This document shows positions 1 to 64,000 of a stretch of DNA of 64,000 bases, in pieces. The stretch's first letter is position 1. Each line of letters opens with the position of its first letter. Origin of the DNA: a virus (taxonomy: Duplodnaviria; Caudoviricetes). The translations under genes and the position numbers were made by a program. The stretch is from the IMG/VR virus record IMGVR_UViG_3300044212_000014, positions 10,272 through 74,271 of that record, one strand, 5' to 3'. The notes beneath the pieces are model-generated. The model ran no database searches and was not told where the DNA came from. It saw only the letters and a list, made by a program, of their open reading frames with translations.

Positions 1-3000
1 GCCCAAAAAGCCATTGTTAAATATATGAACTACCGAGTTGGTAAAGAACCTTTCGTAAAGAGAGCAGTCGAACAACAACAAGCAGAGGAAGTTAGAACAG
101 CAAACGAAAAAATACAGAAAGAAATGGCTAAGCAACATATTGTAAACCCTAAACAGACTGCTACAAAGTCGGTTCTATATGGCGCACTACAGGAAATACT
201 GGGAAAAGACAGCAACAACAATAACAAACGAATGTCCGTAATGGCTCGGCTATTTAATGACCCTCGAAATGTATTCAAAGAATATTTGCCAAGAGCTATG
301 TCGGTATATGATCTAGCTGATAAAGCCCGTAGAAGAATGGAAGATACCGTTCAGCGGTATAACGGTAAATTCTCTGATATATACCAAGGATTAGGAAAAA
401 AACATACTGACGAGTTGAATAAACTTGTATTATACGCAGATCAAATTCACCGCGATCCAGTTCAGGTAGTGGGATTAGATGACGGTACTCACCTCGTCCT
501 AACAAAGGACTCGTATATCGAACATTTTGAAGATTTAGCTCAAGCAGAACAGACAGAAAAACAGATGAGAGATTCTGGGCAATACCAAACGGTGAAGAGC
601 GTAGCTGAAACTCCTAACGAAGACAATATGGAATCTGGCCCAGCAACCACCGTATATGCGTTATCTGGTAGAAGTAAGGCGTTTACATCAGAAGAAAGTG
701 CGAATAAATATGCAAATAGTATATATAATACAGAAATAAACGAAACGGTAAACTCAATATCTAATAAAGAATACTCTCAGAAAGATTCTACTCCTGTCGC
801 AGAGGCATATAAAAAATACCGTGACCTTATGGATGAAGTTTGGAATGAGATTGTATCTGCATCTACACAAAATAGACAGTACAGTCGAGTACCCAAGAAG
901 GTATTTGGATATTATCCTCACCAGCATTTGCCATTCGTAATCTACGAGCAGGACAAAGCTGGTATTTGGCACAAAACAAACTCGTTCTATACGGTAAGAG
1001 AAGCTAATAAATACGTAAATGAAGTGAATAAAAATGGTGGTAATGCTCAGTATGCAGAAATGTCTCCGTTCGATAGCATTATTATGAGACAGCAGATTAA
1101 CAAAACGGACAATCTAACTCCCGAACAGTTACAAGAGCTAAAAGACAATGGGTTATTACGTACCCCAGAAGGGGATTACGAAGATTCTGAGAACCATAAT
1201 AAGGCACTAAAGTCCGTATTTAATCCTTTGTTTAAAGATAGCGATACTGCTAAAATAGAAGATGTTATTAAAGCCGTTCATAAGGCCCAAAATAGGTCGT
1301 CAAATACATCTAGCCAAATATACAACAATACGGTAAAGGCCGCGCAAAACCAGATAAAATCAACGAATATTATTAAACAATTACAGAGAATAAAAGCTAA
1401 GCAAACAATAACACAGACTAAGTTAAATGACATGATAAATCAGGCGAATATGCACCATAAATTCTACGGTAGCTTGCTAATGCAAACAGATGCTAAAGGG
1501 TATAGCCAGAATGTACAGAATACCGTCTATAGATATTTAATGGGGGCGGCGAACTACTCTAGTAAAGAAAAATTTTTCTCAGAGGCTACTGCCACTTACT
1601 CAGACGTGTTCCATGGAGCAGACTTCAAAGATCAAGCGGTAACTCAAGAACAGAAGTTTTTGCAACAATACATAAGGGCTAATTATGCTCCGAATAGTGT
1701 AACTGCTCTTGATAACTTAATAGATGAAGCTATAACTTCAATTCCCGGCCTAGGGACTATTCTCCGTAGATTCTATTCCAATAAACCATACACTGATTTT
1801 GCTCGGTCTGCAATATCTATGCAGAATGTATTAAAGCTAGGGATGTTCAACCCATCTTCCGCTTTCGTCCAGATGGCGCAGTTATTAAACGCCAATGCTA
1901 AACTCGGTGGAAACAAGTTGTTCGGAATGTCATCTTACTTTAGAAAAGGGTTAAACGGAGCGCTAATAGATCGAAACGAATCGAACGCCAAATATAAAGA
2001 GCTATATGATTATATCGGAGTAGATAACAAACACTTTGCTTTAGACTCTGAACTTATTGGTACAAAGCCCGGAATTATGGATAAAAAATTACTATTTGGG
2101 AAATCCCTAAATGATTTTGCAAATAAGTCCATGTTTTTCTTTAACTTGGGCGACCAAGGCGCTAGAAAGGCCACGGCAATAGGAGCTTACTTAAAGGGGC
2201 AAGACCAGTTTTCAGCGATATCAGCAGAGAATAAAAATAAAATGTTACAAAAAGCTACGGCAAAATGGGAATCAGCAAGGCGAAAGGCCATTGAGAATAA
2301 AGAAAGTTTCTCGGAAGCTAAGCCTACGATGGATTCTATACGGAAAGATTTTACGTTTAAATATGCAAAAGATATCGTAACAGACACCAACTTTGACTAT
2401 TCCGTAGTTAATACTCCGCTTGCAATGACACAGCTAGGGTTAACTGGGAAGTTATTACTACAGTTCAAAAAATACCCTATATTTACTCTTAACTTCCTGC
2501 GCCACAACAACATGGAAGAAAATGTTCGGTTCCTCGTCCCGATGATGGTATTATCTGGTGTACTAGGGATGCCAGCCGCCAACTTCTTTGACGATGCGTC
2601 GGACAAAATAACAGGGCATAGCCCAATACTAGCAATGAAGAAAGCAATGATAACATGGGCTGGTGATAGCCCCACGAAGAAAGCACTTGTAAACGTTGCT
2701 ATGTACGGTGCGCCATCTCTTGCCAACATAAATCTCTCTGGTCGGATAGGATTAGGAGATGCAGTTGCACTTGATCTTGGGCCTACAGTAAGCACTATTG
2801 ACAATATCTTGCAAGGTAGAGGAGTTGTAAAATCACTAGCTCCTAGAGCTGGTTCATTAGACTCTATTATCAGCGGAAAGTACGAGAATACTAAAGGAGA
2901 TACGATAGCAAATCTATCTCCATATGACAGAATGTTAAAGGGGCTTGGATTTAAGCCTATTAGCGAAACGAACGCAAGTGATACTTCGCGGGTTCTTAAC

Positions 3001-3249
3001 CAATACAAAGAGAAGTATAACCAAATAGTATCTGAGGCAAAGAAGGAGTATGTCAAAAACCCAAACGCAGAGAACTATCAGGCCCTTGTTATTTATGGGG
3101 TACGGGAATCAGATATGGCTAAAATGTTACAGACAAAAAATACGAGTACGGTAGACAAGCAGTTAAAATCGATTCCCAAACGTGGGACATCCGACGATAC
3201 GAAAGACCTACAAGAACTAGCAAAAGCCGCACAAGGATTTACTAAATAA
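1..3249 (+). CDS. Large virion-associated (internal/ejection-type) protein, 5' truncated by window edge
   Basis: 1074-aa ORF; frame is open from base 1; lies just before the lysis genes; product inferred from size and position. Confidence 0.5.
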   Translation, partial: AQKAIVKYMNYRVGKEPFVKRAVEQQQAEEVRTANEKIQKEMAKQHIVNPKQTATKSVLYGALQEILGKDSNNNNKRMSVMARLFNDPRNVFKEYLPRAMSVYDLADKARRRMEDTVQRYNGKFSDIYQGLGKKHTDELNKLVLYADQIHRDPVQVVGLDDGTHLVLTKDSYIEHFEDLAQAEQTEKQMRDSGQYQTVKSVAETPNEDNMESGPATTVYALSGRSKAFTSEESANKYANSIYNTEINETVNSISNKEYSQKDSTPVAEAYKKYRDLMDEVWNEIVSASTQNRQYSRVPKKVFGYYPHQHLPFVIYEQDKAGIWHKTNSFYTVREANKYVNEVNKNGGNAQYAEMSPFDSIIMRQQINKTDNLTPEQLQELKDNGLLRTPEGDYEDSENHNKALKSVFNPLFKDSDTAKIEDVIKAVHKAQNRSSNTSSQIYNNTVKAAQNQIKSTNIIKQLQRIKAKQTITQTKLNDMINQANMHHKFYGSLLMQTDAKGYSQNVQNTVYRYLMGAANYSSKEKFFSEATATYSDVFHGADFKDQAVTQEQKFLQQYIRANYAPNSVTALDNLIDEAITSIPGLGTILRRFYSNKPYTDFARSAISMQNVLKLGMFNPSSAFVQMAQLLNANAKLGGNKLFGMSSYFRKGLNGALIDRNESNAKYKELYDYIGVDNKHFALDSELIGTKPGIMDKKLLFGKSLNDFANKSMFFFNLGDQGARKATAIGAYLKGQDQFSAISAENKNKMLQKATAKWESARRKAIENKESFSEAKPTMDSIRKDFTFKYAKDIVTDTNFDYSVVNTPLAMTQLGLTGKLLLQFKKYPIFTLNFLRHNNMEENVRFLVPMMVLSGVLGMPAANFFDDASDKITGHSPILAMKKAMITWAGDSPTKKALVNVAMYGAPSLANINLSGRIGLGDAVALDLGPTVSTIDNILQGRGVVKSLAPRAGSLDSIISGKYENTKGDTIANLSPYDRMLKGLGFKPISETNASDTSRVLNQYKEKYNQIVSEAKKEYVKNPNAENYQALVIYGVRESDMAKMLQTKNTSTVDKQLKSIPKRGTSDDTKDLQELAKAAQGFTK

Positions 3250-3251
3250 TT

Positions 3252-3267
3252 GGGGGCGAAAGCCCCC
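3252..3267 (+). terminator. GC hairpin GGGGC-GAAA-GCCCC after virion gene
   Basis: Perfect stem with GNRA loop right after the stop codon; weak U-tract. Confidence 0.4.
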
Positions 3268-3286
3268 TCTATCTTTGGAGGGATAG

Positions 3287-3673
3287 ATGGAAAACTTTCA
3301 GAGTATCATCCAGTTGTTATTGCTGTTCGGGGCCGCGCTTGGGGGTTTTAAGCAGTACATCCTAAAACCATATTTTGAGCATCGGGACGAAGAAAGAGCA
3401 TGGCGAGAAAAATTGGAGAAAACAAAAGAGGAGAAGAACCTCGAAAAGGAAAGACGAGAGGACGAGAGAGCAAGGGCGGTTGGAGATAAATACCAGCAAC
3501 TAGCAGAGAGTATAACGGAGTTGTCCGCAATGGTTAGGACTATAACAGAAGACCAACATAACATTCATATAAACGAAACGAAAATAGAAGGTCGGTTATT
3601 ATCTCACGACAAACGTATTGATGGATTAGAACATGATTATGAATGTTTACACAAGAAGGTGTATGATGAATAA
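3287..3673 (+). CDS. Membrane-anchored coiled-coil protein (lysis module, holin-associated)
   Basis: GGAGGG RBS; N-terminal hydrophobic helix then charged coiled coil. Confidence 0.5.
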   Translation: MENFQSIIQLLLLFGAALGGFKQYILKPYFEHRDEERAWREKLEKTKEEKNLEKERREDERARAVGDKYQQLAESITELSAMVRTITEDQHNIHINETKIEGRLLSHDKRIDGLEHDYECLHKKVYDE

Positions 3674-4004
3674 TATTTTAGAAAAAGGGAAGGGGATTCT
3701 CCAAAGCGCCGTATTAAAAATGACACAGATACAGAAACCGCTATTATGGATAGCCGTAACATACGTGTTTGTCCTATTGCTAATAATTGTGGTTTGGATT
3801 TCATTCTGGTTTATTGATTACGCGCAATCTGGGGTAGCCAACTTACAGATTCTATTATCATTCTTTAATTCAATGAAAGACCCGACCATGGTTGGCTGTG
3901 TAACATTTATTCTAGGTCTATTTACAGACAGAGATCATGACGGGGTGTTGGACATTAACGAAGAGGAATACGGAGGTAATAATGTACAAAGTAATAGACA
4001 TTAG
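3663..4004 (+). CDS. Putative holin
   Basis: Two hydrophobic segments; immediately upstream of the endolysin. Confidence 0.55.
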   Translation: MMNNILEKGKGILQSAVLKMTQIQKPLLWIAVTYVFVLLLIIVVWISFWFIDYAQSGVANLQILLSFFNSMKDPTMVGCVTFILGLFTDRDHDGVLDINEEEYGGNNVQSNRH

Positions 4005-4575
4005 TGATTGGCAAGAAGGGATTAGTTTCCAGAGCATTGTGGACGATGGTATAAATGGAGTTATTATAAAGATAACAGAAGGCACCAGCATCACAGATAA
4101 CTTCCATTCTTTTTTACAATCAGCCAAAGAATATAATATTCCGTGGGGAGTATACTGCTACGCTCACGCTCAAAACGTAGATGAAGCTACCGAGGAAGCA
4201 AACGAGGTGTTATATATCTTACAGGGAGAGGTACCCCCTATGGGTATATGGTATGACGTAGAAGACCCAGAATGCTTCGAAGATGGAGTAGACACAACCG
4301 CGGTATGCTCTGCTTTTATTGTGTATTGTAACGCCGCAGGTTATAAAGCTGGAATTTATACTTCGTCATTAAAATGTACCGCATACATGACAAACTCTAT
4401 CAGACCAGACCTATTAGCTGATTATGTGAACTATTGGATTGCCGATTATCGGGGATACAATGGGTTTAAACAGTCTTTCCCGTATAACGCCGTAGCTGGG
4501 TGGCAATATACAGAATCATATAACCTAGATGGTAAAAATGTTGATATGAGTTATTGGTACGCCGAGCTAGAATAA
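3982..4575 (+). CDS. Endolysin, glycoside hydrolase family 25 muramidase
   Basis: VIDISDWQ, GVIIKITEG, GVYCY, YDVED, WIADY, GWQYT motifs; GGAGG RBS gives start 3982. Confidence 0.9.
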   Translation: MYKVIDISDWQEGISFQSIVDDGINGVIIKITEGTSITDNFHSFLQSAKEYNIPWGVYCYAHAQNVDEATEEANEVLYILQGEVPPMGIWYDVEDPECFEDGVDTTAVCSAFIVYCNAAGYKAGIYTSSLKCTAYMTNSIRPDLLADYVNYWIADYRGYNGFKQSFPYNAVAGWQYTESYNLDGKNVDMSYWYAELE

Positions 4576-4585
4576 GGGGGCAATA

Positions 4586-5014
4586 ATGAATGTTAATACG
4601 AAGAAAGTTTGTTACATTATTGGTGTTATTCTCATTGTTATCGCCTTCGGTATATTTATGCGCGGATACTATAGCGACAGAGCAGAATCAGACGGTAACG
4701 ATGCAATTAACACAGTACAACAGATTGAAAGAAATAACCAATCAGCAAGAGATGAAAATACAGAAGCTAACAGCCTTAATGAATCTATTGGAACAGAACT
4801 CGACGCAGGACAAACAGACGTTAGTGGAGCTACAGAATCAGTTGGACGACTGCAAGACTCGGCTAGCGAACGCGCAGGAATTATTAGCCAAGCAAAAGAT
4901 GGACTTGCAGACAGTCAACTACTTATTGACGAAGAACGAAGCATCTTTGCAGACATTGACAGAGCAAATAAAATCACTACAGAACAAAATAGCGACACTC
5001 CGTCGTCAACGTGA
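4586..5014 (+). CDS. Spanin-like protein with N-terminal TM helix
   Basis: N-terminal TM segment, acidic extended region, follows endolysin, overlapped by the next ORF. Confidence 0.55.
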   Translation: MNVNTKKVCYIIGVILIVIAFGIFMRGYYSDRAESDGNDAINTVQQIERNNQSARDENTEANSLNESIGTELDAGQTDVSGATESVGRLQDSASERAGIISQAKDGLADSQLLIDEERSIFADIDRANKITTEQNSDTPSST

Positions 5015-5069
5015 CCTATATGCAATAGGGGCTGGCATCCTCGGAGCAATACTAATGACAAAAAGATAG
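4590..5069 (+). CDS. Overlapping spanin-like coiled-coil protein with signal peptide and C-terminal TM helix
   Basis: +1 frame relative to 4586 ORF; signal-like N-terminus, heptad L/Q pattern, hydrophobic C-terminus. Confidence 0.55.
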   Translation: MLIRRKFVTLLVLFSLLSPSVYLCADTIATEQNQTVTMQLTQYNRLKEITNQQEMKIQKLTALMNLLEQNSTQDKQTLVELQNQLDDCKTRLANAQELLAKQKMDLQTVNYLLTKNEASLQTLTEQIKSLQNKIATLRRQRDLYAIGAGILGAILMTKR

Positions 5070-5192
5070 CTCACAAGGGCGTACAACGAGTTATTGTTAT
5101 TTGGGCATTAGATTATACCTAAGATATAGTAGACATGCTTTACTAGCCCTTCCAGTAAGGAAAACAGACAAAAAACAGCATTCAGTGCTTTT

Positions 5193-5220
5193 ACCCTCCC
5201 GTAAAAAGGAGGGTTTTTAT
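5193..5220 (+). terminator. Rho-independent terminator after lysis module
   Basis: ACCCTCC/GGAGGGT stem followed by TTTTAT. Confidence 0.8.
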
Positions 5221-5247
5221 TTGTCTGTAAAACTTTTAAAATAATAC

Positions 5248-5276
5248 TTGACAAAATGTTGTTTTTGTGTTATAAT
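5248..5276 (+). promoter_or_regulatory. Sigma70-type promoter
   Basis: TTGACA-17-TATAAT with extended -10 TG. Confidence 0.75.
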
Positions 5277-5373
5277 ATGTTATGTAAAGAGATAAAATAG
5301 GATAAAACTATATATTGTATATTGACAGTAAAATAAGTGACGAAAAATCAATATATAGAATAAAATAAAATAC

Positions 5374-5402
5374 TTGACAAAAGATTTGTTTTATGGTATA
5401 AT
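5374..5402 (+). promoter_or_regulatory. Sigma70-type promoter for the RNA locus
   Basis: TTGACA-17-TATAAT with TG, 12 nt before tRNA-Leu. Confidence 0.85.
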
Positions 5403-5414
5403 ATAACTAACCGT

Positions 5415-5492
5415 GGGAGCATGGTGCAACTGGCAGACACAACTGGTTTAAGCCCAGTACAATTAAGAGTTCGAATCTCTTTGCTCCTACCA
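5415..5492 (+). tRNA. trnL: tRNA-Leu(TAA), short variable loop
   Basis: Cloverleaf GGGAGCA/TGCTCCT, anticodon arm ACTGG-ttTAAgc-CCAGT, T-loop TTCGAAT, encoded CCA. Confidence 0.9.
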
Positions 5493-5495
5493 CGC

Positions 5496-5579
5496 GGGGA
5501 CGTGAATGGTTTCGACATGGAATAATGCCGCTTGACGGAGATTCTATGGACAAGGGTTCGAATCCCTTCGTCTCCACCA
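5496..5579 (+). ncRNA. Mini-tmRNA: tRNA-like domain only, no mRNA-like domain
   Basis: GGGGACG/CGTCTCC-A-CCA acceptor with G3.U70, tmRNA-type D-loop ending TTCGAC, P2a ATGGAAT/ATTCTAT, GGAC linker, T-arm AAGGG-TTCGAAT-CCCTT; only 17 nt between the P2a strands. Confidence 0.85.
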
Positions 5580-5589
5580 ACAAAAAAAT

Positions 5590-6000
5590 TGAATAAAGCC
5601 TCATCGGTAGAAAGGTTTACTTATAAGTGAGGAAGATACGTGGCGAAGAGATGCAAACCGCTTAAAAATAACATTTCGGAATTAACACTCCGAGGAATTG
5701 CCGTTAGATGGTGGGGGAGTTTCCCTGTTTTATGATTGCTGGATAGAGAAAGATATTCAGCGCCCATCCTAGATGTAACCGTCCTGTTGACCATTGGTCA
5801 GGCAAGGAACGCGAAACTTAGTTGAGTTACGAGATAAAGGCAGACCTAGGCTCGTTATTAGCGTTTAATCATACTTCAAACTGAAATACGGAGTATCCTT
5901 GTTCCCCCATTAGTGGGGGGCAAGTATCACCTTCTCCTAAAGCCGGAGTACCTACAGAGCCTTTCCCAAATCCCTTAGACCTTAATCAATAAAAGAATTA
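5590..6000 (+). ncRNA. Candidate large structured ncRNA, family unassigned
   Basis: No long ORF; many hairpins and a multibranch junction; no terminator seen between it and the upstream RNA genes. Confidence 0.5.
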
Positions 6001-6033
6001 AAACCCGTCCCTTCCGTCACTTGAACTTAGTCC

Positions 6034-6062
6034 TTGACAAATCACTTAGGGTGTGGTATAAT
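6034..6062 (+). promoter_or_regulatory. Sigma70-type promoter for replication operon
   Basis: TTGACA-17-TATAAT with TG. Confidence 0.8.
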
Positions 6063-6107
6063 ACAGATATTCGAGACATGAAGTTATCAGAGAAAAGGAG
6101 ATACAGG

Positions 6108-6338
6108 ATGGATACAAGACAAAGACGGAGAAGATACCCAAAGGGAGATTCCTTTCATAAAGGACTAACGCACGAGGTTAGAAAACAGCACATTCACTAC
6201 ATGACGGATGACCAGTATTTAAAAATAACAAAATGCCAAGACAAGGGTTGCCCAATATTCTCTGGTTTTAGGTATTGCGACGCAGAAAGATATTTAAAAC
6301 GGTATTACGTATATGGATGGAATGGAGAAAAAATATGA
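6108..6338 (+). CDS. Hypothetical protein
   Basis: AAGGAG RBS; overlaps the dnaE start. Confidence 0.6.
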   Translation: MDTRQRRRRYPKGDSFHKGLTHEVRKQHIHYMTDDQYLKITKCQDKGCPIFSGFRYCDAERYLKRYYVYGWNGEKI

Positions 6339-9202
6339 ATGAGTTTACCTGTAACTTTCACACACATACTGACTTTTCAATACACGATGGTTTTTCTAAA
6401 ATACCAGAGCTTGTTGGTTACGCCAAAGAACTTGGGTATACCTCATTAGCTATAACAGACCACGGGACAATGACAGGAGCAATATCTTTTTATGAAGAAT
6501 GTAAAAAACAGGGAATAAAACCCATTATTGGTTGCGAATGTTATTTCACAATGGACATAGATGCTAAAGGAGACACATACCATTTAATATTACTTGCAAA
6601 AGATTTACAAGGTTATCGTAATTTAATGCGTATTGATACATATTCTCACGAGCATTTTTATCGTAAGCCAAGAATTAGTTTCGATATCTTAGAAAAATAC
6701 CACGAAGGTATTGTTTGTACAACAGCTTGTATAGCTGGCCCGTTATCTAGCGATTTAAAAGATTACATTATGTCACGGTTAATATCTATATTTGGTGAAG
6801 ACTTATATATAGAAATACAACCTCACGACTTTGAAGAACAAAAAGTGTATAATTATACATTTATATCTCAATATCCCGAAGTTAAAAAGATAATCACACT
6901 CGATAGTCACTACGTTTGCAAAGATGATACCCAATATCATAGACTTTGGCTAGATTTAGATGACGATGCTGAGTATTATTCTTCTAGTGATTATTACCTT
7001 ATGGGTACAGATGAAATTGTAAGTAAGCTCTCTTACATGGAGTCATCCGATATACAAGATATGATTAAAAATACAAAAGAGTTGGAAGATAAGTTTAACT
7101 TAGAAATACCATTTGGTGAACAGCACTATCCTGTGTTCTGCGAAGACCCTGAAAGATATGTTAGAGATAAGATGAATGCTGGTTGGGTTCAAAAGGGAAT
7201 TTCCATGTTGCCAAATCACACTAAATACAGAGAGCAGGCAAATCATGAACTAGAAGTATTAAGGAAAGTCCATTATTTTAATTATTTCTGTATTGTTAAC
7301 GACATGTTGAAATTCTGCGAAGACAACAATATTCCAACTGGCATAGGCCGTGGTAGCGTAGGGGGGTGTCTAGTTGCTTATCTTATGGGCATTACAAAGG
7401 TAGACCCAATTAAATACAATTTGGTATTCGAACGGTTTACCAACCTAGAACGTGTAACTCCATGTGACATTGATACTGACGTAAGTCAAGGTAAACGACA
7501 AGAGCTTATTGAATATATCAAAAGTAAATATGGGGAAGCGTATCCCGTTAGAACCGTCGGAACCTGTGAAGACAAGGCCGCTGTTCAAGCCTCTGCTAGG
7601 TCACTTGATATTGACCCTACCATATATAAGAAAATGAGTAAGAATATAAACACGGTAGAAGATATGCCAGAAAAAACGGCAAGCGATAAACGATGGAAAC
7701 AGGTGGCAATGAAGTTCAGAGGACACGTACAGAACTATGGTAAACATCCATCTGCTATGTTGGTATCGCCTGAGGATATTTGTAAGTGGAGTCCAGTAGA
7801 AAAGCAGAAAGACGATTATGTTGTTTGTTATGACTTCCACCAGCTAGAAGACCAAGGGTTATTAAAACTCGATGTTCTTGGTCTAAAGACCCTTGACATA
7901 ATTGAAGACACAAAGAGACGGGCGGGAATAGATACTGATATTTCCCAATTTCCAGACTTAGATTCACCTACTTGTGCCATGTTAGCAAAAGGAGACACAG
8001 AAGGATGTTTCCAAATAGAAAGTAATGTAATGACTCCGATAGCAATGAGAATGAACGTTAGGGGAATGGAAGACTTGGCAACCGTCGTCGCTCTTGGTCG
8101 CCCCGGCCCTTTAGATTCTGGAATGGTAGAAACATTTTTAAAACGCCGGAATAAACAACTTCCTACCACCTACGACATTCCCGACCTAGAACCGTTACTT
8201 AAAGACACTGAGGGAGTTATTATATATCAGGAACAGATTATGAAGATTGTTCAGGTAATATGTGGATATTCCTTAGGGGAAGCAGATAACCTTCGTCGTA
8301 TTATAGGGCGTAAGGTAGTAGATGAAATGAACCCCGTTGTCGAGGATATGATTCGTAGGGGTATAGAAAAGGGACATACAAGAGAACAGATGGTAAAACT
8401 AACTGATGATATAAAAACATTCGCGCTTTATGGATTTAACCTATCCCATTCCTTAGCTTACGGAAAAACGGCGTGGGTTACATCATACCTTAAATGTCAC
8501 TACCCAGCGGCATTCATGGCCTCATTGTTAGATTACAACTGTAAAGATAAACCGAAGTTAGCCACTTATATTGTCTACTGCCAGAACCATAATATACGTA
8601 TCCTTCCACCTAGGGTAAACCATCACAACTGCTACTCAGATTATGACGAAGATGGCCCTTATATCGTTCTTGGACTAAACTGTATCGCTGGCGTTGGGAA
8701 CGTATCTATTGATTCCTCAGATAGTGACTTTGAGGCATTTTTGGAAAAGAACATAAACGTTAATAAGAAAGCTCTCGGTAGTATGGTTAGGGCTGGTGTA
8801 TTTAGTGGCAATAGAGATATGATGTTACAGTATATAGATTGGATGAAAGACAAGAGAAAGTCTAAGGGAGAGTTTACATATGTACCAACACGATATGATG
8901 ATGACATGGAACAATCCAAAGTAATTGGAGTTAGTTTTGGTGATGTCCTTAGTAAATATGACTTGTCTATAGTAGACGGGATAAGTACGTTTGGAGTCGA
9001 AGTATTAGAAGTTAAGGGAAGAAAGACAAAGACCGGAAAGCCAATGGCATTCGTTAAAGTAAAAGACTCCAAGTTCGTTAAGGACTTTGTTATCTTTAGC
9101 GCAGATTATAAATACATAAAGACACACAAGGTTTATATCATGAGAGTTCGTAATAATCGCATCTTTGAATTTGTTGAAGCTATGCCACTTGACAAAACGT
9201 AA
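6335..9202 (+). CDS. dnaE: DNA polymerase III alpha subunit (family C)
   Basis: PHP motif HTHTDFSIHDG and AITDHG; GRGSVGG, RVTPCDIDTD, LLKLDVLGL, IYQEQIM, YGFNLSHS motifs. Confidence 0.95.
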   Translation: MNEFTCNFHTHTDFSIHDGFSKIPELVGYAKELGYTSLAITDHGTMTGAISFYEECKKQGIKPIIGCECYFTMDIDAKGDTYHLILLAKDLQGYRNLMRIDTYSHEHFYRKPRISFDILEKYHEGIVCTTACIAGPLSSDLKDYIMSRLISIFGEDLYIEIQPHDFEEQKVYNYTFISQYPEVKKIITLDSHYVCKDDTQYHRLWLDLDDDAEYYSSSDYYLMGTDEIVSKLSYMESSDIQDMIKNTKELEDKFNLEIPFGEQHYPVFCEDPERYVRDKMNAGWVQKGISMLPNHTKYREQANHELEVLRKVHYFNYFCIVNDMLKFCEDNNIPTGIGRGSVGGCLVAYLMGITKVDPIKYNLVFERFTNLERVTPCDIDTDVSQGKRQELIEYIKSKYGEAYPVRTVGTCEDKAAVQASARSLDIDPTIYKKMSKNINTVEDMPEKTASDKRWKQVAMKFRGHVQNYGKHPSAMLVSPEDICKWSPVEKQKDDYVVCYDFHQLEDQGLLKLDVLGLKTLDIIEDTKRRAGIDTDISQFPDLDSPTCAMLAKGDTEGCFQIESNVMTPIAMRMNVRGMEDLATVVALGRPGPLDSGMVETFLKRRNKQLPTTYDIPDLEPLLKDTEGVIIYQEQIMKIVQVICGYSLGEADNLRRIIGRKVVDEMNPVVEDMIRRGIEKGHTREQMVKLTDDIKTFALYGFNLSHSLAYGKTAWVTSYLKCHYPAAFMASLLDYNCKDKPKLATYIVYCQNHNIRILPPRVNHHNCYSDYDEDGPYIVLGLNCIAGVGNVSIDSSDSDFEAFLEKNINVNKKALGSMVRAGVFSGNRDMMLQYIDWMKDKRKSKGEFTYVPTRYDDDMEQSKVIGVSFGDVLSKYDLSIVDGISTFGVEVLEVKGRKTKTGKPMAFVKVKDSKFVKDFVIFSADYKYIKTHKVYIMRVRNNRIFEFVEAMPLDKT

Positions 9203-9217
9203 TAAATGTGATATAAT
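9189..9217 (+). promoter_or_regulatory. Sigma70-type promoter
   Basis: TTGACA-17-TATAAT with TG. Confidence 0.8.
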
Positions 9218-9262
9218 GTATTAGTAGATAAATAATACTTTATTTTTAAAAGGAGAAAACAC

Positions 9263-10018
9263 ATGAGCATTTTTGATGAACTTAAAAAACCTTTCCCCCC
9301 TAGTGATGTCGAATGGAGATTGAGCAGTAAGTCGAAGGACAAAAAAAGAGGTCAGGTACTTGCGTATATCACAGCTCGTGGCGTACAAGAACGTCTCGAC
9401 GAGGTGGTTGGGCCGGAAAACTGGTCAATTTCATACCGTCCAGCAGACCTTGGTGTTATTACTCAGTCTACATATAATGGAGACAAGTCTGTACCAGTTA
9501 AGGGTTTCTTGGCAGAACTTACTGTATATGTAGGAGATAAGGTAATTACTCGCGTGGATGGCAGTAACTGTACGGACTTCGAGCCGTTTAAGGGTGGCTT
9601 GTCTGGCGCATTAAAAAGGGCCGCGTCTGCTCTCGGCATTGGTCGGTATCTGTATAAGCTTCCTCCGACTTGGGTTCCCATTGACAACTATGGTAATTTC
9701 AAGAACCCACAACTTCCTGAATGGGCGTTACCGGAGGGGTTCCAGTATCCTCACGAATACCATAGTGAAGAAGCAGAAACTCCTCATCAATATCACGGAA
9801 GTGAAGACCCAGCACCGTCGTTTGACGCTGAACAGCAAGGGCCTATTGGGCCAGTAACAATGCCTCGCGGTAAATTCACCGGAAAGCCAGTCGCTGAAAT
9901 TACAGACTACGGATATCTTGACTGGATTGTGAATAAGTCTAGCTTTGAAGCTGATATTAAAGAAGCGGCGGCGGCGGCATTAAAGAAACGAATGGACGAG
10001 CTTGAGTTCGCTGGTTAA
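9263..10018 (+). CDS. sak: Rad52/Rad22-family (Sak) single-strand annealing recombinase
   Basis: LKKPFPPSDVEWR, LAYITARGVQERLDEVVGPENW, ALKRAASALGIGRYLY motifs. Confidence 0.85.
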   Translation: MSIFDELKKPFPPSDVEWRLSSKSKDKKRGQVLAYITARGVQERLDEVVGPENWSISYRPADLGVITQSTYNGDKSVPVKGFLAELTVYVGDKVITRVDGSNCTDFEPFKGGLSGALKRAASALGIGRYLYKLPPTWVPIDNYGNFKNPQLPEWALPEGFQYPHEYHSEEAETPHQYHGSEDPAPSFDAEQQGPIGPVTMPRGKFTGKPVAEITDYGYLDWIVNKSSFEADIKEAAAAALKKRMDELEFAG

Positions 10019-10033
10019 TGGCGAGGTGATATA

Positions 10034-10234
10034 ATGTCATTAGATTTATTTTGGAAAGCATTCTTCTACACATTTTTTACCGCTGGAATAGCCGCTTATA
10101 GTTTTCTCACCTACACTATAATTTCCAGCAGTAGTGCTTATGAATCATGTTTTGAAGAGTGGTCTATTATTACTATTGTCCTTTTAGTCCTATTCTGTGT
10201 TCTGCTTGGTGTTGTGTCAGGGGGTGTTACATGA
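10034..10234 (+). CDS. Small membrane protein
   Basis: GAGGTG RBS, two hydrophobic segments. Confidence 0.55.
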   Translation: MSLDLFWKAFFYTFFTAGIAAYSFLTYTIISSSSAYESCFEEWSIITIVLLVLFCVLLGVVSGGVT

Positions 10235-10533
10235 CAACGTATGAGTACATAGAAGAAGAATATGGTAAGATTCCGGCCTTAGTCTATCAAGTAGTTGAAA
10301 AGAAGTGCGAAGAAAAAGGTGTCCTACTCAAGGGACACCTATTCGTGCGATTAGGGATAAAGGAAATTAGTGCCGAGATTTCGTGCGTTGGTATAGAAAG
10401 TATACATAACGCCGTGAGCAAGCTAACAAAAAATGGCTTAATGGAAAGCATAAAATTCCACTGCTATTTAGAGAAGTTTAGGAGAGTTAAATCATTTAGG
10501 GGGAAAGATGGACAGACATACGGCCCAAAGTGA
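10231..10533 (+). CDS. Hypothetical protein
   Basis: Coupled ATGA overlap with the previous gene. Confidence 0.55.
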   Translation: MTTYEYIEEEYGKIPALVYQVVEKKCEEKGVLLKGHLFVRLGIKEISAEISCVGIESIHNAVSKLTKNGLMESIKFHCYLEKFRRVKSFRGKDGQTYGPK

Positions 10534-10807
10534 TATGGTGCAGATGTATCTTATTAAATCTATGAGACTAATAGGTACAAATTCACCAAATTATATGCGT
10601 GTTATGCGCTATTTTGACGGAAGGCGAGAAGAAGAGATATATAGATTCTATAATTATTTAATGACACACGACCTTCCGTTAGGTTGTTCTCTAGGAGAGT
10701 TATACCATTTAGAGGCAAGATATAGAAATATAGATAGTTATAAAGAACTTGATTTGCCTGAACTAAAAGATACAATACCCTATTCGGTAGAATTACTCTC
10801 CGACTAA
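10508..10807 (+). CDS. Hypothetical protein
   Basis: ORF in operon order. Confidence 0.55.
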   Translation: MDRHTAQSDMVQMYLIKSMRLIGTNSPNYMRVMRYFDGRREEEIYRFYNYLMTHDLPLGCSLGELYHLEARYRNIDSYKELDLPELKDTIPYSVELLSD

Positions 10808-10820
10808 TGGAGGTAATACC

Positions 10821-11060
10821 ATGGAGTACAATAAGACAGATCGGTTAGACCAACTCTTATTTGGTTTGTTTTTGCAAGTTAGAGATTTCTACCACATAAA
10901 AGATAATGCCGGGGTAGAGCAAGACTTGGAAATGAGAGAAAAAATGTTAAGAATTACCGCACAGAGGATAGAGGCCCTTTACAAAGGCGAAGATATGTGT
11001 TATAATAAGGACAAGGGGAAATTGATTAACTTCCCATCTGTACCATGGTCTAAGTTATAA
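10821..11060 (+). CDS. Hypothetical protein
   Basis: GGAGGT RBS. Confidence 0.6.
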   Translation: MEYNKTDRLDQLLFGLFLQVRDFYHIKDNAGVEQDLEMREKMLRITAQRIEALYKGEDMCYNKDKGKLINFPSVPWSKL

Positions 11061-11069
11061 GGGGGTATA

Positions 11070-13052
11070 ATGAACCTAAGACAAACGATTATTGCTAAAG
11101 TTGATTTGCCAAGTTTTATATCGCAAGAATCAGGGGTTGAGTTACATAGGTCGTCAAACGGGTTCCGATGCGCTTGTCCCATTCATGGCTCTGGCAATGA
11201 AACGACAATGTTCATTGATGATAACGGTGGCTATTACTGTTACTCTTGCGGGTCTGGTGGTAGTGTAATCAACTTTCTTTCGGAGTACGAACATATAAGT
11301 TATAGCTCTGCGCAAGAAAAGCTAGCCTATATGTTAAACATTGATTTGGATATCGACGGTGATTATGCACAACAGAAAGAGATAGAAAACAGATACGAAG
11401 AAAGAAAGAACATTGACAAACGAAGTATTTCCGTCATGAGAGATTATCTCACGAAAAAGAGGATGTTCACGGACGATACTATTAATGCTTTTGAGCTTGG
11501 TGTATATCACGATAAGAAATTAACAATACCTTTGCTAGATCAAAATGGAAGAACAGTTGCTTTGGCTTGGCGGTCGTTTGAAGAAAGTGGGCCCAAATAT
11601 GTAAACAGCAAGAATAACCTTCTGTACGATAAGTCTTGTTTCTTATTTAACCTTGATAAAGCAAGAAGGTTAATTAGAGATAAGGTATATATCGTCGAAG
11701 GATACATGGATGCCATGTCAGGCCACCAAATGGGACTTCCAACGGTAGCATATTGCGGAAGTGAGATACACAAAGACCAGATTGTATCACTATCACAATA
11801 TTTACAGAAGGATACCAGTATTATTATCTGCCCTGATAATGACGACGCTGGGATGGATAGGACTCCCCTCGTGTCAGAGATCATTTCAAAAAGATATGTC
11901 CCTGAAAGACAGGTAAGAGTTATCTGTGTACCCGACGGAATAAAGGACATGAACGACATGCTGGTAGCTGGCATAAATCCGGCAGATTTACCGTCAGAAG
12001 ACATTAGTAAGTTTGTTTTGAGGCGCATCCTTAATAAATGTAAAACGATAGAGCAAGAGTACTCAAAAGCGGAAGAGTTTTTTAGGACAGTATCTAGTCA
12101 GCTTATAAAACTGGATATAATCCATATGTTATCAGAACGCTGGGGGAAAGAGTTTGATGACCTAAAAAAGACATTCTCAGCAGTAGGTGAGGACACAGAA
12201 TCCATATTACAAGAAGCGTCAAACGTAGATGATTGTATCGCAGACCTACGACAGATATATGAGTCTGGGGGATACCCAACACACTTCCAACAAATTGATA
12301 ACTGTATTCATAAGGTAGAAAAGAAACAGGTAGTTATCGTAGGGGCTTGTGCTGGTTGTGGTAAGTCTAACTTTGCTATAGAGTATATGTTAAGAGCTAT
12401 ATGCCACAATAAACAACGTGTTATATTCTTCTCTCTCGAAATGCCAAAGGGCAAACTCATGGAGAGAATAATTGCCCAGTTGTTAAAAGTGCCAGTTCCA
12501 GATGTAGAAAACTTAATATTACAGGGAAACCCGTTAGTATTAAAAATACTAGACCTGTTACGCAAGAAATTAATTGTGTTTGATGGTAACTCTATGGACA
12601 TGGAAGGTATTGCGAGGAGAATAGATATCGTCAATGCCAAAGAACTTCTTGGTGGCCCAGTTGATATGGTGTTTGTTGATTACTTCGGCTATGTAAAGGG
12701 TACGTCTGATTTCGAGGGTGCGTCTAATGCCGCTAGGGAAATGAAGGGTATCGCGAAAAGTAGAAACATTATATTCGTTATGTTAAGCCAGTTAAACCGT
12801 AGTGGTAATGAATACAGCGAACCAACGATGCAACAGTTAAAACTTACGGGAGACTTAGAAGCGTCTGGAGATATCGTAATGTTATTGTGGCGACCAGAGA
12901 AAGACCCTAACTTAGCACTTGCTGATAGACAGGAGCTAGAGAATGTGACTAGGTTAAAGATATGCAAAGCCAGAGATGGTATGTATGGCTCCAATATGAT
13001 ACAGTTTAAGTATAACAAACAGGAATCACGACTAGAAGAATGTTACATGTAG
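11070..13052 (+). CDS. DNA primase-helicase fusion (CHC2 zinc finger, TOPRIM, DnaB-like)
   Basis: CACPIHG...YYCYSC, IVEGYMDA, PDNDDAG, Walker A GACAGCGKS, VFVDY, LSQLNR, LEASGD. Confidence 0.92.
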   Translation: MNLRQTIIAKVDLPSFISQESGVELHRSSNGFRCACPIHGSGNETTMFIDDNGGYYCYSCGSGGSVINFLSEYEHISYSSAQEKLAYMLNIDLDIDGDYAQQKEIENRYEERKNIDKRSISVMRDYLTKKRMFTDDTINAFELGVYHDKKLTIPLLDQNGRTVALAWRSFEESGPKYVNSKNNLLYDKSCFLFNLDKARRLIRDKVYIVEGYMDAMSGHQMGLPTVAYCGSEIHKDQIVSLSQYLQKDTSIIICPDNDDAGMDRTPLVSEIISKRYVPERQVRVICVPDGIKDMNDMLVAGINPADLPSEDISKFVLRRILNKCKTIEQEYSKAEEFFRTVSSQLIKLDIIHMLSERWGKEFDDLKKTFSAVGEDTESILQEASNVDDCIADLRQIYESGGYPTHFQQIDNCIHKVEKKQVVIVGACAGCGKSNFAIEYMLRAICHNKQRVIFFSLEMPKGKLMERIIAQLLKVPVPDVENLILQGNPLVLKILDLLRKKLIVFDGNSMDMEGIARRIDIVNAKELLGGPVDMVFVDYFGYVKGTSDFEGASNAAREMKGIAKSRNIIFVMLSQLNRSGNEYSEPTMQQLKLTGDLEASGDIVMLLWRPEKDPNLALADRQELENVTRLKICKARDGMYGSNMIQFKYNKQESRLEECYM

Positions 13053-13059
13053 AAAAGAC

Positions 13060-13088
13060 TTGACAAAACGTTAAAAATGTGGTATAAT
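13060..13088 (+). promoter_or_regulatory. Sigma70-type promoter for HNH gene (duplicated at 20829-20857)
   Basis: TTGACA-17-TATAAT with TG. Confidence 0.8.
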
Positions 13089-13108
13089 GTATTCATGGAG
13101 GTAAGGAA

Positions 13109-13771
13109 ATGCCATATACAATACCTGAGTTCGAAAATTACATATTATATGATAACCTAGATGTTTTTAGCAAGACGTCTGGTAGGTTTTTAAGCGCAGA
13201 GGTGGTAACACTGTGCAACGGCAAAACTAGAAAGCATTTTACTAGGAACTCTCTTAAGAAATATATCCCCATAGATGATAAGTATATTAAAATCCCTGGT
13301 TTTAACGGGGAATATGGGATATCAAAAGATGGTGAGGTTTATAGCTTTAAAACATTTAGGGTATTAAAATCATACCCCAACAAATATCGTCGCGGATATG
13401 TATATATCATACTGAGCCTCAATGGGAAACCAAAAACTTGCAAGGTACATAGGTTAGTAGCATTAACATACATACCAAATCCAAGTGGTAAGGAGTGCGT
13501 TAACCATATTAATGGAAATGTACAGGATAACAGTGTCGATAATTTGGAATGGTGTACAGTTAAAGAAAACAACCTTTGGAATGTTAGTAGAGGCGTTGCT
13601 AATGGTGGTAACCATAAAAAATGTTATCTATACACCAAGTCCGGAGAGTTTGTTGGTTCGTTTCGCTCTATTAGAAAGGCTAGCGAATACGTCAAGTCTA
13701 TTGGGTGTAGCGGATATGATGATATTAGGAAATTAAAATATAATAAATATTACACGTTGGAGGTGCGTTAA
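13109..13771 (+). CDS. NUMOD4/HNH homing endonuclease
   Basis: IPGFNGEYGISKDGEVYS and KVHRLVALTYIPNP...VNHINGNVQDNSVDNLEW. Confidence 0.88.
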   Translation: MPYTIPEFENYILYDNLDVFSKTSGRFLSAEVVTLCNGKTRKHFTRNSLKKYIPIDDKYIKIPGFNGEYGISKDGEVYSFKTFRVLKSYPNKYRRGYVYIILSLNGKPKTCKVHRLVALTYIPNPSGKECVNHINGNVQDNSVDNLEWCTVKENNLWNVSRGVANGGNHKKCYLYTKSGEFVGSFRSIRKASEYVKSIGCSGYDDIRKLKYNKYYTLEVR

Positions 13772-14656
13772 TTGCCACTAAGTAGCTATTTTTGTCCCGA
13801 CGGCGGGAGAATCAAAATTGAAGATTGTTTAAAAGAATGTAGATTAAAAGGTAAGATGAACCCAATAACCGGAATGGACTATGTTACTTGCGGGAGGTGT
13901 TTATCTATACCGACATTAAGAGCCGTTTCCGAACAGAGAAGTTGGACTGGCAAACCATCCACTACTCAGTTGTTACGAGGAACGAGAGAGGCATATTTAA
14001 CTCTTACGAGAGAATATGCAATCGACCCCAAAAGTATGATGTTTGCTCTTCACGGCACAAACACTCATGCGAGACTCGAAGACGGCATGTCAGAAGAGGA
14101 CTTGGGGGAACAGCGGCTGGATGACGGAGTGTCCACTGGAGCATTTGACTACTACTCAGATGAAGACGGGGGAACGCTATTCGACTATAAGACGTACTCT
14201 TCATATGTTTGTGGAAAGTATATGGGAATAGGGAGCAGGAAGGAACTAATAGGCCATTACAAGAATGGTAAACCTAGATTTCAGTCAGTAAGAACTTATG
14301 GTAATGCAAAGCACGACCTAGACCTAGCCATACAGTTAAACGATTACCGGATGAAAATACAAAAGGTTCTTAAAAAGCCAGTAGCAAACATGGTTTGTGA
14401 GATGATTGTAAGAGACGGTGGCACGTATATGGCTAAGAATAGAGGGGTAGATGATACTGCATACCTCATTAAGGTTGGTAAAATAAGTGATATTTGGGTT
14501 GAGAGGTATATGAAACGAAAAGCAAACGATTTAATTTCTGCGCTAGAAACTGGGAGAATGCCGCCACCATGCAGACCACATGAATGCTGGCACGGTAGAA
14601 AATGCAGAGACTTCTGCCCAGTTAATATGTATTGTGACGCATACAAAGGAGAATAA
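13772..14656 (+). CDS. Cas4-like PD-(D/E)XK exonuclease with Cys cluster
   Basis: LFDYKT catalytic motif, AIQLNDY, N-terminal Cys residues and C-terminal C-x5-C-x3-C-x5-C. Confidence 0.65.
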   Translation: MPLSSYFCPDGGRIKIEDCLKECRLKGKMNPITGMDYVTCGRCLSIPTLRAVSEQRSWTGKPSTTQLLRGTREAYLTLTREYAIDPKSMMFALHGTNTHARLEDGMSEEDLGEQRLDDGVSTGAFDYYSDEDGGTLFDYKTYSSYVCGKYMGIGSRKELIGHYKNGKPRFQSVRTYGNAKHDLDLAIQLNDYRMKIQKVLKKPVANMVCEMIVRDGGTYMAKNRGVDDTAYLIKVGKISDIWVERYMKRKANDLISALETGRMPPPCRPHECWHGRKCRDFCPVNMYCDAYKGE

Positions 14657-14657
14657 C

Positions 14658-14924
14658 ATGGATAAAGACATCTTAGCAGAATTTGAGAAAGAATTAAAGT
14701 CTGGTATTAAAATTGGGATTAACATGAAAGAGAATAACGACAAGGTTGAGTGTGGCATTATCGGTGATAAAGAGTATTCTCCTCAGCTTGTACTAACCTT
14801 GTTGATCATCTCCATTGCTAATCTTATGCAGATAGACCCAAGCGATCTGTTAGACGCGTGTGTTTCTGCTCGCAAGAAAGATGGTATTGACTTGTCAGAC
14901 CAGTTCGAACATCTTATTAACTAA
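14658..14924 (+). CDS. Hypothetical protein
   Basis: AAGGAG RBS. Confidence 0.6.
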   Translation: MDKDILAEFEKELKSGIKIGINMKENNDKVECGIIGDKEYSPQLVLTLLIISIANLMQIDPSDLLDACVSARKKDGIDLSDQFEHLIN

Positions 14925-15586
14925 TGGATGAGTGCGAAGTAAGAAGTAATTGTAGGAAGAGTTATGATTGCGATTGGTGCGATTACTATAGCGAATATTC
15001 CCCAATAAACATTAATATTAAATGCAAAAGACAGATAGAAAATACAAAAATTCGTAGAGAGCAGAGGAAAGTGAAAAGAATTTCCGATGCCTCTAAGAGG
15101 GGAAGGTCAAACAGAAGGAACGGACGTAAGGCAGAACGAGACGTTGAAAATCTATTAAACGAACTGGGGTTAGATGCCTCAAGAACTCCTATGTCCGGCG
15201 CACTTAAAACAGCAAACCTCATACCTCAATTAAAAGACCATGTGTCCGGTGATATAAGAATAAAGTATTTAGACAAAGAGCTTATAGTTGAATGCAAAAG
15301 GAATATTCATTCGGATAGTTGGTATAAACTTACAGAAAAAGGTTTAATACATATAGATGGGTTTTGCTATGGTCTTACAAAAGAGTTATTCGAATATTTG
15401 GTAAACGGACTACTAAGTGGGGAATGTATTGATATCCCAGACAACAAATTTAAGATGTTGCATAAATATTTCGACCAAGATAACTCAGATATCGTCGTTG
15501 TTACTAGGCCATGGCACGACCCCCTGTTCTTCTTAAAAGAAAAAACATTTGAATTATTCGGAGGTAATATAAATCATGATAAGTAG
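14924..15586 (+). CDS. Holliday-junction resolvase-like PD-(D/E)XK nuclease
   Basis: GRKAERDVENLL, SGDI, LIVECKR motifs of Hjc-like nucleases. Confidence 0.65.
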   Translation: MDECEVRSNCRKSYDCDWCDYYSEYSPININIKCKRQIENTKIRREQRKVKRISDASKRGRSNRRNGRKAERDVENLLNELGLDASRTPMSGALKTANLIPQLKDHVSGDIRIKYLDKELIVECKRNIHSDSWYKLTEKGLIHIDGFCYGLTKELFEYLVNGLLSGECIDIPDNKFKMLHKYFDQDNSDIVVVTRPWHDPLFFLKEKTFELFGGNINHDK

Positions 15587-15824
15587 CGAAAATAGAATGT
15601 CGAGAATTGAACCTACGTCGCTTTATATCTCTAGCGTTAGCGAGAAAGACCAGCATGGAATTGACCGTTTAGTCGCAACTCGCATTATGGCTTTAAATGC
15701 AACGACTCCTAAGCCTATCGTGGTAAAGACGTTCGCTATCGGAGACTTTGACAACGGGGTAAAAATAGAAACTTCCGAACGTCTTTTGGAAGTAACTAAA
15801 GATGCCATGGAGGATATAGGATAA
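15576..15824 (+). CDS. Hypothetical protein
   Basis: GGAGGT RBS, coupled ORF. Confidence 0.55.
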   Translation: MISSENRMSRIEPTSLYISSVSEKDQHGIDRLVATRIMALNATTPKPIVVKTFAIGDFDNGVKIETSERLLEVTKDAMEDIG

Positions 15825-16261
15825 TGCCTCCGGCATATGAAGAGTTGGTAAGCCAATTCGAAGAAATAAAGTATAGATACGAACAACTCACGGATACAGA
15901 TGTGTTAGAGGCATTCTCTCTCATGAGAGATTCCTCTTCACTACTGGCAAGTTACGACACGATGGTAGCGGAGTCATACAAACTAACGGCACTTACCGAA
16001 AGACAAGCTAGGGCGGTAGAGGCCAGAAAAAGTATAGAACTTTCTGTTAAACCGACGGAAGGCGCGAGAAGAGCAACCGCTGATGAAGAAGTCGTATCGG
16101 CGTGGAATAAATATATATCGGTAGCTACAAGTCAGAAATATATAGAAGCCAACGCAAAGTTCCTTAGTAGAGTATATTTCGATGCCAAGATGATAACTGA
16201 GAATTGTTATCGAAAGGAAAGGCCGGCAGTAGGAACAGACCGTATTGTTGGTAGAACGTAA
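15824..16261 (+). CDS. Hypothetical helical protein
   Basis: TAATG coupling with the previous gene. Confidence 0.6.
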   Translation: MPPAYEELVSQFEEIKYRYEQLTDTDVLEAFSLMRDSSSLLASYDTMVAESYKLTALTERQARAVEARKSIELSVKPTEGARRATADEEVVSAWNKYISVATSQKYIEANAKFLSRVYFDAKMITENCYRKERPAVGTDRIVGRT

Positions 16262-16278
16262 TCAGCCTAGGAGGTTTT

Positions 16279-16800
16279 ATGCCAAGAACAAGAAAAAATG
16301 AAACTTATTCTGTAGATGATTTAAAAGTAACTAAATATGAACCATATACGCCAGAGGCCCCGAAGGTGAAGGTAAAGTTTATAAAAGAAAGACCCGACTC
16401 TAAGGCTCCTGAATATAAGACGGATGGCTCGTTTGCTTTTGACCTGTACTCCGATAGGGACTGTACTGTTGTTGGTAATAAACCTACACTAATTTCTTTG
16501 GGGGTAAAAGTTGAAATTCCATCTGGATATGGTATGTTAATTATTCCTAGGTCATCCATTGGGAGCAAAACTCCCCTTCGTCAGTCAAATTCAGTTGGCC
16601 TAATTGATAGTGATTACCGTGGTGTTGTTATGGTAATGTATGAATCAAACAGAGATATTGCTGGTTCGACTATAGTTCGTAGAGGGGATAGAATAGCGCA
16701 GGGATTTCTAATCCCATATGTAAATGTTGACTTTGTAGAAGCAGACGAATTAAGCGAGACAGAAAGGGGTACTGGTGGATTTGGTTCTACTGGTAGATAG
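16279..16800 (+). CDS. dut: Trimeric dUTPase
   Basis: AFDLY, IPRSSIG, GLIDSDYRG, RIAQG, RGTGGFGSTG motifs I-V. Confidence 0.95.
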   Translation: MPRTRKNETYSVDDLKVTKYEPYTPEAPKVKVKFIKERPDSKAPEYKTDGSFAFDLYSDRDCTVVGNKPTLISLGVKVEIPSGYGMLIIPRSSIGSKTPLRQSNSVGLIDSDYRGVVMVMYESNRDIAGSTIVRRGDRIAQGFLIPYVNVDFVEADELSETERGTGGFGSTGR

Positions 16801-16809
16801 GAGAACGAT

Positions 16810-17376
16810 ATGTGTGTAACTAGAGTGCAACTATTTTTTATGGTAGCAGGATTCATTGCTGGTCTTGTGTCCCTATCTGGTGTTATATACCATCTTGTTA
16901 TGACATTTCGATGGAATGATATTGTAGCGTGGAGTGGTATGTTATCGTCTTATATTGTTTGAGGTATCCGACCTATTTAAGCCAGACTTTGAAGATAATG
17001 ACATGGAGGATAAATAATATGAAAGTACCAGAACATTACGTAGAATATTTCGAAAACAGAAGAAAAAGGTGTCGTTGTTTGCAAGTTAAAAAACTGCTTT
17101 ACCGTTAGGAAGTGCGCTATTGACCATCTGAGCAAAATGGGTGACTGGGCGATTAGAGATGCTTTCTCGGCATACTCCGCTAGCGTAGACGAAAATAAAC
17201 AGCAAAGAATCGGTATTGCTCATTTAGCCGACGGTGATATCTGGGACTCTCGCACTGGTCGTAAAGTGGCAAAGACGAAACTTGAAACGCACGTAAGTAA
17301 CTATTTCTTGAAAGTATTAGATAGCATTACCAATGATGCGTTACAGGTCGTAACTTGCTTTTTAACGGAGGTGTAG
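16810..17376 (+). pseudogene. Frameshifted copies of the two genes intact at 24579-24785 and 24787-25143
   Basis: Extra bases near 16949 and 17058 relative to copy 2 break both frames. Confidence 0.75.
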
Positions 17377-17380
17377 TCCA

Positions 17381-17674
17381 TTGAATGTTATTGGATATGA
17401 CAACTCAGGTAAGAAGAAAAAAGCGACGAAAGAAACGAACGAATGGTTTGACGAACATTACGGTGGAACAAGTGATGAAATTCAACCAATAGAATTTATG
17501 CAATCTCAATTTTCAGAAGAAGCGTTTGTTGGCGCTATCTTGTTTAATATAGTTAAGTACTCTTCACGGCTCGGGAAAAAGGATTCCCCTTTAGAGGAAG
17601 CGCGGAAGATACTACGATATTCCCAATGGTTAGTTAAGGTACTAGAGGGAGAAACAATAGACCCAAGGGTTTAA
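17381..17674 (+). CDS. DUF3310-like phage protein
   Basis: HYGG...IQPIEF...NIVKYSSRLGKKD...EARKILRY. Confidence 0.75.
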   Translation: MNVIGYDNSGKKKKATKETNEWFDEHYGGTSDEIQPIEFMQSQFSEEAFVGAILFNIVKYSSRLGKKDSPLEEARKILRYSQWLVKVLEGETIDPRV

Positions 17675-17705
17675 ATATAAAATTATGTTTTATTGAAGGG
17701 GGTTT

Positions 17706-18020
17706 TTGATGCCGAAGTTATTGGCAATCCTCTCACTATTATTCGTTTTCGCAATGCCCGTTTATGGGATGCAGGTTAGATGTACTGCATATACAACTAC
17801 TGAGAACACGGGCATTATGGCTAACGGTATGGAAGCGCAGGTCGGATATGTGGCTTGTGACTTCCTTCCCTTAGGTACTGTCATATACATAGACGGTGCT
17901 AGGTACATAGTAGGAGATAGGATAGGAGACGGAACAAACAACCATATTGATATTGTTTTTAACAGTTACGACGAAGCAATAAACTTTGGTGTGCAGTATT
18001 TAGATATGGAGGTAGCATAA
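17706..18020 (+). CDS. Secreted 3D-domain (MltA-like) protein
   Basis: Signal peptide; CTAYT, VACD, LPLGT, GDRIG, HIDI motifs. Confidence 0.8.
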   Translation: MMPKLLAILSLLFVFAMPVYGMQVRCTAYTTTENTGIMANGMEAQVGYVACDFLPLGTVIYIDGARYIVGDRIGDGTNNHIDIVFNSYDEAINFGVQYLDMEVA

Positions 18021-18821
18021 TTGAATGAGACGGACATGATAAGTAAAGCGTACCTACCTCACGTAATGAGGACTAGGGTTATTGGAGATAAAGGTGCGCT
18101 GGCTGTCTTATCTGATATACATGAGGGTGCAAACAACAGGAAATATTTACAAGATGCCGTGTCGTTCTTGTTATCGCTAGGGCCTCGATGTAAAGTTGTT
18201 ATCGGTGGAGATAGTACCAATACCATAACACGGAATAGCAAGGGAATACCTATCGAAGAATGGGCTAGCGGGGATAAACAAATATTTTCCCTCGTTGATG
18301 ATATAAAGCCATTGTATGACTCAGGACAGATCATAGGGATTACATCTGGTAATCACACGAGGAGAGCATATGACAGCACATTTATAACGATAGAAGCCAT
18401 GATCGCAAGCATACTGGGCGATAGGTCATTATATAAGGGTTCTATGGGTATTGTATATTTCAACGTAAATAAAAATTGTTACGTCCACCATATTTTACAT
18501 AAACATAGGGCTACGGAAGGTGCATATGATTTCTTCTCGGCAGACGCTAACTGGTTCGAGCATAAGCATAAGCCAATGGTTCGCCCTAAGATAATGATTG
18601 ACCATAACAAATATGAAAAGGTTCCCGTGGCTAAGAGATGTTGGGATATATACCAGTCTTCATTTCAGGATTATCCTGATTATGCCAAGGTCGCTGGATA
18701 TAGACCTAGTGTCCCCGGATTTTATATTTGCGAAATGAGCGGAGATATTCATAATAGATCGCTTACCCCATATATGGATGGAACGTACCACGCACTTATT
18801 AATGGCGGTTATGTGTTTTAA
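18021..18821 (+). CDS. Calcineurin-like metallophosphoesterase
   Basis: SDIHEG, GGD, SGNH, HKH metal-binding motifs. Confidence 0.75.
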   Translation: MNETDMISKAYLPHVMRTRVIGDKGALAVLSDIHEGANNRKYLQDAVSFLLSLGPRCKVVIGGDSTNTITRNSKGIPIEEWASGDKQIFSLVDDIKPLYDSGQIIGITSGNHTRRAYDSTFITIEAMIASILGDRSLYKGSMGIVYFNVNKNCYVHHILHKHRATEGAYDFFSADANWFEHKHKPMVRPKIMIDHNKYEKVPVAKRCWDIYQSSFQDYPDYAKVAGYRPSVPGFYICEMSGDIHNRSLTPYMDGTYHALINGGYVF

Positions 18822-18833
18822 GGAGAGAGTAAA

Positions 18834-19346
18834 ATGCCGAATTATCTTGATAGCCTAATAGATTCTTATGTTGATGATACGGAGCAAGATACGTACCAGT
18901 TACAAAAATATATCGTGGGCCTAATCGACAAATATTCTTCCGAACAGATAGATGGTAAAGAGGCGTGTCGTAGCATATCAAATATTACACGTCGAGACGA
19001 GTGGATACAGGACGTAAATAGTAATAGATTGAAAGAGAAAATAAAACAGAAATACTCGTTTGTCCGGTATGCAAAATCGCCTGAGGATATAATTATAGAG
19101 TGGGAAACCGCGGAAAAGATACTACATTTCCTTACGTGGTTACATTCTATAATTAATCACACTGATTGGTATATACTTACTCAGATGTCATTTAGGAAGA
19201 TACCAGCTACTATGTTAGCAAGAGAAATGAACATACCAAGGGACACGATATATAAAAGACTTTCCGTTGTTAGGAATGTGGCTAAAGAGTTTATGCCATA
19301 TTATGCGGAACAGTTCGGAGATATTAAAGAATATTTGGAGGACTAG
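18834..19346 (+). CDS. Sigma-region-4-like HTH transcription regulator
   Basis: C-terminal ATMLAREMNIPRDTIYKRL HTH. Confidence 0.55.
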   Translation: MPNYLDSLIDSYVDDTEQDTYQLQKYIVGLIDKYSSEQIDGKEACRSISNITRRDEWIQDVNSNRLKEKIKQKYSFVRYAKSPEDIIIEWETAEKILHFLTWLHSIINHTDWYILTQMSFRKIPATMLAREMNIPRDTIYKRLSVVRNVAKEFMPYYAEQFGDIKEYLED

Positions 19347-19468
19347 ACATGGACACGGTTAAAGCAGAAAAAGATTCTATAAAAGTATATGTATCAATAC
19401 CACCGTTAAGTTCTGTATAATAATATAACTAAAATAAAGGCAACAGTTCGTTAAAATGGAGGGAAAAT

Positions 19469-20821
19469 TTGAAAATATATAACGGCGATTGTATGGAATG
19501 CTTACTAATGATACCAGATAATAGCGTAGATGCTGTAGTTACTGATCCCCCTTATGAATTAGGATTCATGGGCAAAAAGTGGGACAAGACAGGGATAGCT
19601 AATAATGTAGACATGTGGCACGAAGTATTACGTGTTTTAAAACCGGGCGGTCACTTGCTGGCATTTGGGGGTACTCGACAGGTAAGAGTTATCTGTGTAC
19701 CCGACGGAATAAAGGACATGAACGACATGCTGGTAGCTGGCATAAATCCGGCAGATTTACCGTCAGAAGACATTAGTAAGTTTGTTTTGAGGCGCATCCT
19801 TAATAAATGTAAAACGATAGAGCAAGAGTACTCAAAAGCGGAAGAGTTTTTTAGGACAGTATCTAGTCAGCTTATAAAACTGGATATAATCCATATGTTA
19901 TCAGAACGCTGGGGGAAAGAGTTTGATGACCTAAAAAAGACATTCTCAGCAGTAGGTGAGGACACAGAATCCATATTACAAGAAGCGTCAAACGTAGATG
20001 ATTGTATCGCAGACCTACGACAGATATATGAGTCTGGGGGATACCCAACACACTTCCAACAAATTGATAACTGTATTCATAAGGTAGAAAAGAAACAAGT
20101 AGTTATCGTAGGGGCTTGTGCTGGTTGTGGTAAGTCTAACTTTGCTATAGAGTATATGTTAAGAGCTATATGCCACAATAAACAACGTGTTATATTCTTC
20201 TCTCTCGAAATGCCAAAGGGCAAACTCATGGAGAGAATAATTGCCCAGTTGTTAAAAGTGCCAGTTCCAGATGTAGAAAACTTAATATTACAGGGAAACC
20301 CGTTAGTATTAAAAATACTAGACCTGTTACGCAAGAAATTAATTGTGTTTGATGGTAACTCTATGGACATGGAAGGTATTGCGAGGAGAATAGATATCGT
20401 CAATGCCAAAGAACTTCTTGGTGGCCCAGTTGATATGGTGTTTGTTGATTACTTCGGCTATGTAAAGGGTACGTCTGATTTCGAGGGTGCGTCTAATGCC
20501 GCTAGGGAAATGAAGGGTATCGCGAAAAGTAGAAACATTATATTCGTTATGTTAAGCCAGTTAAACCGTAGTGGTAATGAATACAGCGAACCAACGATGC
20601 AACAGTTAAAACTTACGGGAGACTTAGAAGCGTCTGGAGATATCGTAATGTTATTGTGGCGACCAGAGAAAGACCCTAACTTAGCACTTGCTGATAGACA
20701 GGAGCTAGAGAATGTGACTAGGTTAAAGATATGCAAAGCCAGAGATGGTATGTATGGCTCCAATATGATACAGTTTAAGTATAACAAACAGGAATCACGA
20801 CTAGAAGAATGTTACATGTAG
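19469..20821 (+). CDS. Chimeric ORF at duplication junction: MTase N-terminus (70 aa) fused to primase-helicase C-terminus
   Basis: First 70 aa match 27236 MTase, remainder identical to 11070 protein from RQVRVICVP. Confidence 0.85.
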   Translation: MKIYNGDCMECLLMIPDNSVDAVVTDPPYELGFMGKKWDKTGIANNVDMWHEVLRVLKPGGHLLAFGGTRQVRVICVPDGIKDMNDMLVAGINPADLPSEDISKFVLRRILNKCKTIEQEYSKAEEFFRTVSSQLIKLDIIHMLSERWGKEFDDLKKTFSAVGEDTESILQEASNVDDCIADLRQIYESGGYPTHFQQIDNCIHKVEKKQVVIVGACAGCGKSNFAIEYMLRAICHNKQRVIFFSLEMPKGKLMERIIAQLLKVPVPDVENLILQGNPLVLKILDLLRKKLIVFDGNSMDMEGIARRIDIVNAKELLGGPVDMVFVDYFGYVKGTSDFEGASNAAREMKGIAKSRNIIFVMLSQLNRSGNEYSEPTMQQLKLTGDLEASGDIVMLLWRPEKDPNLALADRQELENVTRLKICKARDGMYGSNMIQFKYNKQESRLEECYM

Positions 20822-20877
20822 AAAAGACTTGACAAAACGTTAAAAATGTGGTATAATGTATTCATGGAGGTAAGGAA

Positions 20878-21540
20878 ATGCCATATACAATACCTGAGTT
20901 CGAAAATTACATATTATATGATAACCTAGATGTTTTTAGCAAGACGTCTGGTAGGTTTTTAAGCGCAGAGGTGGTAACACTGTGCAACGGCAAAACTAGA
21001 AAGCATTTTACTAGGAACTCTCTTAAGAAATATATCCCCATAGATGATAAGTATATTAAAATCCCTGGTTTTAACGGGGAATATGGGATATCAAAAGATG
21101 GTGAGGTTTATAGCTTTAAAACATTTAGGGTATTAAAATCATACCCCAACAAATATCGTCGCGGATATGTATATATCATACTGAGCCTCAATGGGAAACC
21201 AAAAACTTGCAAGGTACATAGGTTAGTAGCATTAACATACATACCAAATCCAAGTGGTAAGGAGTGCGTTAACCATATTAATGGAAATGTACAGGATAAC
21301 AGTGTCGATAATTTGGAATGGTGTACAGTTAAAGAAAACAACCTTTGGAATGTTAGTAGAGGCGTTGCTAATGGTGGTAACCATAAAAAATGTTATCTAT
21401 ACACCAAGTCCGGAGAGTTTGTTGGTTCGTTTCGCTCTATTAGAAAGGCTAGCGAATACGTCAAGTCTATTGGGTGTAGCGGATATGATGATATTAGGAA
21501 ATTAAAATATAATAAATATTACACGTTGGAGGTGCGTTAA
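20878..21540 (+). CDS. NUMOD4/HNH homing endonuclease (copy 2)
   Basis: Identical protein to 13109. Confidence 0.88.
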   Translation: MPYTIPEFENYILYDNLDVFSKTSGRFLSAEVVTLCNGKTRKHFTRNSLKKYIPIDDKYIKIPGFNGEYGISKDGEVYSFKTFRVLKSYPNKYRRGYVYIILSLNGKPKTCKVHRLVALTYIPNPSGKECVNHINGNVQDNSVDNLEWCTVKENNLWNVSRGVANGGNHKKCYLYTKSGEFVGSFRSIRKASEYVKSIGCSGYDDIRKLKYNKYYTLEVR

Positions 21541-22425
21541 TTGCCACTAAGTAGCTATTTTTGTCCCGACGGCGGGAGAATCAAAATTGAAGATTGTTTA
21601 AAAGAATGTAGATTAAAAGGTAAGATGAACCCAATAACCGGAATGGACTATGTTACTTGCGGGAGGTGTTTATCTATACCGACATTAAGAGCCGTTTCCG
21701 AACAGAGAAGTTGGACTGGCAAACCATCCACTACTCAGTTGTTACGAGGAACGAGAGAGGCATATTTAACTCTTACGAGAGAATATGCAATCGACCCCAA
21801 AAGTATGATGTTTGCTCTTCACGGCACAAACACTCATGCGAGACTCGAAGACGGCATGTCAGAAGAGGACTTGGGGGAACAGCGGCTGGATGACGGAGTG
21901 TCCACTGGAGCATTTGACTACTACTCAGATGAAGACGGGGGAACGCTATTCGACTATAAGACGTACTCTTCATATGTTTGTGGAAAGTATATGGGAATAG
22001 GGAGCAGGAAGGAACTAATAGGCCATTACAAGAATGGTAAACCTAGATTTCAGTCAGTAAGAACTTATGGTAATGCAAAGCACGACCTAGACCTAGCCAT
22101 ACAGTTAAACGATTACCGGATGAAAATACAAAAGGTTCTTAAAAAGCCAGTAGCAAACATGGTTTGTGAGATGATTGTAAGAGACGGTGGCACGTATATG
22201 GCTAAGAATAGAGGGGTAGATGATACTGCATACCTCATTAAGGTTGGTAAAATAAGTGATATTTGGGTTGAGAGGTATATGAAACGAAAAGCAAACGATT
22301 TAATTTCTGCGCTAGAAACTGGGAGAATGCCGCCACCATGCAGACCACATGAATGCTGGCACGGTAGAAAATGCAGAGACTTCTGCCCAGTTAATATGTA
22401 TTGTGACGCATACAAAGGAGAATAA
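21541..22425 (+). CDS. Cas4-like PD-(D/E)XK exonuclease (copy 2)
   Basis: Identical protein to 13772. Confidence 0.65.
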   Translation: MPLSSYFCPDGGRIKIEDCLKECRLKGKMNPITGMDYVTCGRCLSIPTLRAVSEQRSWTGKPSTTQLLRGTREAYLTLTREYAIDPKSMMFALHGTNTHARLEDGMSEEDLGEQRLDDGVSTGAFDYYSDEDGGTLFDYKTYSSYVCGKYMGIGSRKELIGHYKNGKPRFQSVRTYGNAKHDLDLAIQLNDYRMKIQKVLKKPVANMVCEMIVRDGGTYMAKNRGVDDTAYLIKVGKISDIWVERYMKRKANDLISALETGRMPPPCRPHECWHGRKCRDFCPVNMYCDAYKGE

Positions 22426-22426
22426 C

Positions 22427-22693
22427 ATGGATAAAGACATCTTAGCAGAATTTGAGAAAGAATTAAAGTCTGGTATTAAAATTGGGATTAACATGAAAGA
22501 GAATAACGACAAGGTTGAGTGTGGCATTATCGGTGATAAAGAGTATTCTCCTCAGCTTGTACTAACCTTGTTGATCATCTCCATTGCTAATCTTATGCAG
22601 ATAGACCCAAGCGATCTGTTAGACGCGTGTGTTTCTGCTCGCAAGAAAGATGGTATTGACTTGTCAGACCAGTTCGAACATCTTATTAACTAA
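22427..22693 (+). CDS. Hypothetical protein (copy 2)
   Basis: Identical to 14658. Confidence 0.6.
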   Translation: MDKDILAEFEKELKSGIKIGINMKENNDKVECGIIGDKEYSPQLVLTLLIISIANLMQIDPSDLLDACVSARKKDGIDLSDQFEHLIN

Positions 22694-23355
22694 TGGATGA
22701 GTGCGAAGTAAGAAGTAATTGTAGGAAGAGTTATGATTGCGATTGGTGCGATTACTATAGCGAATATTCCCCAATAAACATTAATATTAAATGCAAAAGA
22801 CAGATAGAAAATACAAAAATTCGTAGAGAGCAGAGGAAAGTGAAAAGAATTTCCGATGCCTCTAAGAGGGGAAGGTCAAACAGAAGGAACGGACGTAAGG
22901 CAGAACGAGACGTTGAAAATCTATTAAACGAACTGGGGTTAGATGCCTCAAGAACTCCTATGTCCGGCGCACTTAAAACAGCAAACCTCATACCTCAATT
23001 AAAAGACCATGTGTCCGGTGATATAAGAATAAAGTATTTAGACAAAGAGCTTATAGTTGAATGCAAAAGGAATATTCATTCGGATAGTTGGTATAAACTT
23101 ACAGAAAAAGGTTTAATACATATAGATGGGTTTTGCTATGGTCTTACAAAAGAGTTATTCGAATATTTGGTAAACGGACTACTAAGTGGGGAATGTATTG
23201 ATATCCCAGACAACAAATTTAAGATGTTGCATAAATATTTCGACCAAGATAACTCAGATATCGTCGTTGTTACTAGGCCATGGCACGACCCCCTGTTCTT
23301 CTTAAAAGAAAAAACATTTGAATTATTCGGAGGTAATATAAATCATGATAAGTAG
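22693..23355 (+). CDS. Holliday-junction resolvase-like nuclease (copy 2)
   Basis: Identical to 14924. Confidence 0.65.
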   Translation: MDECEVRSNCRKSYDCDWCDYYSEYSPININIKCKRQIENTKIRREQRKVKRISDASKRGRSNRRNGRKAERDVENLLNELGLDASRTPMSGALKTANLIPQLKDHVSGDIRIKYLDKELIVECKRNIHSDSWYKLTEKGLIHIDGFCYGLTKELFEYLVNGLLSGECIDIPDNKFKMLHKYFDQDNSDIVVVTRPWHDPLFFLKEKTFELFGGNINHDK

Positions 23356-23593
23356 CGAAAATAGAATGTCGAGAATTGAACCTACGTCGCTTTATATCTC
23401 TAGCGTTAGCGAGAAAGACCAGCATGGAATTGACCGTTTAGTCGCAACTCGCATTATGGCTTTAAATGCAACGACTCCTAAGCCTATCGTGGTAAAGACG
23501 TTCGCTATCGGAGACTTTGACAACGGGGTAAAAATAGAAACTTCCGAACGTCTTTTGGAAGTAACTAAAGATGCCATGGAGGATATAGGATAA
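23345..23593 (+). CDS. Hypothetical protein (copy 2)
   Basis: Identical to 15576. Confidence 0.55.
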   Translation: MISSENRMSRIEPTSLYISSVSEKDQHGIDRLVATRIMALNATTPKPIVVKTFAIGDFDNGVKIETSERLLEVTKDAMEDIG

Positions 23594-24030
23594 TGCCTCC
23601 GGCATATGAAGAGTTGGTAAGCCAATTCGAAGAAATAAAGTATAGATACGAACAACTCACGGATACAGATGTGTTAGAGGCATTCTCTCTCATGAGAGAT
23701 TCCTCTTCACTACTGGCAAGTTACGACACGATGGTAGCGGAGTCATACAAACTAACGGCACTTACCGAAAGACAAGCTAGGGCGGTAGAGGCCAGAAAAA
23801 GTATAGAACTTTCTGTTAAACCGACGGAAGGCGCGAGAAGAGCAACCGCTGATGAAGAAGTCGTATCGGCGTGGAATAAATATATATCGGTAGCTACAAG
23901 TCAGAAATATATAGAAGCCAACGCAAAGTTCCTTAGTAGAGTATATTTCGATGCCAAGATGATAACTGAGAATTGTTATCGAAAGGAAAGGCCGGCAGTA
24001 GGAACAGACCGTATTGTTGGTAGAACGTAA
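23593..24030 (+). CDS. Hypothetical protein (copy 2)
   Basis: Identical to 15824. Confidence 0.6.
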   Translation: MPPAYEELVSQFEEIKYRYEQLTDTDVLEAFSLMRDSSSLLASYDTMVAESYKLTALTERQARAVEARKSIELSVKPTEGARRATADEEVVSAWNKYISVATSQKYIEANAKFLSRVYFDAKMITENCYRKERPAVGTDRIVGRT

Positions 24031-24047
24031 TCAGCCTAGGAGGTTTT

Positions 24048-24569
24048 ATGCCAAGAACAAGAAAAAATGAAACTTATTCTGTAGATGATTTAAAAGTAAC
24101 TAAATATGAACCATATACGCCAGAGGCCCCGAAGGTGAAGGTAAAGTTTATAAAAGAAAGACCCGACTCTAAGGCTCCTGAATATAAGACGGATGGCTCG
24201 TTTGCTTTTGACCTGTACTCCGATAGGGACTGTACTGTTGTTGGTAATAAACCTACACTAATTTCTTTGGGGGTAAAAGTTGAAATTCCATCTGGATATG
24301 GTATGTTAATTATTCCTAGGTCATCCATTGGGAGCAAAACTCCCCTTCGTCAGTCAAATTCAGTTGGCCTAATTGATAGTGATTACCGTGGTGTTGTTAT
24401 GGTAATGTATGAATCAAACAGAGATATTGCTGGTTCGACTATAGTTCGTAGAGGGGATAGAATAGCGCAGGGATTTCTAATCCCATATGTAAATGTTGAC
24501 TTTGTAGAAGCAGACGAATTAAGCGAGACAGAAAGGGGTACTGGTGGATTTGGTTCCACTGGTAGATAG
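24048..24569 (+). CDS. dut: Trimeric dUTPase (copy 2)
   Basis: Identical protein to 16279. Confidence 0.95.
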   Translation: MPRTRKNETYSVDDLKVTKYEPYTPEAPKVKVKFIKERPDSKAPEYKTDGSFAFDLYSDRDCTVVGNKPTLISLGVKVEIPSGYGMLIIPRSSIGSKTPLRQSNSVGLIDSDYRGVVMVMYESNRDIAGSTIVRRGDRIAQGFLIPYVNVDFVEADELSETERGTGGFGSTGR

Positions 24570-24578
24570 GAGAACGAT

Positions 24579-24785
24579 ATGTGTGTAACTAGGATGCAAC
24601 TATTTTTTATGGTAGCAGGATTCATTGCTGGTCTTGTGTCCCTATCTGGTGTTATATACCACCTTATTATGACTTTCGAATGGAATGATATTGTTGCATG
24701 GGGCGGTATGTTATCGTTTATATTGTTTGAGGTATCAGACCTATTTAAACCAGAATTTGAAGATAATGACATGGAGGATAAATAA
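24579..24785 (+). CDS. Small two-TM membrane protein
   Basis: GGAG RBS; intact version of the frameshifted copy 1 gene. Confidence 0.6.
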   Translation: MCVTRMQLFFMVAGFIAGLVSLSGVIYHLIMTFEWNDIVAWGGMLSFILFEVSDLFKPEFEDNDMEDK

Positions 24786-24786
24786 T

Positions 24787-25143
24787 ATGAAAGTACCAGA
24801 ACATTACGTAGAATATTTCGAAAATGAAGAAAAAGGTGTCGTTGTTTGTAAATTAAAAAACTGCTTTACCGTTAGGAAGTGCGCTATTGACTATCTCAAC
24901 AAAATGGGTGATTGGGCAATTAAAGACGCTTTCGCGGCATACTCCGCTAGCGTAGATGAAAATAAACAGCAGAAAATCGGTATTGCTCATTTAGCCGACG
25001 GTGATATCTGGGACTCTCGCACTGGTCGTAAAGTGGCAAAGACGAAACTTGAAACGCACGTAAGTAATTATTTCTTGAAAGTATTAGATAGTATTACCAA
25101 CGATGCTTTACAGGTGGTTACTTACTTTTTAACGGAGGTGTAA
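24787..25143 (+). CDS. Hypothetical phage protein
   Basis: GGAGG RBS; intact version of the frameshifted copy 1 gene. Confidence 0.6.
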   Translation: MKVPEHYVEYFENEEKGVVVCKLKNCFTVRKCAIDYLNKMGDWAIKDAFAAYSASVDENKQQKIGIAHLADGDIWDSRTGRKVAKTKLETHVSNYFLKVLDSITNDALQVVTYFLTEV

Positions 25144-25147
25144 TCCA

Positions 25148-25441
25148 TTGAACGTTATCGAATATGACAACTCAGGTAAGAAGAAAAAAGCGACGAAAGA
25201 AACGAACGAATGGTTTGACGAACATTACGGTGGAACAAGTGATGAAATTCAACCGATAGAATTTATGCAATCTCAATTTTCAGAAGAAGCGTTTGTTGGC
25301 GCTATCTTGTTTAATATAGTTAAGTACTCTTCACGGCTCGGGAAAAAGGATTCCCCTTTAGAGGAAGCGCGGAAGATACTACGATATTCCCAATGGTTAG
25401 TTAAGGTACTAGAGGGAGAAACAATAGACCCAAGGGTTTAA
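25148..25441 (+). CDS. DUF3310-like protein (copy 2)
   Basis: Near identical to 17381. Confidence 0.75.
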   Translation: MNVIEYDNSGKKKKATKETNEWFDEHYGGTSDEIQPIEFMQSQFSEEAFVGAILFNIVKYSSRLGKKDSPLEEARKILRYSQWLVKVLEGETIDPRV

Positions 25442-25472
25442 ATATAAAACTATGTTTTATTGAAGGGGGTTT

Positions 25473-25787
25473 TTGATGCCGAAGTTATTGGCAATCCTCT
25501 CACTATTATTCGTTTTCGCAATGCCCGTTTATGGGATGCAGGTTAGATGTACTGCATATACAACTACTGAGAACACGGGCATTATGGCTAACGGTATGGA
25601 AGCGCAGGTCGGATATGTGGCTTGTGACTTCCTTCCCTTAGGCACTGTCATATACATAGACGGTGCTAGGTACATAGTAGGAGATAGGATAGGAGACGGA
25701 ACAAACAACCATATTGACATTGTTTTTAACAGTTACGACGAAGCAATAAACTTTGGTGTGCAGTATTTAGATATGGAGGTAGCATAA
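25473..25787 (+). CDS. Secreted 3D-domain protein (copy 2)
   Basis: Identical protein to 17706. Confidence 0.8.
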   Translation: MMPKLLAILSLLFVFAMPVYGMQVRCTAYTTTENTGIMANGMEAQVGYVACDFLPLGTVIYIDGARYIVGDRIGDGTNNHIDIVFNSYDEAINFGVQYLDMEVA

Positions 25788-26588
25788 TTGAATGAGACGG
25801 ACATGATAAGTAAAGCGTACCTACCTCACGTAATGAGGACTAGGGTTATTGGAGATAAAGGTGCGCTGGCTGTCTTATCTGATATACATGAGGGTGCAAA
25901 CAACAGGAAATATTTACAAGATGCCGTGTCGTTCTTGTTATCGCTAGGGCCTCGATGTAAAGTTGTTATCGGTGGAGATAGTACCAATACCATAACACGG
26001 AATAGCAAGGGAATACCTATCGAAGAATGGGCTAGCGGGGATAAACAAATATTTTCCCTCGTTGATGATATAAAACCACTATATGATTCAGGACAGATTA
26101 TAGGGATTACATCTGGTAATCACACGAGGAGAGCATATGACAGCACGTTTATAACGATAGAAGCCATGATCGCAAGCATACTGGGCGATAGGTCATTATA
26201 TAAGGGTTCTATGGGTATTGTATATTTCAACGTAAATAAAAATTGTTACGTCCACCATATTTTACATAAACATAGGGCTACGGAAGGTGCATATGATTTC
26301 TTCTCGGCAGACGCTAACTGGTTCGAGCATAAGCATAAGCCAATGGTTCGCCCTAAGATAATGATTGACCATAACAAATATGAAAAGGTTCCCGTGGCTA
26401 AGAGATGTTGGGATATCTACCAGTCTTCATTTCAGGATTATCCTGATTATGCTAAGGTAGCAGGGTATAGGCCCAGTGTTCCGGGATTTTATATTTGCGA
26501 AATGAGCGGAGATATTCATAATAGATCGCTTACCCCATATATGGATGGAACGTACCACGCACTTATTAATGGCGGTTATGTGTTTTAA
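25788..26588 (+). CDS. Metallophosphoesterase (copy 2)
   Basis: Identical protein to 18021. Confidence 0.75.
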   Translation: MNETDMISKAYLPHVMRTRVIGDKGALAVLSDIHEGANNRKYLQDAVSFLLSLGPRCKVVIGGDSTNTITRNSKGIPIEEWASGDKQIFSLVDDIKPLYDSGQIIGITSGNHTRRAYDSTFITIEAMIASILGDRSLYKGSMGIVYFNVNKNCYVHHILHKHRATEGAYDFFSADANWFEHKHKPMVRPKIMIDHNKYEKVPVAKRCWDIYQSSFQDYPDYAKVAGYRPSVPGFYICEMSGDIHNRSLTPYMDGTYHALINGGYVF

Positions 26589-26600
26589 GGAGAGAGTAAA

Positions 26601-27113
26601 ATGCCGAATTATCTTGATAGCCTAATAGATTCTTACGTAGATGACACGGAGCAAGACACGTATCAATTACAAAAATATATCGTGGGCCTAATCGACAAAT
26701 ATTCTTCCGATAAGATAGATGGTAAAGAGGCGTGTCGTAGTATATCAAATATTACACGTCGAGACGAGTGGATACAGGACGTAAATAGTAATAGATTGAA
26801 AGAGAAAATAAAACAGAAATACTCGTTTGTCCGGTATGCAAAATCGCCTGAGGATATAATTATAGAGTGGGAAACCGCGGAAAAGATATTACATTTTCTT
26901 ACATGGTTACATTCTATAATTAATCACACTGATTGGTATATACTTACTCAGATGTCATTTAGGAAGATACCAGCTACTATGTTAGCAAGAGAAATGAACA
27001 TACCAAGGGACACGATATATAAAAGACTTTCCGTTGTTAGGAATGTGGCTAAAGAGTTTATGCCATATTATGCGGAACAGTTCGGAGATATTAAAGAATA
27101 TTTGGAGGACTAG
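26601..27113 (+). CDS. Sigma-region-4-like HTH regulator (copy 2)
   Basis: Differs from 18834 at EQ/DK. Confidence 0.55.
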   Translation: MPNYLDSLIDSYVDDTEQDTYQLQKYIVGLIDKYSSDKIDGKEACRSISNITRRDEWIQDVNSNRLKEKIKQKYSFVRYAKSPEDIIIEWETAEKILHFLTWLHSIINHTDWYILTQMSFRKIPATMLAREMNIPRDTIYKRLSVVRNVAKEFMPYYAEQFGDIKEYLED

Positions 27114-27235
27114 ACATGGACACGGTTAAAGCAGAAAAAGATTCTATAAAAGTATATGTATCAATACCACCGTTAAGTTATGTATAATAATATAACTAAA
27201 ATAAAGGCAACAGTTCGTTAAAATGGAGGGAAAAT

Positions 27236-28267
27236 TTGAAAATATATAACGGCGATTGTATGGAATGCTTACTAATGATACCAGATAATAGCGTAGATGC
27301 TGTAGTTACTGATCCCCCTTATGAATTAGGATTCATGGGCAAAAAGTGGGACAAGACAGGGATAGCTAATAATGTAGACATGTGGCACGAAGTATTACGT
27401 GTTTTAAAACCGGGCGGTCACTTGCTGGCATTTGGGGGTACCCGTACATATCATCGTATGGCATGTGCCATTGAGGATGCAGGATTTGAAATCCGTGACC
27501 AACTACAGTGGATTTATGGCAGTGGATTTACAAAGTCCATGGATATTAGCAAGGCGATTTATAAAAAAGCTGGGATATGGAGAGGAAAAGCGGGCAACGT
27601 AATCTCTAAAAATGGTTCTATGAGCGCACCAAATTATGAACGGACACCAAAAGTGGAGCCTATTACTGAACTTGCTAAACAATGGAACGGATTTGGCACA
27701 GCTCTTAAGCCTGCAAACGAGCCTATCTGTCTTGCTCGTAAGCCGCTGACTAAAAAAAGTGTTGTAGATAATATACTGAGATACGGTACCGGAGGCATTA
27801 ATATTGACGGGTGTCGAATACCCACTACGCAACTGCACGTTCAAAAAGCAAAAGGTTCTAATGGGACTCAGGGGATATACGGCGACTTTAATACCATGGG
27901 TGTATATGCCCCCAACCCACACGGTAGATTCCCGTCGAACGTTATACTCGACGAAAACGCATCACAACTTTTAGATGCGCAGACAGGAACTCTTAAAAGC
28001 CGATTTTTTTACTGTGCAAAGGCTTCACGGAAGGAACGTGACCAAGGACTTGACGACCACAACAATCATCCGACAGTAAAGCCTGTAGACCTTATGCGAT
28101 ATTTAGTTAGCCTTGTTACAAAAGAAGGGCAAGTCGTTCTTGATCCGTTTATGGGTAGTGGGACAACTGGGGTTGCTTGTGTGTTAAATCATAGAGATTT
28201 TATAGGGATAGATAAAGACAAGCATTATTGTGATATTGCCGAAAGGCGCATCGCCTATTCTATATAG
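27236..28267 (+). CDS. N6A/N4C DNA methyltransferase (beta class)
   Basis: DPPY near N-terminus, HPTVKP, LDPFMGSGTTG near C-terminus. Confidence 0.92.
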   Translation: MKIYNGDCMECLLMIPDNSVDAVVTDPPYELGFMGKKWDKTGIANNVDMWHEVLRVLKPGGHLLAFGGTRTYHRMACAIEDAGFEIRDQLQWIYGSGFTKSMDISKAIYKKAGIWRGKAGNVISKNGSMSAPNYERTPKVEPITELAKQWNGFGTALKPANEPICLARKPLTKKSVVDNILRYGTGGINIDGCRIPTTQLHVQKAKGSNGTQGIYGDFNTMGVYAPNPHGRFPSNVILDENASQLLDAQTGTLKSRFFYCAKASRKERDQGLDDHNNHPTVKPVDLMRYLVSLVTKEGQVVLDPFMGSGTTGVACVLNHRDFIGIDKDKHYCDIAERRIAYSI

Positions 28268-28298
28268 GATACACTATGTAAGTTAGGAGATATTTATA

Positions 28299-28430
28299 AT
28301 GTTTAAAATATTATTTTGTGGACTAACCACATTCACCATTCTACTTTGGGTAATAACCATGGACGTTACTATTGGTTTATGTGCTAATATACTTGTTACA
28401 TGCACTTTAAATTCATTAAATAGAGAGTGA
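28299..28430 (+). CDS. Small membrane peptide (43 aa)
   Basis: AGGAG RBS; MFKILFCGLTTFTILLWVITM...; below the ORF-track cutoff. Confidence 0.45.
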   Translation: MFKILFCGLTTFTILLWVITMDVTIGLCANILVTCTLNSLNRE

Positions 28431-28440
28431 GGATATTGAA

Positions 28441-29112
28441 ATGGCATATATGAAAGATTTCCCGTCCGCACAATTAGTGTCTGGTACAAGCCTTGACCTA
28501 GCGATACAAGCAATGAATAATTGCTATGGCAACACCTGTACTATAAAAAGTTTGATCGGCTCTATTCGAGCTGGTCATCTTAGTTTGTTAGAACATGTCA
28601 CTGCTACATTTGATATTCTTTGTAGCGAAGCAGTTTTAAAACAAATATCTCGTCATCGCCATTTATCTCCTACCGTAGAGTCAAGTCGAGGTAGTGACAT
28701 AACTGATAATGGGTTTTATATTCATCCTTTCACCGAATATAAAGGGACAACATTCGCAAGTTTTGATGAGGATTACAACAGCCTTTATGGAGAATTTACT
28801 GCTCAAGAATATATTTGTCGGATATACGATAATATCCTATTCCAATATCATGTGATGGTAAACAAAGGTGTCCCGCGAGAAGTAGCCGCATACATTCTTC
28901 CCATGGCTACTATGGTACGTATGAGATATACTGGTAACTTACGAGCATGGTTTGAGTACTTACAGAAGAGATTGTGTAAGAGAGCGAGTATCGAACATAG
29001 AGAACTGGCTGAAAAGATTTACAAAGAATTAAACCTTACGTATCCTGATATTTTTAATAAGGAAATGTTAGGAATGTGCGTAAACTGTAAAGAACGTGGT
29101 TGTAGTTTTTAA
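28441..29112 (+). CDS. thyX: Flavin-dependent thymidylate synthase
   Basis: GHLSLLEH, RHR-x7-S signature (RHRHLSPTVES), REVAAYILP, NLRAW. Confidence 0.9.
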   Translation: MAYMKDFPSAQLVSGTSLDLAIQAMNNCYGNTCTIKSLIGSIRAGHLSLLEHVTATFDILCSEAVLKQISRHRHLSPTVESSRGSDITDNGFYIHPFTEYKGTTFASFDEDYNSLYGEFTAQEYICRIYDNILFQYHVMVNKGVPREVAAYILPMATMVRMRYTGNLRAWFEYLQKRLCKRASIEHRELAEKIYKELNLTYPDIFNKEMLGMCVNCKERGCSF

Positions 29113-29127
29113 AAGGAGAAAATAAAA

Positions 29128-29448
29128 ATGGAACAAGAAATTAAACATTACGTAGGTAAAGTTGGTTCTTTTGGCTATGCTATTGAAGTATTAAAGTTAG
29201 AAATCGGCAAGAAAGTTGCTAGGAAAGGCTGGAATGGAAAGAGTCAGTATATTGAATTAGCAACAAATGTAAGCTATAAAAATGGTAATGGAGAGATTGT
29301 CAATGTAGATCATGAGCAGATGGGTAATAAAGCAATTGCTTTTGTCGGAACATCTGGTGTACAGCTTGGTTGGTTAGCTAGTCAAGCAGATATGTTATCA
29401 GAAGATTGGTATATCGTTAAAGGAGATAACAGTGCGAAGAAAATCTAA
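29128..29448 (+). CDS. tad2: DUF2829 / Tad2-like immune-signal sponge
   Basis: SFGYAIEVLK, ARKGWNGK, W-x2-SQADMLSEDW motifs. Confidence 0.8.
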   Translation: MEQEIKHYVGKVGSFGYAIEVLKLEIGKKVARKGWNGKSQYIELATNVSYKNGNGEIVNVDHEQMGNKAIAFVGTSGVQLGWLASQADMLSEDWYIVKGDNSAKKI

Positions 29449-29629
29449 AGTTATCTTAGAATTACCAAAGAATCCTTCTCCATTAAAAGCCATTCGCAAG
29501 CACTGCCTACAGTGTGGAGATGGAACAACGTCTTGCGTTGCTGAGTGTGACTTAACCAAGTGTCCGCTACATCCTTACAGATTCGGCATGATGCCAGCAA
29601 CGTACATTGCAAAAAATAGTAAGAAATAG
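29432..29629 (+). CDS. Small Cys-rich hypothetical protein
   Basis: PLKAIRKHCLQC...C...CPLHPYRFG; GTG start. Confidence 0.55.
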   Translation: MRRKSKVILELPKNPSPLKAIRKHCLQCGDGTTSCVAECDLTKCPLHPYRFGMMPATYIAKNSKK

Positions 29630-29634
29630 CTACT

Positions 29635-29665
29635 GGGAGGGCGTGTAAGCGTCCTCTCATTTATG
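29635..29665 (+). terminator. Probable terminator hairpin
   Basis: GGGAGGGCG/CGTCCTCTC stem followed by ATTTATGTT. Confidence 0.55.
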
Positions 29666-29739
29666 TTAGGTATAATCTTATACCCATAATTCTTTATATT
29701 AAAAAAGCGCCCTGTGAGGGCGCATAAGGAGGATTTATT

Positions 29740-30219
29740 ATGAACAAAAACGGAGATGCGTTTAAAGCTAGGGAAATAGGACACGGGAATAGGCCCGGAA
29801 GAAAGGTTAAACGTAAACCAACAGTAAAGCAAGAAATATATGCGAAGAATGTTGTCGCTGGAGTGCCAAAGTGTGAGGCCGCAAAGATAGCAGGGTATGG
29901 CCCAACAGTATCCCCAGACAGATTCATAGGCGTAAAAGAAGCTATGGCTGATTGGCAACGTAAAATGACAAGGGAATTTATGAGCGACGCTCAGGAGATG
30001 AGACAGAATATGTTACAGCTTGCTAGAGAGTCTAGTTCAGATGCAGTCAGGTTCCAAGCCACTAAAGATATTTTAGATCGGGCAGGACTTAATCCAATTA
30101 ATAAAAGCCAGACAGAAAGCGCCAAGTATGTATCTGTTGAGTCCCGTTTCTCTCGTAATGCAATAGAACGGTACCAAAACGAGCTTAAAGAAGGACAAAA
30201 AGAAAAGGGTAGCAATTAG
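29740..30219 (+). CDS. Terminase small subunit-like protein
   Basis: HTH KQEIYAKNVVAGVPKCEAAKIAGY and AVRFQATKDILDRAG motif. Confidence 0.6.
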   Translation: MNKNGDAFKAREIGHGNRPGRKVKRKPTVKQEIYAKNVVAGVPKCEAAKIAGYGPTVSPDRFIGVKEAMADWQRKMTREFMSDAQEMRQNMLQLARESSSDAVRFQATKDILDRAGLNPINKSQTESAKYVSVESRFSRNAIERYQNELKEGQKEKGSN

Positions 30220-30237
30220 CTACCCTCTCTTTTTTTT
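30200..30237. terminator. Bidirectional terminator at convergence of plus and minus operons
   Basis: AGGGTAGC/GCTACCCT stem flanked by A-rich and T-rich tracts. Confidence 0.8.
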
Positions 30238-30445
30238 ACATAGAACCAGTATAAATATACATATATATTGAATATATAGACATCATTGTTAGTGCCAACG
30301 ACAAAACGAACATTACATACAGCAAATACAGATTTTCATTATAGTTTTTTTCTTTAATCTGTTCATACGCATTTGCGATACTCCATACTGACATAGGAAT
30401 GTAAAGTAGAAGTGTAGTAAGCCCCATGAAAAACACCGCTCCCAT
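30236..30445 (-). CDS. Small membrane protein
   Basis: Two hydrophobic segments. Confidence 0.55.
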   Translation of the reverse strand: MGAVFFMGLTTLLLYIPMSVWSIANAYEQIKEKNYNENLYLLYVMFVLSLALTMMSIYSIYMYIYTGSM

Positions 30446-31086
30446 TATTTATCGCCATCCAAACATTTAAGAAATACGTTTCCATGTTTATGCGCCCAAG
30501 GGAAGGTAGCTGTTTTAATGAAGTCTGATATTTCTTTATCATCAGGGTCTTTTATAGGAAGAATTTGAGCGAAGTGTGTCGGAGTCCAAGATAATTTCTC
30601 GTCTGTTCCTTCAAGTCTCCACTCGCCTTTCCATCTCCATGCTACTGCCCGCTTCCACTCTGCGCTGTCTACATCCATACCAACCAATACAATAGTACCA
30701 TCATTCGGGCAAGTATCAGAAACTTCATCCCATTTTTGCATCCATCTATCTCTTAAAACATTTTCTACTGCATCCACCGTCATATCTAATGAGCCAAAGT
30801 CCGTATATATGCGGTCAATTTTTTGTGTGTATTTGTCGTAGAATGTATTTTCGTCAATATAAAATACTTGATCACTGGGCGTATGTAGCACAACTCCCAT
30901 CTTTACCATTTTGATAACTCCCAAATCTGTGTCTATATTCCAGTTGCCGTTTTTATTTTTAAATACTCCTCCAGCCGAAATTATTTGTTCTAGCCATTCT
31001 GGATATTCTCCAAACTCAGGGGCATGGTCTTCTGGGATATAAGCTCTAACCGCGTCTATTGGCCCCGTTTTCTTATAGAATTTCAT
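30445..31086 (-). CDS. Hypothetical protein
   Basis: GGAGG RBS, coupled ORF. Confidence 0.6.
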   Translation of the reverse strand: MKFYKKTGPIDAVRAYIPEDHAPEFGEYPEWLEQIISAGGVFKNKNGNWNIDTDLGVIKMVKMGVVLHTPSDQVFYIDENTFYDKYTQKIDRIYTDFGSLDMTVDAVENVLRDRWMQKWDEVSDTCPNDGTIVLVGMDVDSAEWKRAVAWRWKGEWRLEGTDEKLSWTPTHFAQILPIKDPDDKEISDFIKTATFPWAHKHGNVFLKCLDGDK

Positions 31087-31376
31087 TATTTATTACCTCC
31101 GTCTTTAACACAAAGAACAATAAAAACAATTACATATATGAAAGGTACCACATATAAAAGAGCTATCCAAATACTCCATCCAATATCTCTCAATCTACGA
31201 ATGCAAAGCCCCCATAGGCACGCCATAGATATTACCATAACTGGTATTGATACTGCTTGAGGCCAATAACGACCAGCTATAAAGAATATAATGTACAATA
31301 TAATACTTCTTGAGAAAAACTCCATTCTTGTTACAGCTCCGGAAAAGCTAGCATACTTCTTAATTAATTCTCTCAT
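31086..31376 (-). CDS. DUF805 family membrane protein
   Basis: FSGAVTRMEFF, IRRLRDIGWS, three TM segments. Confidence 0.8.
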   Translation of the reverse strand: MRELIKKYASFSGAVTRMEFFSRSIILYIIFFIAGRYWPQAVSIPVMVISMACLWGLCIRRLRDIGWSIWIALLYVVPFIYVIVFIVLCVKDGGNK

Positions 31377-31438
31377 TTATTTCTCCTTATTCTTTAATAT
31401 AAAACCAAGCTGGATTTACAATATACATGTTACTTTAC

Positions 31439-31678
31439 CTATCCAAATTTTCTGTTGATTTCCTCAACCGCCTTTTTAAAATAATACTCTTTTAAATGCA
31501 ATACGTCAATGCTAGTATCCCAATCAGGTTCTTTTATAGAGCCTGTTAAATTATCTCTACATGCTAACGTAAATGCCATATATAGAATTTCGTCATGTCT
31601 ACTCTTATTCATCTTTAGATACCTCCGCATACATTGAAAGTAGACCATAATTAAGAATGATAATAATACTCCCCGCAA
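31439..31678 (-). CDS. Hypothetical protein (start probably internal, MNKSRH)
   Basis: ORF in operon order. Confidence 0.5.
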   Translation of the reverse strand: MRGVLLSFLIMVYFQCMRRYLKMNKSRHDEILYMAFTLACRDNLTGSIKEPDWDTSIDVLHLKEYYFKKAVEEINRKFG

Positions 31679-31826
31679 AACCTACCCCGAAAACATATAC
31701 TGTGTCAATTCCAAATATAGCTGATATAATAATGGCGATAGCTATCATATTTACCCATACCACGCCTATTTTTACAAACACCTTGTCTATTACTTCCTCT
31801 GATACTTTTATCCCAAAAACACTCAT
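31605..31826 (-). CDS. Small membrane protein
   Basis: GGAGG RBS, two TM segments. Confidence 0.55.
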   Translation of the reverse strand: MSVFGIKVSEEVIDKVFVKIGVVWVNMIAIAIIISAIFGIDTVYVFGVGFAGSIIIILNYGLLSMYAEVSKDE

Positions 31827-33004
31827 AATATACCCTCCATATCTAGTTCTTTCACAAAGCGCCGTATTCCTTTCTGCATTTCTATGCTATCTTTACAATA
31901 CAAGTTATAAATTGTTACGTCTCTATCTTGTGTAATACGGTGTATTCTATCTTGAGCCTGTTTACTTACAGATGGCGACCATAGATATTCTAAAAACACA
32001 GCCGTATCACTACTTGTTAGTGTTATACCTGTTGCAGAGGCTTGCAATGAACATACTATAACGGCCTTCTCTTTGTCTTGAAATTTCCTTACCGCCTCTT
32101 CTCTTTTATACATATCTTGACCGCCATATATACCAACAGCAATATCTTTGTACTGCTCGAAAATTTTAAACAGCAAGTCACGATGATGCACGAATATAAC
32201 TGGTCGTTTCCCATTATACAGCAGATTATTTATAAAGTCAATAGCCATTGGGAATTTTTCTTCATTTACTTTTTTCTGCTGTTCCTCCATTTCTTTAAAT
32301 GTAGTTGCGAATGGCTGTTTTATCTCAGCTATTGGAATGTCGATAATTTGTTTGCGGGGAAGGCATATCCCACATTCATCTTTTGTTCTCCGTATCATAT
32401 AGGAAGACAATAATTCTTTCAACTCTCTTTGGTTAGATGCCCCGCTATAATCCCATCCCCAACCACTGAATACGGGACTACAATATTTTTTATAAAACTT
32501 ATCATATCCACCAAACTTACAAAGTAGATTCATAATGTCAAGTTGTGGGGCTAAGTCTGATGGGCCGGATAACATTGGCGTGCCACTCAACATAAATACT
32601 TTTCGGGAAAATGACGTACATTCTTTGGCTAGTATATGCCGTTGTGAATATCTTCCCTTTAGGTAATGACACTCATCAAATACAATACCATGATACATTC
32701 CTCTTTTACACCACTCCTTAGCATACTTCAATCTCTCATAGTTTGTTACGGTTATTAGCCCACCGCAATAATTGTCCGGAACAATATCAATTCCCAACCA
32801 CTTCTTTATTTCGTTACACCAATTCAGCTTTAATGAAGCTGGACAGACTACCAAGAATCTTCTATTCTTTTCAAGGTGATGTTTTATTCCGAATAACATC
32901 GTTGCTGTTTTGCCTAGCCCCATCTCATCAGCTAATAATAATTGGTGTGACTTCTGGATAACCTTTACTGCTTCTTTCTGGTATGGTTTTAAGGACATCT
33001 CCAC
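31823..33004 (-). CDS. SNF2-family (HARP-like) helicase/annealing ATPase
   Basis: LADEMGLGKT, VVCPASLK, FDECH, LSGTP, QAQDRIHRI. Confidence 0.9.
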   Translation of the reverse strand: MEMSLKPYQKEAVKVIQKSHQLLLADEMGLGKTATMLFGIKHHLEKNRRFLVVCPASLKLNWCNEIKKWLGIDIVPDNYCGGLITVTNYERLKYAKEWCKRGMYHGIVFDECHYLKGRYSQRHILAKECTSFSRKVFMLSGTPMLSGPSDLAPQLDIMNLLCKFGGYDKFYKKYCSPVFSGWGWDYSGASNQRELKELLSSYMIRRTKDECGICLPRKQIIDIPIAEIKQPFATTFKEMEEQQKKVNEEKFPMAIDFINNLLYNGKRPVIFVHHRDLLFKIFEQYKDIAVGIYGGQDMYKREEAVRKFQDKEKAVIVCSLQASATGITLTSSDTAVFLEYLWSPSVSKQAQDRIHRITQDRDVTIYNLYCKDSIEMQKGIRRFVKELDMEGIL

Positions 33005-33021
33005 CTCCTATTATATCATAC

Positions 33022-33315
33022 TTAATCTTCAGTATCAAGTCTTAAATAACAAATATCCCCATATATTTTTTCTAGCCCGTTCATATAGCAATGATACTTA
33101 CACACTCCGGGCCTTCCCAACACTTTGCATCCAAATGTCCCATTCCTCTGTATTTGGGCATACTTTATACACGCATACTTCCCAGCTTTTATTGCCATGA
33201 GCCTCTGTACTGACTCTACCAAGTTGTGTCTTCTTGTGTTGTATCCTCTTACGCTACCTGTTAGGAGTGCCAACTCTACATTCGTCACATTAAACCTCCC
33301 TATCCCATCTTGCAC
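33022..33315 (-). CDS. Hypothetical protein
   Basis: ORF in operon order. Confidence 0.5.
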   Translation of the reverse strand: MQDGIGRFNVTNVELALLTGSVRGYNTRRHNLVESVQRLMAIKAGKYACIKYAQIQRNGTFGCKVLGRPGVCKYHCYMNGLEKIYGDICYLRLDTED

Positions 33316-33707
33316 TTACTCCAAAACCCAGCGTTACCATAGTGCATGACATATTGCAATTTCATTTCGTCACGATACTTTACTTCTCCCCCAAGTTGTT
33401 TTATAATATATTGCCTATCACTTATAATATGAGCGATAAGTGTTTCCAACTTATCCACGGGAAAAAATATTCTCTTAACCCCATTATTCTTATATATCCT
33501 CATTTCCCCCACTTTACCAACTTCTACATTATACCGATAAGATAAACCTTTCTTGCCTTTGTGGTCTGCAATGCGAATTGTATGGAGAACCCCATAATCC
33601 ACCTTTATATATATACTTGATGTCGTCATTGCGTGGTAGTACTGCACGGTAATTCCATGCTTTTTTAGCTTATTAATTAGATACTCGCAAATTTGTTCTG
33701 CTTTCAT
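33300..33707 (-). CDS. Hypothetical protein
   Basis: ORF in operon order. Confidence 0.55.
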   Translation of the reverse strand: MKAEQICEYLINKLKKHGITVQYYHAMTTSSIYIKVDYGVLHTIRIADHKGKKGLSYRYNVEVGKVGEMRIYKNNGVKRIFFPVDKLETLIAHIISDRQYIIKQLGGEVKYRDEMKLQYVMHYGNAGFWSKCKMG

Positions 33708-33733
33708 ATTTTTCCTGATTACCTTTCCAATAA

Positions 33734-33940
33734 TTATCGCCCCCCGTAAAACAATTCTAGCATTTCTCTTTCATATATCGCAATAGACTTTATGCCCATC
33801 CTCGATCGTATACCATACATGATAGTCATATGTAGTAATTCGCTATATTCCGGTTGGGTATTTTTTGACGGTTTCATCTCTTGAAGGGCTTTGGTCATTA
33901 TTGCCAACTCCGTAATCGATTTGTCTCTCCGAAATATCAT
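33734..33940 (-). CDS. Hypothetical protein
   Basis: Coupled ORF. Confidence 0.5.
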   Translation of the reverse strand: MIFRRDKSITELAIMTKALQEMKPSKNTQPEYSELLHMTIMYGIRSRMGIKSIAIYEREMLELFYGGR

Positions 33941-34158
33941 TGTAACAACTCCCTCAGTTTTTCTTTTATGTCCTGAAAATTATCTCCTATTATCATCCCA
34001 ATACCATTCCCATATATTTCATTCTTTTTTGTCGCATCTTTAAAACTCCCGTATCTCCTATATATGGAAGTAATGTCTGCTAGCCGTTCTATTATTTTAT
34101 TCAGTGAATAATTGGCATCTGGGAATTTATTTTTGGCTATATCTAAAGTCTGTTGCAT
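33937..34158 (-). CDS. Hypothetical protein
   Basis: GGAG RBS. Confidence 0.5.
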   Translation of the reverse strand: MQQTLDIAKNKFPDANYSLNKIIERLADITSIYRRYGSFKDATKKNEIYGNGIGMIIGDNFQDIKEKLRELLQ

Positions 34159-34165
34159 AACTATA

Positions 34166-34381
34166 TCAACTCCTAAGTTGTTTCATTTCTTTCTCCAAGT
34201 CTTTAAGTATGATAAAACGACCCCCAACCAATGTCCGATATGGCATTGGTCGCGTATCATACCGATTAAAATAATATCTTGCTAGGGTTAACATCCCATT
34301 ATAATCTTTTGCCTGATATCTACTACGACCGTTAATTCTTAATAAATGGGAAACGTATGCTAATTTTTTATTTCTATACAT
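34166..34381 (-). CDS. Hypothetical basic protein
   Basis: GAGGTG RBS before MYRNKK. Confidence 0.5.
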   Translation of the reverse strand: MYRNKKLAYVSHLLRINGRSRYQAKDYNGMLTLARYYFNRYDTRPMPYRTLVGGRFIILKDLEKEMKQLRS

Positions 34382-34391
34382 GTTTACACCT

Positions 34392-34601
34392 CTATTGTGA
34401 TAAAAGTAAATTAAGTCTTGCAAAAACTGGATATGTCCTAAAAAAACTCCCGCAAACAATTATCGACGGCACTAATTCTCCGTGCCATAAGAATGTTTTA
34501 TACAATGGGGCGAAAGACAGTGCCTCGTCGTTACTTCTAAATTCATCTGTCCTGTTCTGTATGTATACTGTCATTATGGTAAGTTCTTTTATATTATACA
34601 C
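34392..34601 (-). CDS. Hypothetical protein
   Basis: GGAGGG RBS before GTG. Confidence 0.45.
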   Translation of the reverse strand: MYNIKELTIMTVYIQNRTDEFRSNDEALSFAPLYKTFLWHGELVPSIIVCGSFFRTYPVFARLNLLLSQ

Positions 34602-34643
34602 GATACCCTCCAAAGGGGACGGGGGAAAGAATCCCCCATCTTA

Positions 34644-35612
34644 CTAAATCTGTTTGAATGGTAATAATCTTGTAATCCCCTGTTCTATCTTGACTTCAAT
34701 AGTACCTTCTGGAACCATACTAGAGCAATCATCTTCATAGAACGTTAAGAGGATGTCTCCATCGTCCGTGGGGATATTGTCTTGAACCAAGATGTCATAC
34801 TTAGTTTCAAAAGCCGCCGCGATCTTATCAAGGTCTTTTTGGTTTATGCCTGTCCCTGACACTTTGACAATACCATATACTTCATACTCGTTTACTGGCA
34901 ATTCTTTCAATTTCTTTTTATCTTTCTTGTAATTAACTACCGAAGCCACGCTACCATTTGTCGAGGCTTTCTTATTGTTTTTATATGAATACCCCTTGTA
35001 GTCATAGCCACAACCGCAATTATCCCAACTCCCCTGATACACATACGATTTGTATGAAGAGTTGCTGTACAGGGCTTTGCTATCTCTACTCTGCACAAAC
35101 GCACCACTTGTAACAGTCTTATCCGGTGTCATAAAGGCAAACCGAGACGTAGTATAGAGTTCCAACAAATCAATCGTTACGGCTTCTGTGAGGCGTTCTC
35201 CCAACCGACTAAGGATTTCTTTGTCAAACACCATTGTGTCCGACTGTTTGGATGACATACCACCCTTAGGAGTAAATTCTGTAAGAATACCATTGTGAGC
35301 GAATGCAGACGTTGAGTTAGCGGATACGAGAGCCATCTCTTTATAATTATCTGTGATGGGGAATGGATGGCAACACGCACCAGACACTTTCCCCGACGTT
35401 GCAATTCGGAAGTGGAATACACGGTCAACATCTTTCGGTACCGTCCGTGCCATAGCCCAGAAATCATCAAACGTCATAAACCCTTTCTCAATGTGGACGT
35501 GATCTCCCTGTTGAAACATCATACCAGCCCCGTCATGATTTACACGGAAACATTCTTTCAATTCTTTCTTGTTTAAGTCCAAACCTTTTTTATATACAGC
35601 GATTACGCACAT
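34644..35612 (-). CDS. Class II (Ntn) glutamine amidotransferase
   Basis: N-terminal MC, NHDGAG, FHFRIATSG, CHPF, AHNG, SDT motifs. Confidence 0.88.
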   Translation of the reverse strand: MCVIAVYKKGLDLNKKELKECFRVNHDGAGMMFQQGDHVHIEKGFMTFDDFWAMARTVPKDVDRVFHFRIATSGKVSGACCHPFPITDNYKEMALVSANSTSAFAHNGILTEFTPKGGMSSKQSDTMVFDKEILSRLGERLTEAVTIDLLELYTTSRFAFMTPDKTVTSGAFVQSRDSKALYSNSSYKSYVYQGSWDNCGCGYDYKGYSYKNNKKASTNGSVASVVNYKKDKKKLKELPVNEYEVYGIVKVSGTGINQKDLDKIAAAFETKYDILVQDNIPTDDGDILLTFYEDDCSSMVPEGTIEVKIEQGITRLLPFKQI

Positions 35613-35647
35613 AGTATTTTCTCCTTTTTAATACCAAATATAATATA

Positions 35648-37168
35648 TTAACCTACCTGAGTGTAGTCATACCCATTAACTTGAGGGCTTTCGAAATCAG
35701 CGTCAAGTTCTGCGATAAAATGCTCACAATTTCCATCCTCAACAGCAACCTCTCTGATGTCATCCCATCCGAAATTGCTTTTACCACTCTTAGCCGTTAG
35801 TGATAGGGCATGAGCAAACTCGATAATGGCCCACATGTGACTTGCTTCGTTTGTTGTCTTAAAGAATCGGAGTTCCAAGTTACTAGAGTTACTAAGGTTT
35901 ACGGCGGAACAATGCCGTTCCAACGTATCAATAACCCCGCTTGTACTAAGCCCATCAACACAGTGATGTTCGCAATACCCAGTTCGGTTTGGATTACGTC
36001 TACCAAACTTTATGCAGTCTGCATAGTGAGTCATTACGAATACCCCAATTTCAGCAACCGCGTCTTTACCTAGCGGTGCGTTAGAGATATGAACATGGAT
36101 ACCTGAGCTATCATCCGGCGACAACCCTTCTTTGTTTAGAATGTCCATGTATGTATCCAAATCCTGAGTTTGTTTCCAGTACTTGAATGTCATAGCGTCA
36201 CTGATAATTTCCATCCCGTCATGCACGGAAGAATCTGTTTCTATCTTCCGACTGAACATATCGGTTAATTTCTTAGCTAAATATCCGTTCCGGCCTACGT
36301 TTGGCACTTCATGTTCCACGCCAATGTAGATATTCTTGCTAAGTGGGTTCCCCCTGTTACTACCGAGACTGATAAACCGTGGGTCTCTACTGCCATGATA
36401 ACCATGGATATAATCTGTGTAACGTTCCCCGAAGCAGGAATGGCACCACACTTCCCCACTCTCTTCATCTGTCTCCATCTGATCGGCAAGATGATAATCT
36501 CCGCAATTACTGCACTGTAAAATTTCTCCTCTCTCTACTGCGGTATGTAAGCATGACTGGCAATACCACTGCCCGTCTACCACTCTCATATCAGACTTCT
36601 TGTGCCATTCTCCGCACGCGGAGCATTGCTTGTATTGTGTTGCGCATTTTGCGCATATATGATGAGTACCGACATCTTTCATTTCACTTTCTGGAACCCA
36701 TTTACCGCAATCAGGGCATTGTACAAAACTAGCTCGGCATGTTTCACAAATATAACCATTATGTTCTGTAGCTCCAAGATCATCAAAGTCATGTAACTCT
36801 CCGCACACGGAGCAAGCAATCTTGAATCGACTCAGATCACTCAGATTTACAACAAACGGACGATCTTCCCATTCAATCAGCGCCAACTTATATTCATCAT
36901 TTACTGCCAAAACCTTAACAACTTTTTTTTCACTCATATTGTCTTCTCCTATTGTAATTTTATCCAAATGTGTAATATCTATAAATAATCCTCTGTTGCT
37001 TTTTATCCTACCTAGCAAGCTATTACCCATGAATGGCTTTTCTCCGAAAGGGAATACCACACAGGCAAATGGTTCTGAAATGTCTATAACAACCCCCTGT
37101 CTGCCAACCCACTCATTAAATTCGGGGTCTGCTACCCTTATAATATCTCTAATATTAATGTCTTCCAT
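35648..37168 (-). CDS. Putative amidoligase (glutamine-synthetase-like COOH-NH2 ligase) with N-terminal CxxC zinc ribbons
   Basis: YIGVEHEV, ETDSSV..GMEIIS, SSGIHVHIS, LELRFF; eight CxxC pairs upstream. Confidence 0.8.
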   Translation of the reverse strand: MEDINIRDIIRVADPEFNEWVGRQGVVIDISEPFACVVFPFGEKPFMGNSLLGRIKSNRGLFIDITHLDKITIGEDNMSEKKVVKVLAVNDEYKLALIEWEDRPFVVNLSDLSRFKIACSVCGELHDFDDLGATEHNGYICETCRASFVQCPDCGKWVPESEMKDVGTHHICAKCATQYKQCSACGEWHKKSDMRVVDGQWYCQSCLHTAVERGEILQCSNCGDYHLADQMETDEESGEVWCHSCFGERYTDYIHGYHGSRDPRFISLGSNRGNPLSKNIYIGVEHEVPNVGRNGYLAKKLTDMFSRKIETDSSVHDGMEIISDAMTFKYWKQTQDLDTYMDILNKEGLSPDDSSGIHVHISNAPLGKDAVAEIGVFVMTHYADCIKFGRRNPNRTGYCEHHCVDGLSTSGVIDTLERHCSAVNLSNSSNLELRFFKTTNEASHMWAIIEFAHALSLTAKSGKSNFGWDDIREVAVEDGNCEHFIAELDADFESPQVNGYDYTQVG

Positions 37169-37176
37169 TTATCCTC

Positions 37177-37458
37177 CTATGAAAATAATTCCCCCCATTC
37201 CTTGTCTATAGCTCTAATCGAGAACATCCAACATCTATCACAATCGGCATTAGCGGGTATGGTGCAGATGTTGTCTGGCGGGCATCCATTGTGGAACCAT
37301 GTACTATCGTCCCAGTTTTTATTTATTACTATATCTGAATAATAAATCTCCGTTGTTCTTATTGTTGTTCTCCAACCCTCTAAAATACTTCGTTTGAAAA
37401 CCATAGACCTATATTTTATAGTCAACACCTTTAACCCAATCCTTGATATCTCCTTCAT
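37177..37458 (-). CDS. CxxCW-family small protein 1
   Basis: GCPPDNICTIPANADCDRCW. Confidence 0.6.
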   Translation of the reverse strand: MKEISRIGLKVLTIKYRSMVFKRSILEGWRTTIRTTEIYYSDIVINKNWDDSTWFHNGCPPDNICTIPANADCDRCWMFSIRAIDKEWGELFS

Positions 37459-37477
37459 TTGTCCTCCTCTCGCCTAT

Positions 37478-37505
37478 ATTATATCACGTCCATATGATTT
37501 GTCAA
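37478..37505 (-). promoter_or_regulatory. Sigma70-type promoter upstream of CxxCW-1/amidoligase/GATase
   Basis: TTGACA-17-TATAAT with TG on minus strand. Confidence 0.8.
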
Positions 37506-37741
37506 GTAAAAAGTTTTTTTATGTCCTCTCTCACCTCTCTCTTTTTGGTGTGCCAACAAGCGCAACAATTATTTACAAGGCAACGATTAACATTATCATA
37601 GTCGGCACAACAAGTCTCTTTAAAGCCAGCTAGAATCTCATTTTCAATTCTAAACCACGAAGATAACCCCCCACTTTCTCTATAACTTCTAGCAACTACG
37701 GTTAGTTCGATTAGCTTCCTTCTCGACATGTTTTTTATCAT
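37502..37741 (-). CDS. CxxCW-family small protein 2
   Basis: CCADYDNVNRCLVNNCCACW; GAGGT RBS before MIKNM. Confidence 0.6.
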   Translation of the reverse strand: MIKNMSRRKLIELTVVARSYRESGGLSSWFRIENEILAGFKETCCADYDNVNRCLVNNCCACWHTKKREVREDIKKLFT

Positions 37742-38004
37742 GTATCTACCTCGTAAAAAAGCGTATCTATCTCTTTTTTTACCACGTTTAGGGACAGCTC
37801 CCAGCAATCTTTGCATTGGATATTGTCGCAAGCGTCTGGACGATAAGAGTGGGCGCAAAGACAATGGCGAATTCTATCAAAACCCATTTCTTTCATAGCG
37901 CTAATTGGCCTCTCTAACATATCTTTGTCACATACGTTATCCCTATAGCTTCTTATGAGAGTGGTTAATATTACCATCTGATAACGGCTTAATTTGTTCT
38001 CCAC
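37738..38004 (-). CDS. CxxCW-family small protein 3
   Basis: CLCAHSYRPDACDNIQCKDCW. Confidence 0.6.
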   Translation of the reverse strand: MENKLSRYQMVILTTLIRSYRDNVCDKDMLERPISAMKEMGFDRIRHCLCAHSYRPDACDNIQCKDCWELSLNVVKKEIDTLFYEVDT

Positions 38005-38010
38005 ACCTAA

Positions 38011-38301
38011 TCACCTTTTCCCCAACAGCTTGTTATTCTCTTTCTGCCTTTTTAATACTTTATCTTCCCAGCAATCGTGGCACAATATTCTACCACAGGG
38101 ATATCTCGGTTCGCAACAGCCAATTATACCCCAAGGTAATCTCCCATCTCGGTACCGTTTTTTAGCCATGCTCTGTATACTTTCCCACGTTTTGCCTATG
38201 TATTGTGGAGTTATTTCTTCCCCAGCCCGCTTACTAACTTCTACCCATATAGATAGTATAGCGAGTTTCCTACTGTTCGTTAGCCTCATCACCAAAATCA
38301 A
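38011..38301 (-). CDS. CxxCW-family small protein 4
   Basis: GCCEPRYPCGRILCHDCW. Confidence 0.6.
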   Translation of the reverse strand: MILVMRLTNSRKLAILSIWVEVSKRAGEEITPQYIGKTWESIQSMAKKRYRDGRLPWGIIGCCEPRYPCGRILCHDCWEDKVLKRQKENNKLLGKR

Positions 38302-38647
38302 CTCCTAACAACTTATACTCCTTTTCTATTTCAAGTTCCTCTTGCTTAAAACATCCCATGCAACCTCCTTCTGGACACTCTGCGCATATATGTTTTGTTC
38401 CATCAGAGAAGTATTTAGTATAGAGATTGGTACAGTTACAGCCGTGATTATGCCAAGCCTCAAATTTGTCATCCCAATAATCATCCATAGCTTCTTCTAC
38501 TATATTCCCGAAGGTGTGGCCTATCTTATTCATTTTTCCGCACGGCCCTTCATTTGACGGTGGCATCCCCTCTTCCCTTCTTAGCTCCGCCATCCTAATT
38601 TTCGCCCTCTCCATACTCACGATATATAATATTTGTTGTCTATTCAT
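38270..38647 (-). CDS. CxxCF-family small protein 5
   Basis: HGCNC...CAECPEGGCMGCF; clear paralog of 38657. Confidence 0.6.
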   Translation of the reverse strand: MNRQQILYIVSMERAKIRMAELRREEGMPPSNEGPCGKMNKIGHTFGNIVEEAMDDYWDDKFEAWHNHGCNCTNLYTKYFSDGTKHICAECPEGGCMGCFKQEELEIEKEYKLLGVDFGDEANEQ

Positions 38648-38656
38648 TATACCTCC

Positions 38657-38965
38657 TTATTCGTCGCCAAATGGTACCCCCAGCAACTTATAGTCTTCTT
38701 CTATTTCTTTTCTATCCTCATCAAAACACTCCTTACAAGCGCCGGAATAGTCCCTTGTGCAATCACCTACCATAGATATCCTCCTACAATTACATCCGTG
38801 TCCCATGTCGGCCTTAAAGTTACTCTTCGCATCAGCATAGGAAACAAGTTCATCAAATGTCATCCGCGTGGAATCATTCGGCCCTATGTTATCTAATCCG
38901 AGTTGTTTCTTCCTTCTTTTTGCAAGCTCCATGCACACTAAGTATAATATTTTCTCTTGTTCCAT
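38657..38965 (-). CDS. CxxCF-family small protein 6
   Basis: HGCNCRRISMVGDCTRDYSGACKECF. Confidence 0.6.
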   Translation of the reverse strand: MEQEKILYLVCMELAKRRKKQLGLDNIGPNDSTRMTFDELVSYADAKSNFKADMGHGCNCRRISMVGDCTRDYSGACKECFDEDRKEIEEDYKLLGVPFGDE

Positions 38966-38974
38966 TTGCCCTCC

Positions 38975-39202
38975 TTACGAAAGGTGATATGCTAGAGTTT
39001 CGGGGTCGCGAGAAGAAATGTAGTTAAACATCTTTTCTGCGGAAGAAAACTGAATGCTTCTACCTTTTGTTTTTACGTAAAAAGTACCTTTATACTTCTC
39101 GAACCGAATCCCAGCCTTGCGAAATTTTCTTTCAAAAGACAATGACTTTAACCAATACTTACGGTCAACATATCTCTTTTTTAAAATAAACATTGTTATC
39201 AT
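38975..39202 (-). CDS. Hypothetical basic protein
   Basis: ORF downstream of its own promoter. Confidence 0.5.
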   Translation of the reverse strand: MITMFILKKRYVDRKYWLKSLSFERKFRKAGIRFEKYKGTFYVKTKGRSIQFSSAEKMFNYISSRDPETLAYHLS

Positions 39203-39218
39203 CCCTCTTTCTTTGTGT

Positions 39219-39247
39219 ATTATACATCACATATGATCATCTGTCAA
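39219..39247 (-). promoter_or_regulatory. Sigma70-type promoter
   Basis: TTGACA-17-TATAAT on minus strand. Confidence 0.75.
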
Positions 39248-39500
39248 GGAAAATACGTTTAAATTCTTTCGTTTTTTTATACTTATTTATTGCGTCCTCC
39301 CAGCATCCAGTACACCCATTGCCGCGACACCGTATTGGAGGGCAGTAATATAATCTTGCCGTTCCAATAAAATGTTCTAGTCTTTTCATCCTCGGGTTCC
39401 CCAGTATTATATTTGCGACCCGAAATGTAGTTTTCATTTCGGCATTTGGTTCGTTCCTAAAACACATAGTTAGAACCACCAAAACGTCATTTGAATACAT
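39237..39500 (-). CDS. CxxCW-family small protein 7
   Basis: CPPIRCRGNGCTGCW. Confidence 0.6.
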   Translation of the reverse strand: MYSNDVLVVLTMCFRNEPNAEMKTTFRVANIILGNPRMKRLEHFIGTARLYYCPPIRCRGNGCTGCWEDAINKYKKTKEFKRIFLDR

Positions 39501-39820
39501 TACATCACCTCATATATCTCCCGATCTCTTTTATAAATTTTTGATTGATGATATTTTTTTATGGCCCCCTTCCAACATTGGTGGCAACTATAATAAGAGG
39601 AGCATGGGAGGACGCGCTGATTATCGCTAGGGCAACCAAAGTGTACGATTCCACTGCCCCAAATAAAATAATCTGCGATAGCTTTTATTTCTCTCTCGAT
39701 CGGTAGTCTAGGCCCTGTATAATCTCTACAAATTAAAGTCATAATCTCTAAGGCTTCCTTTCCAAACTCCCTTTCCATATCTCCTCCTAGTCTACATACG
39801 TCCCGTATATAATTCTCCAT
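39500..39820 (-). CDS. CxxCW-family small protein 8
   Basis: GCPSDNQRVLPCSSYYSCHQCW. Confidence 0.6.
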   Translation of the reverse strand: MENYIRDVCRLGGDMEREFGKEALEIMTLICRDYTGPRLPIEREIKAIADYFIWGSGIVHFGCPSDNQRVLPCSSYYSCHQCWKGAIKKYHQSKIYKRDREIYEVM

Positions 39821-40002
39821 TCCGTTGTAACAGAGGGGTTTTCTGTGGCATCTATTCTAGCCATCTCTTTCATTGCTGGTATACCAACGTCAAGAGTTTT
39901 TACTCTGAGTACAGTCGTCCATTCGTCCTCATGGTCATACGGAGTATCATATGACCGTTCCCGCATTTGTATTGAAACGTCCATGTTTTGTAAGTCAAAC
40001 AT
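39787..40002 (-). CDS. Hypothetical acidic protein
   Basis: GAGGTG RBS. Confidence 0.5.
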   Translation of the reverse strand: MFDLQNMDVSIQMRERSYDTPYDHEDEWTTVLRVKTLDVGIPAMKEMARIDATENPSVTTEWRIIYGTYVD

Positions 40003-40115
40003 TTAATATCACCTCTCAGTAAAGGAACTTGCAAGCCAAATACATAATATATAATATTGTGTATGACAACACTAGCCAAGCCAGCGCATAAGCAATATTT
40101 TGTTTTGTAAACATT

Positions 40116-40475
40116 TTACTTACCTTCTTTCCAACTAATTGATATTTTCGTCCGCCCACCGTAGTCTATTGGGGATTTACTAATGACATACCACATCTGC
40201 CGAAAATACCAACATATTTTTTCTATCTCCTCGTCAAAAAGATCATCTAAGTATACCTCTGTTATGTAATTACCTTCGTCTACCGCTTCCATTATTTTTA
40301 CGCTGATCATATCTATACTGCGGTAATTCTTCCTACCGTGAAAGAACGGTATGAGATATACTATCTGATTGCTATATTTTTTTTCTATGTATTTATTTCT
40401 TTTGCTAATCTCGGATATCCTTTTTTTATTATTATTCGCTATCGCTAGATTCCTAGCTTCTTCCGCATTTATCAT
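40116..40475 (-). CDS. Hypothetical protein carrying a 16-aa portal-derived antisense insertion
   Basis: MINAEEAR start with GGAGGG RBS; paralog of 40472. Confidence 0.6.
   Translation of the reverse strand: MINAEEARNLAIANNNKKRISEISKRNKYIEKKYSNQIVYLIPFFHGRKNYRSIDMISVKIMEAVDEGNYITEVYLDDLFDEEIEKICWYFRQMWYVISKSPIDYGGRTKISISWKEGK
40317..40364 (+). repeat. 48-bp exact direct copy of portal gene segment 49463-49510
   Basis: ACTGCGGTAATTCTTCCTACCGTGAAAGAACGGTATGAGATATACTAT at both sites. Confidence 0.95.
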
Positions 40476-40765
40476 TTCGCTCCCTCCCAACCGATTTTTA
40501 AAATATATGTATGTTCCCTCTCTGATAGTACATATGCCATATATCCTTTATCTTGTAAGTAATCAACAATATCATATACGGTTTTTCTATTAAAATCCTC
40601 AATAGTAAAATTAGTTTCGCTTTTCCCGTCCTCTGCCGTCTTAAATATTTTATCATCTATCTCAGACAATATAAGTGAAAATGCTTTTTCAAGTAGATAA
40701 ATGCGCATTTTCTTTGTATCTATTGCAACTTGAGTCTGTATCCATACTTCTCCCGCTGTTCTCAT
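40472..40765 (-). CDS. Hypothetical protein, paralog of 40116
   Basis: Shared I-x2-KI-x3-A-x2-G...GY...I-x-W pattern. Confidence 0.6.
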   Translation of the reverse strand: MRTAGEVWIQTQVAIDTKKMRIYLLEKAFSLILSEIDDKIFKTAEDGKSETNFTIEDFNRKTVYDIVDYLQDKGYMAYVLSEREHTYILKIGWEGAK

Positions 40766-41118
40766 TTAGAATTCCTCCTATATAATTCGTCGTGGTCAAT
40801 TTCGCGCTGTTCGGCAGGTGCGGATGTAATTATTGTAGGGGGATAACCAACAACTTCGTTACGTATTATTTCATATACCGGATACATTATATGCTTGTGC
40901 ATTAGATATAAGTTTTTTGGCGAGACTTCCGATTTTAGATTTGTTACGTCCTTAACTTTAGTATATCCTAAAGTTACAATGTTGTCAAGTGCCTCCTCTA
41001 AGCTTTCAATTCTCTTATGCAATTCTCTTATATAGCTAAAATTTGAGTCGTATAGTTGTTTTGTGTATTTCTCTTGATAATCAAGTTCTCTCATAACTTC
41101 TTTTCTAAACATAAACAT
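40762..41118 (-). CDS. Hypothetical protein
   Basis: GGAGG RBS. Confidence 0.55.
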   Translation of the reverse strand: MFMFRKEVMRELDYQEKYTKQLYDSNFSYIRELHKRIESLEEALDNIVTLGYTKVKDVTNLKSEVSPKNLYLMHKHIMYPVYEIIRNEVVGYPPTIITSAPAEQREIDHDELYRRNSK

Positions 41119-41166
41119 TGTAATTCCTCCTATTCATACAATACCGCGTATGGCATTATCGTCATA

Positions 41167-41484
41167 TCACACCTCTATTTCATTCTCGATAACATAATCA
41201 ACCAACTGGTCGATATCAATAGGGCCGTCCATGTCTCCAAGGCTATTAAAGCTAGTGGCTTCACCGTTGTCTTTGATATAAACATAGTCGTCACCATAGC
41301 GATATCGCTTACTTTTCACGATCCCCATGAGTTCGGCTCTGTTAAGGCCATTAAGGAATGTATCATTGTTAAAATCTATTCGTTCCCACCGATTATCCTC
41401 AGCGAACTTGTTCCAATTATATATAAAATCATCCGGTGTCATTTGTAAAAGTCTTGATTTAATCTCATTTTTGTCTGCAATCAT
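41167..41484 (-). CDS. Acidic early protein, paralog of 44228
   Basis: WN...SFNSLGD...P.D...L shared motif. Confidence 0.6.
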   Translation of the reverse strand: MIADKNEIKSRLLQMTPDDFIYNWNKFAEDNRWERIDFNNDTFLNGLNRAELMGIVKSKRYRYGDDYVYIKDNGEATSFNSLGDMDGPIDIDQLVDYVIENEIEV

Positions 41485-41665
41485 GGTAATACCTCCTATA
41501 TATCTAACTTACGTTTTTTAACTTCTTTAGCTTTAGGCTGGGGGAATCTAACCTTAGTAATGTCAACCTTTGTTATATTTCTTGTATCTCTCATTTCTAG
41601 GTAGTATTCCCCTCTCCATACAAATATCTTACCTTTTCTCCCGTTCTTAAATTGGATAGTCATAC

Positions 41666-42421
41666 CTATTTATCTAATCTAGCCTTTTTGCCAAATAATC
41701 TAGGCAATGCCACACAAAACACACCATAATCAAGGCTAAAAGTATCTTTTGGATTGCAAATTGCATATGAGTTAGCCCTATGCCCATTTTTAACCTTTGT
41801 TAGTCGTATTTTTTTACCTTCTACGTGTACCAATATATTATCCGGCAACTGATAGTTATGTTTAAGTTTTAATACTGATTGGGACGAAAACGAGCCTATA
41901 TTATCAAGATCAACCACCTGATTGCCGATAATATTTCTAACTACCGACATCCTACCAATAAACGCTTTGTTGAGAACTTCTAATAACACTACCTTATCAC
42001 CTTTGTGTAATTCTTCTCCCTGAACGTCAGTAACCTTTTTGATAACCTCATATTTTTTAAACACGTTTTCCGGCATTTTTGCTGTCCTACTTGAGTTTAT
42101 GTCCTTTATGCACATAACAGCTTCGGAAGTTACGTCATAACGGGGGGATAGCATTAGGTCTTCTTCATCAAAAAACCAGCAATCATGATATTCGCTAGGC
42201 TTACCCTTATATCTTTTATGGGTTTTAAGCCCCGATCCAGTATGCAATATAAGGCCTTCATTTTCAATAAATACCAAAGGATATTTAACAAGATATACAT
42301 TATCCTCATGTTCGGTATAATATCCTTGTATTACCCCGTGGCGACCCCTCAGCATCATATCGGCGCCTTTAAGTCCCCCTCTGTTTTTCGCAAATACGCG
42401 ATCTCCTAGTTTAAATTTCAT
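41666..42421 (-). CDS. Hypothetical protein
   Basis: 251-aa ORF with GAGG RBS. Confidence 0.6.
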   Translation of the reverse strand: MKFKLGDRVFAKNRGGLKGADMMLRGRHGVIQGYYTEHEDNVYLVKYPLVFIENEGLILHTGSGLKTHKRYKGKPSEYHDCWFFDEEDLMLSPRYDVTSEAVMCIKDINSSRTAKMPENVFKKYEVIKKVTDVQGEELHKGDKVVLLEVLNKAFIGRMSVVRNIIGNQVVDLDNIGSFSSQSVLKLKHNYQLPDNILVHVEGKKIRLTKVKNGHRANSYAICNPKDTFSLDYGVFCVALPRLFGKKARLDK

Positions 42422-42433
42422 TTTTATTTCCTC

Positions 42434-42613
42434 CTATTCAATTAAGAACTCATCATAACCGCATGTTATGTGGCATTTGCTTCTTTTCTTTATATTCCAT
42501 TGTATCGCGTCAATATCTTGACTATCTAAAGTATAACAGTTTTCGAGTAGCTCGTCAATACAATGGTTTAAGCTTCCTTGTGTAATTACCCTCCCGTTTA
42601 TTAATAGCTTCAT
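42434..42613 (-). CDS. Hypothetical protein directly downstream of hammerhead A
   Basis: GGGAGG SD 9 nt before ATG. Confidence 0.55.
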   Translation of the reverse strand: MKLLINGRVITQGSLNHCIDELLENCYTLDSQDIDAIQWNIKKRSKCHITCGYDEFLIE

Positions 42614-42623
42614 TTTAATCATC

Positions 42624-42692
42624 CTCCCTCATCAGTGCCATATAGCCTATGGCATACGTGAGAGTATGCGTCTCCTCTTCACGTTTCGGGAA
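42624..42692 (-). ncRNA. Type II hammerhead ribozyme A
   Basis: Minus strand: TTCCC-GAAA-C-stem III-GTA/cleavage-TGCCATA ggcta TATGGCA-CTGATGA-GGGAG. Confidence 0.85.
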
Positions 42693-42805
42693 ACAGTTCT
42701 CGTACTGTCAGACGATAATAGATTTGGGAATAAAGTAAGTAGTTTGACGCATGAACGGTTTTAGCCCCGTCAGGCACGAACATTAAACTGCTACCTCATG
42801 TTTCT

Positions 42806-42834
42806 ATCATATCATATTCTATTGGCTCTGTCAA
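42806..42834 (-). promoter_or_regulatory. Sigma70-type promoter upstream of hammerhead A
   Basis: TTGACA-17-TATGAT with TG. Confidence 0.7.
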
Positions 42835-42962
42835 TATAATCTTGTAAAGATTGTAGGCAAGGCGGCAAACAATAATTCACATTCTTACATTGATGATACC
42901 ATACGTTTATACCGTCGGACTTCTCGCGCTGTACATGACGCTCTCACCTCCTTTGTGCGTGT

Positions 42963-43226
42963 CTAGTACCAGTCGTCATTGTCATAATATTTTTTCACAT
43001 CAGCCCCCATTTCAGAGAGAGCTTTTAAGCATTGTAACTCATGGTCTACACAACCTCTGAAAATGATATCTCTTGTTCCCCTAACACTCACATCAATCCC
43101 CTGCATAGCCATCTCCGCCATGGCATTTGCAAAACAATAGTCCTCATGATTTAGCCCAATGCTGTTAATGATATCCCCTAATTCTTCCGGTGTATAACTC
43201 AATTTCTTTCCCATTTTATCCTCCAA
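42963..43226 (-). CDS. Hypothetical protein
   Basis: ORF in operon order. Confidence 0.55.
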   Translation of the reverse strand: MEDKMGKKLSYTPEELGDIINSIGLNHEDYCFANAMAEMAMQGIDVSVRGTRDIIFRGCVDHELQCLKALSEMGADVKKYYDNDDWY

Positions 43227-43482
43227 TTTTTACAAAATATAAGCAATCTAAGCCACGTTCCCACGACCGGATATTTTTGGTCGCAATTTTAACTTCATCA
43301 TTGAAGTCCTCTTTTGTAGTGCCAACCAAAGTAAACTCAATGGGACTAGCTATTTGTATATCGTCGTGATTCATGTACACTAGCAAGGTATTGCCTTTCT
43401 TAGCGTGTCGATATGCGGCATTTTTAGGTACTCTCATATATTCCTCGCCGTCTTTTATGACTCTCATTTCTTTAAACTGCAC
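43216..43482 (-). CDS. Hypothetical protein
   Basis: GGAGGT RBS, GTG start. Confidence 0.55.
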   Translation of the reverse strand: MQFKEMRVIKDGEEYMRVPKNAAYRHAKKGNTLLVYMNHDDIQIASPIEFTLVGTTKEDFNDEVKIATKNIRSWERGLDCLYFVKIGG

Positions 43483-43496
43483 TTATATACCTCCTA

Positions 43497-43850
43497 TTAC
43501 CAATGGAATTTACCTTTTCCGGGCTTAATTACCCAATTCGGATAAAAACCGCCTCTTTCGTTTAGGTATAGAATCCCTCTTATTTTCTCTTGTTTACCTC
43601 TTTTACCAACGATGTTCGTAGGCTGAACAATATTGAAAACATCTCTAATAATTCTTTGTATACGCCCCGTTGTGACACTATATTTACGGTCATCAAACCT
43701 AGCAAATTCTCCGTCCGTCCTAAATATCTCTGTTTGATATGACTTAATAACATACTCATTATCATCCGTATAGTATGCCGAGACAGACTCTCCTACGAAT
43801 GGTACGCTGTGTCTGATTTTATCTGGCATATCTTTATATGTAGTTTTCAT
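43497..43850 (-). CDS. Hypothetical phage protein (SY-x-T-x-I...YSVTT family)
   Basis: Motif commonly seen in early phage genes. Confidence 0.55.
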   Translation of the reverse strand: MKTTYKDMPDKIRHSVPFVGESVSAYYTDDNEYVIKSYQTEIFRTDGEFARFDDRKYSVTTGRIQRIIRDVFNIVQPTNIVGKRGKQEKIRGILYLNERGGFYPNWVIKPGKGKFHW

Positions 43851-43864
43851 TTTATTACGCCCCC

Positions 43865-44179
43865 TTATAGTAATACAGAATCTTGAATTTCTTCCGTTGC
43901 GAGTGCTATTGACTCTTGATTCAGTCCGGCCTTAATACCTTTTATTGCACCGCATACTTTTTCGTAAGTGGTAAATAGTAACTCAATTTTGAATGTCTTC
44001 TCGGTTATAACCTGCCCGTTTTCATGAGTATACACGCCCTCTGCGCCTACAAACGTAGCGCCGTCAATTCCATTCTTTGCAAACTCTCCATTGATAATGG
44101 ATTTTGCCTTTTTAACAGAGATAATTTGTTTCTTTAAATCCTTGTCAGCTAAGCCGACGTATAACGTATATCTTTTCAT
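43865..44179 (-). CDS. PII-fold protein, DUF3574-like / candidate SAM lyase
   Basis: GAT...GVY...G....EKT...LNQESI pattern. Confidence 0.6.
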   Translation of the reverse strand: MKRYTLYVGLADKDLKKQIISVKKAKSIINGEFAKNGIDGATFVGAEGVYTHENGQVITEKTFKIELLFTTYEKVCGAIKGIKAGLNQESIALATEEIQDSVLL

Positions 44180-44201
44180 ATCAACTCCACCTTTCAAAGT
44201 T

Positions 44202-44230
44202 ATTATATCACGTTTTTACAGCTTTGTCTA
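44202..44230 (-). promoter_or_regulatory. Sigma70-type promoter for the SAM-lyase-like gene
   Basis: TAGACA-17-TATAAT with TG. Confidence 0.7.
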
Positions 44231-44530
44231 CTGTTTTTCCAGCCACTCTTTCAACTCGTTCATATCAAACGGGCATTTAAAATCATCTAAACTATTAAAA
44301 CTAATTAAGTCATCTCCTATTTCTGATAGGGTAAAAAAATTGTCGTCCGTAGAATATAATCCAGTTTCTACCATCCACGCCATTTCCCAAGGGGTAGATT
44401 CGTTGAACCAGTGGTTAAAGTGGTCAGGAATATTTTCATGAATCCTATCACCTTCTCGTCCTTTTTCGCCAATCATGTCATTCCATAAACCAATCAATTC
44501 CATATCTGTTAAGTTTTTTAAATTTACCAT
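44228..44530 (-). CDS. Highly acidic early protein, paralog of 41167
   Basis: 22 D/E versus 7 K/R in 100 aa. Confidence 0.6.
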   Translation of the reverse strand: MVNLKNLTDMELIGLWNDMIGEKGREGDRIHENIPDHFNHWFNESTPWEMAWMVETGLYSTDDNFFTLSEIGDDLISFNSLDDFKCPFDMNELKEWLEKQ

Positions 44531-44531
44531 G

Positions 44532-44771
44532 TTAATTATTCCTTTCTTGAAAACGGCATCCAAAACTGAAATATGTTTTATGTGAAGAAATTTCTATAAA
44601 CCTAACTGGCTTATAAAAACCAGTACGATGTCTAAAACCTATAGCACCTAGACGAGCAAGTTCTTTTTTTGTAAGTAACTGCCCTTCTACTACCGGAATG
44701 TGAGATACACAAACCGCGTTTTTGTTTTTTGTGATGATAACTCCATCCGTCATGATTTTATAATATTTCAT
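44532..44771 (-). CDS. Hypothetical protein directly downstream of hammerhead B
   Basis: GAGGAGG SD before MKYYKI. Confidence 0.55.
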   Translation of the reverse strand: MKYYKIMTDGVIITKNKNAVCVSHIPVVEGQLLTKKELARLGAIGFRHRTGFYKPVRFIEISSHKTYFSFGCRFQERNN

Positions 44772-44790
44772 TTTAACTCCTCCTCTACCT

Positions 44791-44864
44791 ATCTCATCAG
44801 TGTATAGCCAGTAACCGCTATACAGACAGGGCAAATGCCCTGTTTCGATTCGCCCACCTGTCAC
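44791..44864 (-). ncRNA. Type II hammerhead ribozyme B
   Basis: ATC-GAAA-C-AGGGC attt GCCCT-GTC/cleavage-TGTATAGC ggttactg GCTATACA-CTGATGA-GAT; loop GTTAC can pair with upstream GTGAC. Confidence 0.85.
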
Positions 44865-45011
44865 GTAGGAAGTCTTTCTGTAAATTCAATTTTCAAAGAA
44901 CAGGTGTTCGCGTGGGAAACAACCCACGTTCCCGTTTTCATACTGGTTACATTCTCAGTAATAGCAAGTTACTATTACCTATCCGACCACTGCCGGACTT
45001 TCTATGGCTCT

Positions 45012-45040
45012 ATTATACAACCCTTGATTCAACTTGTCAA
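45012..45040 (-). promoter_or_regulatory. Early sigma70 promoter
   Basis: TTGACA-17-TATAAT with TG. Confidence 0.8.
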
Positions 45041-45099
45041 GCAAATCTTTTTTGAATGTAGACTGTCGCTATCTGCCGTTTCTACACCGGGAGATTTAC

Positions 45100-45160
45100 T
45101 GGTTTGTCTCGTCAGTATACAGAGAACCATTCTGTATATACGGGCATTGCCCGTTTCGAC
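45100..45160 (-). ncRNA. Type II hammerhead ribozyme C
   Basis: GTC-GAAA-C-GGGC aat GCCC-GTA/cleavage-TATACAGA atggttc TCTGTATA-CTGACGA-GAC; loop TGGTT pairs with downstream AACCA. Confidence 0.88.
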
Positions 45161-45177
45161 CTCTACCTTTCTCCTTC

Positions 45178-45206
45178 ATTCTACCATACTATTTCTTGCC
45201 TGTCAA
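45178..45206 (-). promoter_or_regulatory. Early sigma70 promoter upstream of hammerhead C
   Basis: TTGACA-17-TAGAAT with TG. Confidence 0.75.
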
Positions 45207-45276
45207 GGGATTTTGTGTGCCTGGCGACTGCCGATATTATCCGTCCTTCCAATCTGTCTGTCCCTTGACACTTACT

Positions 45277-45305
45277 ATCTTACATTATTTTGACCTGTTT
45301 GTCAA
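45277..45305 (-). promoter_or_regulatory. Early sigma70 promoter
   Basis: TTGACA-17-TAAGAT. Confidence 0.6.
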
Positions 45306-45314
45306 GCCTTTTCT

Positions 45315-45566
45315 TTACAGTGATTCCCAACCCGTTTTTTCGAGGTACTGGATGTCTACACATCCATATGCTTCTCCTATAGAATCAAGAGGGGCAAAAG
45401 ACGAATCGTTTGAAGAAAGGCCGTGAAAGTAAACCTTTCCGCCCCCGTCCACAAGCCGGAATTTGTGAACGCATTTTTCTTTGATAAACCTTGCGGTTTT
45501 ATATCCGGTCAACTTCTTTTCACCTGCGTTTGTGTCATTGATAAAATCCTTTGTAATTATGAACAT
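45315..45566 (-). CDS. Hypothetical protein, first gene of leftward region
   Basis: GGGG RBS before MFIITKDF. Confidence 0.55.
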   Translation of the reverse strand: MFIITKDFINDTNAGEKKLTGYKTARFIKEKCVHKFRLVDGGGKVYFHGLSSNDSSFAPLDSIGEAYGCVDIQYLEKTGWESL

Positions 45567-45612
45567 ATCGGTCGCCCCTTTTCTAATAACCATTAACTTA
45601 ACTTGCAAGCTC

Positions 45613-45641
45613 ATTGTACCATGTAGTGAAGGTGTTGTCAA
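45613..45641 (-). promoter_or_regulatory. Early sigma70 promoter
   Basis: TTGACA-17-TACAAT with TG. Confidence 0.75.
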
Positions 45642-45714
45642 GGAATATTTTGAAATTGGTGGGAAAACATTTTCACGTTCTCCTATAATGATATATATAT
45701 AAGAAACAATACCT

Positions 45715-45815
45715 AGTATGGTATATACCTATAGGGAGTAAGAGTATAAAGGTATACCCAGTTAGGGTATGAACCCATAGGGGGTATAAGTACATAGGTA
45801 TAGGGGGTATGGGTA
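45715..45815. repeat. Degenerate GGTAT / TAGGGRGTA short repeats in the divergent intergenic region
   Basis: CCTATAGGGAGTA, CCCATAGGGGGTATA, GGTATAGGGGGTATG plus several GGTAT. Confidence 0.55.
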
Positions 45816-46395
45816 TGGCATTTGGAACGGCGGGAAAAAGAAGAAACGTTCCTATTTAATAATAACCCTATTCTTTATATATACAGTAGTAAGTAGTAAC
45901 AGAGATTAAATGATAAAGAGTATTTGTTAGTAGTTTACATTATTAGATAACTAAAAACACAGAAACATATAAAAATAACTAATAATACTTAAAAATACAT
46001 AGTTTTAGACACTTCATATCCATTACTAATACCCATTACTTAACAATAATTATTCCTTAAGAATGGCTTAACAGAGCCGTTTATAGCGATAATGAGTATC
46101 ATTCTCAGGGGGTGGGGCTTCGTCAGGGCAAAGGAATGGCGGGGGGGCGATATTAGGGAAGTTATTCCAATCTTATACGTCCATTTTTTTACCAAATTAC
46201 GTTTTCCAAAAAATTTTTTACAATTTTCCATACCTATTTATATAAATATACAGCGTTTTTGCATAAAACTATCATATAACACGGGGTTTGTACCGACAAA
46301 TGCTAATATATATACAAATATAGTGTAGTAATGTACTGATAGTAAGACAAAAGAAAGTAAAGAAGACGAATAATAGTGTAAAGGGGAGATATAAT

Positions 46396-47832
46396 ATGGA
46401 TAATAAAGTAGTAATGGCGAAGCTGTTTAGTGACGCTAAGAAAGACTTATTGTTATTCAGAAAGGTTTTCCTTCCAGTCCCCGGAAAAGAATTACCAACG
46501 CCGGAATACCAGAAAGAATGGGGCAATGTATTAATACGAGGAGAGCATCATTACGCGGTCGAGGGCTATCGTGAGTCTGGCAAGTCCAGTTTAGTACTCA
46601 GGGCCTTTCCACTACACTGTTTAACATACCCATCCAAGAAGAACCAATACATTGTATTCATTATGGCAAACCAATCCAGCGCCAGTAAGAGGCTAAAGGA
46701 AATCGAGACAGAATGGTTACATGACGAATTACTTTCGATGAATTTAGTTAGGGTAGTAGAGCAATCCGCTACTGGTTTCGAAGTTATTGTAAAAGATGAT
46801 AATGGAGAAGAAATGTGGGTACGGCTAGAGGCCTATGGTAAGGGTTCCGCAGTCCGTGGATTATTGGTACATGATTGTCGTCCCTCGCTCGTTCTGATTG
46901 ATGACCCGCAAGATACGGACGATAGCAAGTCTGACACGGTACAAGAAAACGACTGGGAATGGTTCTTATCTGACATCCTGTTTCTAGGGAAAGAAACCCG
47001 TATATTTCTAATTGGGAATAACTTAGGTGAGAAATGCCTAATAGAACGGATTATTGAGAACCAGAAAGACCTTGGGTTTGTAGGGGTACGTATTCCCATA
47101 CTTGATATGGAGGGTAATAGTGTATGGCCTGAACGGTGGAGTACTGAGGATGTCATAGCAGAACGAGAAAGTATGAGGCGTATTGGGAAGTTAGATGTAT
47201 GGGAACGGGAGAAAATGTGCCTAGCTATTTCCCCAGAAAGCCAATTATTCCGTAAAGAGTACTTCCGTTACTACGAACCGCAGAATCTTCATATCCGAGA
47301 CTTAAATGTATTCACTACGGTCGATTTAGCCATCTCTAAAAAAGAAACAGCCGACTATACAGTAGTATGTACAATCGGCGTAAATGCGGATAATCAATGG
47401 TTCCTGTTAGATGTCCAATTCGGAAGATGGGATCCCTCGGAAAGTATGGATCATATATTCGAAGCGGTAACACGGTATAAGCCCTTATACGTAGGGATAG
47501 AAAAGGTAGCATACCAAGCGGCGTTATCTCACTTTATTGAAAAGGAAATGCCTAAGCGTAATATATTCTTTACGACAAAGGACTTGGAAGCGAAAGAGAA
47601 GAAAGAAGAACGTATTAAAGCAATACAACCTAGGTTCAAAGCTGGTACTGTTATGTTTGCTAAAGGAGCTAGTTACCTAGGAGAATTGGAAAGTGAACTG
47701 TTAGCTTTCCCGAAGTCTCTACATGATGATTTGATTGATGCACTGGCATATCAAGATCAGATTTACTTCGCTCCCGTAAGCTCATTTGAAAAAGTGGAAG
47801 GGGAACAAATACCCCTAGCAGGAGCTATGTAA
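46396..47832 (+). CDS. terL: Terminase large subunit
   Basis: GYRESGKS Walker A, LIDDPQD Walker B, TVDLA, GIEKVAYQ, HDDLIDALAY. Confidence 0.92.
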   Translation: MDNKVVMAKLFSDAKKDLLLFRKVFLPVPGKELPTPEYQKEWGNVLIRGEHHYAVEGYRESGKSSLVLRAFPLHCLTYPSKKNQYIVFIMANQSSASKRLKEIETEWLHDELLSMNLVRVVEQSATGFEVIVKDDNGEEMWVRLEAYGKGSAVRGLLVHDCRPSLVLIDDPQDTDDSKSDTVQENDWEWFLSDILFLGKETRIFLIGNNLGEKCLIERIIENQKDLGFVGVRIPILDMEGNSVWPERWSTEDVIAERESMRRIGKLDVWEREKMCLAISPESQLFRKEYFRYYEPQNLHIRDLNVFTTVDLAISKKETADYTVVCTIGVNADNQWFLLDVQFGRWDPSESMDHIFEAVTRYKPLYVGIEKVAYQAALSHFIEKEMPKRNIFFTTKDLEAKEKKEERIKAIQPRFKAGTVMFAKGASYLGELESELLAFPKSLHDDLIDALAYQDQIYFAPVSSFEKVEGEQIPLAGAM

Positions 47833-47838
47833 CGGGGC

Positions 47839-47867
47839 TTGACAAAACCTGATTTATATGATATAAT
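47839..47867 (+). promoter_or_regulatory. Sigma70-type promoter for tRNA operon
   Basis: TTGACA-17-TATAAT with TG. Confidence 0.85.
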
Positions 47868-48017
47868 ATAACTAACCTCAAGAGAGAGGAGTTGATTAGT
47901 ATTAACGGTACTACATCTAACATAATCTGAGAGGGGGTGGTCAAAGAATCATGTCCGAACTTTGTAGCCTGTCAGAATGGGTGAGTTTGGTAGGACATTC
48001 CTTTTAAGGAGGACGAC

Positions 48018-48194
48018 ATGGATAAATTTATAGAATGTTGCAAGGGATTGTTTGTTGTTTTACTTGCTGTATTGGTAACAGAGGGCATTGGTGTAGCGGC
48101 GTATAACGCATTTGATATGACTGGTTTTATCTTATCTGGCGTTATTGTAACGGCATTCATTGGTTATATAGCCTCTGATATCACTATCGGCTAA
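48018..48194 (+). CDS. Two-TM membrane peptide (58 aa) at head of tRNA operon
   Basis: AAGGAGG RBS; MDKFIECCKGLFVVLLAVLVTEGIGV...; below ORF-track cutoff. Confidence 0.6.
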   Translation: MDKFIECCKGLFVVLLAVLVTEGIGVAAYNAFDMTGFILSGVIVTAFIGYIASDITIG

Positions 48195-48197
48195 TAT

Positions 48198-48271
48198 TGC
48201 GGGGTATTTTAATGGCAGAATACTAGGCTCATTCCCTAGTGACGAGTGTTCGACTCGCTCTCCCGCAACCA
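48198..48271 (+). tRNA. trnM: tRNA-Met(CAT), initiator-like
   Basis: TGCGGGG/TCCCGCA-A-CCA acceptor like fMet; CTAGG-ctCATtc-CCTAG. Confidence 0.85.
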
Positions 48272-48272
48272 T

Positions 48273-48347
48273 GCTTGTGTGGCGCAATGCTAGCGCAACT
48301 GACTTGTAATCAGTAGGTTGAAAGTTGGAATCTTTCCACAAGCTCCA
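48273..48347 (+). tRNA. trnT: tRNA-Thr(TGT)
   Basis: ACTGA-ctTGTaa-TCAGT; atypical T-loop TTGGAAT and D-loop lacking GG. Confidence 0.8.
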
Positions 48348-48350
48348 TAC

Positions 48351-48425
48351 ACCTTGGTAGTTCAATGGTAGAGCGCCTGACTGTTAATCAGGAAGTTGTA
48401 GGTTCGAATCCTACCCTTGGTGCCA
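48351..48425 (+). tRNA. trnN: tRNA-Asn(GTT)
   Basis: CCTGA-ctGTTaa-TCAGG; two U-U mismatches in acceptor stem. Confidence 0.85.
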
Positions 48426-48428
48426 CAT

Positions 48429-48502
48429 AGGGGAGTCGTTCAATGGCAGGACATGAGACTTTGACTCTCAGAATCTTAGTTCAATTCTAAGTTCCCCTTC
48501 CA
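48429..48502 (+). tRNA. trnQ: tRNA-Gln(TTG)
   Basis: TGAGA-ctTTGac-TCTCA; encoded CCA. Confidence 0.88.
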
Positions 48503-48745
48503 AAATGGAGGAATAAAAGTCGGCATTCCTCAGCTATAATGAGTGATGTAGCACGGTTATGGTACTGCACTACAGATGGCTAAACCTACAGTGATGTCAT
48601 CATGGGCGCCGCCCCTAATAGTCGAGGGATAAAAGCAGACTAACGATACGTACATCGGGACTTATATTGTATGTCTGATCTATAGACGGACTTGATGTGG
48701 TCTTGATTTCCTTTTGGAGGGTTAGCGGGTTAAATGCCTCCCCCA
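48503..48745 (+). ncRNA. Candidate structured RNA within tRNA array, ending in a CCA microhelix
   Basis: 243-nt insert among tRNAs otherwise 1-4 nt apart; several hairpins; GGAGG/CCTCC-C-CCA end. Confidence 0.45.
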
Positions 48746-48746
48746 T

Positions 48747-48833
48747 GGATGATTGGCAGAATGGCTATTGCAACTGTCTTGAAAACAGTCAAACCGAAAG
48801 GTTTTGTGGGTTCGAATCCTACATCATCCTCCA
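48747..48833 (+). tRNA. trnS: tRNA-Ser(TGA)
   Basis: ACTGT-ctTGAaa-ACAGT; long variable arm. Confidence 0.9.
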
Positions 48834-48837
48834 ACAT

Positions 48838-48923
48838 GTTAGGGTGGGCGAGTGATTAATGCCAGCAGTCTGTAAAACTGCCCTCTTCGGAGTTCGTAAG
48901 TTTGAATCTTACCCCTAGCACCA
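48838..48923 (+). tRNA. trnY: tRNA-Tyr(GTA)
   Basis: GCAGT-ctGTAaa-ACTGC; long variable arm; T-loop TTTGAAT. Confidence 0.88.
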
Positions 48924-48926
48924 CAT

Positions 48927-49003
48927 ACTAGACTGGTGCAACTGGCAGACACAATGGTCTTAGAAGCCATAAAGTAAGGGTTCGAATCCCTTGTCTAGTA
49001 CCA
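48927..49003 (+). tRNA. trnL: tRNA-Leu(TAG), short variable loop
   Basis: ATGGT-ctTAGaa-GCCAT, 5-nt variable loop AAAGT. Confidence 0.9.
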
Positions 49004-49018
49004 CATATTTGATTTAAG

Positions 49019-49043
49019 AGTCGCTCTACGGAGCGACTTTTTT
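49019..49043 (+). terminator. Rho-independent terminator after tRNA cluster
   Basis: AGTCGCTC-tacg-GAGCGACT then T run. Confidence 0.9.
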
Positions 49044-49072
49044 ATATGCAAAAAAAGGATGGAGTTGTTATT

Positions 49073-49348
49073 ATGAAGTGTCATGAAGACCCAGACTTTT
49101 CAGATCACAAGTTATATGGCCCGTTTTTAGACGTTGGCTTTAATTTTATTGTAAATGTAGATCGGGTTACAAGTATAATACCGATGCTCGGATTAAAAGC
49201 AAAGCGTCTATACCTAGAAAAAAGAGACGCTGGCCTCATTATTGATGCTACGCGGGGACGTAAAAAGCAATGCCTTATCGTACTGGATACAGGCGAGGTA
49301 GTAGCATGTGCGTTTAGACCGAAAACAATTATTGACAGACAGTTCTAA
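49073..49348 (+). CDS. remA: RemA / DUF370 family DNA-binding regulator
   Basis: VGFNFIV..DRV.SI....KR....RDAGLIIDATRGRK...IVLDTG.V....PKTI aligns by eye with B. subtilis RemA. Confidence 0.8.
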   Translation: MKCHEDPDFSDHKLYGPFLDVGFNFIVNVDRVTSIIPMLGLKAKRLYLEKRDAGLIIDATRGRKKQCLIVLDTGEVVACAFRPKTIIDRQF

Positions 49349-49360
49349 GGAGGTGTAACG

Positions 49361-51523
49361 TTGAGTTTTATCCAAAATAACAGTAATCCTTCGCTCGACC
49401 AAATAGACACGAGCCTTGTTACTGCGGTACAAAGAGACATACAAGACGCAGAGGATTACCAAACTGCGGTAATTCTTCCTACCGTGAAAGAACGGTATGA
49501 GATATACTATGCGGATAAAGACTATTACGCTAGGAAATTCCCTAAACTGTCTAAAGTATCCTCTTTGGTATCCACTGACGTAACAGATACAATCGAATGG
49601 GCGTTACCATCTCTTACTAAGGTATTTACGCAAGGTGACGAGATTGTTACGGTACAAGGCGTAACAGAAGAAGATGACCGTAACGCTGATGTCATGCAGG
49701 AATTGCTGAAATACCAGCTACAGCGCCAGAATAGGTTCTTCCCAATCCTATATAACTGGATGAAAGATGCTTTGATTACTGGTATGGGCATTATAAAATG
49801 CTACTGGGAACGTAAAGAAGACACACAGTTGATGGAACAGTCCATGAACTTACGCGCTTTCCAGCAGTTATCTCAGTCTGGGGTACAAATCCAGTCCGTT
49901 GATGGCCCTGACCAGTTCGGTATATTCAGAGTACAGTATTATTCCCCATATTACGTAAAAAACGCTCCAATGATAGAGAATATACTGGTATCGGAGTTGC
50001 TTTATTCATCAGATGCCAAGACTCTCGATGAAGCTAATTTCGTAGCTCACAAGAAGAAAGTTACTATGAGTTACCTTCGCGAACGAGAACAGCAGGGAAT
50101 TTACGCCAATATAGACCAAATAACTCCCAAGCCCATTAATTCATTCGTATATGACGACGAAGTTGAAATGGTTATTGGTGATAACTACCAAGGCATGAGC
50201 CGTGAGGCTGATGACGCGAGAGCAGAGGTAGTAATTTACGAATGCTATACAAAGCTCGACTGGAATAACGATGGTGTACTGGAAGACCTGATTGTAACGA
50301 TTTGTGATGACGTTATCCTTCGGGTAGAGCCGAATTACATGGGTAGACATCCATTCTTCTCTATCTCACCAACGAAAGACCCTCACCGCATCTGGGTTAA
50401 GCGTTCTTACGCCGAACTAATTGGGGAGCTACAGGACTTAAAAGTAGCCCTGACTCGTCAGATTGTGCAGAATATATCGCTTACAAACGACCCTAAAATG
50501 ATATTATCGGAAGATTCTATCAATATTAAGGATTATGTAGACGGTAGGGCAGTTATTCGGAAGAAAGCAAACCAGCCAATGAATGACGTGGCTATGGCTA
50601 TGCCAGTAAACCAATTAAGCCCGTATACATATCAATTCCTTGAATATATCGAAGGCCAGAAGGAAAATCGTACTGGTATTACTCGGTATAACCAAGGTTT
50701 AGACGCGAATACCTTGAATAAAACCGCTACGGGCATCTCCGCTATCTTAGGACAAAGCTCACAACGGTTAGAGTTAATAGCGAGAATGTTTGCTGAAACT
50801 GGATTCTACGAACTATTCCGCTTTTTGATTGGTTTAAATCAGCGGTTTATGGATCAGGGAACAGTAATTCGGCTAACAAATAAAGAATTAAAGATAAGTC
50901 CTGATGATTTACAGGGTAACTTTGATTTGATTGTAAATTCTGGTATCTCAATGGCTAGCAAACAGGAAACACAGCTTACACTACAGACAATGATGACTGC
51001 GCTAATGCAGGCAAGAGCATCTGGGCTTCCTATTTGTACGCCAGAAAACATATACAACTTGTTTAAGAAATGGATTGAATCTGCTGGCCTTAGAAATTAT
51101 GCGGACTATATCACGGAACCTGCCCTAGTAGGACAGAGGATGATGATAGAAGAACAGTTAAAGATGCAGGTATTGGCATCACTACCGCCTCAAGCAACGC
51201 AAATGTATATGGAAACTGGAGTGTTACCACCGCAGGTATTACTACAGTTGCCGCCTGAATTACAAGCGCTGTTCGGTAGCGGTTATCCGACAGACGGAGG
51301 AATGAATAGTGGACAAAACGGAGCTGGAATACAAAACGGAGTTGGAGTCCCAACAACGCCTAATGCAGGCAATGGAGCTGTCCGACAAAGCAGAAATAAC
51401 GCTGGAAGTGGCGGACAAATGGTTGGAGGACTATCAAGGGTGGATAACAAACAGCCTCAAAACGTGCCAAGACAATCAGGTAATGGGCCTTCGCAACCTT
51501 CTAGTGGTGTCGGAGGCTTTTAA
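49361..51523 (+). CDS. Portal protein
   Basis: 720 aa after TerL; DTIEWALPSL, ALITGMGIIKCYW, TGITRYNQG, KTATGI; low-complexity tail. Confidence 0.88.
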   Translation: MSFIQNNSNPSLDQIDTSLVTAVQRDIQDAEDYQTAVILPTVKERYEIYYADKDYYARKFPKLSKVSSLVSTDVTDTIEWALPSLTKVFTQGDEIVTVQGVTEEDDRNADVMQELLKYQLQRQNRFFPILYNWMKDALITGMGIIKCYWERKEDTQLMEQSMNLRAFQQLSQSGVQIQSVDGPDQFGIFRVQYYSPYYVKNAPMIENILVSELLYSSDAKTLDEANFVAHKKKVTMSYLREREQQGIYANIDQITPKPINSFVYDDEVEMVIGDNYQGMSREADDARAEVVIYECYTKLDWNNDGVLEDLIVTICDDVILRVEPNYMGRHPFFSISPTKDPHRIWVKRSYAELIGELQDLKVALTRQIVQNISLTNDPKMILSEDSINIKDYVDGRAVIRKKANQPMNDVAMAMPVNQLSPYTYQFLEYIEGQKENRTGITRYNQGLDANTLNKTATGISAILGQSSQRLELIARMFAETGFYELFRFLIGLNQRFMDQGTVIRLTNKELKISPDDLQGNFDLIVNSGISMASKQETQLTLQTMMTALMQARASGLPICTPENIYNLFKKWIESAGLRNYADYITEPALVGQRMMIEEQLKMQVLASLPPQATQMYMETGVLPPQVLLQLPPELQALFGSGYPTDGGMNSGQNGAGIQNGVGVPTTPNAGNGAVRQSRNNAGSGGQMVGGLSRVDNKQPQNVPRQSGNGPSQPSSGVGGF

Positions 51524-51638
51524 AACTTGGCTGAAAGTAAAGATAGATGCAGGAGCTATGGCGGCAAGTGATTTGCAAGAACTACGTGAGGCCGCTAAAG
51601 AGCCTAAAGTAACTGACGATTGGTACAAAAACCTATAA
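51309..51638 (+). CDS. Small helical protein overlapping the portal 3' end
   Basis: GGAGG upstream of GTG; 215-nt overlap in another frame. Confidence 0.6.
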   Translation: MDKTELEYKTELESQQRLMQAMELSDKAEITLEVADKWLEDYQGWITNSLKTCQDNQVMGLRNLLVVSEAFKTWLKVKIDAGAMAASDLQELREAAKEPKVTDDWYKNL

Positions 51639-51647
51639 GGAGGTATA

Positions 51648-52652
51648 ATGGCAAGACCAACACAGATTTCGTTTAAAGGCAGTCCAGCCGACCAACAGGC
51701 TATGGCATTACAGGCGGCACTTAACGCCCCTGCGAATGCTACCCCAGCCAAGCAAGTCACAAGCGGCGAAGAACAAAAAAATAACGTCGTTTCTGCGCCA
51801 ATATCACAAGCGGTACAGAATTATGTGACGGGAGATTTAATCAATCGACTGGCTGGTACAAATTTGCAACAATATCTTCCGTCAAGTACGGGAGTGAATG
51901 ACCCATCTACATTTAGTACACAGGGCCAGTTTGGGAGTTCTTGGAGTCCTACGGTATATAATCAAGACGCACTTAATACATACGACCAAGGACTACAGCA
52001 AGCACAGGATTGGGACGCTAAAAGCTCACTAAGTCCCGGATTTAAACAGAGAGTATATCAGACGTTGAACGGCCCGCGCCCTGCGGCACAGTTAACCCAA
52101 TATGTACCGAATGCGGCTCAACAGGCATCTACAACGCCTCTGAACGATGGTTCCTCTACGATGAACCCATCAGACCCATCCCAAGCACAACAATGGAATG
52201 TGCAAAAGATACAGGCAGACCATCCTGACTGGGACGCAAATACGATTCAAAACTTTATGGGACAACAGTATAACTGGAAAGCCTATAACGCCCTTGTAAA
52301 TGCTGGTTATATTCAGCCTACGCAGGAATCACAAAATTGGACTGCGTATCAGCAACAACAGGCTAGACAAGCGGCTATTGCCGCACAACAAGCGCAATAT
52401 GGTTCATTACCTCAGTATTACCAACCTGACACATCTGGTTATGTAGAAGATACTGGTGGATACGTAGATAATAGCCAGCCTGCGCAAGAAGAAACACTAG
52501 CCCCGTCGCCAGTACCACAGAAAGATGACTCTGGGTATACAATATCAGCTCCTAGCGGAGTATATGAAACACCAGATACATCTTATTATAGCTCGGTAGG
52601 GGACGCAGTAAGAGATAAAAACAACTATTGGAAGAGTCTATTTGGACTCTAA
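51648..52652 (+). CDS. Gln/Ser/Thr-rich hypothetical virion protein
   Basis: GGAGGT RBS; between portal and scaffold. Confidence 0.6.
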   Translation: MARPTQISFKGSPADQQAMALQAALNAPANATPAKQVTSGEEQKNNVVSAPISQAVQNYVTGDLINRLAGTNLQQYLPSSTGVNDPSTFSTQGQFGSSWSPTVYNQDALNTYDQGLQQAQDWDAKSSLSPGFKQRVYQTLNGPRPAAQLTQYVPNAAQQASTTPLNDGSSTMNPSDPSQAQQWNVQKIQADHPDWDANTIQNFMGQQYNWKAYNALVNAGYIQPTQESQNWTAYQQQQARQAAIAAQQAQYGSLPQYYQPDTSGYVEDTGGYVDNSQPAQEETLAPSPVPQKDDSGYTISAPSGVYETPDTSYYSSVGDAVRDKNNYWKSLFGL

Positions 52653-52689
52653 TTTTACCAACCCATTGAGGGAGTAAAAGGAGATTAAC

Positions 52690-53757
52690 ATGGATAAAGA
52701 ACTCAGCTTTGACATTCAGTTATTCGCGGAAGAACCCGTGGTAACAGAACCTACATCGGGACAACCTGCAACGGAACCCGTTGTAAATACACCTAACGTA
52801 CCTGCCGAAGCGGTAGTACCCGCGGCAGGGGGTCAGGAGACAGAAGACTTTGATTGGCAGATTGACCCAGCTACAGGGAAAGTAGTCTTTGACGAACATG
52901 CGTTCGACGATAAACCGCAGGAATCAGAGGTAAGCCCAGCGCAACCGCCTGCCGAAGAAAAACCAGCAGAAGAACCGCCCGAACAAAAGTACACCGTCAA
53001 AGTAAATGGGGTCGAACAGGAAGTAACGTTAAACGAACTCTTAAACGGGTATATGATGCACAGCGATTATTCTCGCAAGACTAAAGAACTTGCCGAGCAA
53101 CGCCGTCAGTTTCAGGAACAGGCACAGCAAGCGGCACCCCAGCAACCGCAGGGACAAGCCCAACAGCAGGAACCGCCTAAAGTAGACCCGAAAGAGTACT
53201 ATAAACAACTCTCTGATTATGCTGTCAAACAAGTCGAAGGGAAGTTGGGGGAACAGTTTGATGAATACAATGCAATCCACCAGACAGCTTTAGCTGATGA
53301 AATCTCGACAATTAAAGCTCAGGTTTATGAACGCAATGTAAATCAGCAACGCATTGCCTCTGTTTATCAGCGATATGCGCAAGACCCTAATTTTAGAGAA
53401 ATTGATAACTATGCCGCACAGCGGTTGCAAGAATTGCCCTACAAACAAGCCGTTATTATCCAGAATGCGTTACGTAGTAATAACGCAGAGGTAATTGACG
53501 GTTATATGGGAGCTGTTCGAGACGAATGGTATCAAAAACGCGGGTATGTCCCAGCAGGCTCACAGCCAGCTCAGATAGCTCCCACGGTACCTACTCCGGT
53601 AGCAACGCCTAAAACGTCTCCGAAACCCCCATTCGCAGAACCTACTGGCGCACAGCAACAGCCCAAACCAGTAGAACAAACGATTGATTATAAAAAACTT
53701 GGAAAATTAACGCTTGAACAACAAGCTCTTATGGCTCAGAAATTAGGACTGGGCTAA
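52690..53757 (+). CDS. Capsid scaffolding protein
   Basis: Acidic Pro-rich N-half, YTVKVNGVEQEVTLNELLNGY...DYSRKTKELAE; FDIQLFAE leader. Confidence 0.85.
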   Translation: MDKELSFDIQLFAEEPVVTEPTSGQPATEPVVNTPNVPAEAVVPAAGGQETEDFDWQIDPATGKVVFDEHAFDDKPQESEVSPAQPPAEEKPAEEPPEQKYTVKVNGVEQEVTLNELLNGYMMHSDYSRKTKELAEQRRQFQEQAQQAAPQQPQGQAQQQEPPKVDPKEYYKQLSDYAVKQVEGKLGEQFDEYNAIHQTALADEISTIKAQVYERNVNQQRIASVYQRYAQDPNFREIDNYAAQRLQELPYKQAVIIQNALRSNNAEVIDGYMGAVRDEWYQKRGYVPAGSQPAQIAPTVPTPVATPKTSPKPPFAEPTGAQQQPKPVEQTIDYKKLGKLTLEQQALMAQKLGLG

Positions 53758-53775
53758 ACACAGGAGGAATAAAAA

Positions 53776-54951
53776 TTGGCTATTATTGACAGCGCAGTAC
53801 GGTCTGGTACTATCGTAGGTAAAATGGAGGACGTTACTGATTTCATCACCGCCCTTGACCCAGATCAAACGTACTATACAGGTAAATTCGGTCGTACATC
53901 TGTTACTTCAACAAAGCATGAATGGTTGAACGATAATCTACGTCCGGCTCGTAAAAACGTAACTCTTGAAGCTACTGACTTCAACGTTCAGGATGCGCGT
54001 CCGCGGACTCGTTCTGCTAACTATTGCCAGCAGTTCATGAATGGTTACTCTGTAACTGATACGACTCAGGCAATTAAGAAATACGGTGTGCGGGATGAAC
54101 TTTCCTACCAGTTCACAAAATGCGGGAAAGAAACGGCTCGCGATCTTGAACGTGCCATTGTACAGCAAACACTAGCGAAAGCAGAAGATACAACTGGAGC
54201 AGAATTTGGTGGTGTCCCTTACTTCCTTGACACTGTAACGGCTATCACTTCTATCAGCACTGCTGGCGTATTCACCGTAACAGGTCACGGATTGTTTAAT
54301 GGCGACCCCATTATCTTCTCTATTCCCGCGGGTGGCGCATTAGATAGTTCATACAAAGCGAACTCCGTATACTTCGTACATGTTGTAAACGCGAACTCAT
54401 TTACTGTTCATGCAACTGCGACAGAAACAATGGAAGATAACACAGATACAACTGCCATCAAACCGTCTGCCGCTGTTGGTGCCAGCAAAATGCAGTTTAC
54501 AAACAACAACATCGTAGATGCCGCTACGTCTTCTTCTACGACTGGCGCGAAACTGACGTTCGACCTTATGAACGACGCTATGCAGATTGTTTGGAATCGC
54601 GGAGGTTCTCCTGATACCATCGTTTGCTCAGGCAGAAACAAACGGACTATCTCTGGGATGACTCAGGGTGTCCAGAAAACACGTCCGATGGGCGAAAAGG
54701 ACTTAGTAGAAGTGGTGGATATTATCGAAACAGACTTCGGTCGTGTTGACGTAAATGCTCATCGCCTATACGAAGATGATGTCGTCGACTTTATCGAGTT
54801 CCAATACTGGAAACTGGCGTACCTTATTCCGTTCCACACGGAAGAACCGCCTCGTAATGGGACTTACAAAACGAAGAACATCACAGGTTCGGTTACATTA
54901 GAATGTACTGCTCCTATTTCTTCGGGACGTATCAAAAATATAGTAGCGTAA
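53776..54951 (+). CDS. Major capsid protein (SU10/DUF5309-like) with inserted domain
   Basis: Follows scaffold, GGAGG RBS, TTG start; FGRVDVNAHRLY, YWKLAYL, LECTAP; followed by terminator. Confidence 0.85.
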   Translation: MAIIDSAVRSGTIVGKMEDVTDFITALDPDQTYYTGKFGRTSVTSTKHEWLNDNLRPARKNVTLEATDFNVQDARPRTRSANYCQQFMNGYSVTDTTQAIKKYGVRDELSYQFTKCGKETARDLERAIVQQTLAKAEDTTGAEFGGVPYFLDTVTAITSISTAGVFTVTGHGLFNGDPIIFSIPAGGALDSSYKANSVYFVHVVNANSFTVHATATETMEDNTDTTAIKPSAAVGASKMQFTNNNIVDAATSSSTTGAKLTFDLMNDAMQIVWNRGGSPDTIVCSGRNKRTISGMTQGVQKTRPMGEKDLVEVVDIIETDFGRVDVNAHRLYEDDVVDFIEFQYWKLAYLIPFHTEEPPRNGTYKTKNITGSVTLECTAPISSGRIKNIVA

Positions 54952-54955
54952 TCTT

Positions 54956-54988
54956 AGGGGCTGTGTTTATCACGGCCCCTTTATTTTT
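54956..54988 (+). terminator. Rho-independent terminator after capsid gene
   Basis: AGGGGCTGTG/CACGGCCCCT stem then TTATTTTTG. Confidence 0.85.
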
Positions 54989-55005
54989 GTTTTTGGAGGA
55001 ATATT

Positions 55006-55323
55006 ATGAGTATATTACATACAGACGTAGAAGTTGACCCTAAAACACATGAGTTTAGGATAAAGCATACGTGGGATGAATATGCCTGCTTAAAAGCCTG
55101 CTATGAAGAACGTATGAGTGGCAATCAGGGCTGGCTACATAATGGAAAGGCTAAAAAGCTAGCCATGATACCGAGGGAACTATTCTCTACCGATATCGAA
55201 TTAAAGAGGTATATGCAACTGCGTGGTGTAGATAATGTAGAGGCTAAGAAAATAATGGATAGATGGCTGATGAAACATCCAGAATACCGTACTAGCTCGA
55301 TAGGGGGCCGGAAGGAGGTATAA
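55006..55323 (+). CDS. Hypothetical virion-associated protein
   Basis: GGAGG RBS. Confidence 0.6.
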   Translation: MSILHTDVEVDPKTHEFRIKHTWDEYACLKACYEERMSGNQGWLHNGKAKKLAMIPRELFSTDIELKRYMQLRGVDNVEAKKIMDRWLMKHPEYRTSSIGGRKEV

Positions 55324-55881
55324 ATGCTACGAGTACAGAAGATAGCTACCGCTATCCTCTTCAATCTTAATGAAATGTATGCTAGAAAGCATAGTGACAT
55401 AGAACTTATAGAAGCCATAAACTCTATTATCAGAACGGTAAACATAATCCTTATCAATAAGGAGTCAAACTGGATAACGAAATCTACCACTCTAAAAATA
55501 AAGAATGGAAAGAGTAAAGTCCCGTCTGATTTTGGTAAAATTAAGTCCATTACAGAGACAGATAGTAATTGGGATAAGCCTTTTTGTGGCGACTATCAAA
55601 TCGTAAAAGACACTATGATTCTAACAAAGAAAGACCAGACCGAAATAGTAAACACATTAACCATGTATTACTATTATATGCTAGATGAAGTATCCGAAAT
55701 GACGGATGAAATCGACCTACCAGAGCTATTCTACCAGCTTTTTATAGAATATGCAACTGGGCTTATTGATGGCACGTTTGGTAAAACATCACTAGATAAT
55801 CTTGTGACCTCACAAATAGACTCTCTAAGCGGGGCTACAAACTACCCATTTATAGAACGCCCAGCTCCATTTTACGTATAG
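55324..55881 (+). CDS. Head-tail adaptor-like protein 1
   Basis: HSDIELIEAINS motif shared with the next two genes. Confidence 0.6.
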   Translation: MLRVQKIATAILFNLNEMYARKHSDIELIEAINSIIRTVNIILINKESNWITKSTTLKIKNGKSKVPSDFGKIKSITETDSNWDKPFCGDYQIVKDTMILTKKDQTEIVNTLTMYYYYMLDEVSEMTDEIDLPELFYQLFIEYATGLIDGTFGKTSLDNLVTSQIDSLSGATNYPFIERPAPFYV

Positions 55882-55891
55882 GAGGATATAT

Positions 55892-56377
55892 ATGACAGTA
55901 AACGATATCCTTATATTGGTTCGCCAAAGACTAGGTGACATGCAGAAAATAACCTTTAGCGACGACGAGCTAATAAAGTGTTTAAATGACGCTATGGACG
56001 ATATGTGTGTTAGCATGTCTACCAGCTACGACCCAGAGATATTGAAAACAGTAACTTTGACGGAAGATGGAGTTCAGCTACCGACAGATTTTATCGCATG
56101 GCAAGGTCAATTCCCGTTACTATATAGTACGGATGACGACAATAATACGATAATTACTCCGATAGACCCCGAATGGGAAGGGGACAATAGCACATTGAAG
56201 TATTTCGCATATAAAGACCATTTCACCAGCCTCACAGATACAATCCCATTTAGAAGTGGCACTCACGAAAAGACATTGATGAAATTAACTATCCAGCAAA
56301 TAAAACCATCTGGGGGTGATTCAAATAACAATCAAGGAGCTTCTAACGCAGGGAGCAATACAGGACAGGCTCAGTGA
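55892..56377 (+). CDS. Head-tail adaptor-like protein 2
   Basis: RLGD...FSDDELIKCLNDA. Confidence 0.65.
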   Translation: MTVNDILILVRQRLGDMQKITFSDDELIKCLNDAMDDMCVSMSTSYDPEILKTVTLTEDGVQLPTDFIAWQGQFPLLYSTDDDNNTIITPIDPEWEGDNSTLKYFAYKDHFTSLTDTIPFRSGTHEKTLMKLTIQQIKPSGGDSNNNQGASNAGSNTGQAQ

Positions 56378-56783
56378 TAGCTTAGATAGTGGATATGAAA
56401 CAGACGAGCTAATCGCATGGGTAAATGATGCCATAAATTTTGTATGGCACGTATTGATAAAAAATAAATATTATGAGGTAGTTGGAGATATAACATTATC
56501 GTCATCTCGAACGGACATACCATCAGACTGGTATAAAGCAACAAATCAGGCGGCAGTTATCGTTCGAGGCGGGGAGCTAGAATGTTATGGGAAAACACCC
56601 ATGGTTATTCGGTATTACAAAAAACCACCGACCATTGACACGGAAGATGATGAAGTCCCACTTACTAACTGGGGACTATTAGACCTAATTGTGCAAATAA
56701 CAATCGTTCTTGCTATGTCAAATCATGGGTTTGATATGCAAACAGAGTCTGATTTTGCTCAGGCGATTGCGAATCTATTATAA
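56316..56783 (+). CDS. Head-tail adaptor-like protein 3
   Basis: RLSD...YETDELIAWVNDA. Confidence 0.6.
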   Translation: MIQITIKELLTQGAIQDRLSDSLDSGYETDELIAWVNDAINFVWHVLIKNKYYEVVGDITLSSSRTDIPSDWYKATNQAAVIVRGGELECYGKTPMVIRYYKKPPTIDTEDDEVPLTNWGLLDLIVQITIVLAMSNHGFDMQTESDFAQAIANLL

Positions 56784-56795
56784 GGAGGGTAAAAA

Positions 56796-59700
56796 ATGGC
56801 TGACGACAGTAGCTCAATTATAACCACTTTATCGGACTATTGGAATAAATTACCAGCATCCCTAAATGGCTCTGGGACAAACTTTATATACCTTTTAAAA
56901 AATATGCTTAGTGACCTAACGTCAGAGTTGAATGAAAATCTCCAAAATATTAGTGAGATATATAATACCATAACGGATAACTCAGACAAGATAGATACTC
57001 AGCTAAAAAACTGCAAGGTAGTAGAAAAGAGAATCGGCACAGCCATTACCCTTACCTTATCTTGGGATTCATCTGATATAGAAAATTATGACGGTGCAGA
57101 TATATATATAAAAAGAGCAGAGGGGGATTCATCTACAGCTATAGATTGGTCAACGGTAGATACCTTAGCATCTGTTACTACTACGAAGACAAACTCATAC
57201 GTTTTAAGTAGTGTGAGCGCGGGATATGTATATCACTTAACGTTTTTGGGTAGGAATACATATGGAGGCGTTTCAGAAGAGGATTCTGCTCCCACATTAA
57301 CATACGTTGTAAGCGCGTTAAATAACGTCCCAGACGCGCCAGTTAATTTAACAGTGCAATTTAATAGATATGGCGTTTTATGGAAGTGGACTCAGCCAGT
57401 TGACCTAGACTATGCCTATGCAGAATTAAGAGAAAACGAAAATGCTGGGGAAGCAAGTGGATTGCTAGAAATAACACAAGACACCACCTCAACCATGCTC
57501 CCGTCATCTCGTGAAGGCGTGGCATATTTGTTCAATAAGGGCTATGGGGATAAATATTCAGACCCAGCGACGGTAGCGTATTCTAAACCAATCCCGACAG
57601 CACCACTGACAGTTACGATAACGAAGACATTCCAAGGACTTACAATTAAATGTTCTGATATTCCAGAAGATTGTGTTGGGGCAGTATTCTCTATTAACGG
57701 ATTACAGTTTAAATCTCAGAATAACGAATACACATACTTTGCTACGTCTGGTAGCTTTACTGTAAAAGTGTGCTACTACGATATTTTTGGTAATGGCGAT
57801 TGGTCTTTAGAACAATCTGTATCCATTATAGAATATATAGACCCTGATTGGCTAGCAGATGACTCTTTAACGTTGGAAAAGATGGATTCTGTTATCAAAG
57901 ATGCGGTAAAAGACGCTCAAGATGCAATACCAAGGCTGGATGGCTTAGATGGTTCTATCACAAGTATAAATACAGCTATATCCGATATAAATACAGATGT
58001 GACTGGGTTACAGTCAGATGTGTCTGGGCTAACAACGACAGCCAATGGGCTAACGTCTGATTTATCTGACCTTACAACAGAGGTAACTGGCGTTAAACAG
58101 GACGTGTCTGGACTAACATCTACCGTAAATACGCATGATCAAGATATTTCGCAGTTAAAACAAACAGATACCCAGATACAGACCACAGTAGCCTCAAATA
58201 AAACGGCACAAGATGCCGTGAATACTTCGGTAGCCAGCCAAATCACTCAGAATGCCGATTCTATTACGACGGTTGTAGCCAACTTAAATAAGGACGCTAG
58301 TGATAGCCCTTATGAATCTATATCACAGATAAAGCAAACGGCAGATGGGATATCTTCTATTGTGTCCGCAAACAAAACAGCTCAGGATTCCATAAACTTT
58401 CAGGTACAACAACAGCTAGACAAAGCAATATCTACTTGGTTTTATACAGGAGTGCCTACGCTAACGAATGCCCCTGCTAAAGACTGGACAGACGACGATA
58501 CGAAGAACACCCACATTGGCGATTTGTACTACGATACCAACACTGGTCATGGATATAGATTCTTATTGTCAGGCTCAACGTTTTCTTGGGCTATTATTAC
58601 AGATACGGATGTAACCGCGGCCCTTGCCGCGGCATCTAAAGCTCAAGATACAGCGGATGGGAAGCGCAGAGTGTTTACCTCCACGCCAGTACCCCCATAT
58701 GACGTGGGAGATTTATGGACTCAAGGGCCAACTGGGGAACTTATGCGGTGCAAAACAGCTAAAGTTACGGGGCAGTCGTATGTGGCATCTGATTGGGATA
58801 AGGCTAGTAAATATACTGATGACACATCTCTTACCACGTTTATAAATGGTGTGTATGCTACAGATAAACAGACAATAACATCAGAGATCACTCAGAATGC
58901 CGATTCTATTACGACGGTTGTAGCCAACTTAAATAAGGACGCTAGTGATAGCCCTTATGAATCTATATCACAGATAAAGCAAACGGCAGATGGGATATCT
59001 TCTATTGTGTCCGCAAACAAAACAGCTCAGGATTCCATAAACTATCAGGTACAACAACAGCTAGACAAAGCAATATCTACTTGGTTTTATACAGGAGTGC
59101 CTACGCTAACGAATGCCCCTGCTCAAGACTGGACAGACGACGATACGAAGAACACCCACATTGGCGATTTGTACTACGATACCAACACTGGTCATGGATA
59201 TAGATTCTTATTGTCAGGCTCAACGTTTTCTTGGGCTATTATTACAGATACGGATGTAACCGCGGCCCTTGCCGCGGCATCTAAAGCTCAAGATACAGCG
59301 GATGGGAAGCGCAGAGTGTTTACCTCCACGCCAGTACCCCCATATGACGTGGGAGATTTATGGACTCAAGGGCCAACTGGGGAACTTATGCGGTGCAAAA
59401 CAGCTAAAGTTACGGGGCAGTCGTATGTGGCATCTGATTGGGATAAGGCTAGTAAATATACTGATGACACATCTCTTACCACGTTTATAAATGGTGTGTA
59501 TGCTACAGATAAACAGACAATAACATCAGAGATCACTCAGAATGCCGATTCTATTACGACGGTTGTAGCCAACTTAAATAAGGACGCTAGTGATAGCCCT
59601 TATGAATCTATATCACAGATAAAGCAAACGGCAGATGGGATATCTTCTATTGTGTCCGCAAACAAAACAGCTCAGGATTCCATAAACTATCAGGTACAAC

Positions 59701-61445
59701 AACAGCTAGACAAAGCAATATCTACTTGGTTTTATACAGGAGTGCCTACGCTAACGAATGCCCCTGCTCAAGACTGGACAGACGACGATACGAAGAACAC
59801 CCACATTGGCGATTTGTACTACGATACCAACACTGGTCATGGATATAGATTCTTATTGTCAGGCTCAACGTTTTCTTGGGCTATTATTACAGATACGGAT
59901 GTAACCGCGGCCCTTGCCGCGGCATCTAAAGCTCAAGATACAGCGGATGGGAAGCGCAGAGTGTTTACCTCCACGCCAGTACCCCCATATGACGTGGGAG
60001 ATTTATGGACTCAAGGGCCAACTGGGGAACTTATGCGGTGCAAAACAGCTAAAGTTACGGGGCAGTCGTATGTGGCATCTGATTGGGATAAGGCTAGTAA
60101 ATATACTGATGACACATCTCTTACCACGTTTATAAATGGTGTGTATGCTACAGATAAACAGACAATAACATCAGAGATCACTCAGAATGCCGATTCTATT
60201 ACGGCTATGGTAGCAACCCTAAATTCTTCTCCAGACGCAGAGAACCAATATGCGGCTATATCACAGCTTAAATTGACGACAGACAGCATAACAAGCACAG
60301 TGTCTCAGAATAAGTCTGACCAAGCGACTATTAACACTGGGTTTTCAAATGATATATCCCAAATAGAACAGACAGCGACATCCATTTCAACAACCGTAGC
60401 CGCTAATAAAACGGCACAAGACGCTATAAACACAGCGCAAGATGCGAAGAACACGACATTTACGGGCGATATATCACAGATAAAGCAAACAGCAACGGAA
60501 CTTTCAACTACGGTGCAGAGTAATAAAGAGGCCCAAGATGGTGTAAACTCTGCCCAGTCCGACAAGAATGACACTTTCGAAACAGATATCTCTACCGTGA
60601 CTCAAACAGCCAGTCAAATATCAACTACGGTACAGTCTAATAAAATAGCACAAGATGCTGTTAACACGGCTCAGGAGACAACAAATACACAAACGTCAAC
60701 AAAAATTACTCAGAATGCCACGTCTATAACAAATATCGTAACAGAGCTAAACAAAGCGCCAGAGGATTCCGCCTATAGTTCTATAGCTCAGTTATTAGAC
60801 AATATTAATCTTAGGGTACAAAAAGATGATGTAATTAATCAGATAAACATATCTACAGAAGACATACAAATTTCTGGGGAAAAGATACATGTTACTGGCG
60901 AAACTCTATTTGATAATGGTGTTATTATTGCCTCGTATATTGGTGATAAAGCTATCGTCGGGACTAAAATAGCAGATGGCACTATAACGACAATAAACAT
61001 TGCCGCTGACGCTATTACCGCTAACCAGATAGGCGCTAACGCAGTTACTACAGACAAGTTAGACGCAAGTTCCGTAACGGCAGATAAAATCAGCGCAGGG
61101 GCTATCACCGCAGATAAAATAGATGCTGGGGCGGTAACGTCGGATAAAATAACAGCAGGGGCGATAACCTCTGGGAAACTGGCGACAGACTCGGTAGCTA
61201 CGGGGAATATACAGGCTGGAGCAATAACCACTGATGAGCTTGCTGTTAATGCCGTAAAAGCAGGTAATATTGCCGCAGATTCAGTAACATCAGATAAGAT
61301 AAGCGTGAGCAGTCTCTCCGCTGTATCGTCTACAATCGGCACATTGCAAACAGCAACATCTGGAGCAAGGGTTGTTATAAAAGATAACTTAATAACTGTA
61401 TATGATAGTAATAATGTTCTTAGGGTTCGTATGGGGGTATGGTAA
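56796..61445 (+). CDS. Tail fiber / host-specificity protein with FN3-like region, three 215-aa repeats and ITADKI repeats
   Basis: 1549 aa; GDLYYD...AQDTADGKRRVF...PPYDVGDLW modules; C-terminal RVRMGVW. Confidence 0.8.
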   Translation: MADDSSSIITTLSDYWNKLPASLNGSGTNFIYLLKNMLSDLTSELNENLQNISEIYNTITDNSDKIDTQLKNCKVVEKRIGTAITLTLSWDSSDIENYDGADIYIKRAEGDSSTAIDWSTVDTLASVTTTKTNSYVLSSVSAGYVYHLTFLGRNTYGGVSEEDSAPTLTYVVSALNNVPDAPVNLTVQFNRYGVLWKWTQPVDLDYAYAELRENENAGEASGLLEITQDTTSTMLPSSREGVAYLFNKGYGDKYSDPATVAYSKPIPTAPLTVTITKTFQGLTIKCSDIPEDCVGAVFSINGLQFKSQNNEYTYFATSGSFTVKVCYYDIFGNGDWSLEQSVSIIEYIDPDWLADDSLTLEKMDSVIKDAVKDAQDAIPRLDGLDGSITSINTAISDINTDVTGLQSDVSGLTTTANGLTSDLSDLTTEVTGVKQDVSGLTSTVNTHDQDISQLKQTDTQIQTTVASNKTAQDAVNTSVASQITQNADSITTVVANLNKDASDSPYESISQIKQTADGISSIVSANKTAQDSINFQVQQQLDKAISTWFYTGVPTLTNAPAKDWTDDDTKNTHIGDLYYDTNTGHGYRFLLSGSTFSWAIITDTDVTAALAAASKAQDTADGKRRVFTSTPVPPYDVGDLWTQGPTGELMRCKTAKVTGQSYVASDWDKASKYTDDTSLTTFINGVYATDKQTITSEITQNADSITTVVANLNKDASDSPYESISQIKQTADGISSIVSANKTAQDSINYQVQQQLDKAISTWFYTGVPTLTNAPAQDWTDDDTKNTHIGDLYYDTNTGHGYRFLLSGSTFSWAIITDTDVTAALAAASKAQDTADGKRRVFTSTPVPPYDVGDLWTQGPTGELMRCKTAKVTGQSYVASDWDKASKYTDDTSLTTFINGVYATDKQTITSEITQNADSITTVVANLNKDASDSPYESISQIKQTADGISSIVSANKTAQDSINYQVQQQLDKAISTWFYTGVPTLTNAPAQDWTDDDTKNTHIGDLYYDTNTGHGYRFLLSGSTFSWAIITDTDVTAALAAASKAQDTADGKRRVFTSTPVPPYDVGDLWTQGPTGELMRCKTAKVTGQSYVASDWDKASKYTDDTSLTTFINGVYATDKQTITSEITQNADSITAMVATLNSSPDAENQYAAISQLKLTTDSITSTVSQNKSDQATINTGFSNDISQIEQTATSISTTVAANKTAQDAINTAQDAKNTTFTGDISQIKQTATELSTTVQSNKEAQDGVNSAQSDKNDTFETDISTVTQTASQISTTVQSNKIAQDAVNTAQETTNTQTSTKITQNATSITNIVTELNKAPEDSAYSSIAQLLDNINLRVQKDDVINQINISTEDIQISGEKIHVTGETLFDNGVIIASYIGDKAIVGTKIADGTITTINIAADAITANQIGANAVTTDKLDASSVTADKISAGAITADKIDAGAVTSDKITAGAITSGKLATDSVATGNIQAGAITTDELAVNAVKAGNIAADSVTSDKISVSSLSAVSSTIGTLQTATSGARVVIKDNLITVYDSNNVLRVRMGVW
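58242..60203 (+). repeat. Three near-identical 645-bp in-frame tandem repeats
   Basis: Units start 58242, 58887, 59532 (partial at 60177); unit 1 differs at two bases (F/Y, K/Q). Confidence 0.95.
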
Positions 61446-61865
61446 ATGAATATATATATTATCTTTAGTTTAGCGATTATATTAGTTATAGGTGTTTTTA
61501 CATACATAAAGAAGAAAAGGGAGAGTGATTCTTCGGTGCCACAGGGGATACAAATATTCGACGGTGGCGGTAACATAACGATGGACGTCACAGAAAGTCT
61601 GGCAAGATTTTATGGGCAGTTTACTATAACAACTCAAAGTGGTAGTTTTACGCCATCGATTCCGTCTACAGACAATGGGAATTTGTTTATTGTAGTTAAA
61701 AAAGGGACATATAAGTATAGAGGAGGTTATTATATAAGAGCCATCCCACAGTTCACTATTAGCGGACATACAATATCATGGCAATTAATGGTTGGGGAAG
61801 CTGGAACATGGATCGGGAATAATTATGCTAATGTGCCAGTAACGGTTTATTATGGTACATACTAA
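61446..61865 (+). CDS. Tail-associated protein
   Basis: GIQIFDGGGNITMD motif typical of genes after tail-tip proteins. Confidence 0.55.
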   Translation: MNIYIIFSLAIILVIGVFTYIKKKRESDSSVPQGIQIFDGGGNITMDVTESLARFYGQFTITTQSGSFTPSIPSTDNGNLFIVVKKGTYKYRGGYYIRAIPQFTISGHTISWQLMVGEAGTWIGNNYANVPVTVYYGTY

Positions 61866-61877
61866 TGGAGGTAACAA

Positions 61878-62540
61878 ATGGCTAATTATATAGAGATAAA
61901 TAATAGTTCTCATATAGTTATTAATGACAGCTTTAAGAACGTATCATATGTAAAAAGGGTAAATGGAAATGACTGTAGAGTACGAGTAGACCCATTCGGA
62001 ACCGGAGCATACTGGTATTATTTAAGACCACCAATAGATCAGGGAGATGTTATTGTTTTAGCGTCTAATCAATCTAATATCGCGTTCCACCAAACAAACA
62101 CGATATATTCGTCTAAAAATTGGGGATATTCTGCAAACGGGGAAGAATTTGGGGTTGGATATCTTGGAGGTGGGTCTGCTACAGACTATTCAAACACATG
62201 GTTTTATATTTTTTCTTATCAGACATCATCTAGTACTACGGGGCTAGAGATAAAGGACGAAAACAATCAACAAGTATTTAATAGTAATTTAAAATACCTA
62301 AGAGTAATAGATACTATAAATGATTTCACCAGCCGATCGTATGGACATACTGTTGGCGCTGTATTGTGCGGAATGCCATGTAAGTATAGCAATAATCTAT
62401 ATACAGCGGCAGGGATAACCTTTCCATCATCAAGTGGGATTGCTACCGTTGACGAAAACTTTAATATACAAACATCTCGCCCATCTGGGTTTTCTGGCGG
62501 TATGCAGGTACTTGTTGTAAACTTGGATGGACTATCATAA
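61878..62540 (+). CDS. Tail-associated protein
   Basis: GLEIKDENNQQVFNSNLKYLR motif. Confidence 0.55.
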   Translation: MANYIEINNSSHIVINDSFKNVSYVKRVNGNDCRVRVDPFGTGAYWYYLRPPIDQGDVIVLASNQSNIAFHQTNTIYSSKNWGYSANGEEFGVGYLGGGSATDYSNTWFYIFSYQTSSSTTGLEIKDENNQQVFNSNLKYLRVIDTINDFTSRSYGHTVGAVLCGMPCKYSNNLYTAAGITFPSSSGIATVDENFNIQTSRPSGFSGGMQVLVVNLDGLS

Positions 62541-62549
62541 GGAGGTAAA

Positions 62550-62939
62550 ATGGCAAAAATATCGCAAGATACGCCTGTAAAAAACCTTGTAATAAACCAA
62601 GGAGAGGATACAACAATTCAATTAAATATAAAAGAGTCAGATGGCACAACATCTACCCCCATAAACATTAGCGGGTATACGTTTGTCTGCAAGGTTAGGC
62701 GGGAAGCTACAGACGACGAAGTAACTATAACAGCATCATGCTCTATATTAGACCCTGTAAATGGAGCCATAGAGGTAACATTTCACGGGGAAGATAGCAC
62801 AAGCGTTGATGTAGACGATGGCAACTACGACACTCTTAGCGAGTATACGTATGACGTATTTATGACTGACTTAACCCCCACAACAAGCAGAATATTGTGC
62901 GGAAATTTATATATTAGTCCTTCTGTTTCCAATAGGTAG
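62550..62939 (+). CDS. BppU-N-like tail/baseplate attachment protein
   Basis: INQGEDTTIQLNI...PINISGYTF...YTYDV pattern. Confidence 0.55.
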   Translation: MAKISQDTPVKNLVINQGEDTTIQLNIKESDGTTSTPINISGYTFVCKVRREATDDEVTITASCSILDPVNGAIEVTFHGEDSTSVDVDDGNYDTLSEYTYDVFMTDLTPTTSRILCGNLYISPSVSNR

Positions 62940-62946
62940 GTGAAAA

Positions 62947-64000
62947 ATGGCAAACACTATTATTGAAGTAATAGTCCCAAAAGAAAAACTATTAGTAGAA
63001 GTATCTATGGGTATTAAAGGTGAACGTGGGGTTAGTATATCTGACGCTGTTTTAAATGAAAACGGGCATTTTATTGTTACGTATGACAACGGCGAAATAG
63101 TTGACTCTGGTATTACCGCGTTTGTAGACGCAGTAATGTATAGGGACGAGGCCAAGGGGTATTCAGAACAAGCCGGAGAGTATGCCACGTCGTCACAACA
63201 AAGCTCTCAAGATGCCACCTCCGCAAAGAACGCCGCAGAAGACTCGGAAACAAAGGCCAAACAAAGCGAAACTAACGCTAAATCATCCGAAACATCTGCT
63301 CAAGGTTATAGCGAAGAAGCCGCTACCCAAGCCACGGATGCTAGAAACTCGGCAATAGCATCTTCGACGAACGCATCTAATGCGCTGGTTAGCGAAACTA
63401 ATGCCAAAGAATCAGAGAATAACGCCAAGGCATCAGAAGATGAAGCCAAATCGTCAGAAACGGCATCTGCTAATTCTGCCACCTCAGCCAGTAATAGCGC
63501 TATTGTTGCCACGCAACAAGCCACAGATGCTACGAATCAAGCCACGCTAGCAAAAGACTGGGCAACAAAGACAGATGATACGGTAGACGGTTCTGAATAT
63601 TCCTCAAAGTATTACTCTAATTTATCAAAGACCAGCGAAACTAACGCCAAAACCTCAGAAACCAATGCGAAGACTTCAGAGACAAATGCAAAGGCTAGCG
63701 AAACTTCTTTGGCTCGTCATGATAGTAATGCGGCATCGTCTGCCGCATCAGCGGTAACGTCGGCTACAAACGCGGCACAAAGCGCGGGATCTGCGGCTAG
63801 TTCTGCTACAACAGCAACAAATCAAGCAATAGCGTCAGCAAACTCTGCAACATCTGCATCTGGGTCTGCAACGGCGGCAAGTAATAGTGCTACGGCATCT
63901 GCCAATAGCGCTCAACAGGCACAGGACTACGCGGAATCTATTGGTAGCGCTGTAAACTCAATATCTGGTAATAACAATGGCATAGCTATAGAATCTATTT
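62947..64000 (+). CDS. Side tail fiber-like protein with Ser/Ala-rich KxSETNA repeats, runs off window end
   Basis: Open frame MANTIIEVIVPK... to base 64000 without stop; not in ORF track for that reason. Confidence 0.75.
   Translation, partial: MANTIIEVIVPKEKLLVEVSMGIKGERGVSISDAVLNENGHFIVTYDNGEIVDSGITAFVDAVMYRDEAKGYSEQAGEYATSSQQSSQDATSAKNAAEDSETKAKQSETNAKSSETSAQGYSEEAATQATDARNSAIASSTNASNALVSETNAKESENNAKASEDEAKSSETASANSATSASNSAIVATQQATDATNQATLAKDWATKTDDTVDGSEYSSKYYSNLSKTSETNAKTSETNAKTSETNAKASETSLARHDSNAASSAASAVTSATNAAQSAGSAASSATTATNQAIASANSATSASGSATAASNSATASANSAQQAQDYAESIGSAVNSISGNNNGIAIESI

Follow-up and report, generated by a model that had tools for sequence, protein, structure and literature searches.

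The window examined here, a stretch of 64,000 nucleotides (64 kb), belongs to an uncultured phage represented by a 74-kb IMG/VR virus record with a CheckV completeness of 100%. Between the lysis module upstream and the replication module downstream lie a consensus-like promoter, a gene for tRNA-Leu(UAA) and, after a spacer of 3 nt, an 84-nt gene for an RNA that resembles a tmRNA reduced to its tRNA-like domain (TLD), which we refer to as a mini-tmRNA (Table 1). Transcription from this promoter is predicted to start about 5 nt ahead of the tRNA, and the tRNA and the mini-tmRNA are probably co-transcribed. The promoter shows no differences in three variant assemblies of the same region. Together with it, two other promoters with 12/12 hexamer matches, a 17-nt spacer and a TG extension are found inside 800 nt, at 5248-5276 and 6034-6062 (+); the one at 5248-5276 has no obvious product ahead of the promoter at 5374-5402.

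Table 1. Features of the mini-tmRNA locus and of the RNA itself, in window positions
Feature	Position	Strand	Basis or remark
GH25 endolysin	3937-4575		upstream side, with spanin-like genes
Terminator	5193-5214		after the endolysin and spanin-like genes
Predicted promoter, TTGACA-17-TG-n-TATAAT, sigma-70/sigmaA-type	5374-5402	+	12/12 hexamer matches plus TG extension
tRNA-Leu(UAA)	5415-5492	+	ARAGORN; Rfam tRNA, 49.8 bits; ends in CCA
Mini-tmRNA (tRNA-like domain only)	5496-5579	+	Rfam, family model R1, covariation, three other assemblies
Acceptor stem, 5' strand GGGGACG	5496-5502	+	pairs with 5569-5575, 7 bp
G3·U70 pair	5498/5573	+	read from sequence
Stemless D-loop region ending UUCGAC	5503-5516	+	aligned to Rfam tmRNA consensus
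P2a helix, 7 bp	5517-5523 with 5541-5547	+	RNAfold
Cap, 17 nt, in place of pseudoknots and tag frame	5524-5540	+	
Cap hairpin, 3 bp	5528-5530 with 5536-5538	+	RNAfold
GGAC linker	5548-5551	+	Rfam alignment
T arm	5552-5568	+	stem 5552-5556 with 5564-5568, loop UUCGAAU; Rfam alignment
Acceptor stem, 3' strand CGUCUCC	5569-5575	+	read from sequence
Discriminator A73 and encoded CCA	5576-5579	+	read from sequence
Non-coding tract	5580-6033	+	holds a weak terminator-like site (5710-5729) and the EGFOA RNA
EGFOA RNA (Rfam RF02955)	5763-5868	+	61.6 bits, cut-off 37.7
DnaE-like DNA polymerase	6275-9202		downstream side; Erf recombinase and primase-helicase also there

The EGFOA RNA begins 184 nt beyond the mini-tmRNA, with only the weak terminator-like site and no strong terminator between them, and the folding z-scores of the other parts of this downstream tract are unremarkable. 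RNAs of the EGFOA family form trimers and dimers, according to a 2026 preprint (10.64898/2026.07.01.735769). A general linkage of EGFOA with mini-tmRNAs was considered and rejected, as five other IMG/VR phage contigs carry EGFOA with neither a mini-tmRNA nor a tRNA nearby.

Several characters of the genome bear on its likely host. The DnaE-like polymerase has a best identity of no more than 35% among IMG/VR and GenBank phages, its nearest relatives coming from Bacillus phages, Moorella phages and gut phage contigs, and none of 36 polymerase-relative loci in these two collections has a mini-tmRNA. The sole named relative of the endolysin is from an uncultured Megasphaera. This relationship, the spanin-like genes and the sigmaA-type promoters together suggest that the phage infects a diderm member of the Bacillota (Negativicutes). 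The tRNA-Leu(UAA) is just 78 nt long with a short variable region; bacterial tRNA-Leu usually has a long variable arm. Over some 54 nt it shares 85-87% identity with tRNA-Leu genes of crAss-like Bacteroides phages. A second tRNA cluster (48198-49003, +) comprises seven genes, for Met, Thr, Asn, Gln, Ser, Tyr and Leu(UAG). In an Rfam scan of the whole window, 42624-45641 included, every hammerhead family stayed below its gathering score.

Architecture of the 84-nt RNA

Over its whole length the 84-nt sequence matches the Rfam tmRNA family (RF00023), from model position 1 to 374, with a score of 76.3 bits (gathering score 47; E 7e-28 for the 64-kb window). The preliminary description had placed every hallmark of a tmRNA TLD at exactly these coordinates, and both the Rfam score and direct reading of the sequence bear this out: the G3·U70 pair, the discriminator A, the CCA end, the T arm, the UUCGAC and GGAC motifs and the P2a helix are all present. 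What the RNA lacks is the remainder of a canonical tmRNA, namely the mRNA-like domain with its resume codon, tag frame and stop, and the pseudoknots PK1-PK4 with the extended helix 2, only 17 nt separating the two strands of P2a. Indeed, in the RF00023 alignment 13 nt stand in place of 304 interior model positions, in agreement with the earlier view that a 17-nt hairpin element has replaced the pseudoknots and the tag frame. The same description was also correct in setting the RNA 3 nt behind a tRNA and under a strong predicted promoter (the tRNA ends at 5492). It had named RF00023 and ARAGORN as checks, of which the first gave the match described above and the second, run on the window, made no call for the mini-tmRNA.

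The minimum free energy structure calculated with RNAfold recovered the acceptor stem, P2a, the cap hairpin and the T arm, and departed from the tmRNA consensus in the D region, part of which folded into a short stem of its own. Comparison with known tmRNAs thus confirms 5496-5579 as a natural gene for a tmRNA consisting of the tRNA-like domain only, with predicted alanine identity elements and without a tag-coding domain.

We considered whether the cap might nevertheless encode a minimal tag. It does contain the frame GCC GCU UGA (5527-5535), from which a two-residue Ala-Ala tag could be added, and natural two-amino-acid Ala-Ala tags are known from the full-length tmRNAs of Fermentibacterota (PMC11915505). 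However, the frame is part of a 3-bp hairpin immediately above P2a, and the RNA has neither a single-stranded stretch ahead of it nor a pseudoknot that could bring it to the decoding centre. Moreover, a GCN...stop frame is missing from 21 of the 36 members of the family described below, its position is not conserved where it is present, and its frequency (15/36) compares with 9.8 ± 2.6 in shuffled sequences. A coding function of this kind is therefore barely credible.

Two other arrangements were tried and rejected. A two-piece (permuted) tmRNA is incompatible with a P2a helix that is closed in cis by a hairpin; the Rfam tmRNA_permuted model gave only 19.2 bits on the window (cut-off 47; E 0.13), and this match was located off the TLD. 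Likewise, a separate coding piece was sought in the tract 5580-6033, where a 10-codon frame beginning GCA AAC (approximately 5654-5686) ends in ...FRN, but no model supported it.

The gene is intact and shared by independent assemblies

A reduced RNA of this type could in principle arise by loss of the interior of a full-length ssrA gene during assembly. This objection falls, since exactly the same 84 nt are present in three independently assembled contigs: a JGI metagenome contig (L139) with 98.5% identity to the window, a second JGI contig (L145; 99.2%) and a Logan SRA contig (L146; 99.6%). The flanks of L139 differ from those of the window at 1.1-2.7 positions per 100 nt. Within the tract 5344-6033 a single variable site was found across the variant assemblies, compared with 1-3% in the flanks, and the sole difference of L139 in this tract is a C inserted directly after the CCA, where about 14 differences would be expected from the flank rate.

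These observations also bear on the more general idea that the RNA is non-functional, whether as the decaying remnant of a full-length phage tmRNA, as an attP-type copy of an ssrA end or as an assembly deletion. The idea has some grounds, in that integration at ssrA is common and prophages contain pieces of the gene (PMC9004378, PMC11915505). Against it, the 5' and 3' halves are both present and pair perfectly, and no tyrosine integrase (PF00589) was found in the complete phage record, so that an attP copy of the 3' end of a host ssrA was rejected specifically. The RNA is also located between the lysis and replication modules, four assemblies that diverge by 1-3% in the flanks share its 84 nt without a difference, and compensatory changes occur throughout its 36 homologues. 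We therefore regard a non-functional origin as largely refuted and exceedingly improbable.

A family of phage mini-tmRNAs

Relatives of the RNA were sought in IMG/VR with two patterns. The first, a TLD with just 15-45 nt between UUCGAC and GGAC, matched 23 contigs; the second, in which the acceptor stem and the discriminator were left free, matched 48. Combined, they yielded 36 distinct RNAs of 77-89 nt, including that of the window, and at least 42 IMG/VR contigs carry a mini-tmRNA. A covariance model (R1) was built from 11 of these RNAs, that of the window and 10 other IMG/VR members, leaving out the only published phage example, from Mycobacterium phage DS6A. Every one of 14 other members scanned with Rfam passed the tmRNA cut-off, with scores of 59.8-81.1 bits.

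All 36 distinct RNAs were aligned to R1. In this alignment, which is fitted to the model, 93.4% of cells were paired, compared with 69.5% in shuffles, and changes on both sides were seen in 15 of the 22 pairs. The covariation score was 0.597 against 0.141 for shuffled alignments, with none of 500 shuffles reaching the observed value, and it dropped to 0.07-0.08 when the pairing partners were slid. The preliminary description had made covariation among homologues, with conservation of G3·U70 and P2a, a touchstone of its proposal, and both were found. All seven pairs of P2a show both-sided changes across the 36 homologues. In the acceptor stem, which has its full 7 bp in every member, covariation is seen at pairs 4-7, whereas pair 3 is always G·U (36/36), and in the T stem the two outer pairs covary in 24-25 of the 36 sequences. 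The discriminator A73 is likewise invariant (36/36). The constancy of TTCGAC, GGAC, the T-loop and CCA is not independent evidence of constraint, since these motifs were fixed by the search patterns. G3·U70 and A73, by contrast, are present in all 15 members found solely with the pattern in which acceptor and discriminator were free.

To what extent the short form is confined to phages was addressed by applying the free-acceptor pattern to 185,579 bacterial species genomes. Only two of the 51 matches are true mini-tmRNAs, and both look phage-like: one is on a 1.6-kb contig in a Butyrivibrio MAG and the other on a cyanophage contig inside a Prochlorococcus single-cell assembly. The other 49 were rejected, most of them scoring approximately 40-45 bits or nothing with R1; we assume that the majority are full-length tmRNAs in which TTCGAC occurs by chance. 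Judged by these counts, the short form of tmRNA appears to be specific to phages. A BLAST search of GenBank phages with the 84 nt returned solely matches to the T arm or acceptor of tRNAs and tmRNAs. Five candidates from it gave R1 scores of 33-37 bits, far below those of true members, and four of them are ordinary tRNAs.

The genes that accompany the RNA offer little sign of a dedicated protein partner. No gene for SmpB, peptidyl-tRNA hydrolase (Pth) or an RF-1-domain (ArfB-type) protein was found across the complete phage record, nor was SmpB found in five other mini-tmRNA phage records. Pfam scans of 197 neighbouring ORFs detected no SmpB, Pth, RF-1 or AlaRS, and no release factor, Pth or SmpB gene stands beside the RNA at 30 other loci surveyed. 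A tRNA gene is present within 1 kb on the same strand at 10 of 35 other loci, as it is in the window, and there is none within 1 kb at the remaining 25.

The sole recurrent neighbour is a protein of about 220 amino acids, similar to GP88 (PF17338)/DUF7227, encoded 120-430 nt downstream on the same strand at eight loci (L009, L027, L028, L032, L034 at 4168-4806 (+), L041, L043 and L048). These belong to one phage lineage, probably marine, and the adjacency may reflect synteny by descent rather than a functional link.

Relation to DS6A and other reduced tmRNAs

The preliminary description had presented the RNA as a candidate for an undescribed system, and in this respect it has to be corrected. 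The list of Hudson, Lau and Williams 2014 (PMC4131195) has an entry "Mycobacterium phage DS6A (TLD only)", the 2025 tmRNA database paper repeats it and adds plastid forms that have no CDS (PMC11915505), and the RNA is tmID 11587 of the tmRNA Website (Mao et al. 2009, cited in both papers). Model R1 finds it in the DS6A genome (JN698994, our L050) at 28478-28560 (+), with 63.2 bits and an E value of 1e-13. The DS6A RNA has no annotation in this GenBank record and falls under the Rfam tmRNA cut-off; two IMG/VR members have cap motifs that resemble its own. The DS6A genome further includes a gene for an RtcB-like RNA ligase, gp76.

The two RNAs have a great deal in common. Both are phage-encoded, about 80 nt long, and combine a full acceptor stem carrying G3·U70 and A73 with a stemless D-loop, a P2a helix under a short hairpin and a T arm, and neither has a tag frame or pseudoknots. 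In its full TLD, its short P2a cap, a length in the range of about 65-115 nt, its homology and its phage origin, the RNA of the window thus has the features of the known DS6A-type class of phage TLD-only tmRNAs, and by these comparisons it is a member of that class and not an undescribed system. There are nonetheless differences. DS6A is a temperate actinophage, whereas the phage of the window is low in GC, has no integrase and uses sigmaA-type promoters. The DS6A RNA deviates in its motifs (UCGAC, GCAC and a 3' end ACUA), whereas that of the window ends in ACCA and reaches 76 bits with Rfam. A further difference is its setting, immediately after a tRNA and ahead of an EGFOA RNA.

DS6A is the one such phage RNA in the published record, to which the window adds one from a phage of Bacillota type, under a promoter of its own. 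A full-text literature search returned no survey of TLD-only RNAs in phages, although absence there is no proof. The comparison made here reveals a family with dozens of diverse phage members, in which the alanine identity elements are strictly conserved.

Three other groups of RNAs invite comparison. Engineered TLD fragments (Gutmann 2003; Bessho 2007, PDB 2CZJ; as covered in PMC3985003) have the same architecture, with about 25 nt from the 5' end and about 34 nt from the 3' end joined by a small loop on P2a, and in crystals they are reported to bind the globular domain of SmpB and to mimic a whole tRNA (PMC3985003). They are laboratory constructs, whereas the RNA of the window is a natural gene with an encoded CCA and a longer, partly conserved cap. 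The tmRNAs of jakobid mitochondria and the ~65-bp forms of Mallomonadaceae plastids similarly persist with SmpB but no tag frame; they differ in being of independent origin, and some are two-piece or permuted (PMC3590771, PMC11915505). They are also the sole tmRNA of their cell, whereas the RNA of the window would be a competitor brought in by a virus. Finally, full-length phage tmRNAs, as in the mycobacteriophage Bxz1 group, Bacillus phage G and marine myophages such as Melnitz, are ssrA homologues often found near tRNA genes (PMC4131195, PMC9004378). These retain the tag frame and the pseudoknots and so can complete trans-translation, which the mini-tmRNA cannot.

Possible action on trans-translation

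Bacteria rescue stalled ribosomes and control protein quality mainly through trans-translation, which is also a target for antibiotics. An RNA of viral origin that imitated tmRNA in its entry half alone would give nature a means, needing no protein, of inhibiting or re-routing this pathway. The preliminary description had offered two possibilities, titration of SmpB or tag-free entry into stalled ribosomes, and these are still the leading hypotheses. The model that we favour, and to which we would give a somewhat better than even chance, is that the RNA is a TLD-only tmRNA of the DS6A class that is alanylated, bound by SmpB and able to compete with the host tmRNA, so that stalled chains escape the tag.

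In this model the RNA would be transcribed together with tRNA-Leu(UAA) from a strong, early-type promoter, and would be released by the tRNA-processing enzymes of the host, with RNase P cleaving at G1 and the 3' end being trimmed to the encoded CCA. Host AlaRS would then charge it with alanine, as the invariant G3·U70 and A73 suggest, and host SmpB would bind the surface formed by the D-loop, UUCGAC/GGAC and P2a, judging by the homology of this region to the crystallised TLD fragments. The resulting complex of alanyl-RNA, SmpB and EF-Tu might compete with the tmRNA of the host for SmpB and, on stalled ribosomes, for the empty A site. No degradation tag could be added, because the mini-tmRNA has no reading frame, and the net effect would be a dominant-negative one on the tagging, for proteolysis, of the proteins synthesised in the infected cell. 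It would fall to back-up factors of the host to resolve the peptidyl-Ala-RNA. Since neither SmpB nor a release factor is encoded by the phage, we infer that it relies on those of the host.

Published work on tmRNA is consistent with several of these steps. G3·U70 is described as the determinant for AlaRS, SmpB as binding to the deformed D-arm/P2a face of the TLD, and the Ala-TLD·SmpB complex as the entity that fills the A site and takes over the nascent chain (PMC3985003). Strong inhibition of tmRNA by a TLD-only molecule has been reported in E. coli (Mao 2009, according to PMC4131195 and PMC11915505).

Inhibition of this kind might also be achieved without charging or ribosome entry, if the RNA simply sequestered host SmpB, which tmRNA needs for its stability and function. 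We keep this sponge model alive because an unchargeable version of the TLD-only molecule reportedly inhibited in E. coli as the chargeable one did (PMC4131195), a finding that speaks for titration of SmpB rather than for entry into ribosomes. The strong consensus promoter, which suggests a high copy number, and the lack of an SmpB gene in the phage would both suit it. On the other hand, binding of SmpB through the D-loop/P2a face has no need of alanine identity, and yet G3·U70 and A73 are invariant in 36/36 diverse members while the adjacent acceptor pairs covary freely. This pattern argues that charging matters and leads us to rank ribosome entry above a pure sponge, which we consider unlikely. 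The question can now be put more sharply, and in a testable form: are charging and ribosome entry required, or is titration of SmpB sufficient?

Charging would equally be expected if the RNA served as a counter-defence, in which case all of the evidence for it is shared. The alanyl-RNA might boost the recycling of ribosomes stalled by host defences that cleave RNA or deplete tRNAs, giving productive rescue without a tag, the chain extended by one alanine being freed by Pth or ArfB-type factors of the host. An analogy is offered by the TLD-only tmRNAs that persist with SmpB in jakobid mitochondria and some plastids (PMC11915505, PMC3590771), and the same-strand tRNA genes within 1 kb at 10 of the 35 other loci, as in the window, would fit this role. 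Against this, those tRNA genes are lacking at the other 25 loci, and neither the phage nor the 30 surveyed neighbourhoods supply a release factor, Pth or SmpB. We know of no mechanism by which a peptidyl-TLD would be released, and with no releasing factor travelling with the RNA this proposal is left without one; we think it quite doubtful.

Roles outside trans-translation would include a decoy for toxins or defences that attack the acceptor or CCA ends of tRNAs, or an alanine donor for a non-ribosomal transfer. The acceptor/T-arm minihelix with its CCA is indeed tRNA-like, and in part of the family the gene is placed in tRNA arrays. What has been kept, however, is not a plain tRNA-Ala minihelix but the tmRNA-specific surface for SmpB (the stemless D-loop with UUCGAC, GGAC and P2a), and no recurrent partner transferase adjoins the RNA. 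Such roles are therefore very unlikely.

A more far-reaching reading can also be imagined, which we put forward as a speculation that is rather improbable as a whole. If the invariant alanine identity reflects work on the ribosome and not the part of a passive sponge, phage mini-tmRNAs might convert "rescue and destroy" into "rescue and keep" in host trans-translation at the price of a single alanine, as a widespread, RNA-only counter to the stalling that follows from codon mismatch or from abortive-infection systems that cleave RNA. In the window, a single early RNA operon might then combine the mini-tmRNA with tRNA-Leu and the oligomer-forming EGFOA RNA, acting on host translation.

Annotation of mini-tmRNA genes and other structured RNAs nearby

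Current annotation tools deal poorly with these genes. Rfam labels them plainly as "tmRNA", and so their inability to tag stays hidden. ARAGORN either misses them or, at two near-identical loci, mis-calls a longer tmRNA with an invented tag: on L007 (5905-6228, -) and L015 (11650-11973, -) it reported a 324-nt "tmRNA" with the tag AWDYNPMWVQCSA*. Each of these calls incorporates the 3' end of a mini-tmRNA of 83 nt that is identical in the two contigs. Rfam places the short form alone in L007, at 5905-5987 with 81 bits, and the 324-nt call therefore looks artefactual.

Other structured RNAs were noted on a few of the contigs. In L007 a Pistol self-cleaving ribozyme (6093-6154, -) is located approximately 100 nt upstream of the mini-tmRNA and on the same strand, and in L009 another (5916-6012, -) lies about 2.2 kb upstream, again on the same strand. 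Finally, a small phage contig with an 89-nt mini-tmRNA (L012) also carries a HEARO RNA (RF02033, 170.6 bits) at 794-1003 (+).

Follow-up and report, generated by a model that had tools for sequence, protein, structure and literature searches.

The window analyzed in this study was a 64,000-nt stretch of DNA, bases 10272-74271 of a 74,271-nt IMG/VR virus record. A small gene in a minus-strand block of the window encodes an orphan protein and is translationally coupled to the upstream ORF (40472-40765) through an ATGA stop/start overlap. The gene contains 48 nt that are identical, at 48 of 48 positions, to a segment of the portal gene (40317-40364 and 49463-49510, both on the plus strand and hence in direct orientation). 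This exact identity had been reported in a sequence-only reading of the window and was borne out. The same reading had described the minus-strand insert as an in-frame addition, and this also held: the 16 added codons keep the codon register in both genes and contain no stop codon. The features of the locus are listed in Table 1.

Table 1. Features of the window that bear on the 48-nt insert.
Feature	Coordinates	Strand	Basis
Phage DNA polymerase gene, adjoining the Rad52-family gene	6275..9202	+	phrog_405 E 1.1e-256
Rad52-family single-strand annealing protein gene	9263..10018	+	PF04098 E 1.5e-14, above cut-off; phrog_1097 E 1.7e-42
Sigma-70-type promoters of the minus-strand block, consensus or near	45641, 45206, 45040, 44230, 42834, 40988, 39247	-	Promoter scan
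Recipient orphan gene, 119 aa (103 aa without the insert)	40116..40475	-	ORF; ATGA overlap
Hypervariable patch, codons 33-43 of the empty allele, spanning the insertion point	40299..40377	-	Allele comparison
CTAT (ATAG on the minus strand), repeated as the final 4 nt of the insert (40361-40364)	40313..40316		4-nt junctional microhomology
Insert, 48 nt, 16 in-frame codons IVYLIPFFHGRKNYRS, between Q37 and I54	40317..40364	-	Exact identity to 49463-49510
Portal gene, SU10-type, 720 aa	49361..51523	+	PF23899 E 8e-147; phrog_1216 E 2.5e-107
Donor segment, portal codons 35-50 (TAVILPTVKERYEIYY)	49463..49510	+	Begins at a codon boundary

The portal gene has a TTG start with AGGAGG 7 nt upstream, and the donor segment lies 102 nt downstream of this start. 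A RemA-like protein (PF04025, E 1.3e-16) is encoded directly upstream of the portal gene, at 49046-49348. Rfam detected eight tRNA genes, an 84-nt tmRNA-like gene and an EGFOA RNA at window positions 48198-49000 and 5415-5868; seven of the eight tRNA genes form an array between a promoter at 47839 and the portal operon.

The origin of the shared segment was investigated with 42 related portal genes from IMG/VR, which have 56-80% amino-acid identity to the portal of the window. The motif TAVILPTVKERYEIYY was kept in 42 of 42, and its DNA had drifted synonymously, with 26-39 of the 48 nt identical. Since the motif is conserved across all of these portals, the portal copy is the native one, and copying proceeded from the portal gene into the minus-strand gene. 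The donor was retained: the portal gene is intact and keeps its full length. A look-up of the exact portal protein in other assemblies found none on record. Among the 42 related loci, the 48-mer matched solely the portal gene, antisense to the recipient reading, and the insert was absent. These loci (tblastn, blastn) and five complete relatives yielded no homologue of the recipient gene.

An exhaustive search for maximal exact repeats was performed over the whole genome, with a 7.77-kb tandem duplication and a 645-nt tandem array excluded from the ranking. The 48-nt match was the sole dispersed repeat of such size. The next-longest exact repeats were 21 nt (between tRNA-like genes) and then 17 nt, and the longest repeat in shuffled versions of the 74,271-nt genome (n=20) was 15-17 nt. 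Because the 48-nt repeat is unique and well above the shuffle maximum, it was counted in favor of a templated insertion. A self-BLAST at word size 11, proposed as a check in the sequence-only reading, gave no second event, and the remaining matches were tRNAs and promoters. The search for the same copying process in the five complete relatives gave only a 28-nt inverted repeat in one of them.

This relative (G001, locus L050) is a related 65-kb phage, and its exact 28-nt inverted repeat occupies positions 4720-4747 and 13298-13325, 8.5 kb apart. One occurrence lies between genes, next to a terminator-like hairpin, and the second directly adjoins the end of a small ORF. Rather than a copy-paste scar, the repeat is probably a shared regulatory motif. 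The 645-nt unit excluded from the ranking is present three times at 99-100% identity, with two diverged partial copies, at window positions 58242-60752 in the structural gene block. It probably encodes a domain repeated within a tail fibre or decoration protein.

A mobile element (MITE, IS fragment or homing element) was considered as the source of the repeat and rejected. The segment has two copies only, without inverted ends and without an associated enzyme. The 4-nt CTAT repeat at the junction continues the identity with the donor and is not a donor-unrelated target-site duplication.

Alleles of the recipient gene were found in public assemblies. Two contigs, L046 (ENA ERZ25038517, 773 nt) and L047 (ENA ERZ27249489, 2,771 nt), each encode a 103-aa protein with an empty site. 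The two proteins are 98% and 94% identical to the window protein over shared positions and lack exactly the 16 residues. At the DNA level, L046 differs from the window by three substitutions and one 48-nt gap, and L047 by 16 + 8 mismatches, with identities to the window of 99.6% and about 97-99%, respectively. The empty site in L046 reads CATATCTAT joined directly to CTGATTGC, as predicted by deleting the 48 nt. The sequence-only reading had proposed that removal of the insert restores NQ followed by IDMISVK, and the two natural 103-aa alleles have this arrangement (YSNQ followed by IDMISVK). It had also invoked a paralog pattern, which was not recovered: the neighboring ORF matched either allele at BLASTP E >= 1 only, and paralogy is undetectable. 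The paralog argument is unnecessary, since orthologous empty-site alleles exist.

The exact 119-aa protein with the identical insert was found in a further contig, L045 (JGI 3300045597 Ga0455799_001515, 10,382 nt). L045 differs from the window by 44 mismatches over 9.4 kb and 11 in an 824-nt block (55 in total; 99.5% identity). It agrees with L047, against the window, at 41990, 42310 and 42425-42434, whereas at five other sites it shares the base of the window and L047 differs. This mosaic of shared sites indicates that carrier and non-carrier lineages have recombined, so that the insert has persisted and is not newly in circulation. More alleles were sought by pattern scans of the viral, metagenome and genome collections, with zero matches, which is weak evidence.

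A second structural polymorphism lies 2 kb from the insert. The gene at 41666-42435 encodes 251 aa in the window and 307 aa in L045 (795-1718) and L047 (327-1250). The 307-aa forms have an additional 56-aa N-terminal domain (MGKFKVGNIV...), which resembles the start of the window protein (MKFKLGDRVF...), and the indel is flanked by a repeated RBS-plus-start sequence.

The possibility that chimeric reads or a graph mis-join in the assembly or library placed portal sequence in the gene was also weighed. The record is a metagenome assembly, and it contains a suspicious 7.77-kb tandem duplication. However, two junctions with 0-4 nt overlap are impossible in a k-mer graph unless they are present in the reads, and the insert comprises exactly 16 codons, its empty site being clean. 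Because the same insert occurs in a second, non-identical contig with 55 differences, an assembly chimera is very unlikely indeed. As for the duplication, it spans window positions 11908-27450 with a period of 7767-7769, is exact over 4,458 nt and is 93-97% identical elsewhere. The genome minus the duplication is about 66.5 kb, the size of the relatives (64.6-68.6 kb). The duplication is either a real recent event or two strain variants joined by the assembler.

The junctions of the insert were compared with the donor and with the ancestral allele. The 48-nt gap can be aligned on either side of CTAT, which gives a clean 4-nt microhomology at one junction. The sequence-only reading had described microhomology at both ends, ATAG at entry and CAG at exit. 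The ATAG match stands, and the CAG match does not, being offset from the flank by one T and imperfect at best. In the ancestral allele, only 9 of 17 nt of the left flank and 2 of 13 nt of the right flank are identical to the portal gene, and a longer conversion tract is accordingly not supported. A hairpin in the 48-mer that might stall the polymerase was rejected: its DNA folding energy was -4.7 kcal/mol (z -1.65, with 13 of 200 shuffles equal or better), and its pairing bases are not conserved in relatives. A restriction break at a GATC 5-9 nt from the junction was likewise rejected, the site being intact in carriers and off the junction. Among 4-nt palindromes, GATC is avoided most strongly across the genome (72 observed vs 209 expected under a Markov model), and the 6-nt palindromes ACTAGT, ATGCAT, CTGCAG and TCTAGA are absent from the genome. 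This avoidance suggests restriction pressure from the host.

The recipient protein matched no Pfam or PHROG family. Among 5.8 billion proteins, three alleles only were found, the 119-aa form and the two of 103 aa, and no true relative was present among 1.84 billion representatives. The only additional remote match, P0006, was rejected as a 58-aa tandem-repeat protein with a score inflated by repetition. A scan of the IMG/VR proteins with the 119-aa protein gave no relative, and blastn of the phage GenBank collection with the recipient region and with the portal gene gave no match.

The three-dimensional structures of the two forms were predicted. The empty allele, even without an alignment, was predicted with a pLDDT of 87.8 and a pTM of 0.73, as a helix at 4-33, a helix at 35-50 and then a strand-helix-strand-strand arrangement. 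The insertion point between Q37 and I38 is inside the second, confidently predicted helix. The carrier protein was predicted with a pLDDT of 56, with the minimum at residues 29-52. The models point to damage of the N-terminal helices by the insert, with the C-terminal part staying in frame. Foldseek against the PDB gave nothing at E <= 0.001 for the recipient protein, and in BFVD its fold resembles many uncharacterized small phage proteins.

The substitutions among the four known alleles were clustered. Nine of 10 were in the 11-codon patch around the insertion point, and one was in the other 92 codons; six of the nine patch substitutions alter the amino acid, and synonymous changes are also present. 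Two substitutions are derived in the carriers, one 17 nt (40300) and one 13 nt (40377) from the junctions, and both equal the portal base in register. Replicative repair is known to involve error-prone synthesis beside template-switch junctions. However, L047, which lacks the insert, carries a separate substitution cluster at the same patch. With four alleles only, the patch may mark a local hot spot, come from a short recombination tract or be under diversifying selection.

The last of these leads to an adaptive explanation, in which codons 33-43 form a surface patch under diversifying selection, for example in escape from host defence, and the portal origin of the insert is irrelevant. The clustered and mostly amino-acid-changing substitutions are consistent with such selection, the insert leaves the reading frame and the C-terminal alpha/beta part intact, and the carriers persisted and recombined. 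However, the synonymous changes in the patch fit a recombination tract or a mutational hot spot equally well, and the drop in pLDDT for an insert in a predicted helix is more like damage than tuning. The recipient protein also matched no family or PDB structure that would point to a function or a defence partner. An adaptive variant is therefore unlikely. There is similarly a slim chance of a combined explanation, in which the patch around Q37 and I38 would be a recurrent breakage and error-prone-repair hot spot or an arms-race epitope, and the insert would be an adaptive escape allele with a possible antisense side effect on the portal mRNA.

A regulatory device was the other functional explanation considered. 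The minus-strand mRNA would pair in trans with the portal mRNA, forming dsRNA open to RNase III and delaying the portal, or the insert would mask a CRISPR target. The 48 nt are perfectly complementary to the portal mRNA, with a computed duplex energy of -86 kcal/mol and a target 102 nt into the portal ORF. Both strands have consensus sigma-70-type promoters, and both RNAs are probably made by the host polymerase. However, the target is away from the portal ribosome-binding site, and a 12/12 promoter at 47839 lies ahead of the tRNA array and portal block, so that a separation of early and late expression is only presumed. The pairing is also not conserved: it is absent from L046 and L047, and in the 42 related loci the 48-mer is confined to the portal gene. 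The complementarity and its position, as given in the sequence-only reading, are correct; the regulatory role attached to them is not supported, the insert being absent from near-identical alleles and from relatives. A CRISPR decoy, suggested in the same reading, is unsupported for the same reason of absence from close alleles. No exact, spacer-like 22-24-nt match to the empty site or the core of the portal segment was found in genome_contigs, metagenome_contigs and viral_contigs, in narrow scans confined to exact cores. A regulatory device is thus quite improbable.

The insert is most likely a real, recent and lineage-specific templated insertion, produced by template switching or break-repair synthesis. 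An identical donor has been retained, the site is empty in relatives, and microhomology is present at one junction, which are features of such insertions. The proposal of the sequence-only reading that portal sequence had been copied into a gene of the minus-strand block is therefore upheld by the donor, the empty site and the microhomology at one junction. Its suggestion of a Sak-mediated event presupposes a Sak-type gene, and this premise holds as to gene presence only, in the form of the Rad52-family gene. The Rad52-family protein would be possible machinery for the event, and the adjoining polymerase may be the enzyme for the template switch.

During replication or break repair in the recipient gene, the end of a growing DNA strand would leave its template. 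It would then copy 48 nt of portal sequence, from a site 9.1 kb distant on that genome or on a sister genome, and return to the original template via the 4-nt match CTAT/ATAG. The donor would be untouched, and the product would by chance be in frame and stop-free. Since the region affected is the most variable one of an orphan protein that looks dispensable, the insert would be tolerated and would circulate as a polymorphism, with the 48-nt complementarity to the portal mRNA as a by-product. The insert is probably tolerated and not useful. The sequences establish the 48-nt identity, the microhomology, the empty site, the direction of copying and the second carrier. The neutrality of the insert is inferred, as is the enzymology of the event, both in the choice between a template switch and break-repair synthesis and in any part played by the polymerase and the Rad52-like protein.

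Several observations were counted against a templated insertion. Clean microhomology is present at a single junction. The insertion point coincides with clustered substitutions, which a purely random accident would not predict, and the matches to the portal base at 40300 and 40377 are unexplained. The in-frame reading in both registers could hint at selection, although chance and purifying filtering suffice. The second carrier may share a study with the window.

The templated insertion was compared with known systems. In Ripley-type templated mutations of phage T4 and quasipalindrome mutations of E. coli, the new sequence is set by a transient template switch of the polymerase. These events involve imperfect inverted or direct repeats that lie close by, and a few bases are usually altered. 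The insert resembles them in that its sequence was dictated by another stretch of the same genome. It differs from these events in that 48 nt came from 9.1 kb away, with the low flanking homology noted above. Lambda OOP and P22 sar are conserved, dedicated small antisense transcripts that overlap their target locus. They share with the present case an RNA complementary to a phage mRNA, whereas here the complementary copy acts, if at all, in trans, is inside a coding mRNA and is private to one lineage.

A further known model is MMBIR/FoSTeS-type template switching and the 'filler DNA' of synthesis-dependent end joining (PMC2621351). As in MMBIR, the insert is a short ectopic copy from the same genome with an intact donor, junction microhomology, nearby point changes and no transposition signatures. 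It departs from the model in having clean microhomology at one junction only. The MMBIR model concerns eukaryotic and bacterial chromosomes, whereas the present case is a natural polymorphism in an uncultivated phage with its own polymerase and Rad52-like protein.

The insert is best read as a templated copying scar of a known kind and by itself reveals no new mechanism or system. Such self-copies may be misread as regulatory repeats, which is a trap for annotators. The locus is a clean natural example. Donor, recipient and empty site, together with a second carrier and recombinants, are visible in public metagenomes, so that a phage genome can be seen gaining sequence through ectopic templated copying.

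Follow-up and report, generated by a model that had tools for sequence, protein, structure and literature searches.

The window analysed here is a stretch of 64,000 nucleotides that corresponds to bases 10272-74271 of a 74,271-bp virus record. The phage has an SU10-type portal. HH-C, the third hammerhead motif of its region, precedes a small minus-strand ORF that encodes a protein of 59 aa and has a GGGAGG Shine-Dalgarno (SD) sequence (Table 1). Other genes of the region use strong SDs of this kind as well. The tandem sigma-70-type promoters and the small ORFs reasonably suggest that the gene behind HH-C is an early gene. A Pfam search with the 59-aa ORF gives no match; its orthologs in two related contigs, L073 and L072, are also 59 aa long and show 95% and 80% identity, respectively. 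Transcription from promoter P5 would start near 42799. The leader contains a 34-codon ORF (42783-42679) that ends inside stem III of HH-C, but a 1-nt insertion shifts its frame in L073, and this ORF is probably non-coding. A megablast search with 3 kb of the region against GenBank phages gives no match, and the 251-aa downstream protein has no relatives in the viral contigs. Other parts of the window hold a direct repeat with a period of 7,769 nt (12500-20568, then about 20269-28300), 100% identical over the stretch tested, which duplicates a six-ORF block (220, 294, 220, 173, 266 and 170 aa); this may reflect either a genuine tandem duplication or an artefact of assembly. Rfam matches at 5496-5579 and 5763-5868 mark an 84-nt tmRNA-like gene, with a tRNA-like domain only, and an adjoining EGFOA RNA. 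Nine tRNA genes are present, one at 5415-5489 and eight at 48198-49000.

Table 1. Features of the HH-C locus and the two sister copies, in window coordinates
Feature	Position	Strand	Basis or remark
Promoter P5, TTGACA + 17 nt + TATGAT, extended TG	42806..42834	-	11/12 matches; conserved in L073
Leader, predicted 5' cleavage product, about 145 nt	42655..42799	-	Carries the SD-masking tracts UUUCCC and CUCUC
Hairpin ACAGU-ACGAGA-ACUGU, abuts stem II	42693..42708	-	Sequence; also in the minimum-energy fold of the full leader
Stem II 5' strand UUUCCC (anti-SD)	42688..42693	-	Sequence, descriptor and fold
Core G12 A13 A14 A15.1 (GAAA)	42684..42687	-	Invariant in 10/10 aligned copies
Stem III including A15.1-U16.1, 9-10 bp, one bulged A, 10-nt loop GAGACGCAUA	42656..42684	-	
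Predicted cleavage site, A42655 / U42654	42654..42655	-	Position in core; U42654 would be the 5'-OH end
Stem I hairpin, 7 bp, loop GGCUA	42636..42654	-	Would become the 5'-terminal hairpin of the mRNA after cleavage
Core C3-A9 (CUGAUGA)	42629..42635	-	CUGAnGA invariant in 10/10 aligned copies
GGGAGG, stem II 3' strand and Shine-Dalgarno	42623..42628	-	9 nt before ATG 42613-42611
59-aa ORF, function unassigned	42434..42613	-	Served by the GGGAGG SD
HH-A	45098..45160	-	Just after promoter P3; pseudoknot UGGUU/AACCA; no ORF behind
HH-B	44784..44849	-	Loop I/tail pseudoknot; SD of ORF 44771-44532 within a few nt

HH-C (42693-42623, minus strand) contains all conserved hammerhead core bases in the type II order. 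[quoted passage not shown] The A15.1-U16.1 pair is formed by A42684 and U42656. The cleavage triplet GUA occupies 42657-42655, with A42655 as residue H17. Stem II pairs UUUCCC with GGGAGG through three G-C, one A-U and two G-U pairs; it has 5 bp, or 6 bp if a G-U pair between U42693 and G42623 replaces the closure of the hairpin at 42708-42693. This hairpin could stack coaxially on stem II. A similar upstream hairpin with an ACGAGA-containing loop accompanies the copy HH2 in L072 (about 2020-2045). Stem III of HH-C also holds an SD-like AGAGGAGA tract and the tract CUCUC. The preliminary description of this locus had proposed a complete type II core, with its GUA triplet and CUGAUGA, and had taken GGGAG(G) as both the 3' strand of stem II and the SD located 9 nt before the ATG at 42613. 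Both proposals agree with the sequence, and every coordinate given was right. The motif, its overlap with the SD and its kinship with the sister copies are seen at the level of the sequence itself.

HH-C departs from the consensus in its tertiary contacts. In most type II hammerheads, loop I pairs with the bases just 3' of stem II in a pseudoknot of 4 bp or more, which is not obligatory (PMC3088659). Loop I of HH-C (GGCUA) and its 3' tail (AGGAUGAU) show no such pairing, and a by-eye check of the stem III loop and the upstream bases for an alternative partner finds none either. Its tail consists of the SD and the spacer, and its stem II measures 5-6 bp versus 3 bp in every sister copy.

A descriptor covering all three hammerhead topologies gives exactly three matches in the whole 74,271-bp genome, all of them type II, on the minus strand, intergenic and within 2.6 kb. 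In 100 dinucleotide shuffles the mean is 0.12 matches per genome at looser thresholds, and none has all stems of at least 5 bp. Covariance models agree with this result. Model R1, seeded only with HH-A and the copies of the relatives L001 and L002, finds HH-B at 54 bits and, with filters off, recovers the full length of HH-C at 24.8 bits (E 1.8e-6 in 8.4 kb). Alignment A7, also fitted to a covariance model, includes 10 copies (9 distinct sequences) from the window, L073, L072, L001 and L002. Here 98% of the cells are paired, 13 of 17 pairs have changes on both sides and the core is invariant; slid controls give 1-2 pairs with compensatory changes. HH-C has no covariation of its own because its only ortholog, in L073, is identical, and no relative supplies any. 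Judged from these comparisons, a chance origin of the HH-C motif is practically excluded.

Rfam is silent on all three copies. No hammerhead model matches in the whole window at gathering thresholds, none of the three copies is matched when both hammerhead regions are searched at E up to 10, and RF02276 (Hammerhead_II; gathering threshold 37 bits) has no match over the whole genome. The cmsearch with RF02276 that had been proposed as a check of HH-C is accordingly negative, also at E up to 10. This says little about HH-C because, in a control on eight other viral loci, the same model reached its threshold for only one of 7 clear type II hammerheads and missed the other 6. The twister-P5 and pistol models matched nearby in the same control run. 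We therefore treat the negative as insensitivity of a narrow model and not as absence of the ribozyme, and the curated Rfam type II model misses many phage hammerheads, a gap in the database. The twister-P5 ribozyme (L021, 135-187) and the pistol ribozyme (L027, 1186-1262) each lie within 1-2 kb of type II hammerheads that have an SD in stem II, and these regions of unrelated viral contigs are ribozyme-rich phage regions.

The two sister copies show the consensus pseudoknot. The predicted cleavage sites of HH-A and HH-B are about 310 nt apart, with a consensus promoter and non-coding RNA between them. The pseudoknots of the HH-A class covary (UGGUU/AACCA, UGGUU/AGCCA and UGGCU/GGCCA), and in the HH-B class a pseudoknot of UUACU with GGUAG or GGUAA can be drawn. 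An extended anti-SD for HH-B, pairing upstream CUUCCUAC with the SD, was considered and rejected: the tract forms a local hairpin CCUAC...GURGG instead, and this hairpin is retained in L073, where the sequence changes are not compensatory with the SD. One pair of this hairpin covaries. A further hammerhead-like sequence at 45005-44942 (minus strand) lies right after a perfect TTGACA/TATAAT promoter; its tail AACCAGU is that of HH-A, its core reads CUGAGAA, its stem III is imperfect and R1 scores it at E 0.7. This relic is probably a decayed hammerhead copy.

Relatives were found in two ways. Those identified through the terminase (72-79% identity) include L001 and L002, with one HH-A-like copy each; L003-L008 have no hammerhead with filters off and E up to 1, and L009-L011 have none in the second search, in which only L001 and L002 scored. 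L072 and L073 were found through the orthologs of the 59-aa protein. L073 has all three hammerheads, with HH-C identical and HH-A' and HH-B' differing by compensatory changes. L072 has two further type II copies, at 49 and 40 bits, which are outside the model seed. The hammerheads of the relatives mostly lie just 5' of an SD (HH-B' of L073, HH1 and HH2 of L072), and the HH-A-like copies have no SD nearby. In L072 the ortholog of the 59-aa gene has the same GGAGGAUGAUU context, with SD and spacer directly behind a consensus promoter and no ribozyme. The same SD without a ribozyme indicates that the ribozyme is dispensable for this gene family and is an add-on. L072, which has no HH-C, also carries a T7-like single-subunit RNA polymerase gene (4256-5421) downstream of its small-ORF block; no such gene is seen among the large ORFs of the window.

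Use of an SD as a stem II strand recurs in other viruses. A pattern forcing a CUCC...GGAG stem II matches 53 viral loci, and 8 distinct loci among them, in unrelated viral contigs, are type II hammerheads by the descriptor. In all eight an ATG 3-10 nt after GGAG opens an ORF of at least 42 codons, compared with 9 of 29 matches that are not hammerheads (Fisher p = 6e-4). The stop codon of an upstream ORF lies 2-5 nt before CUCC in seven of the eight, and most members of this SD-type family have a 5-nt loop I. The predicted gain in SD accessibility in these other hammerheads is mixed, from 0.5x to 37x. SD-neutral patterns for two subfamilies give 13 loci, 11 with a GGAG stem II, a biased sample since the subfamilies were first found through GGAG. 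The exact-type pattern of HH-C has no match in the viral contigs. Another pattern, CCCGAAA...CTGANGAGGGAGG, was discarded; all four of its matches are chance ones and have no stems.

Folding predictions place the SD of HH-C in a helix before cleavage. The hammerhead fold (-24.7 kcal/mol), which is present in the minimum-energy fold of the full leader, is nearly isoenergetic with an alternative fold (-25.3 kcal/mol), the two being within 0.6 kcal/mol. In the alternative fold the core is unformed, the partner of UUUCCC is the SD-like AGGAGA of stem III, and CUCUC is paired to the SD. The SD is masked in both folds, and both masking tracts lie 5' of the predicted cut. The SD has a predicted probability of 0.012-0.03 of being unpaired in the precursor and of 0.26-0.53 in the 3' product. 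By computation, the SD is thus paired in the uncut RNA and becomes single-stranded in the 3' product, as expected of a ribosome-binding site (RBS) released by cleavage. The preliminary description held that a 5-bp helix alone joins the two products after cleavage, and the models concur: the helix has 5-6 bp, and with a bare stem II duplex of -6 kcal/mol the fragments are expected to separate. The 59-aa ORF contains a second CGGGAGGG at 42596-42589 (minus strand), 20 nt past its start codon. This stretch can form 7 bp with the anti-SD UUUCCCG and is the docking site that cofolding prefers for the released 5' fragment.

From these features we consider it somewhat more probable than the contrary that HH-C is a real type II self-cleaving ribozyme serving as an obligatory, constitutive cut-and-release step of maturation that unmasks the RBS. 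P5 would transcribe HH-C, and read-through from upstream promoters is probable as well. As the SD strand GGGAGG emerges it would pair with UUUCCC and complete stem II, and the RNA would cut itself between A42655 and U42654. The 5' fragment, with the stem III hairpin and a 2',3'-cyclic phosphate at its end and held by the 5-6 bp helix only, would then depart with both SD-masking tracts. The mRNA of the 59-aa gene and the following genes would start with a 5'-OH at U42654, the new end foreseen in the preliminary description, flush with the 7-bp stem I, and its SD would be single-stranded. All transcripts would obtain an identical structured 5' end and an unmasked RBS. In bacterial mRNA decay, 5' ends flush with a hairpin are protective, and a 5'-OH alone is not protective in all hosts. 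Among the hammerhead topologies, type II alone would leave each cleavage product with a hairpin at its new end, stem III on the upstream RNA and stem I on the downstream mRNA, and this would suit intercistronic processing.

The preliminary description had gone further and read the arrangement as ribozyme-gated expression. The part of that claim which stands is the computed unmasking of the SD, together with both anti-SD tracts on the 5' fragment and products held by a short helix. The gate itself fares less well, and we favour a constitutive step because the L072 ortholog has no ribozyme, HH-C has no pseudoknot, no signal-sensing part is visible and the leader ORF is frameshifted. The step is expected to be at most a delay, if cleavage is slow, and not to respond to a signal.

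A less probable account, still to be taken seriously, is that HH-C serves processing only. A fast constitutive cut would separate or insulate transcripts and cap the products with hairpins, and the SD overlap would be compaction without measurable effect on translation. Processing of polycistronic RNA is the role proposed in the literature (PMC6765202), and it fits with HH-B, HH-B' of L073 and HH2 of L072, where the SD follows the ribozyme and is not within it, with the SD-type family members L070 and L071, which have a separate SD or none nearby, and with the L072 ortholog, which needs no ribozyme. Against this account speak the stem II of HH-C, lengthened relative to the 3 bp of its sisters exactly over GGGAGG, the second SD-complementary tract carried by the 5' fragment, and the prediction that the SD is masked in 97-99% of the uncut RNA.

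It is unlikely that HH-C is a weak or decaying ribozyme, in which cleavage in vivo would be slow or absent and UUUCCC/GGGAGG together with the alternative fold would form an SD-sequestering leader that damps translation. According to Perreault et al. (2011, PMC3088659), rapid cleavage under physiological Mg2+ requires the pseudoknot; one type II ribozyme tested at 0.5 mM Mg2+ was slowed more than 100-fold when the pseudoknot was removed. The absence of a drawable loop I/tail pairing in HH-C, an alternative fold that masks the SD with the core unformed, and the relic at 45005-44942, which documents decay of a copy in the region, are all consistent with such weakness. On the other hand, all 13 core positions and the three helices are intact and identical in L073. 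Many natural hammerheads also have no recognisable tertiary contacts (PMC3088659), and the SD-type family of other viruses is similar, with a 4-bp CUCC/GGAG stem II and no obvious pseudoknot.

More doubtful still is a regulated switch, a true gate in which a protein, a small RNA, Mg2+ or temperature selects between the active and the strand-swapped fold. Two exclusive folds within 0.6 kcal/mol, built from two purine and two pyrimidine tracts, and an unusually long stem III with its SD-like tract could be read in this way. But repeated purine- and pyrimidine-rich tracts automatically yield alternative pairings, no ligand-binding domain is present, and the leader ORF, a conceivable link between translation and folding, has a shifted frame in L073. 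That the SD-containing leader resembles a hammerhead by chance is highly improbable: the lack of an Rfam match and of covariation in HH-C itself is outweighed by the shuffle control, the independent covariance model match, the two same-strand sisters and the homologous copies in relatives.

Returning to cut-and-release, we suggest tentatively that type II hammerheads in phage operons could form a natural module for this purpose, in which stem II withholds the SD and slow, pseudoknot-less copies act as a timer for early-gene translation. HH-C would tie cleavage directly to translation, with the ribozyme helix and the RBS being one and the same, and it offers a clean test of the role question. 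The L072 relative, with the same gene and SD and no ribozyme, is a natural control.

Type II hammerheads, their association with phages and their clustered copies have been on record since 2011 (PMC3088659). In phages and prophages such clusters cleave polycistronic transcripts both in vitro and in vivo (PMC3088659), and the type II copies of D. vulgaris are active in vivo (PMC8782182). The role of hammerheads in bacteria and phages is nevertheless called open (PMC6155905, PMC6765202), with possible effects on stability or translation efficiency raised in PMC6765202. No mention of Shine-Dalgarno sequences or ribosomes was found in PMC3088659, and no description of an SD as a stem II strand in the literature searched, which covers the 2011 work incompletely. 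HH-C shares with the clustered phage type II hammerheads (PMC3088659, RF02276) the catalytic core and the topology, and, like them, it belongs to several same-strand copies within a few kb, intergenic among small phage ORFs of unassigned function. HH-A and HH-B also share the consensus pseudoknot of loop I and 3' tail with the published type II ribozymes (PMC3088659). HH-C differs from these in having no pseudoknot, in a stem II of 5-6 bp that is the SD of the next gene, and in scoring below every Rfam hammerhead threshold. The ribozyme kind itself is known; what is new in HH-C is the combination of a missing pseudoknot with an SD as stem II.

Several known systems resemble HH-C in part. A natural 5'-UTR ribozyme of bacteria is glmS (Winkler et al. 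2004, as cited in PMC6765202). Its cleavage changes downstream expression through a new 5'-OH end, as predicted for HH-C, but it depends on a metabolite and lowers expression, whereas HH-C has no evident ligand and is expected to raise it. For T7 the likeness to HH-C is in the intercistronic cuts of early transcripts, the hairpins at product ends and a possible change in translation of the downstream cistron. T7 early polycistronic mRNA is processed by RNase III, a host protein enzyme acting on double-stranded RNA, and the 5'-OH product of glmS is degraded by RNase J1. The T7 cuts are thus made by a host protein, whereas the HH-C RNA would cut itself and leave 5'-OH and 2',3'-cyclic phosphate ends.

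Another parallel is an engineered one. In an engineered RBS switch, an S. mansoni hammerhead placed in a bacterial 5' UTR sequesters the SD until cleavage (reviewed in PMC12192606). The logic is that of HH-C, with the SD in a ribozyme stem and freed by self-cleavage. Engineered hammerhead RBS switches were reportedly made by Wieland and Hartig and by Ogawa and Maeda, both in 2008, and the RiboJ insulator is said to come from Lou et al. in 2012. In these switches and in RiboJ, as would be the case in HH-C, the cut strips a variable leader, and the new 5' end carries a hairpin. They are synthetic, use eukaryotic or satellite hammerheads of other topologies and often contain an aptamer, whereas HH-C is natural, type II and aptamer-free. 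HH-C would be the natural counterpart of these hand-built designs of synthetic biology, and, if true, the cut-and-release module for the RBS would provide a concrete function for a class of ribozymes that has lacked one in bacteria and phages since 2011.

Follow-up and report, generated by a model that had tools for sequence, protein, structure and literature searches.

In the genome of an uncultivated phage we found two complete type II hammerhead ribozymes, B and C, on the same (minus) strand, which bracket 314 nt holding a perfect promoter and a folded leader rather than a gene. Such a pair is unusual, and in its layout it is an uncommon variation on the hammerhead clusters reported for phages in 2011. 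The explanation that we favour, and hold to be probable though well short of assured, is that these hammerheads trim early transcripts without help from the host, leaving linear RNAs with hairpin ends, the 314-nt RNA being the piece between the two cuts. That piece is most likely a linear processing by-product and not a circular RNA. The phage record is a 74-kb IMG/VR entry and the window, i.e. the whole stretch of 64,000 nt analysed here, is a part of it.

Hammerhead B occupies 45098..45161 on the minus strand with a predicted cut between 45139 and 45138, and hammerhead C occupies 44783..44850 with a cut between 44825 and 44824; stem II is open in both. A third type II hammerhead on this strand, A, was located at 42618..42691 (cut between 42655 and 42654). 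Searches of ~100-nt (101-nt) segments with Rfam model RF02276 (Hammerhead_II, gathering score 37 bits) scored C above gathering (39.4 bits, E 2.5e-7), and B (32.6 bits, E 1.6e-5) and A (23.7 bits, E 0.0036) below it. Larger Rfam scans, of the window, of 3.5 kb or of the whole genome, missed all three hammerheads through their speed filters, and the 100-nt searches recover them all. The structural scanner detected exactly three hammerheads in the window, on one strand and within 2.5 kb, for a background of 0-2 matches per ~170 kb of shuffled sequence (both strands), and it placed H17 at 45139 for B and 44825 for C.

With stems III and I in parentheses and the cut marked by a slash, the minus strand of B reads GUC-GAA-(ACGGGC AAU GCCCGU)-A/-(UAUACAGA ... 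UCUGUAUA)-CUGACGA-GAC, and that of C reads AUC-GAA-(ACAGGGC AUUU GCCCUGU)-C/-(UGUAUAGC ... GCUAUACA)-CUGAUGA-GAU. The catalytic cores of all three ribozymes are complete (CUGACGA/GAAA/GUA in B, CUGAUGA/GAAA/GUC in C and CUGAUGA/GAAA/GUA in A), each with a G after the heptamer and a C before GAAA. Stems III, I and II measure 6, 8 and 3 bp in B, 7, 8 and 3 bp in C, and 9 (with one bulge), 7 and 4-6 bp in A. The canonical three-way junction is the minimum-energy fold of B and of C; for A it appeared only in the centroid fold, the minimum-energy fold being an alternative structure. In most type II members, loop I and the 3′ tail form a pseudoknot of at least 4 bp (PMC3088659). In B it is formed by five Watson-Crick pairs (UGGUU/AACCA), while that of C (UUACU/GGUAG), with two G-U among its 5 bp, is weaker. 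Both share one register, stem II followed by A and 5 nt as described for the family, with the UGGCU/GGCCA pseudoknot of a hammerhead from the related phage L002. No convincing pseudoknot was found for A, whose 3′ stem II strand GGGAG lies within the Shine-Dalgarno sequence GGGAGG of a 62-aa gene starting at 42622. Judged by sequence, B and C are real ribozymes and co-oriented, and their self-cleavage is predicted.

Stems I of B and C resemble each other in a strand-swapped manner (UAUACAG/CUGUAUA and UGUAUAG/CUAUACA, respectively). This likeness was considered as the basis of a hybrid hammerhead and discarded, as no valid one can form, and we treated it as shared ancestry. Among ten IMG/VR relatives with terminases 72-79% identical, a hammerhead close to the terminase gene was found in just two, L001 and L002; each has a single, C-like copy located between two genes. 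Compared to C, these copies show two compensatory pairs in stem III, and their stem I and pseudoknot are fully re-paired. In both phages the hammerhead is followed by a terminator-like hairpin with a U-run (GGAACG...CGUUCC UUUUUU) just before the next Shine-Dalgarno sequence (L001:4170-4200 and L002:4385-4414, minus strand). The scanner was negative for three complete relatives and for the Veillonella prophage described below, and early genes are essentially unrelated among the relatives. A MAFFT alignment of five hammerheads of this phage group (mean column identity 65%), in which B and C agree mainly at the core, was structurally wrong for A and B; hence no covariance model was derived from these five local hammerheads.

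Exact-protein look-ups identified two near-identical strain variants in other samples. The whole unit is kept in them with 2-4 SNPs, and hammerhead stems and cores are unchanged across the three samples. The only difference in B is an A/C polymorphism at H17, a position which tolerates both bases, and another SNP (position 44920) affects a loop, that of the third leader hairpin. P1, one of the promoters described next, is also kept except for spacer changes. Since the variants are only ~1% divergent, this retention says nothing on selection.

Four promoters are stacked ahead of the first gene of the leftward unit: one at 45641, then P1 (45277..45305, TTGACA-17-TAAGAT, 10/12 consensus positions), P2 (45178..45206, TTGACA-17-TAGAAT, TG-extended, 11/12) and P3 (45012..45040, TTGACA-17-TATAAT, sigma-70, 12/12), the last three on the minus strand. 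A previous interpretation of this DNA, hereafter the sequence-only reading, had placed promoters at 45178 and 45277 upstream of both hammerheads and on their strand, and these are indeed present as P2 and P1; it overlooked P3, which is inside the B-C interval. Because P3 lies there, the majority of the RNA that gets to hammerhead C is probably initiated within the interval, and with this perfect promoter the interval has a function at the DNA level. The −10 element of P2 ends 20 nt ahead of the GAAA of hammerhead B, and promoter geometry would put the P2 start ~13 nt upstream of that GAAA. Hammerhead A is preceded by a promoter at 42834-42806. Thus promoters scoring at least 11/12 lie 20, 165 and 118 nt upstream of B, C and A respectively, the last distance being counted from the −10 element. 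In the window as a whole, 17 near-consensus promoters (TTGACA-N17-TATAAT with at most one mismatch) were counted against ~1 expected; all 17 point with the local genes, and eight of the window's promoters, P3 included, are 12/12 matches. As far as these motifs tell, the phage relies on host-type promoters.

Terminase (46396-47832) and portal (49361-51523) genes lie on the plus strand of the window, and a run of small genes, mostly without any family, extends on the minus strand from ~45.6 kb down to ~29.5 kb. A syntenic prophage-like relative was found inside a 247-kb contig of Veillonella sp. VA139 (NZ_RQVL01000001.1, ~13-53 kb; loci L161-L163), with a portal ~66-71% identical and many other genes matched. 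Because of this relative and of a similar GC content (39.7% for the phage, 36-40% on the Veillonella side), a Veillonella-like host is likely. Several other features of the window are worth recording. Seven tRNA genes (Met, Thr, Asn, Gln, Ser, Tyr, Leu; 48198-49003, plus strand) are located between terminase and portal and preceded by a perfect promoter (47839-47867). At 5415-5868 (plus strand), downstream of two perfect promoters (5248 and 5374), a tRNA-Leu(UAA) is directly followed by an 84-nt element in which only the tRNA-like ends agree with the tmRNA model (76 bits; 13 nt stand in place of 304 internal model positions, and ARAGORN made no call), and then by an EGFOA RNA motif at 5763-5868 (61.6 bits). 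A tandem duplication of ~7.8 kb (11894-19685 and 19663-27452) doubles a plus-strand gene block together with one consensus promoter. It consists of two blocks, 11894-16925 with 99.6% identity to its copy at offset 7769 and 17335-19685 with 97.9% identity at offset 7767. Relatives measure ~65 kb compared to 74 kb here, and the duplication may be real or an artefact of mixed-strain assembly.

The inter-ribozyme interval (44825..45138, minus strand) is composed of the 3′ two-thirds of B, a 60-nt spacer, P3, a ~155-nt leader with three hairpins and the 5′ third of C. Its folding energy is −89.6 kcal/mol (z −3.3 versus shuffled sequences; −2.1 for the leader alone), and the leader hairpins, at 44998-44981, 44979-44957 and 44928-44911, are present in minimum-energy and centroid folds. 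The longest ORFs on the same strand encode 33 and 26 aa, the latter being the longest counted within the pair (ORF cover 0.30). Both were rejected as genes: neither has a Shine-Dalgarno sequence and the 33-aa ORF starts within hammerhead B. Antisense ORFs of 152 and 130 aa running across the interval were also rejected; they are Cys/Leu/Ser-rich and the 152-aa one has no Pfam match. With co-oriented ribozymes and no terminator-like site predicted between them, transcripts that start at the upstream promoters and read through should release a discrete RNA of 314 nt bearing 5′-OH and 2′,3′-cyclic phosphate ends. RNAs ending at the C cut should thus come in two sizes, 314 nt (5′-OH, read-through) and ~181 nt (5′-triphosphate, from P3). 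Much of the sequence-only reading holds at this point. The two tandem hammerheads that it described as excising 314 nt, 45138 to 44825, have exactly these ends according to the scanner, its hairpins (TCCG/CGGA, GTAATAG/CTATTAC and CGTGGG/CCCACG) appear in the folds, and the interval, which it took to be devoid of a convincing ORF, contains none above 33 aa on the same strand. Termination between C and B, which it had named as a refuter, finds no predicted site between the hammerheads.

No Rfam family matched the interval, and blastn revealed no homologue in INPHARED or in the records of five relatives, with only promoter-like matches of 15-40 nt. Similarly, the exact P3 string had no match in IMG/VR. 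The interval occurs once in the phage genome, where no complementarity longer than 12 nt was detected as an antisense target for its RNA. The first gene after hammerhead C (44532..44771, minus strand) encodes 79 aa without Pfam or PHROG match, and its Shine-Dalgarno sequence GGAGG lies at 44783-44779. We also considered an anti-Shine-Dalgarno switch, in which the leader CUUCC (CCUCC in the strain variants) could pair with GGAGG, and rejected it, as the Shine-Dalgarno sequence is unpaired in folds both before and after cleavage. Finally, a 14-nt direct repeat, GAGA(A/T)AGGTAGAGG, was found at the outer edges of the pair, in copies 13/14 identical and 378 nt apart. The left copy (GAGAAAGGTAGAGG, 45160..45173, minus strand) is directly 5′ of hammerhead B, and the right copy (GAGATAGGTAGAGG, 44782..44795, minus strand) shares bases with the last part of CUGAUGA, with stem II and with the pseudoknot tail of hammerhead C. 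The exact 9-mer AGGTAGAGG has only three occurrences in the window. This repeat could be the footprint of a cassette insertion at Shine-Dalgarno-like microhomology, or chance. Until transcription reaches the tail of C, loop I of this hammerhead could also pair with the GGUAG of the upstream copy.

We compared this pair with a set of 120 IMG/VR loci retrieved with a generic type II pattern, in which 187 hammerheads passed the stem checks. Same-strand tandem pairs are common in this set. In all 34 other non-redundant pairs spaced by 150-500 nt, the interval is filled by a single small ORF, which starts 4-124 nt (mostly 10-35 nt) past one ribozyme and ends at the next. ORF cover in these pairs is 0.64-0.97 (median 0.88) compared to 0.30 here, and none of their intervals contains a consensus promoter. 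B-C is therefore the only one of 35 pairs without a gene and with a promoter in its interval. Likewise, a promoter of at least 11/12 within 200 nt upstream was found for 0/183 sampled type II hammerheads, a sample which includes hosts with other promoter types, versus 3/3 here. In the phage contigs L099, L044, L074, L107 and L152, as many as nine type II hammerheads share one orientation, with one at each gene boundary, and they are often near-identical copies within one genome.

A simple model of B and C would involve leader processing and insulation. They would be two of three active-looking hammerheads in the 5′ leaders of leftward small-gene units, whose early timing is presumed from gene content and promoter density. 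Host RNA polymerase would start at 45641, P1, P2 and P3, and each hammerhead would fold and cut as the RNA emerges. Whichever promoter fired, C would set the 5′ end of the mature first mRNA, with a 5′-OH, a terminal 8-bp stem I hairpin and a free Shine-Dalgarno sequence 42 nt downstream of the new end. B would sever transcripts from 45641, P1 or P2 off the P3 unit. The upstream RNA, including the mRNA of an 83-aa gene (45566-45315), would then end in the stem III hairpin with a 2′,3′-cyclic phosphate. As the P2 −10 element ends 20 nt before GAAA, B would also trim a piece of ~32 nt off the 5′ end of P2 transcripts, the start being placed as above. The 314-nt RNA would be the linear leftover of both cuts on read-through, P3 transcripts would give ~181 nt with the same 3′ end, and the main job of the interval would be to carry P3 and the leader. 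In this model we infer in vivo activity, transcription starts and effects on RNA stability.

The location of hammerheads exactly at gene boundaries in the 34 other pairs matches the processing role proposed in PMC3088659. Two observations argue against the model: the interval folds better than shuffled sequence, and hammerhead scores are below gathering for B and far below it for A. Moreover, C alone would mature the downstream mRNA. What B would contribute to that gene is thus not obvious, and either the interval RNA or the upstream 3′ end may have a function of its own. In Bacillota, a 5′-OH can target RNA to RNase J1, with glmS as a precedent; hence stabilisation of the processed RNA would not be assured.

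One alternative, which we think unlikely, is that the 314-nt RNA and/or the ~181-nt P3-to-C RNA is a functional linear non-coding RNA (sponge, decoy or regulator), made early in large amounts from four stacked promoters with hairpin-protected defined ends. B, dispensable for the downstream mRNA, may then exist to set the 5′ end of this RNA, and three stable hairpins, a folding energy below that of shuffled sequences and the gene-less interval, unique among the 35 pairs, fit this proposal. On the other hand, the RNA has no homologue in relatives or INPHARED and no Rfam family, its complementarity to the phage genome never exceeds 12 nt, and ~30 nt of the interval are explained by the promoter. 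Three independent samples keep the unit and show no change in hammerhead stems or cores; however, at ~1% divergence this is uninformative, and one SNP breaks the terminal pair of a predicted long-range helix. A bolder form receives little credence from us. In it the hammerheads are promoter-proximal devices which, as infection starts, would make the 314-nt and/or ~181-nt species as a defined, abundant and protein-free RNA that acts on host RNA-end surveillance, repair or decay; if true, in B-C the product and not the cut would be the point, a first among phage hammerhead pairs. The 14-nt repeat brings in a different possibility, namely that the B-C unit is a DNA-level 'promoter moron' cassette, inserted or duplicated by recombination at Shine-Dalgarno-like microhomology, B being a functionless passenger. 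We regard it as rather improbable, and it is compatible with, not exclusive of, processing and insulation. The repeat (13/14) sits exactly at the outer borders of the pair, and recombination between its copies would join P2 to a normal Shine-Dalgarno sequence and start codon. But it was noticed after the fact, and its right copy, being also stem II and pseudoknot tail of C, is otherwise constrained. Hammerheads are distributed sporadically in the phage group: this phage has three and L001 and L002 have one apiece, against none in the prophage and in three complete relatives. This pattern speaks for the cassette, as do the almost wholly unrelated early genes of the relatives and a similar GATAGG motif which, in L001 and L002, borders the hammerhead or a gene that was inserted. 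Yet core and pseudoknot of B are both perfect, the unit is present in all three strain variants, and no variant without it was found: the gene-start string matched only an unrelated AT-rich phage in IMG/VR.

The sequence-only reading had also seen in the excised RNA a discrete species with ligatable ends, possibly circular and akin to retrozymes. The discrete 314-nt species agrees with the ribozymes and the lack of a predicted terminator, while the circular form is not supported, in the lack of an end-joining helix and of RtcB. Hammerhead cleavage leaves 5′-OH and 2′,3′-cyclic phosphate ends, which are the right chemistry for RtcB-type ligation. Circularisation, whether by a ligase of the host or through reversal of the hammerhead reaction, would make this a retrozyme- or viroid-like phage circular RNA, with a junction reading ...GCCCTGTC/TATACAGA..., and we judge this highly improbable. 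A hybrid hammerhead in which C supplies stem III and GUC, and B supplies stem I, the pseudoknot and CUGACGA, would still have a 2-bp stem II: GAC of B and AUC of C form two pairs (GA/UC) and a C-A mismatch. This stem must however close ~250 nt, and enforcing it costs 5.6 kcal/mol compared to the circular minimum-energy fold, in which two end hairpins flank the junction. The ends thus sit in separate hairpins, the 5′ end in stem I of B and the 3′ end in stem III of C, and no other helix joins the two terminal regions in linear or circular folds. As for the ligase, a check of host rtcB had been proposed: neither the phage nor the Veillonella sp. VA139 genome has RtcB (PF01139), and 25/25 genomes of Veillonella, a host genus that was assigned indirectly, lack it too; the same search matched 10/14 reference genomes used as control. 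RNA_ligase family PF09414 is also absent from the phage. B and C are non-identical copies, unlike those of retrozymes, the single-copy interval gives no sign of repeats or retrotransposition, and spliced or circular products were sought for clustered phage hammerheads and none detected (PMC3088659).

Phage genomes contain thousands of hammerheads. In nearly all reported clusters, and in 34/34 sampled pairs, they bracket small genes, so that operon cutting is inseparable there from other ideas. The B-C locus separates them: B is unexplained by maturation of a coding message, and A, B and C are located directly behind consensus promoters. These ~600 bp are thus a compact test case for 5′-end remodelling or insulation versus 3′-end formation versus production of a non-coding RNA. 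If only the ordinary reading holds, the locus is one more well-documented example with an unusual layout.

Compared to known systems, the pair shares with retrozymes two hammerheads that would release a non-coding RNA of a few hundred nt with 5′-OH and 2′,3′-cyclic phosphate ends. In retrozymes and viroid-like circular RNAs, studied by de la Pena and co-workers, the hammerheads are near-identical type I or III copies, an open helix pairs the monomer ends and a host tRNA ligase or RtcB is needed (PMC4918200, PMC7761336). Unlike these, B and C are non-identical type II copies, their hybrid open helix has 2 bp, and the likely host genus lacks RtcB. A functional analogy, and this only, may be drawn with devices which tidy up 5′ ends. 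In phage T7, RNase III processing sites lie behind the tandem early promoters A1-A3, and ribozyme insulators such as RiboJ are synthetic examples. As in these, a stack of strong host-type promoters is followed here by a cleavage signal that would generate a uniform hairpin 5′ end; unlike with T7 RNase III, cleavage would be autocatalytic and leave 5′-OH and cyclic phosphate.

The nearest counterparts are the natural clusters of Perreault et al. 2011 (PLoS Comput Biol, PMC3088659), where phage and prophage hammerheads flank genes and processing of long transcripts was proposed. Similarly to these, several type II hammerheads are co-oriented within a few kb of a phage operon (here three in 2.5 kb), B and C are a few hundred nt apart, and they possess a short open stem II, a helix often as short as 2 bp in natural examples (PMC3088659), with a loop I/tail pseudoknot. 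In Desulfovibrio vulgaris, the type II hammerheads loc 2 and loc 3 lie 313 nt apart on the same strand of a phage-like region; all three hammerheads of this bacterium cut themselves when transcribed in vitro, and their ends were detected in vivo by cyPhyRNA-seq, with thin data for loc 2 (PMC8782182). The spacing of B-C is nearly the same (314 versus 313 nt) and the host phylum differs. In contrast to the 2011 clusters, in which the interval is one small gene, the B-C interval carries a perfect promoter and no gene, the block of small genes being held by the C-A interval, and all three ribozymes follow promoters, not stop codons.
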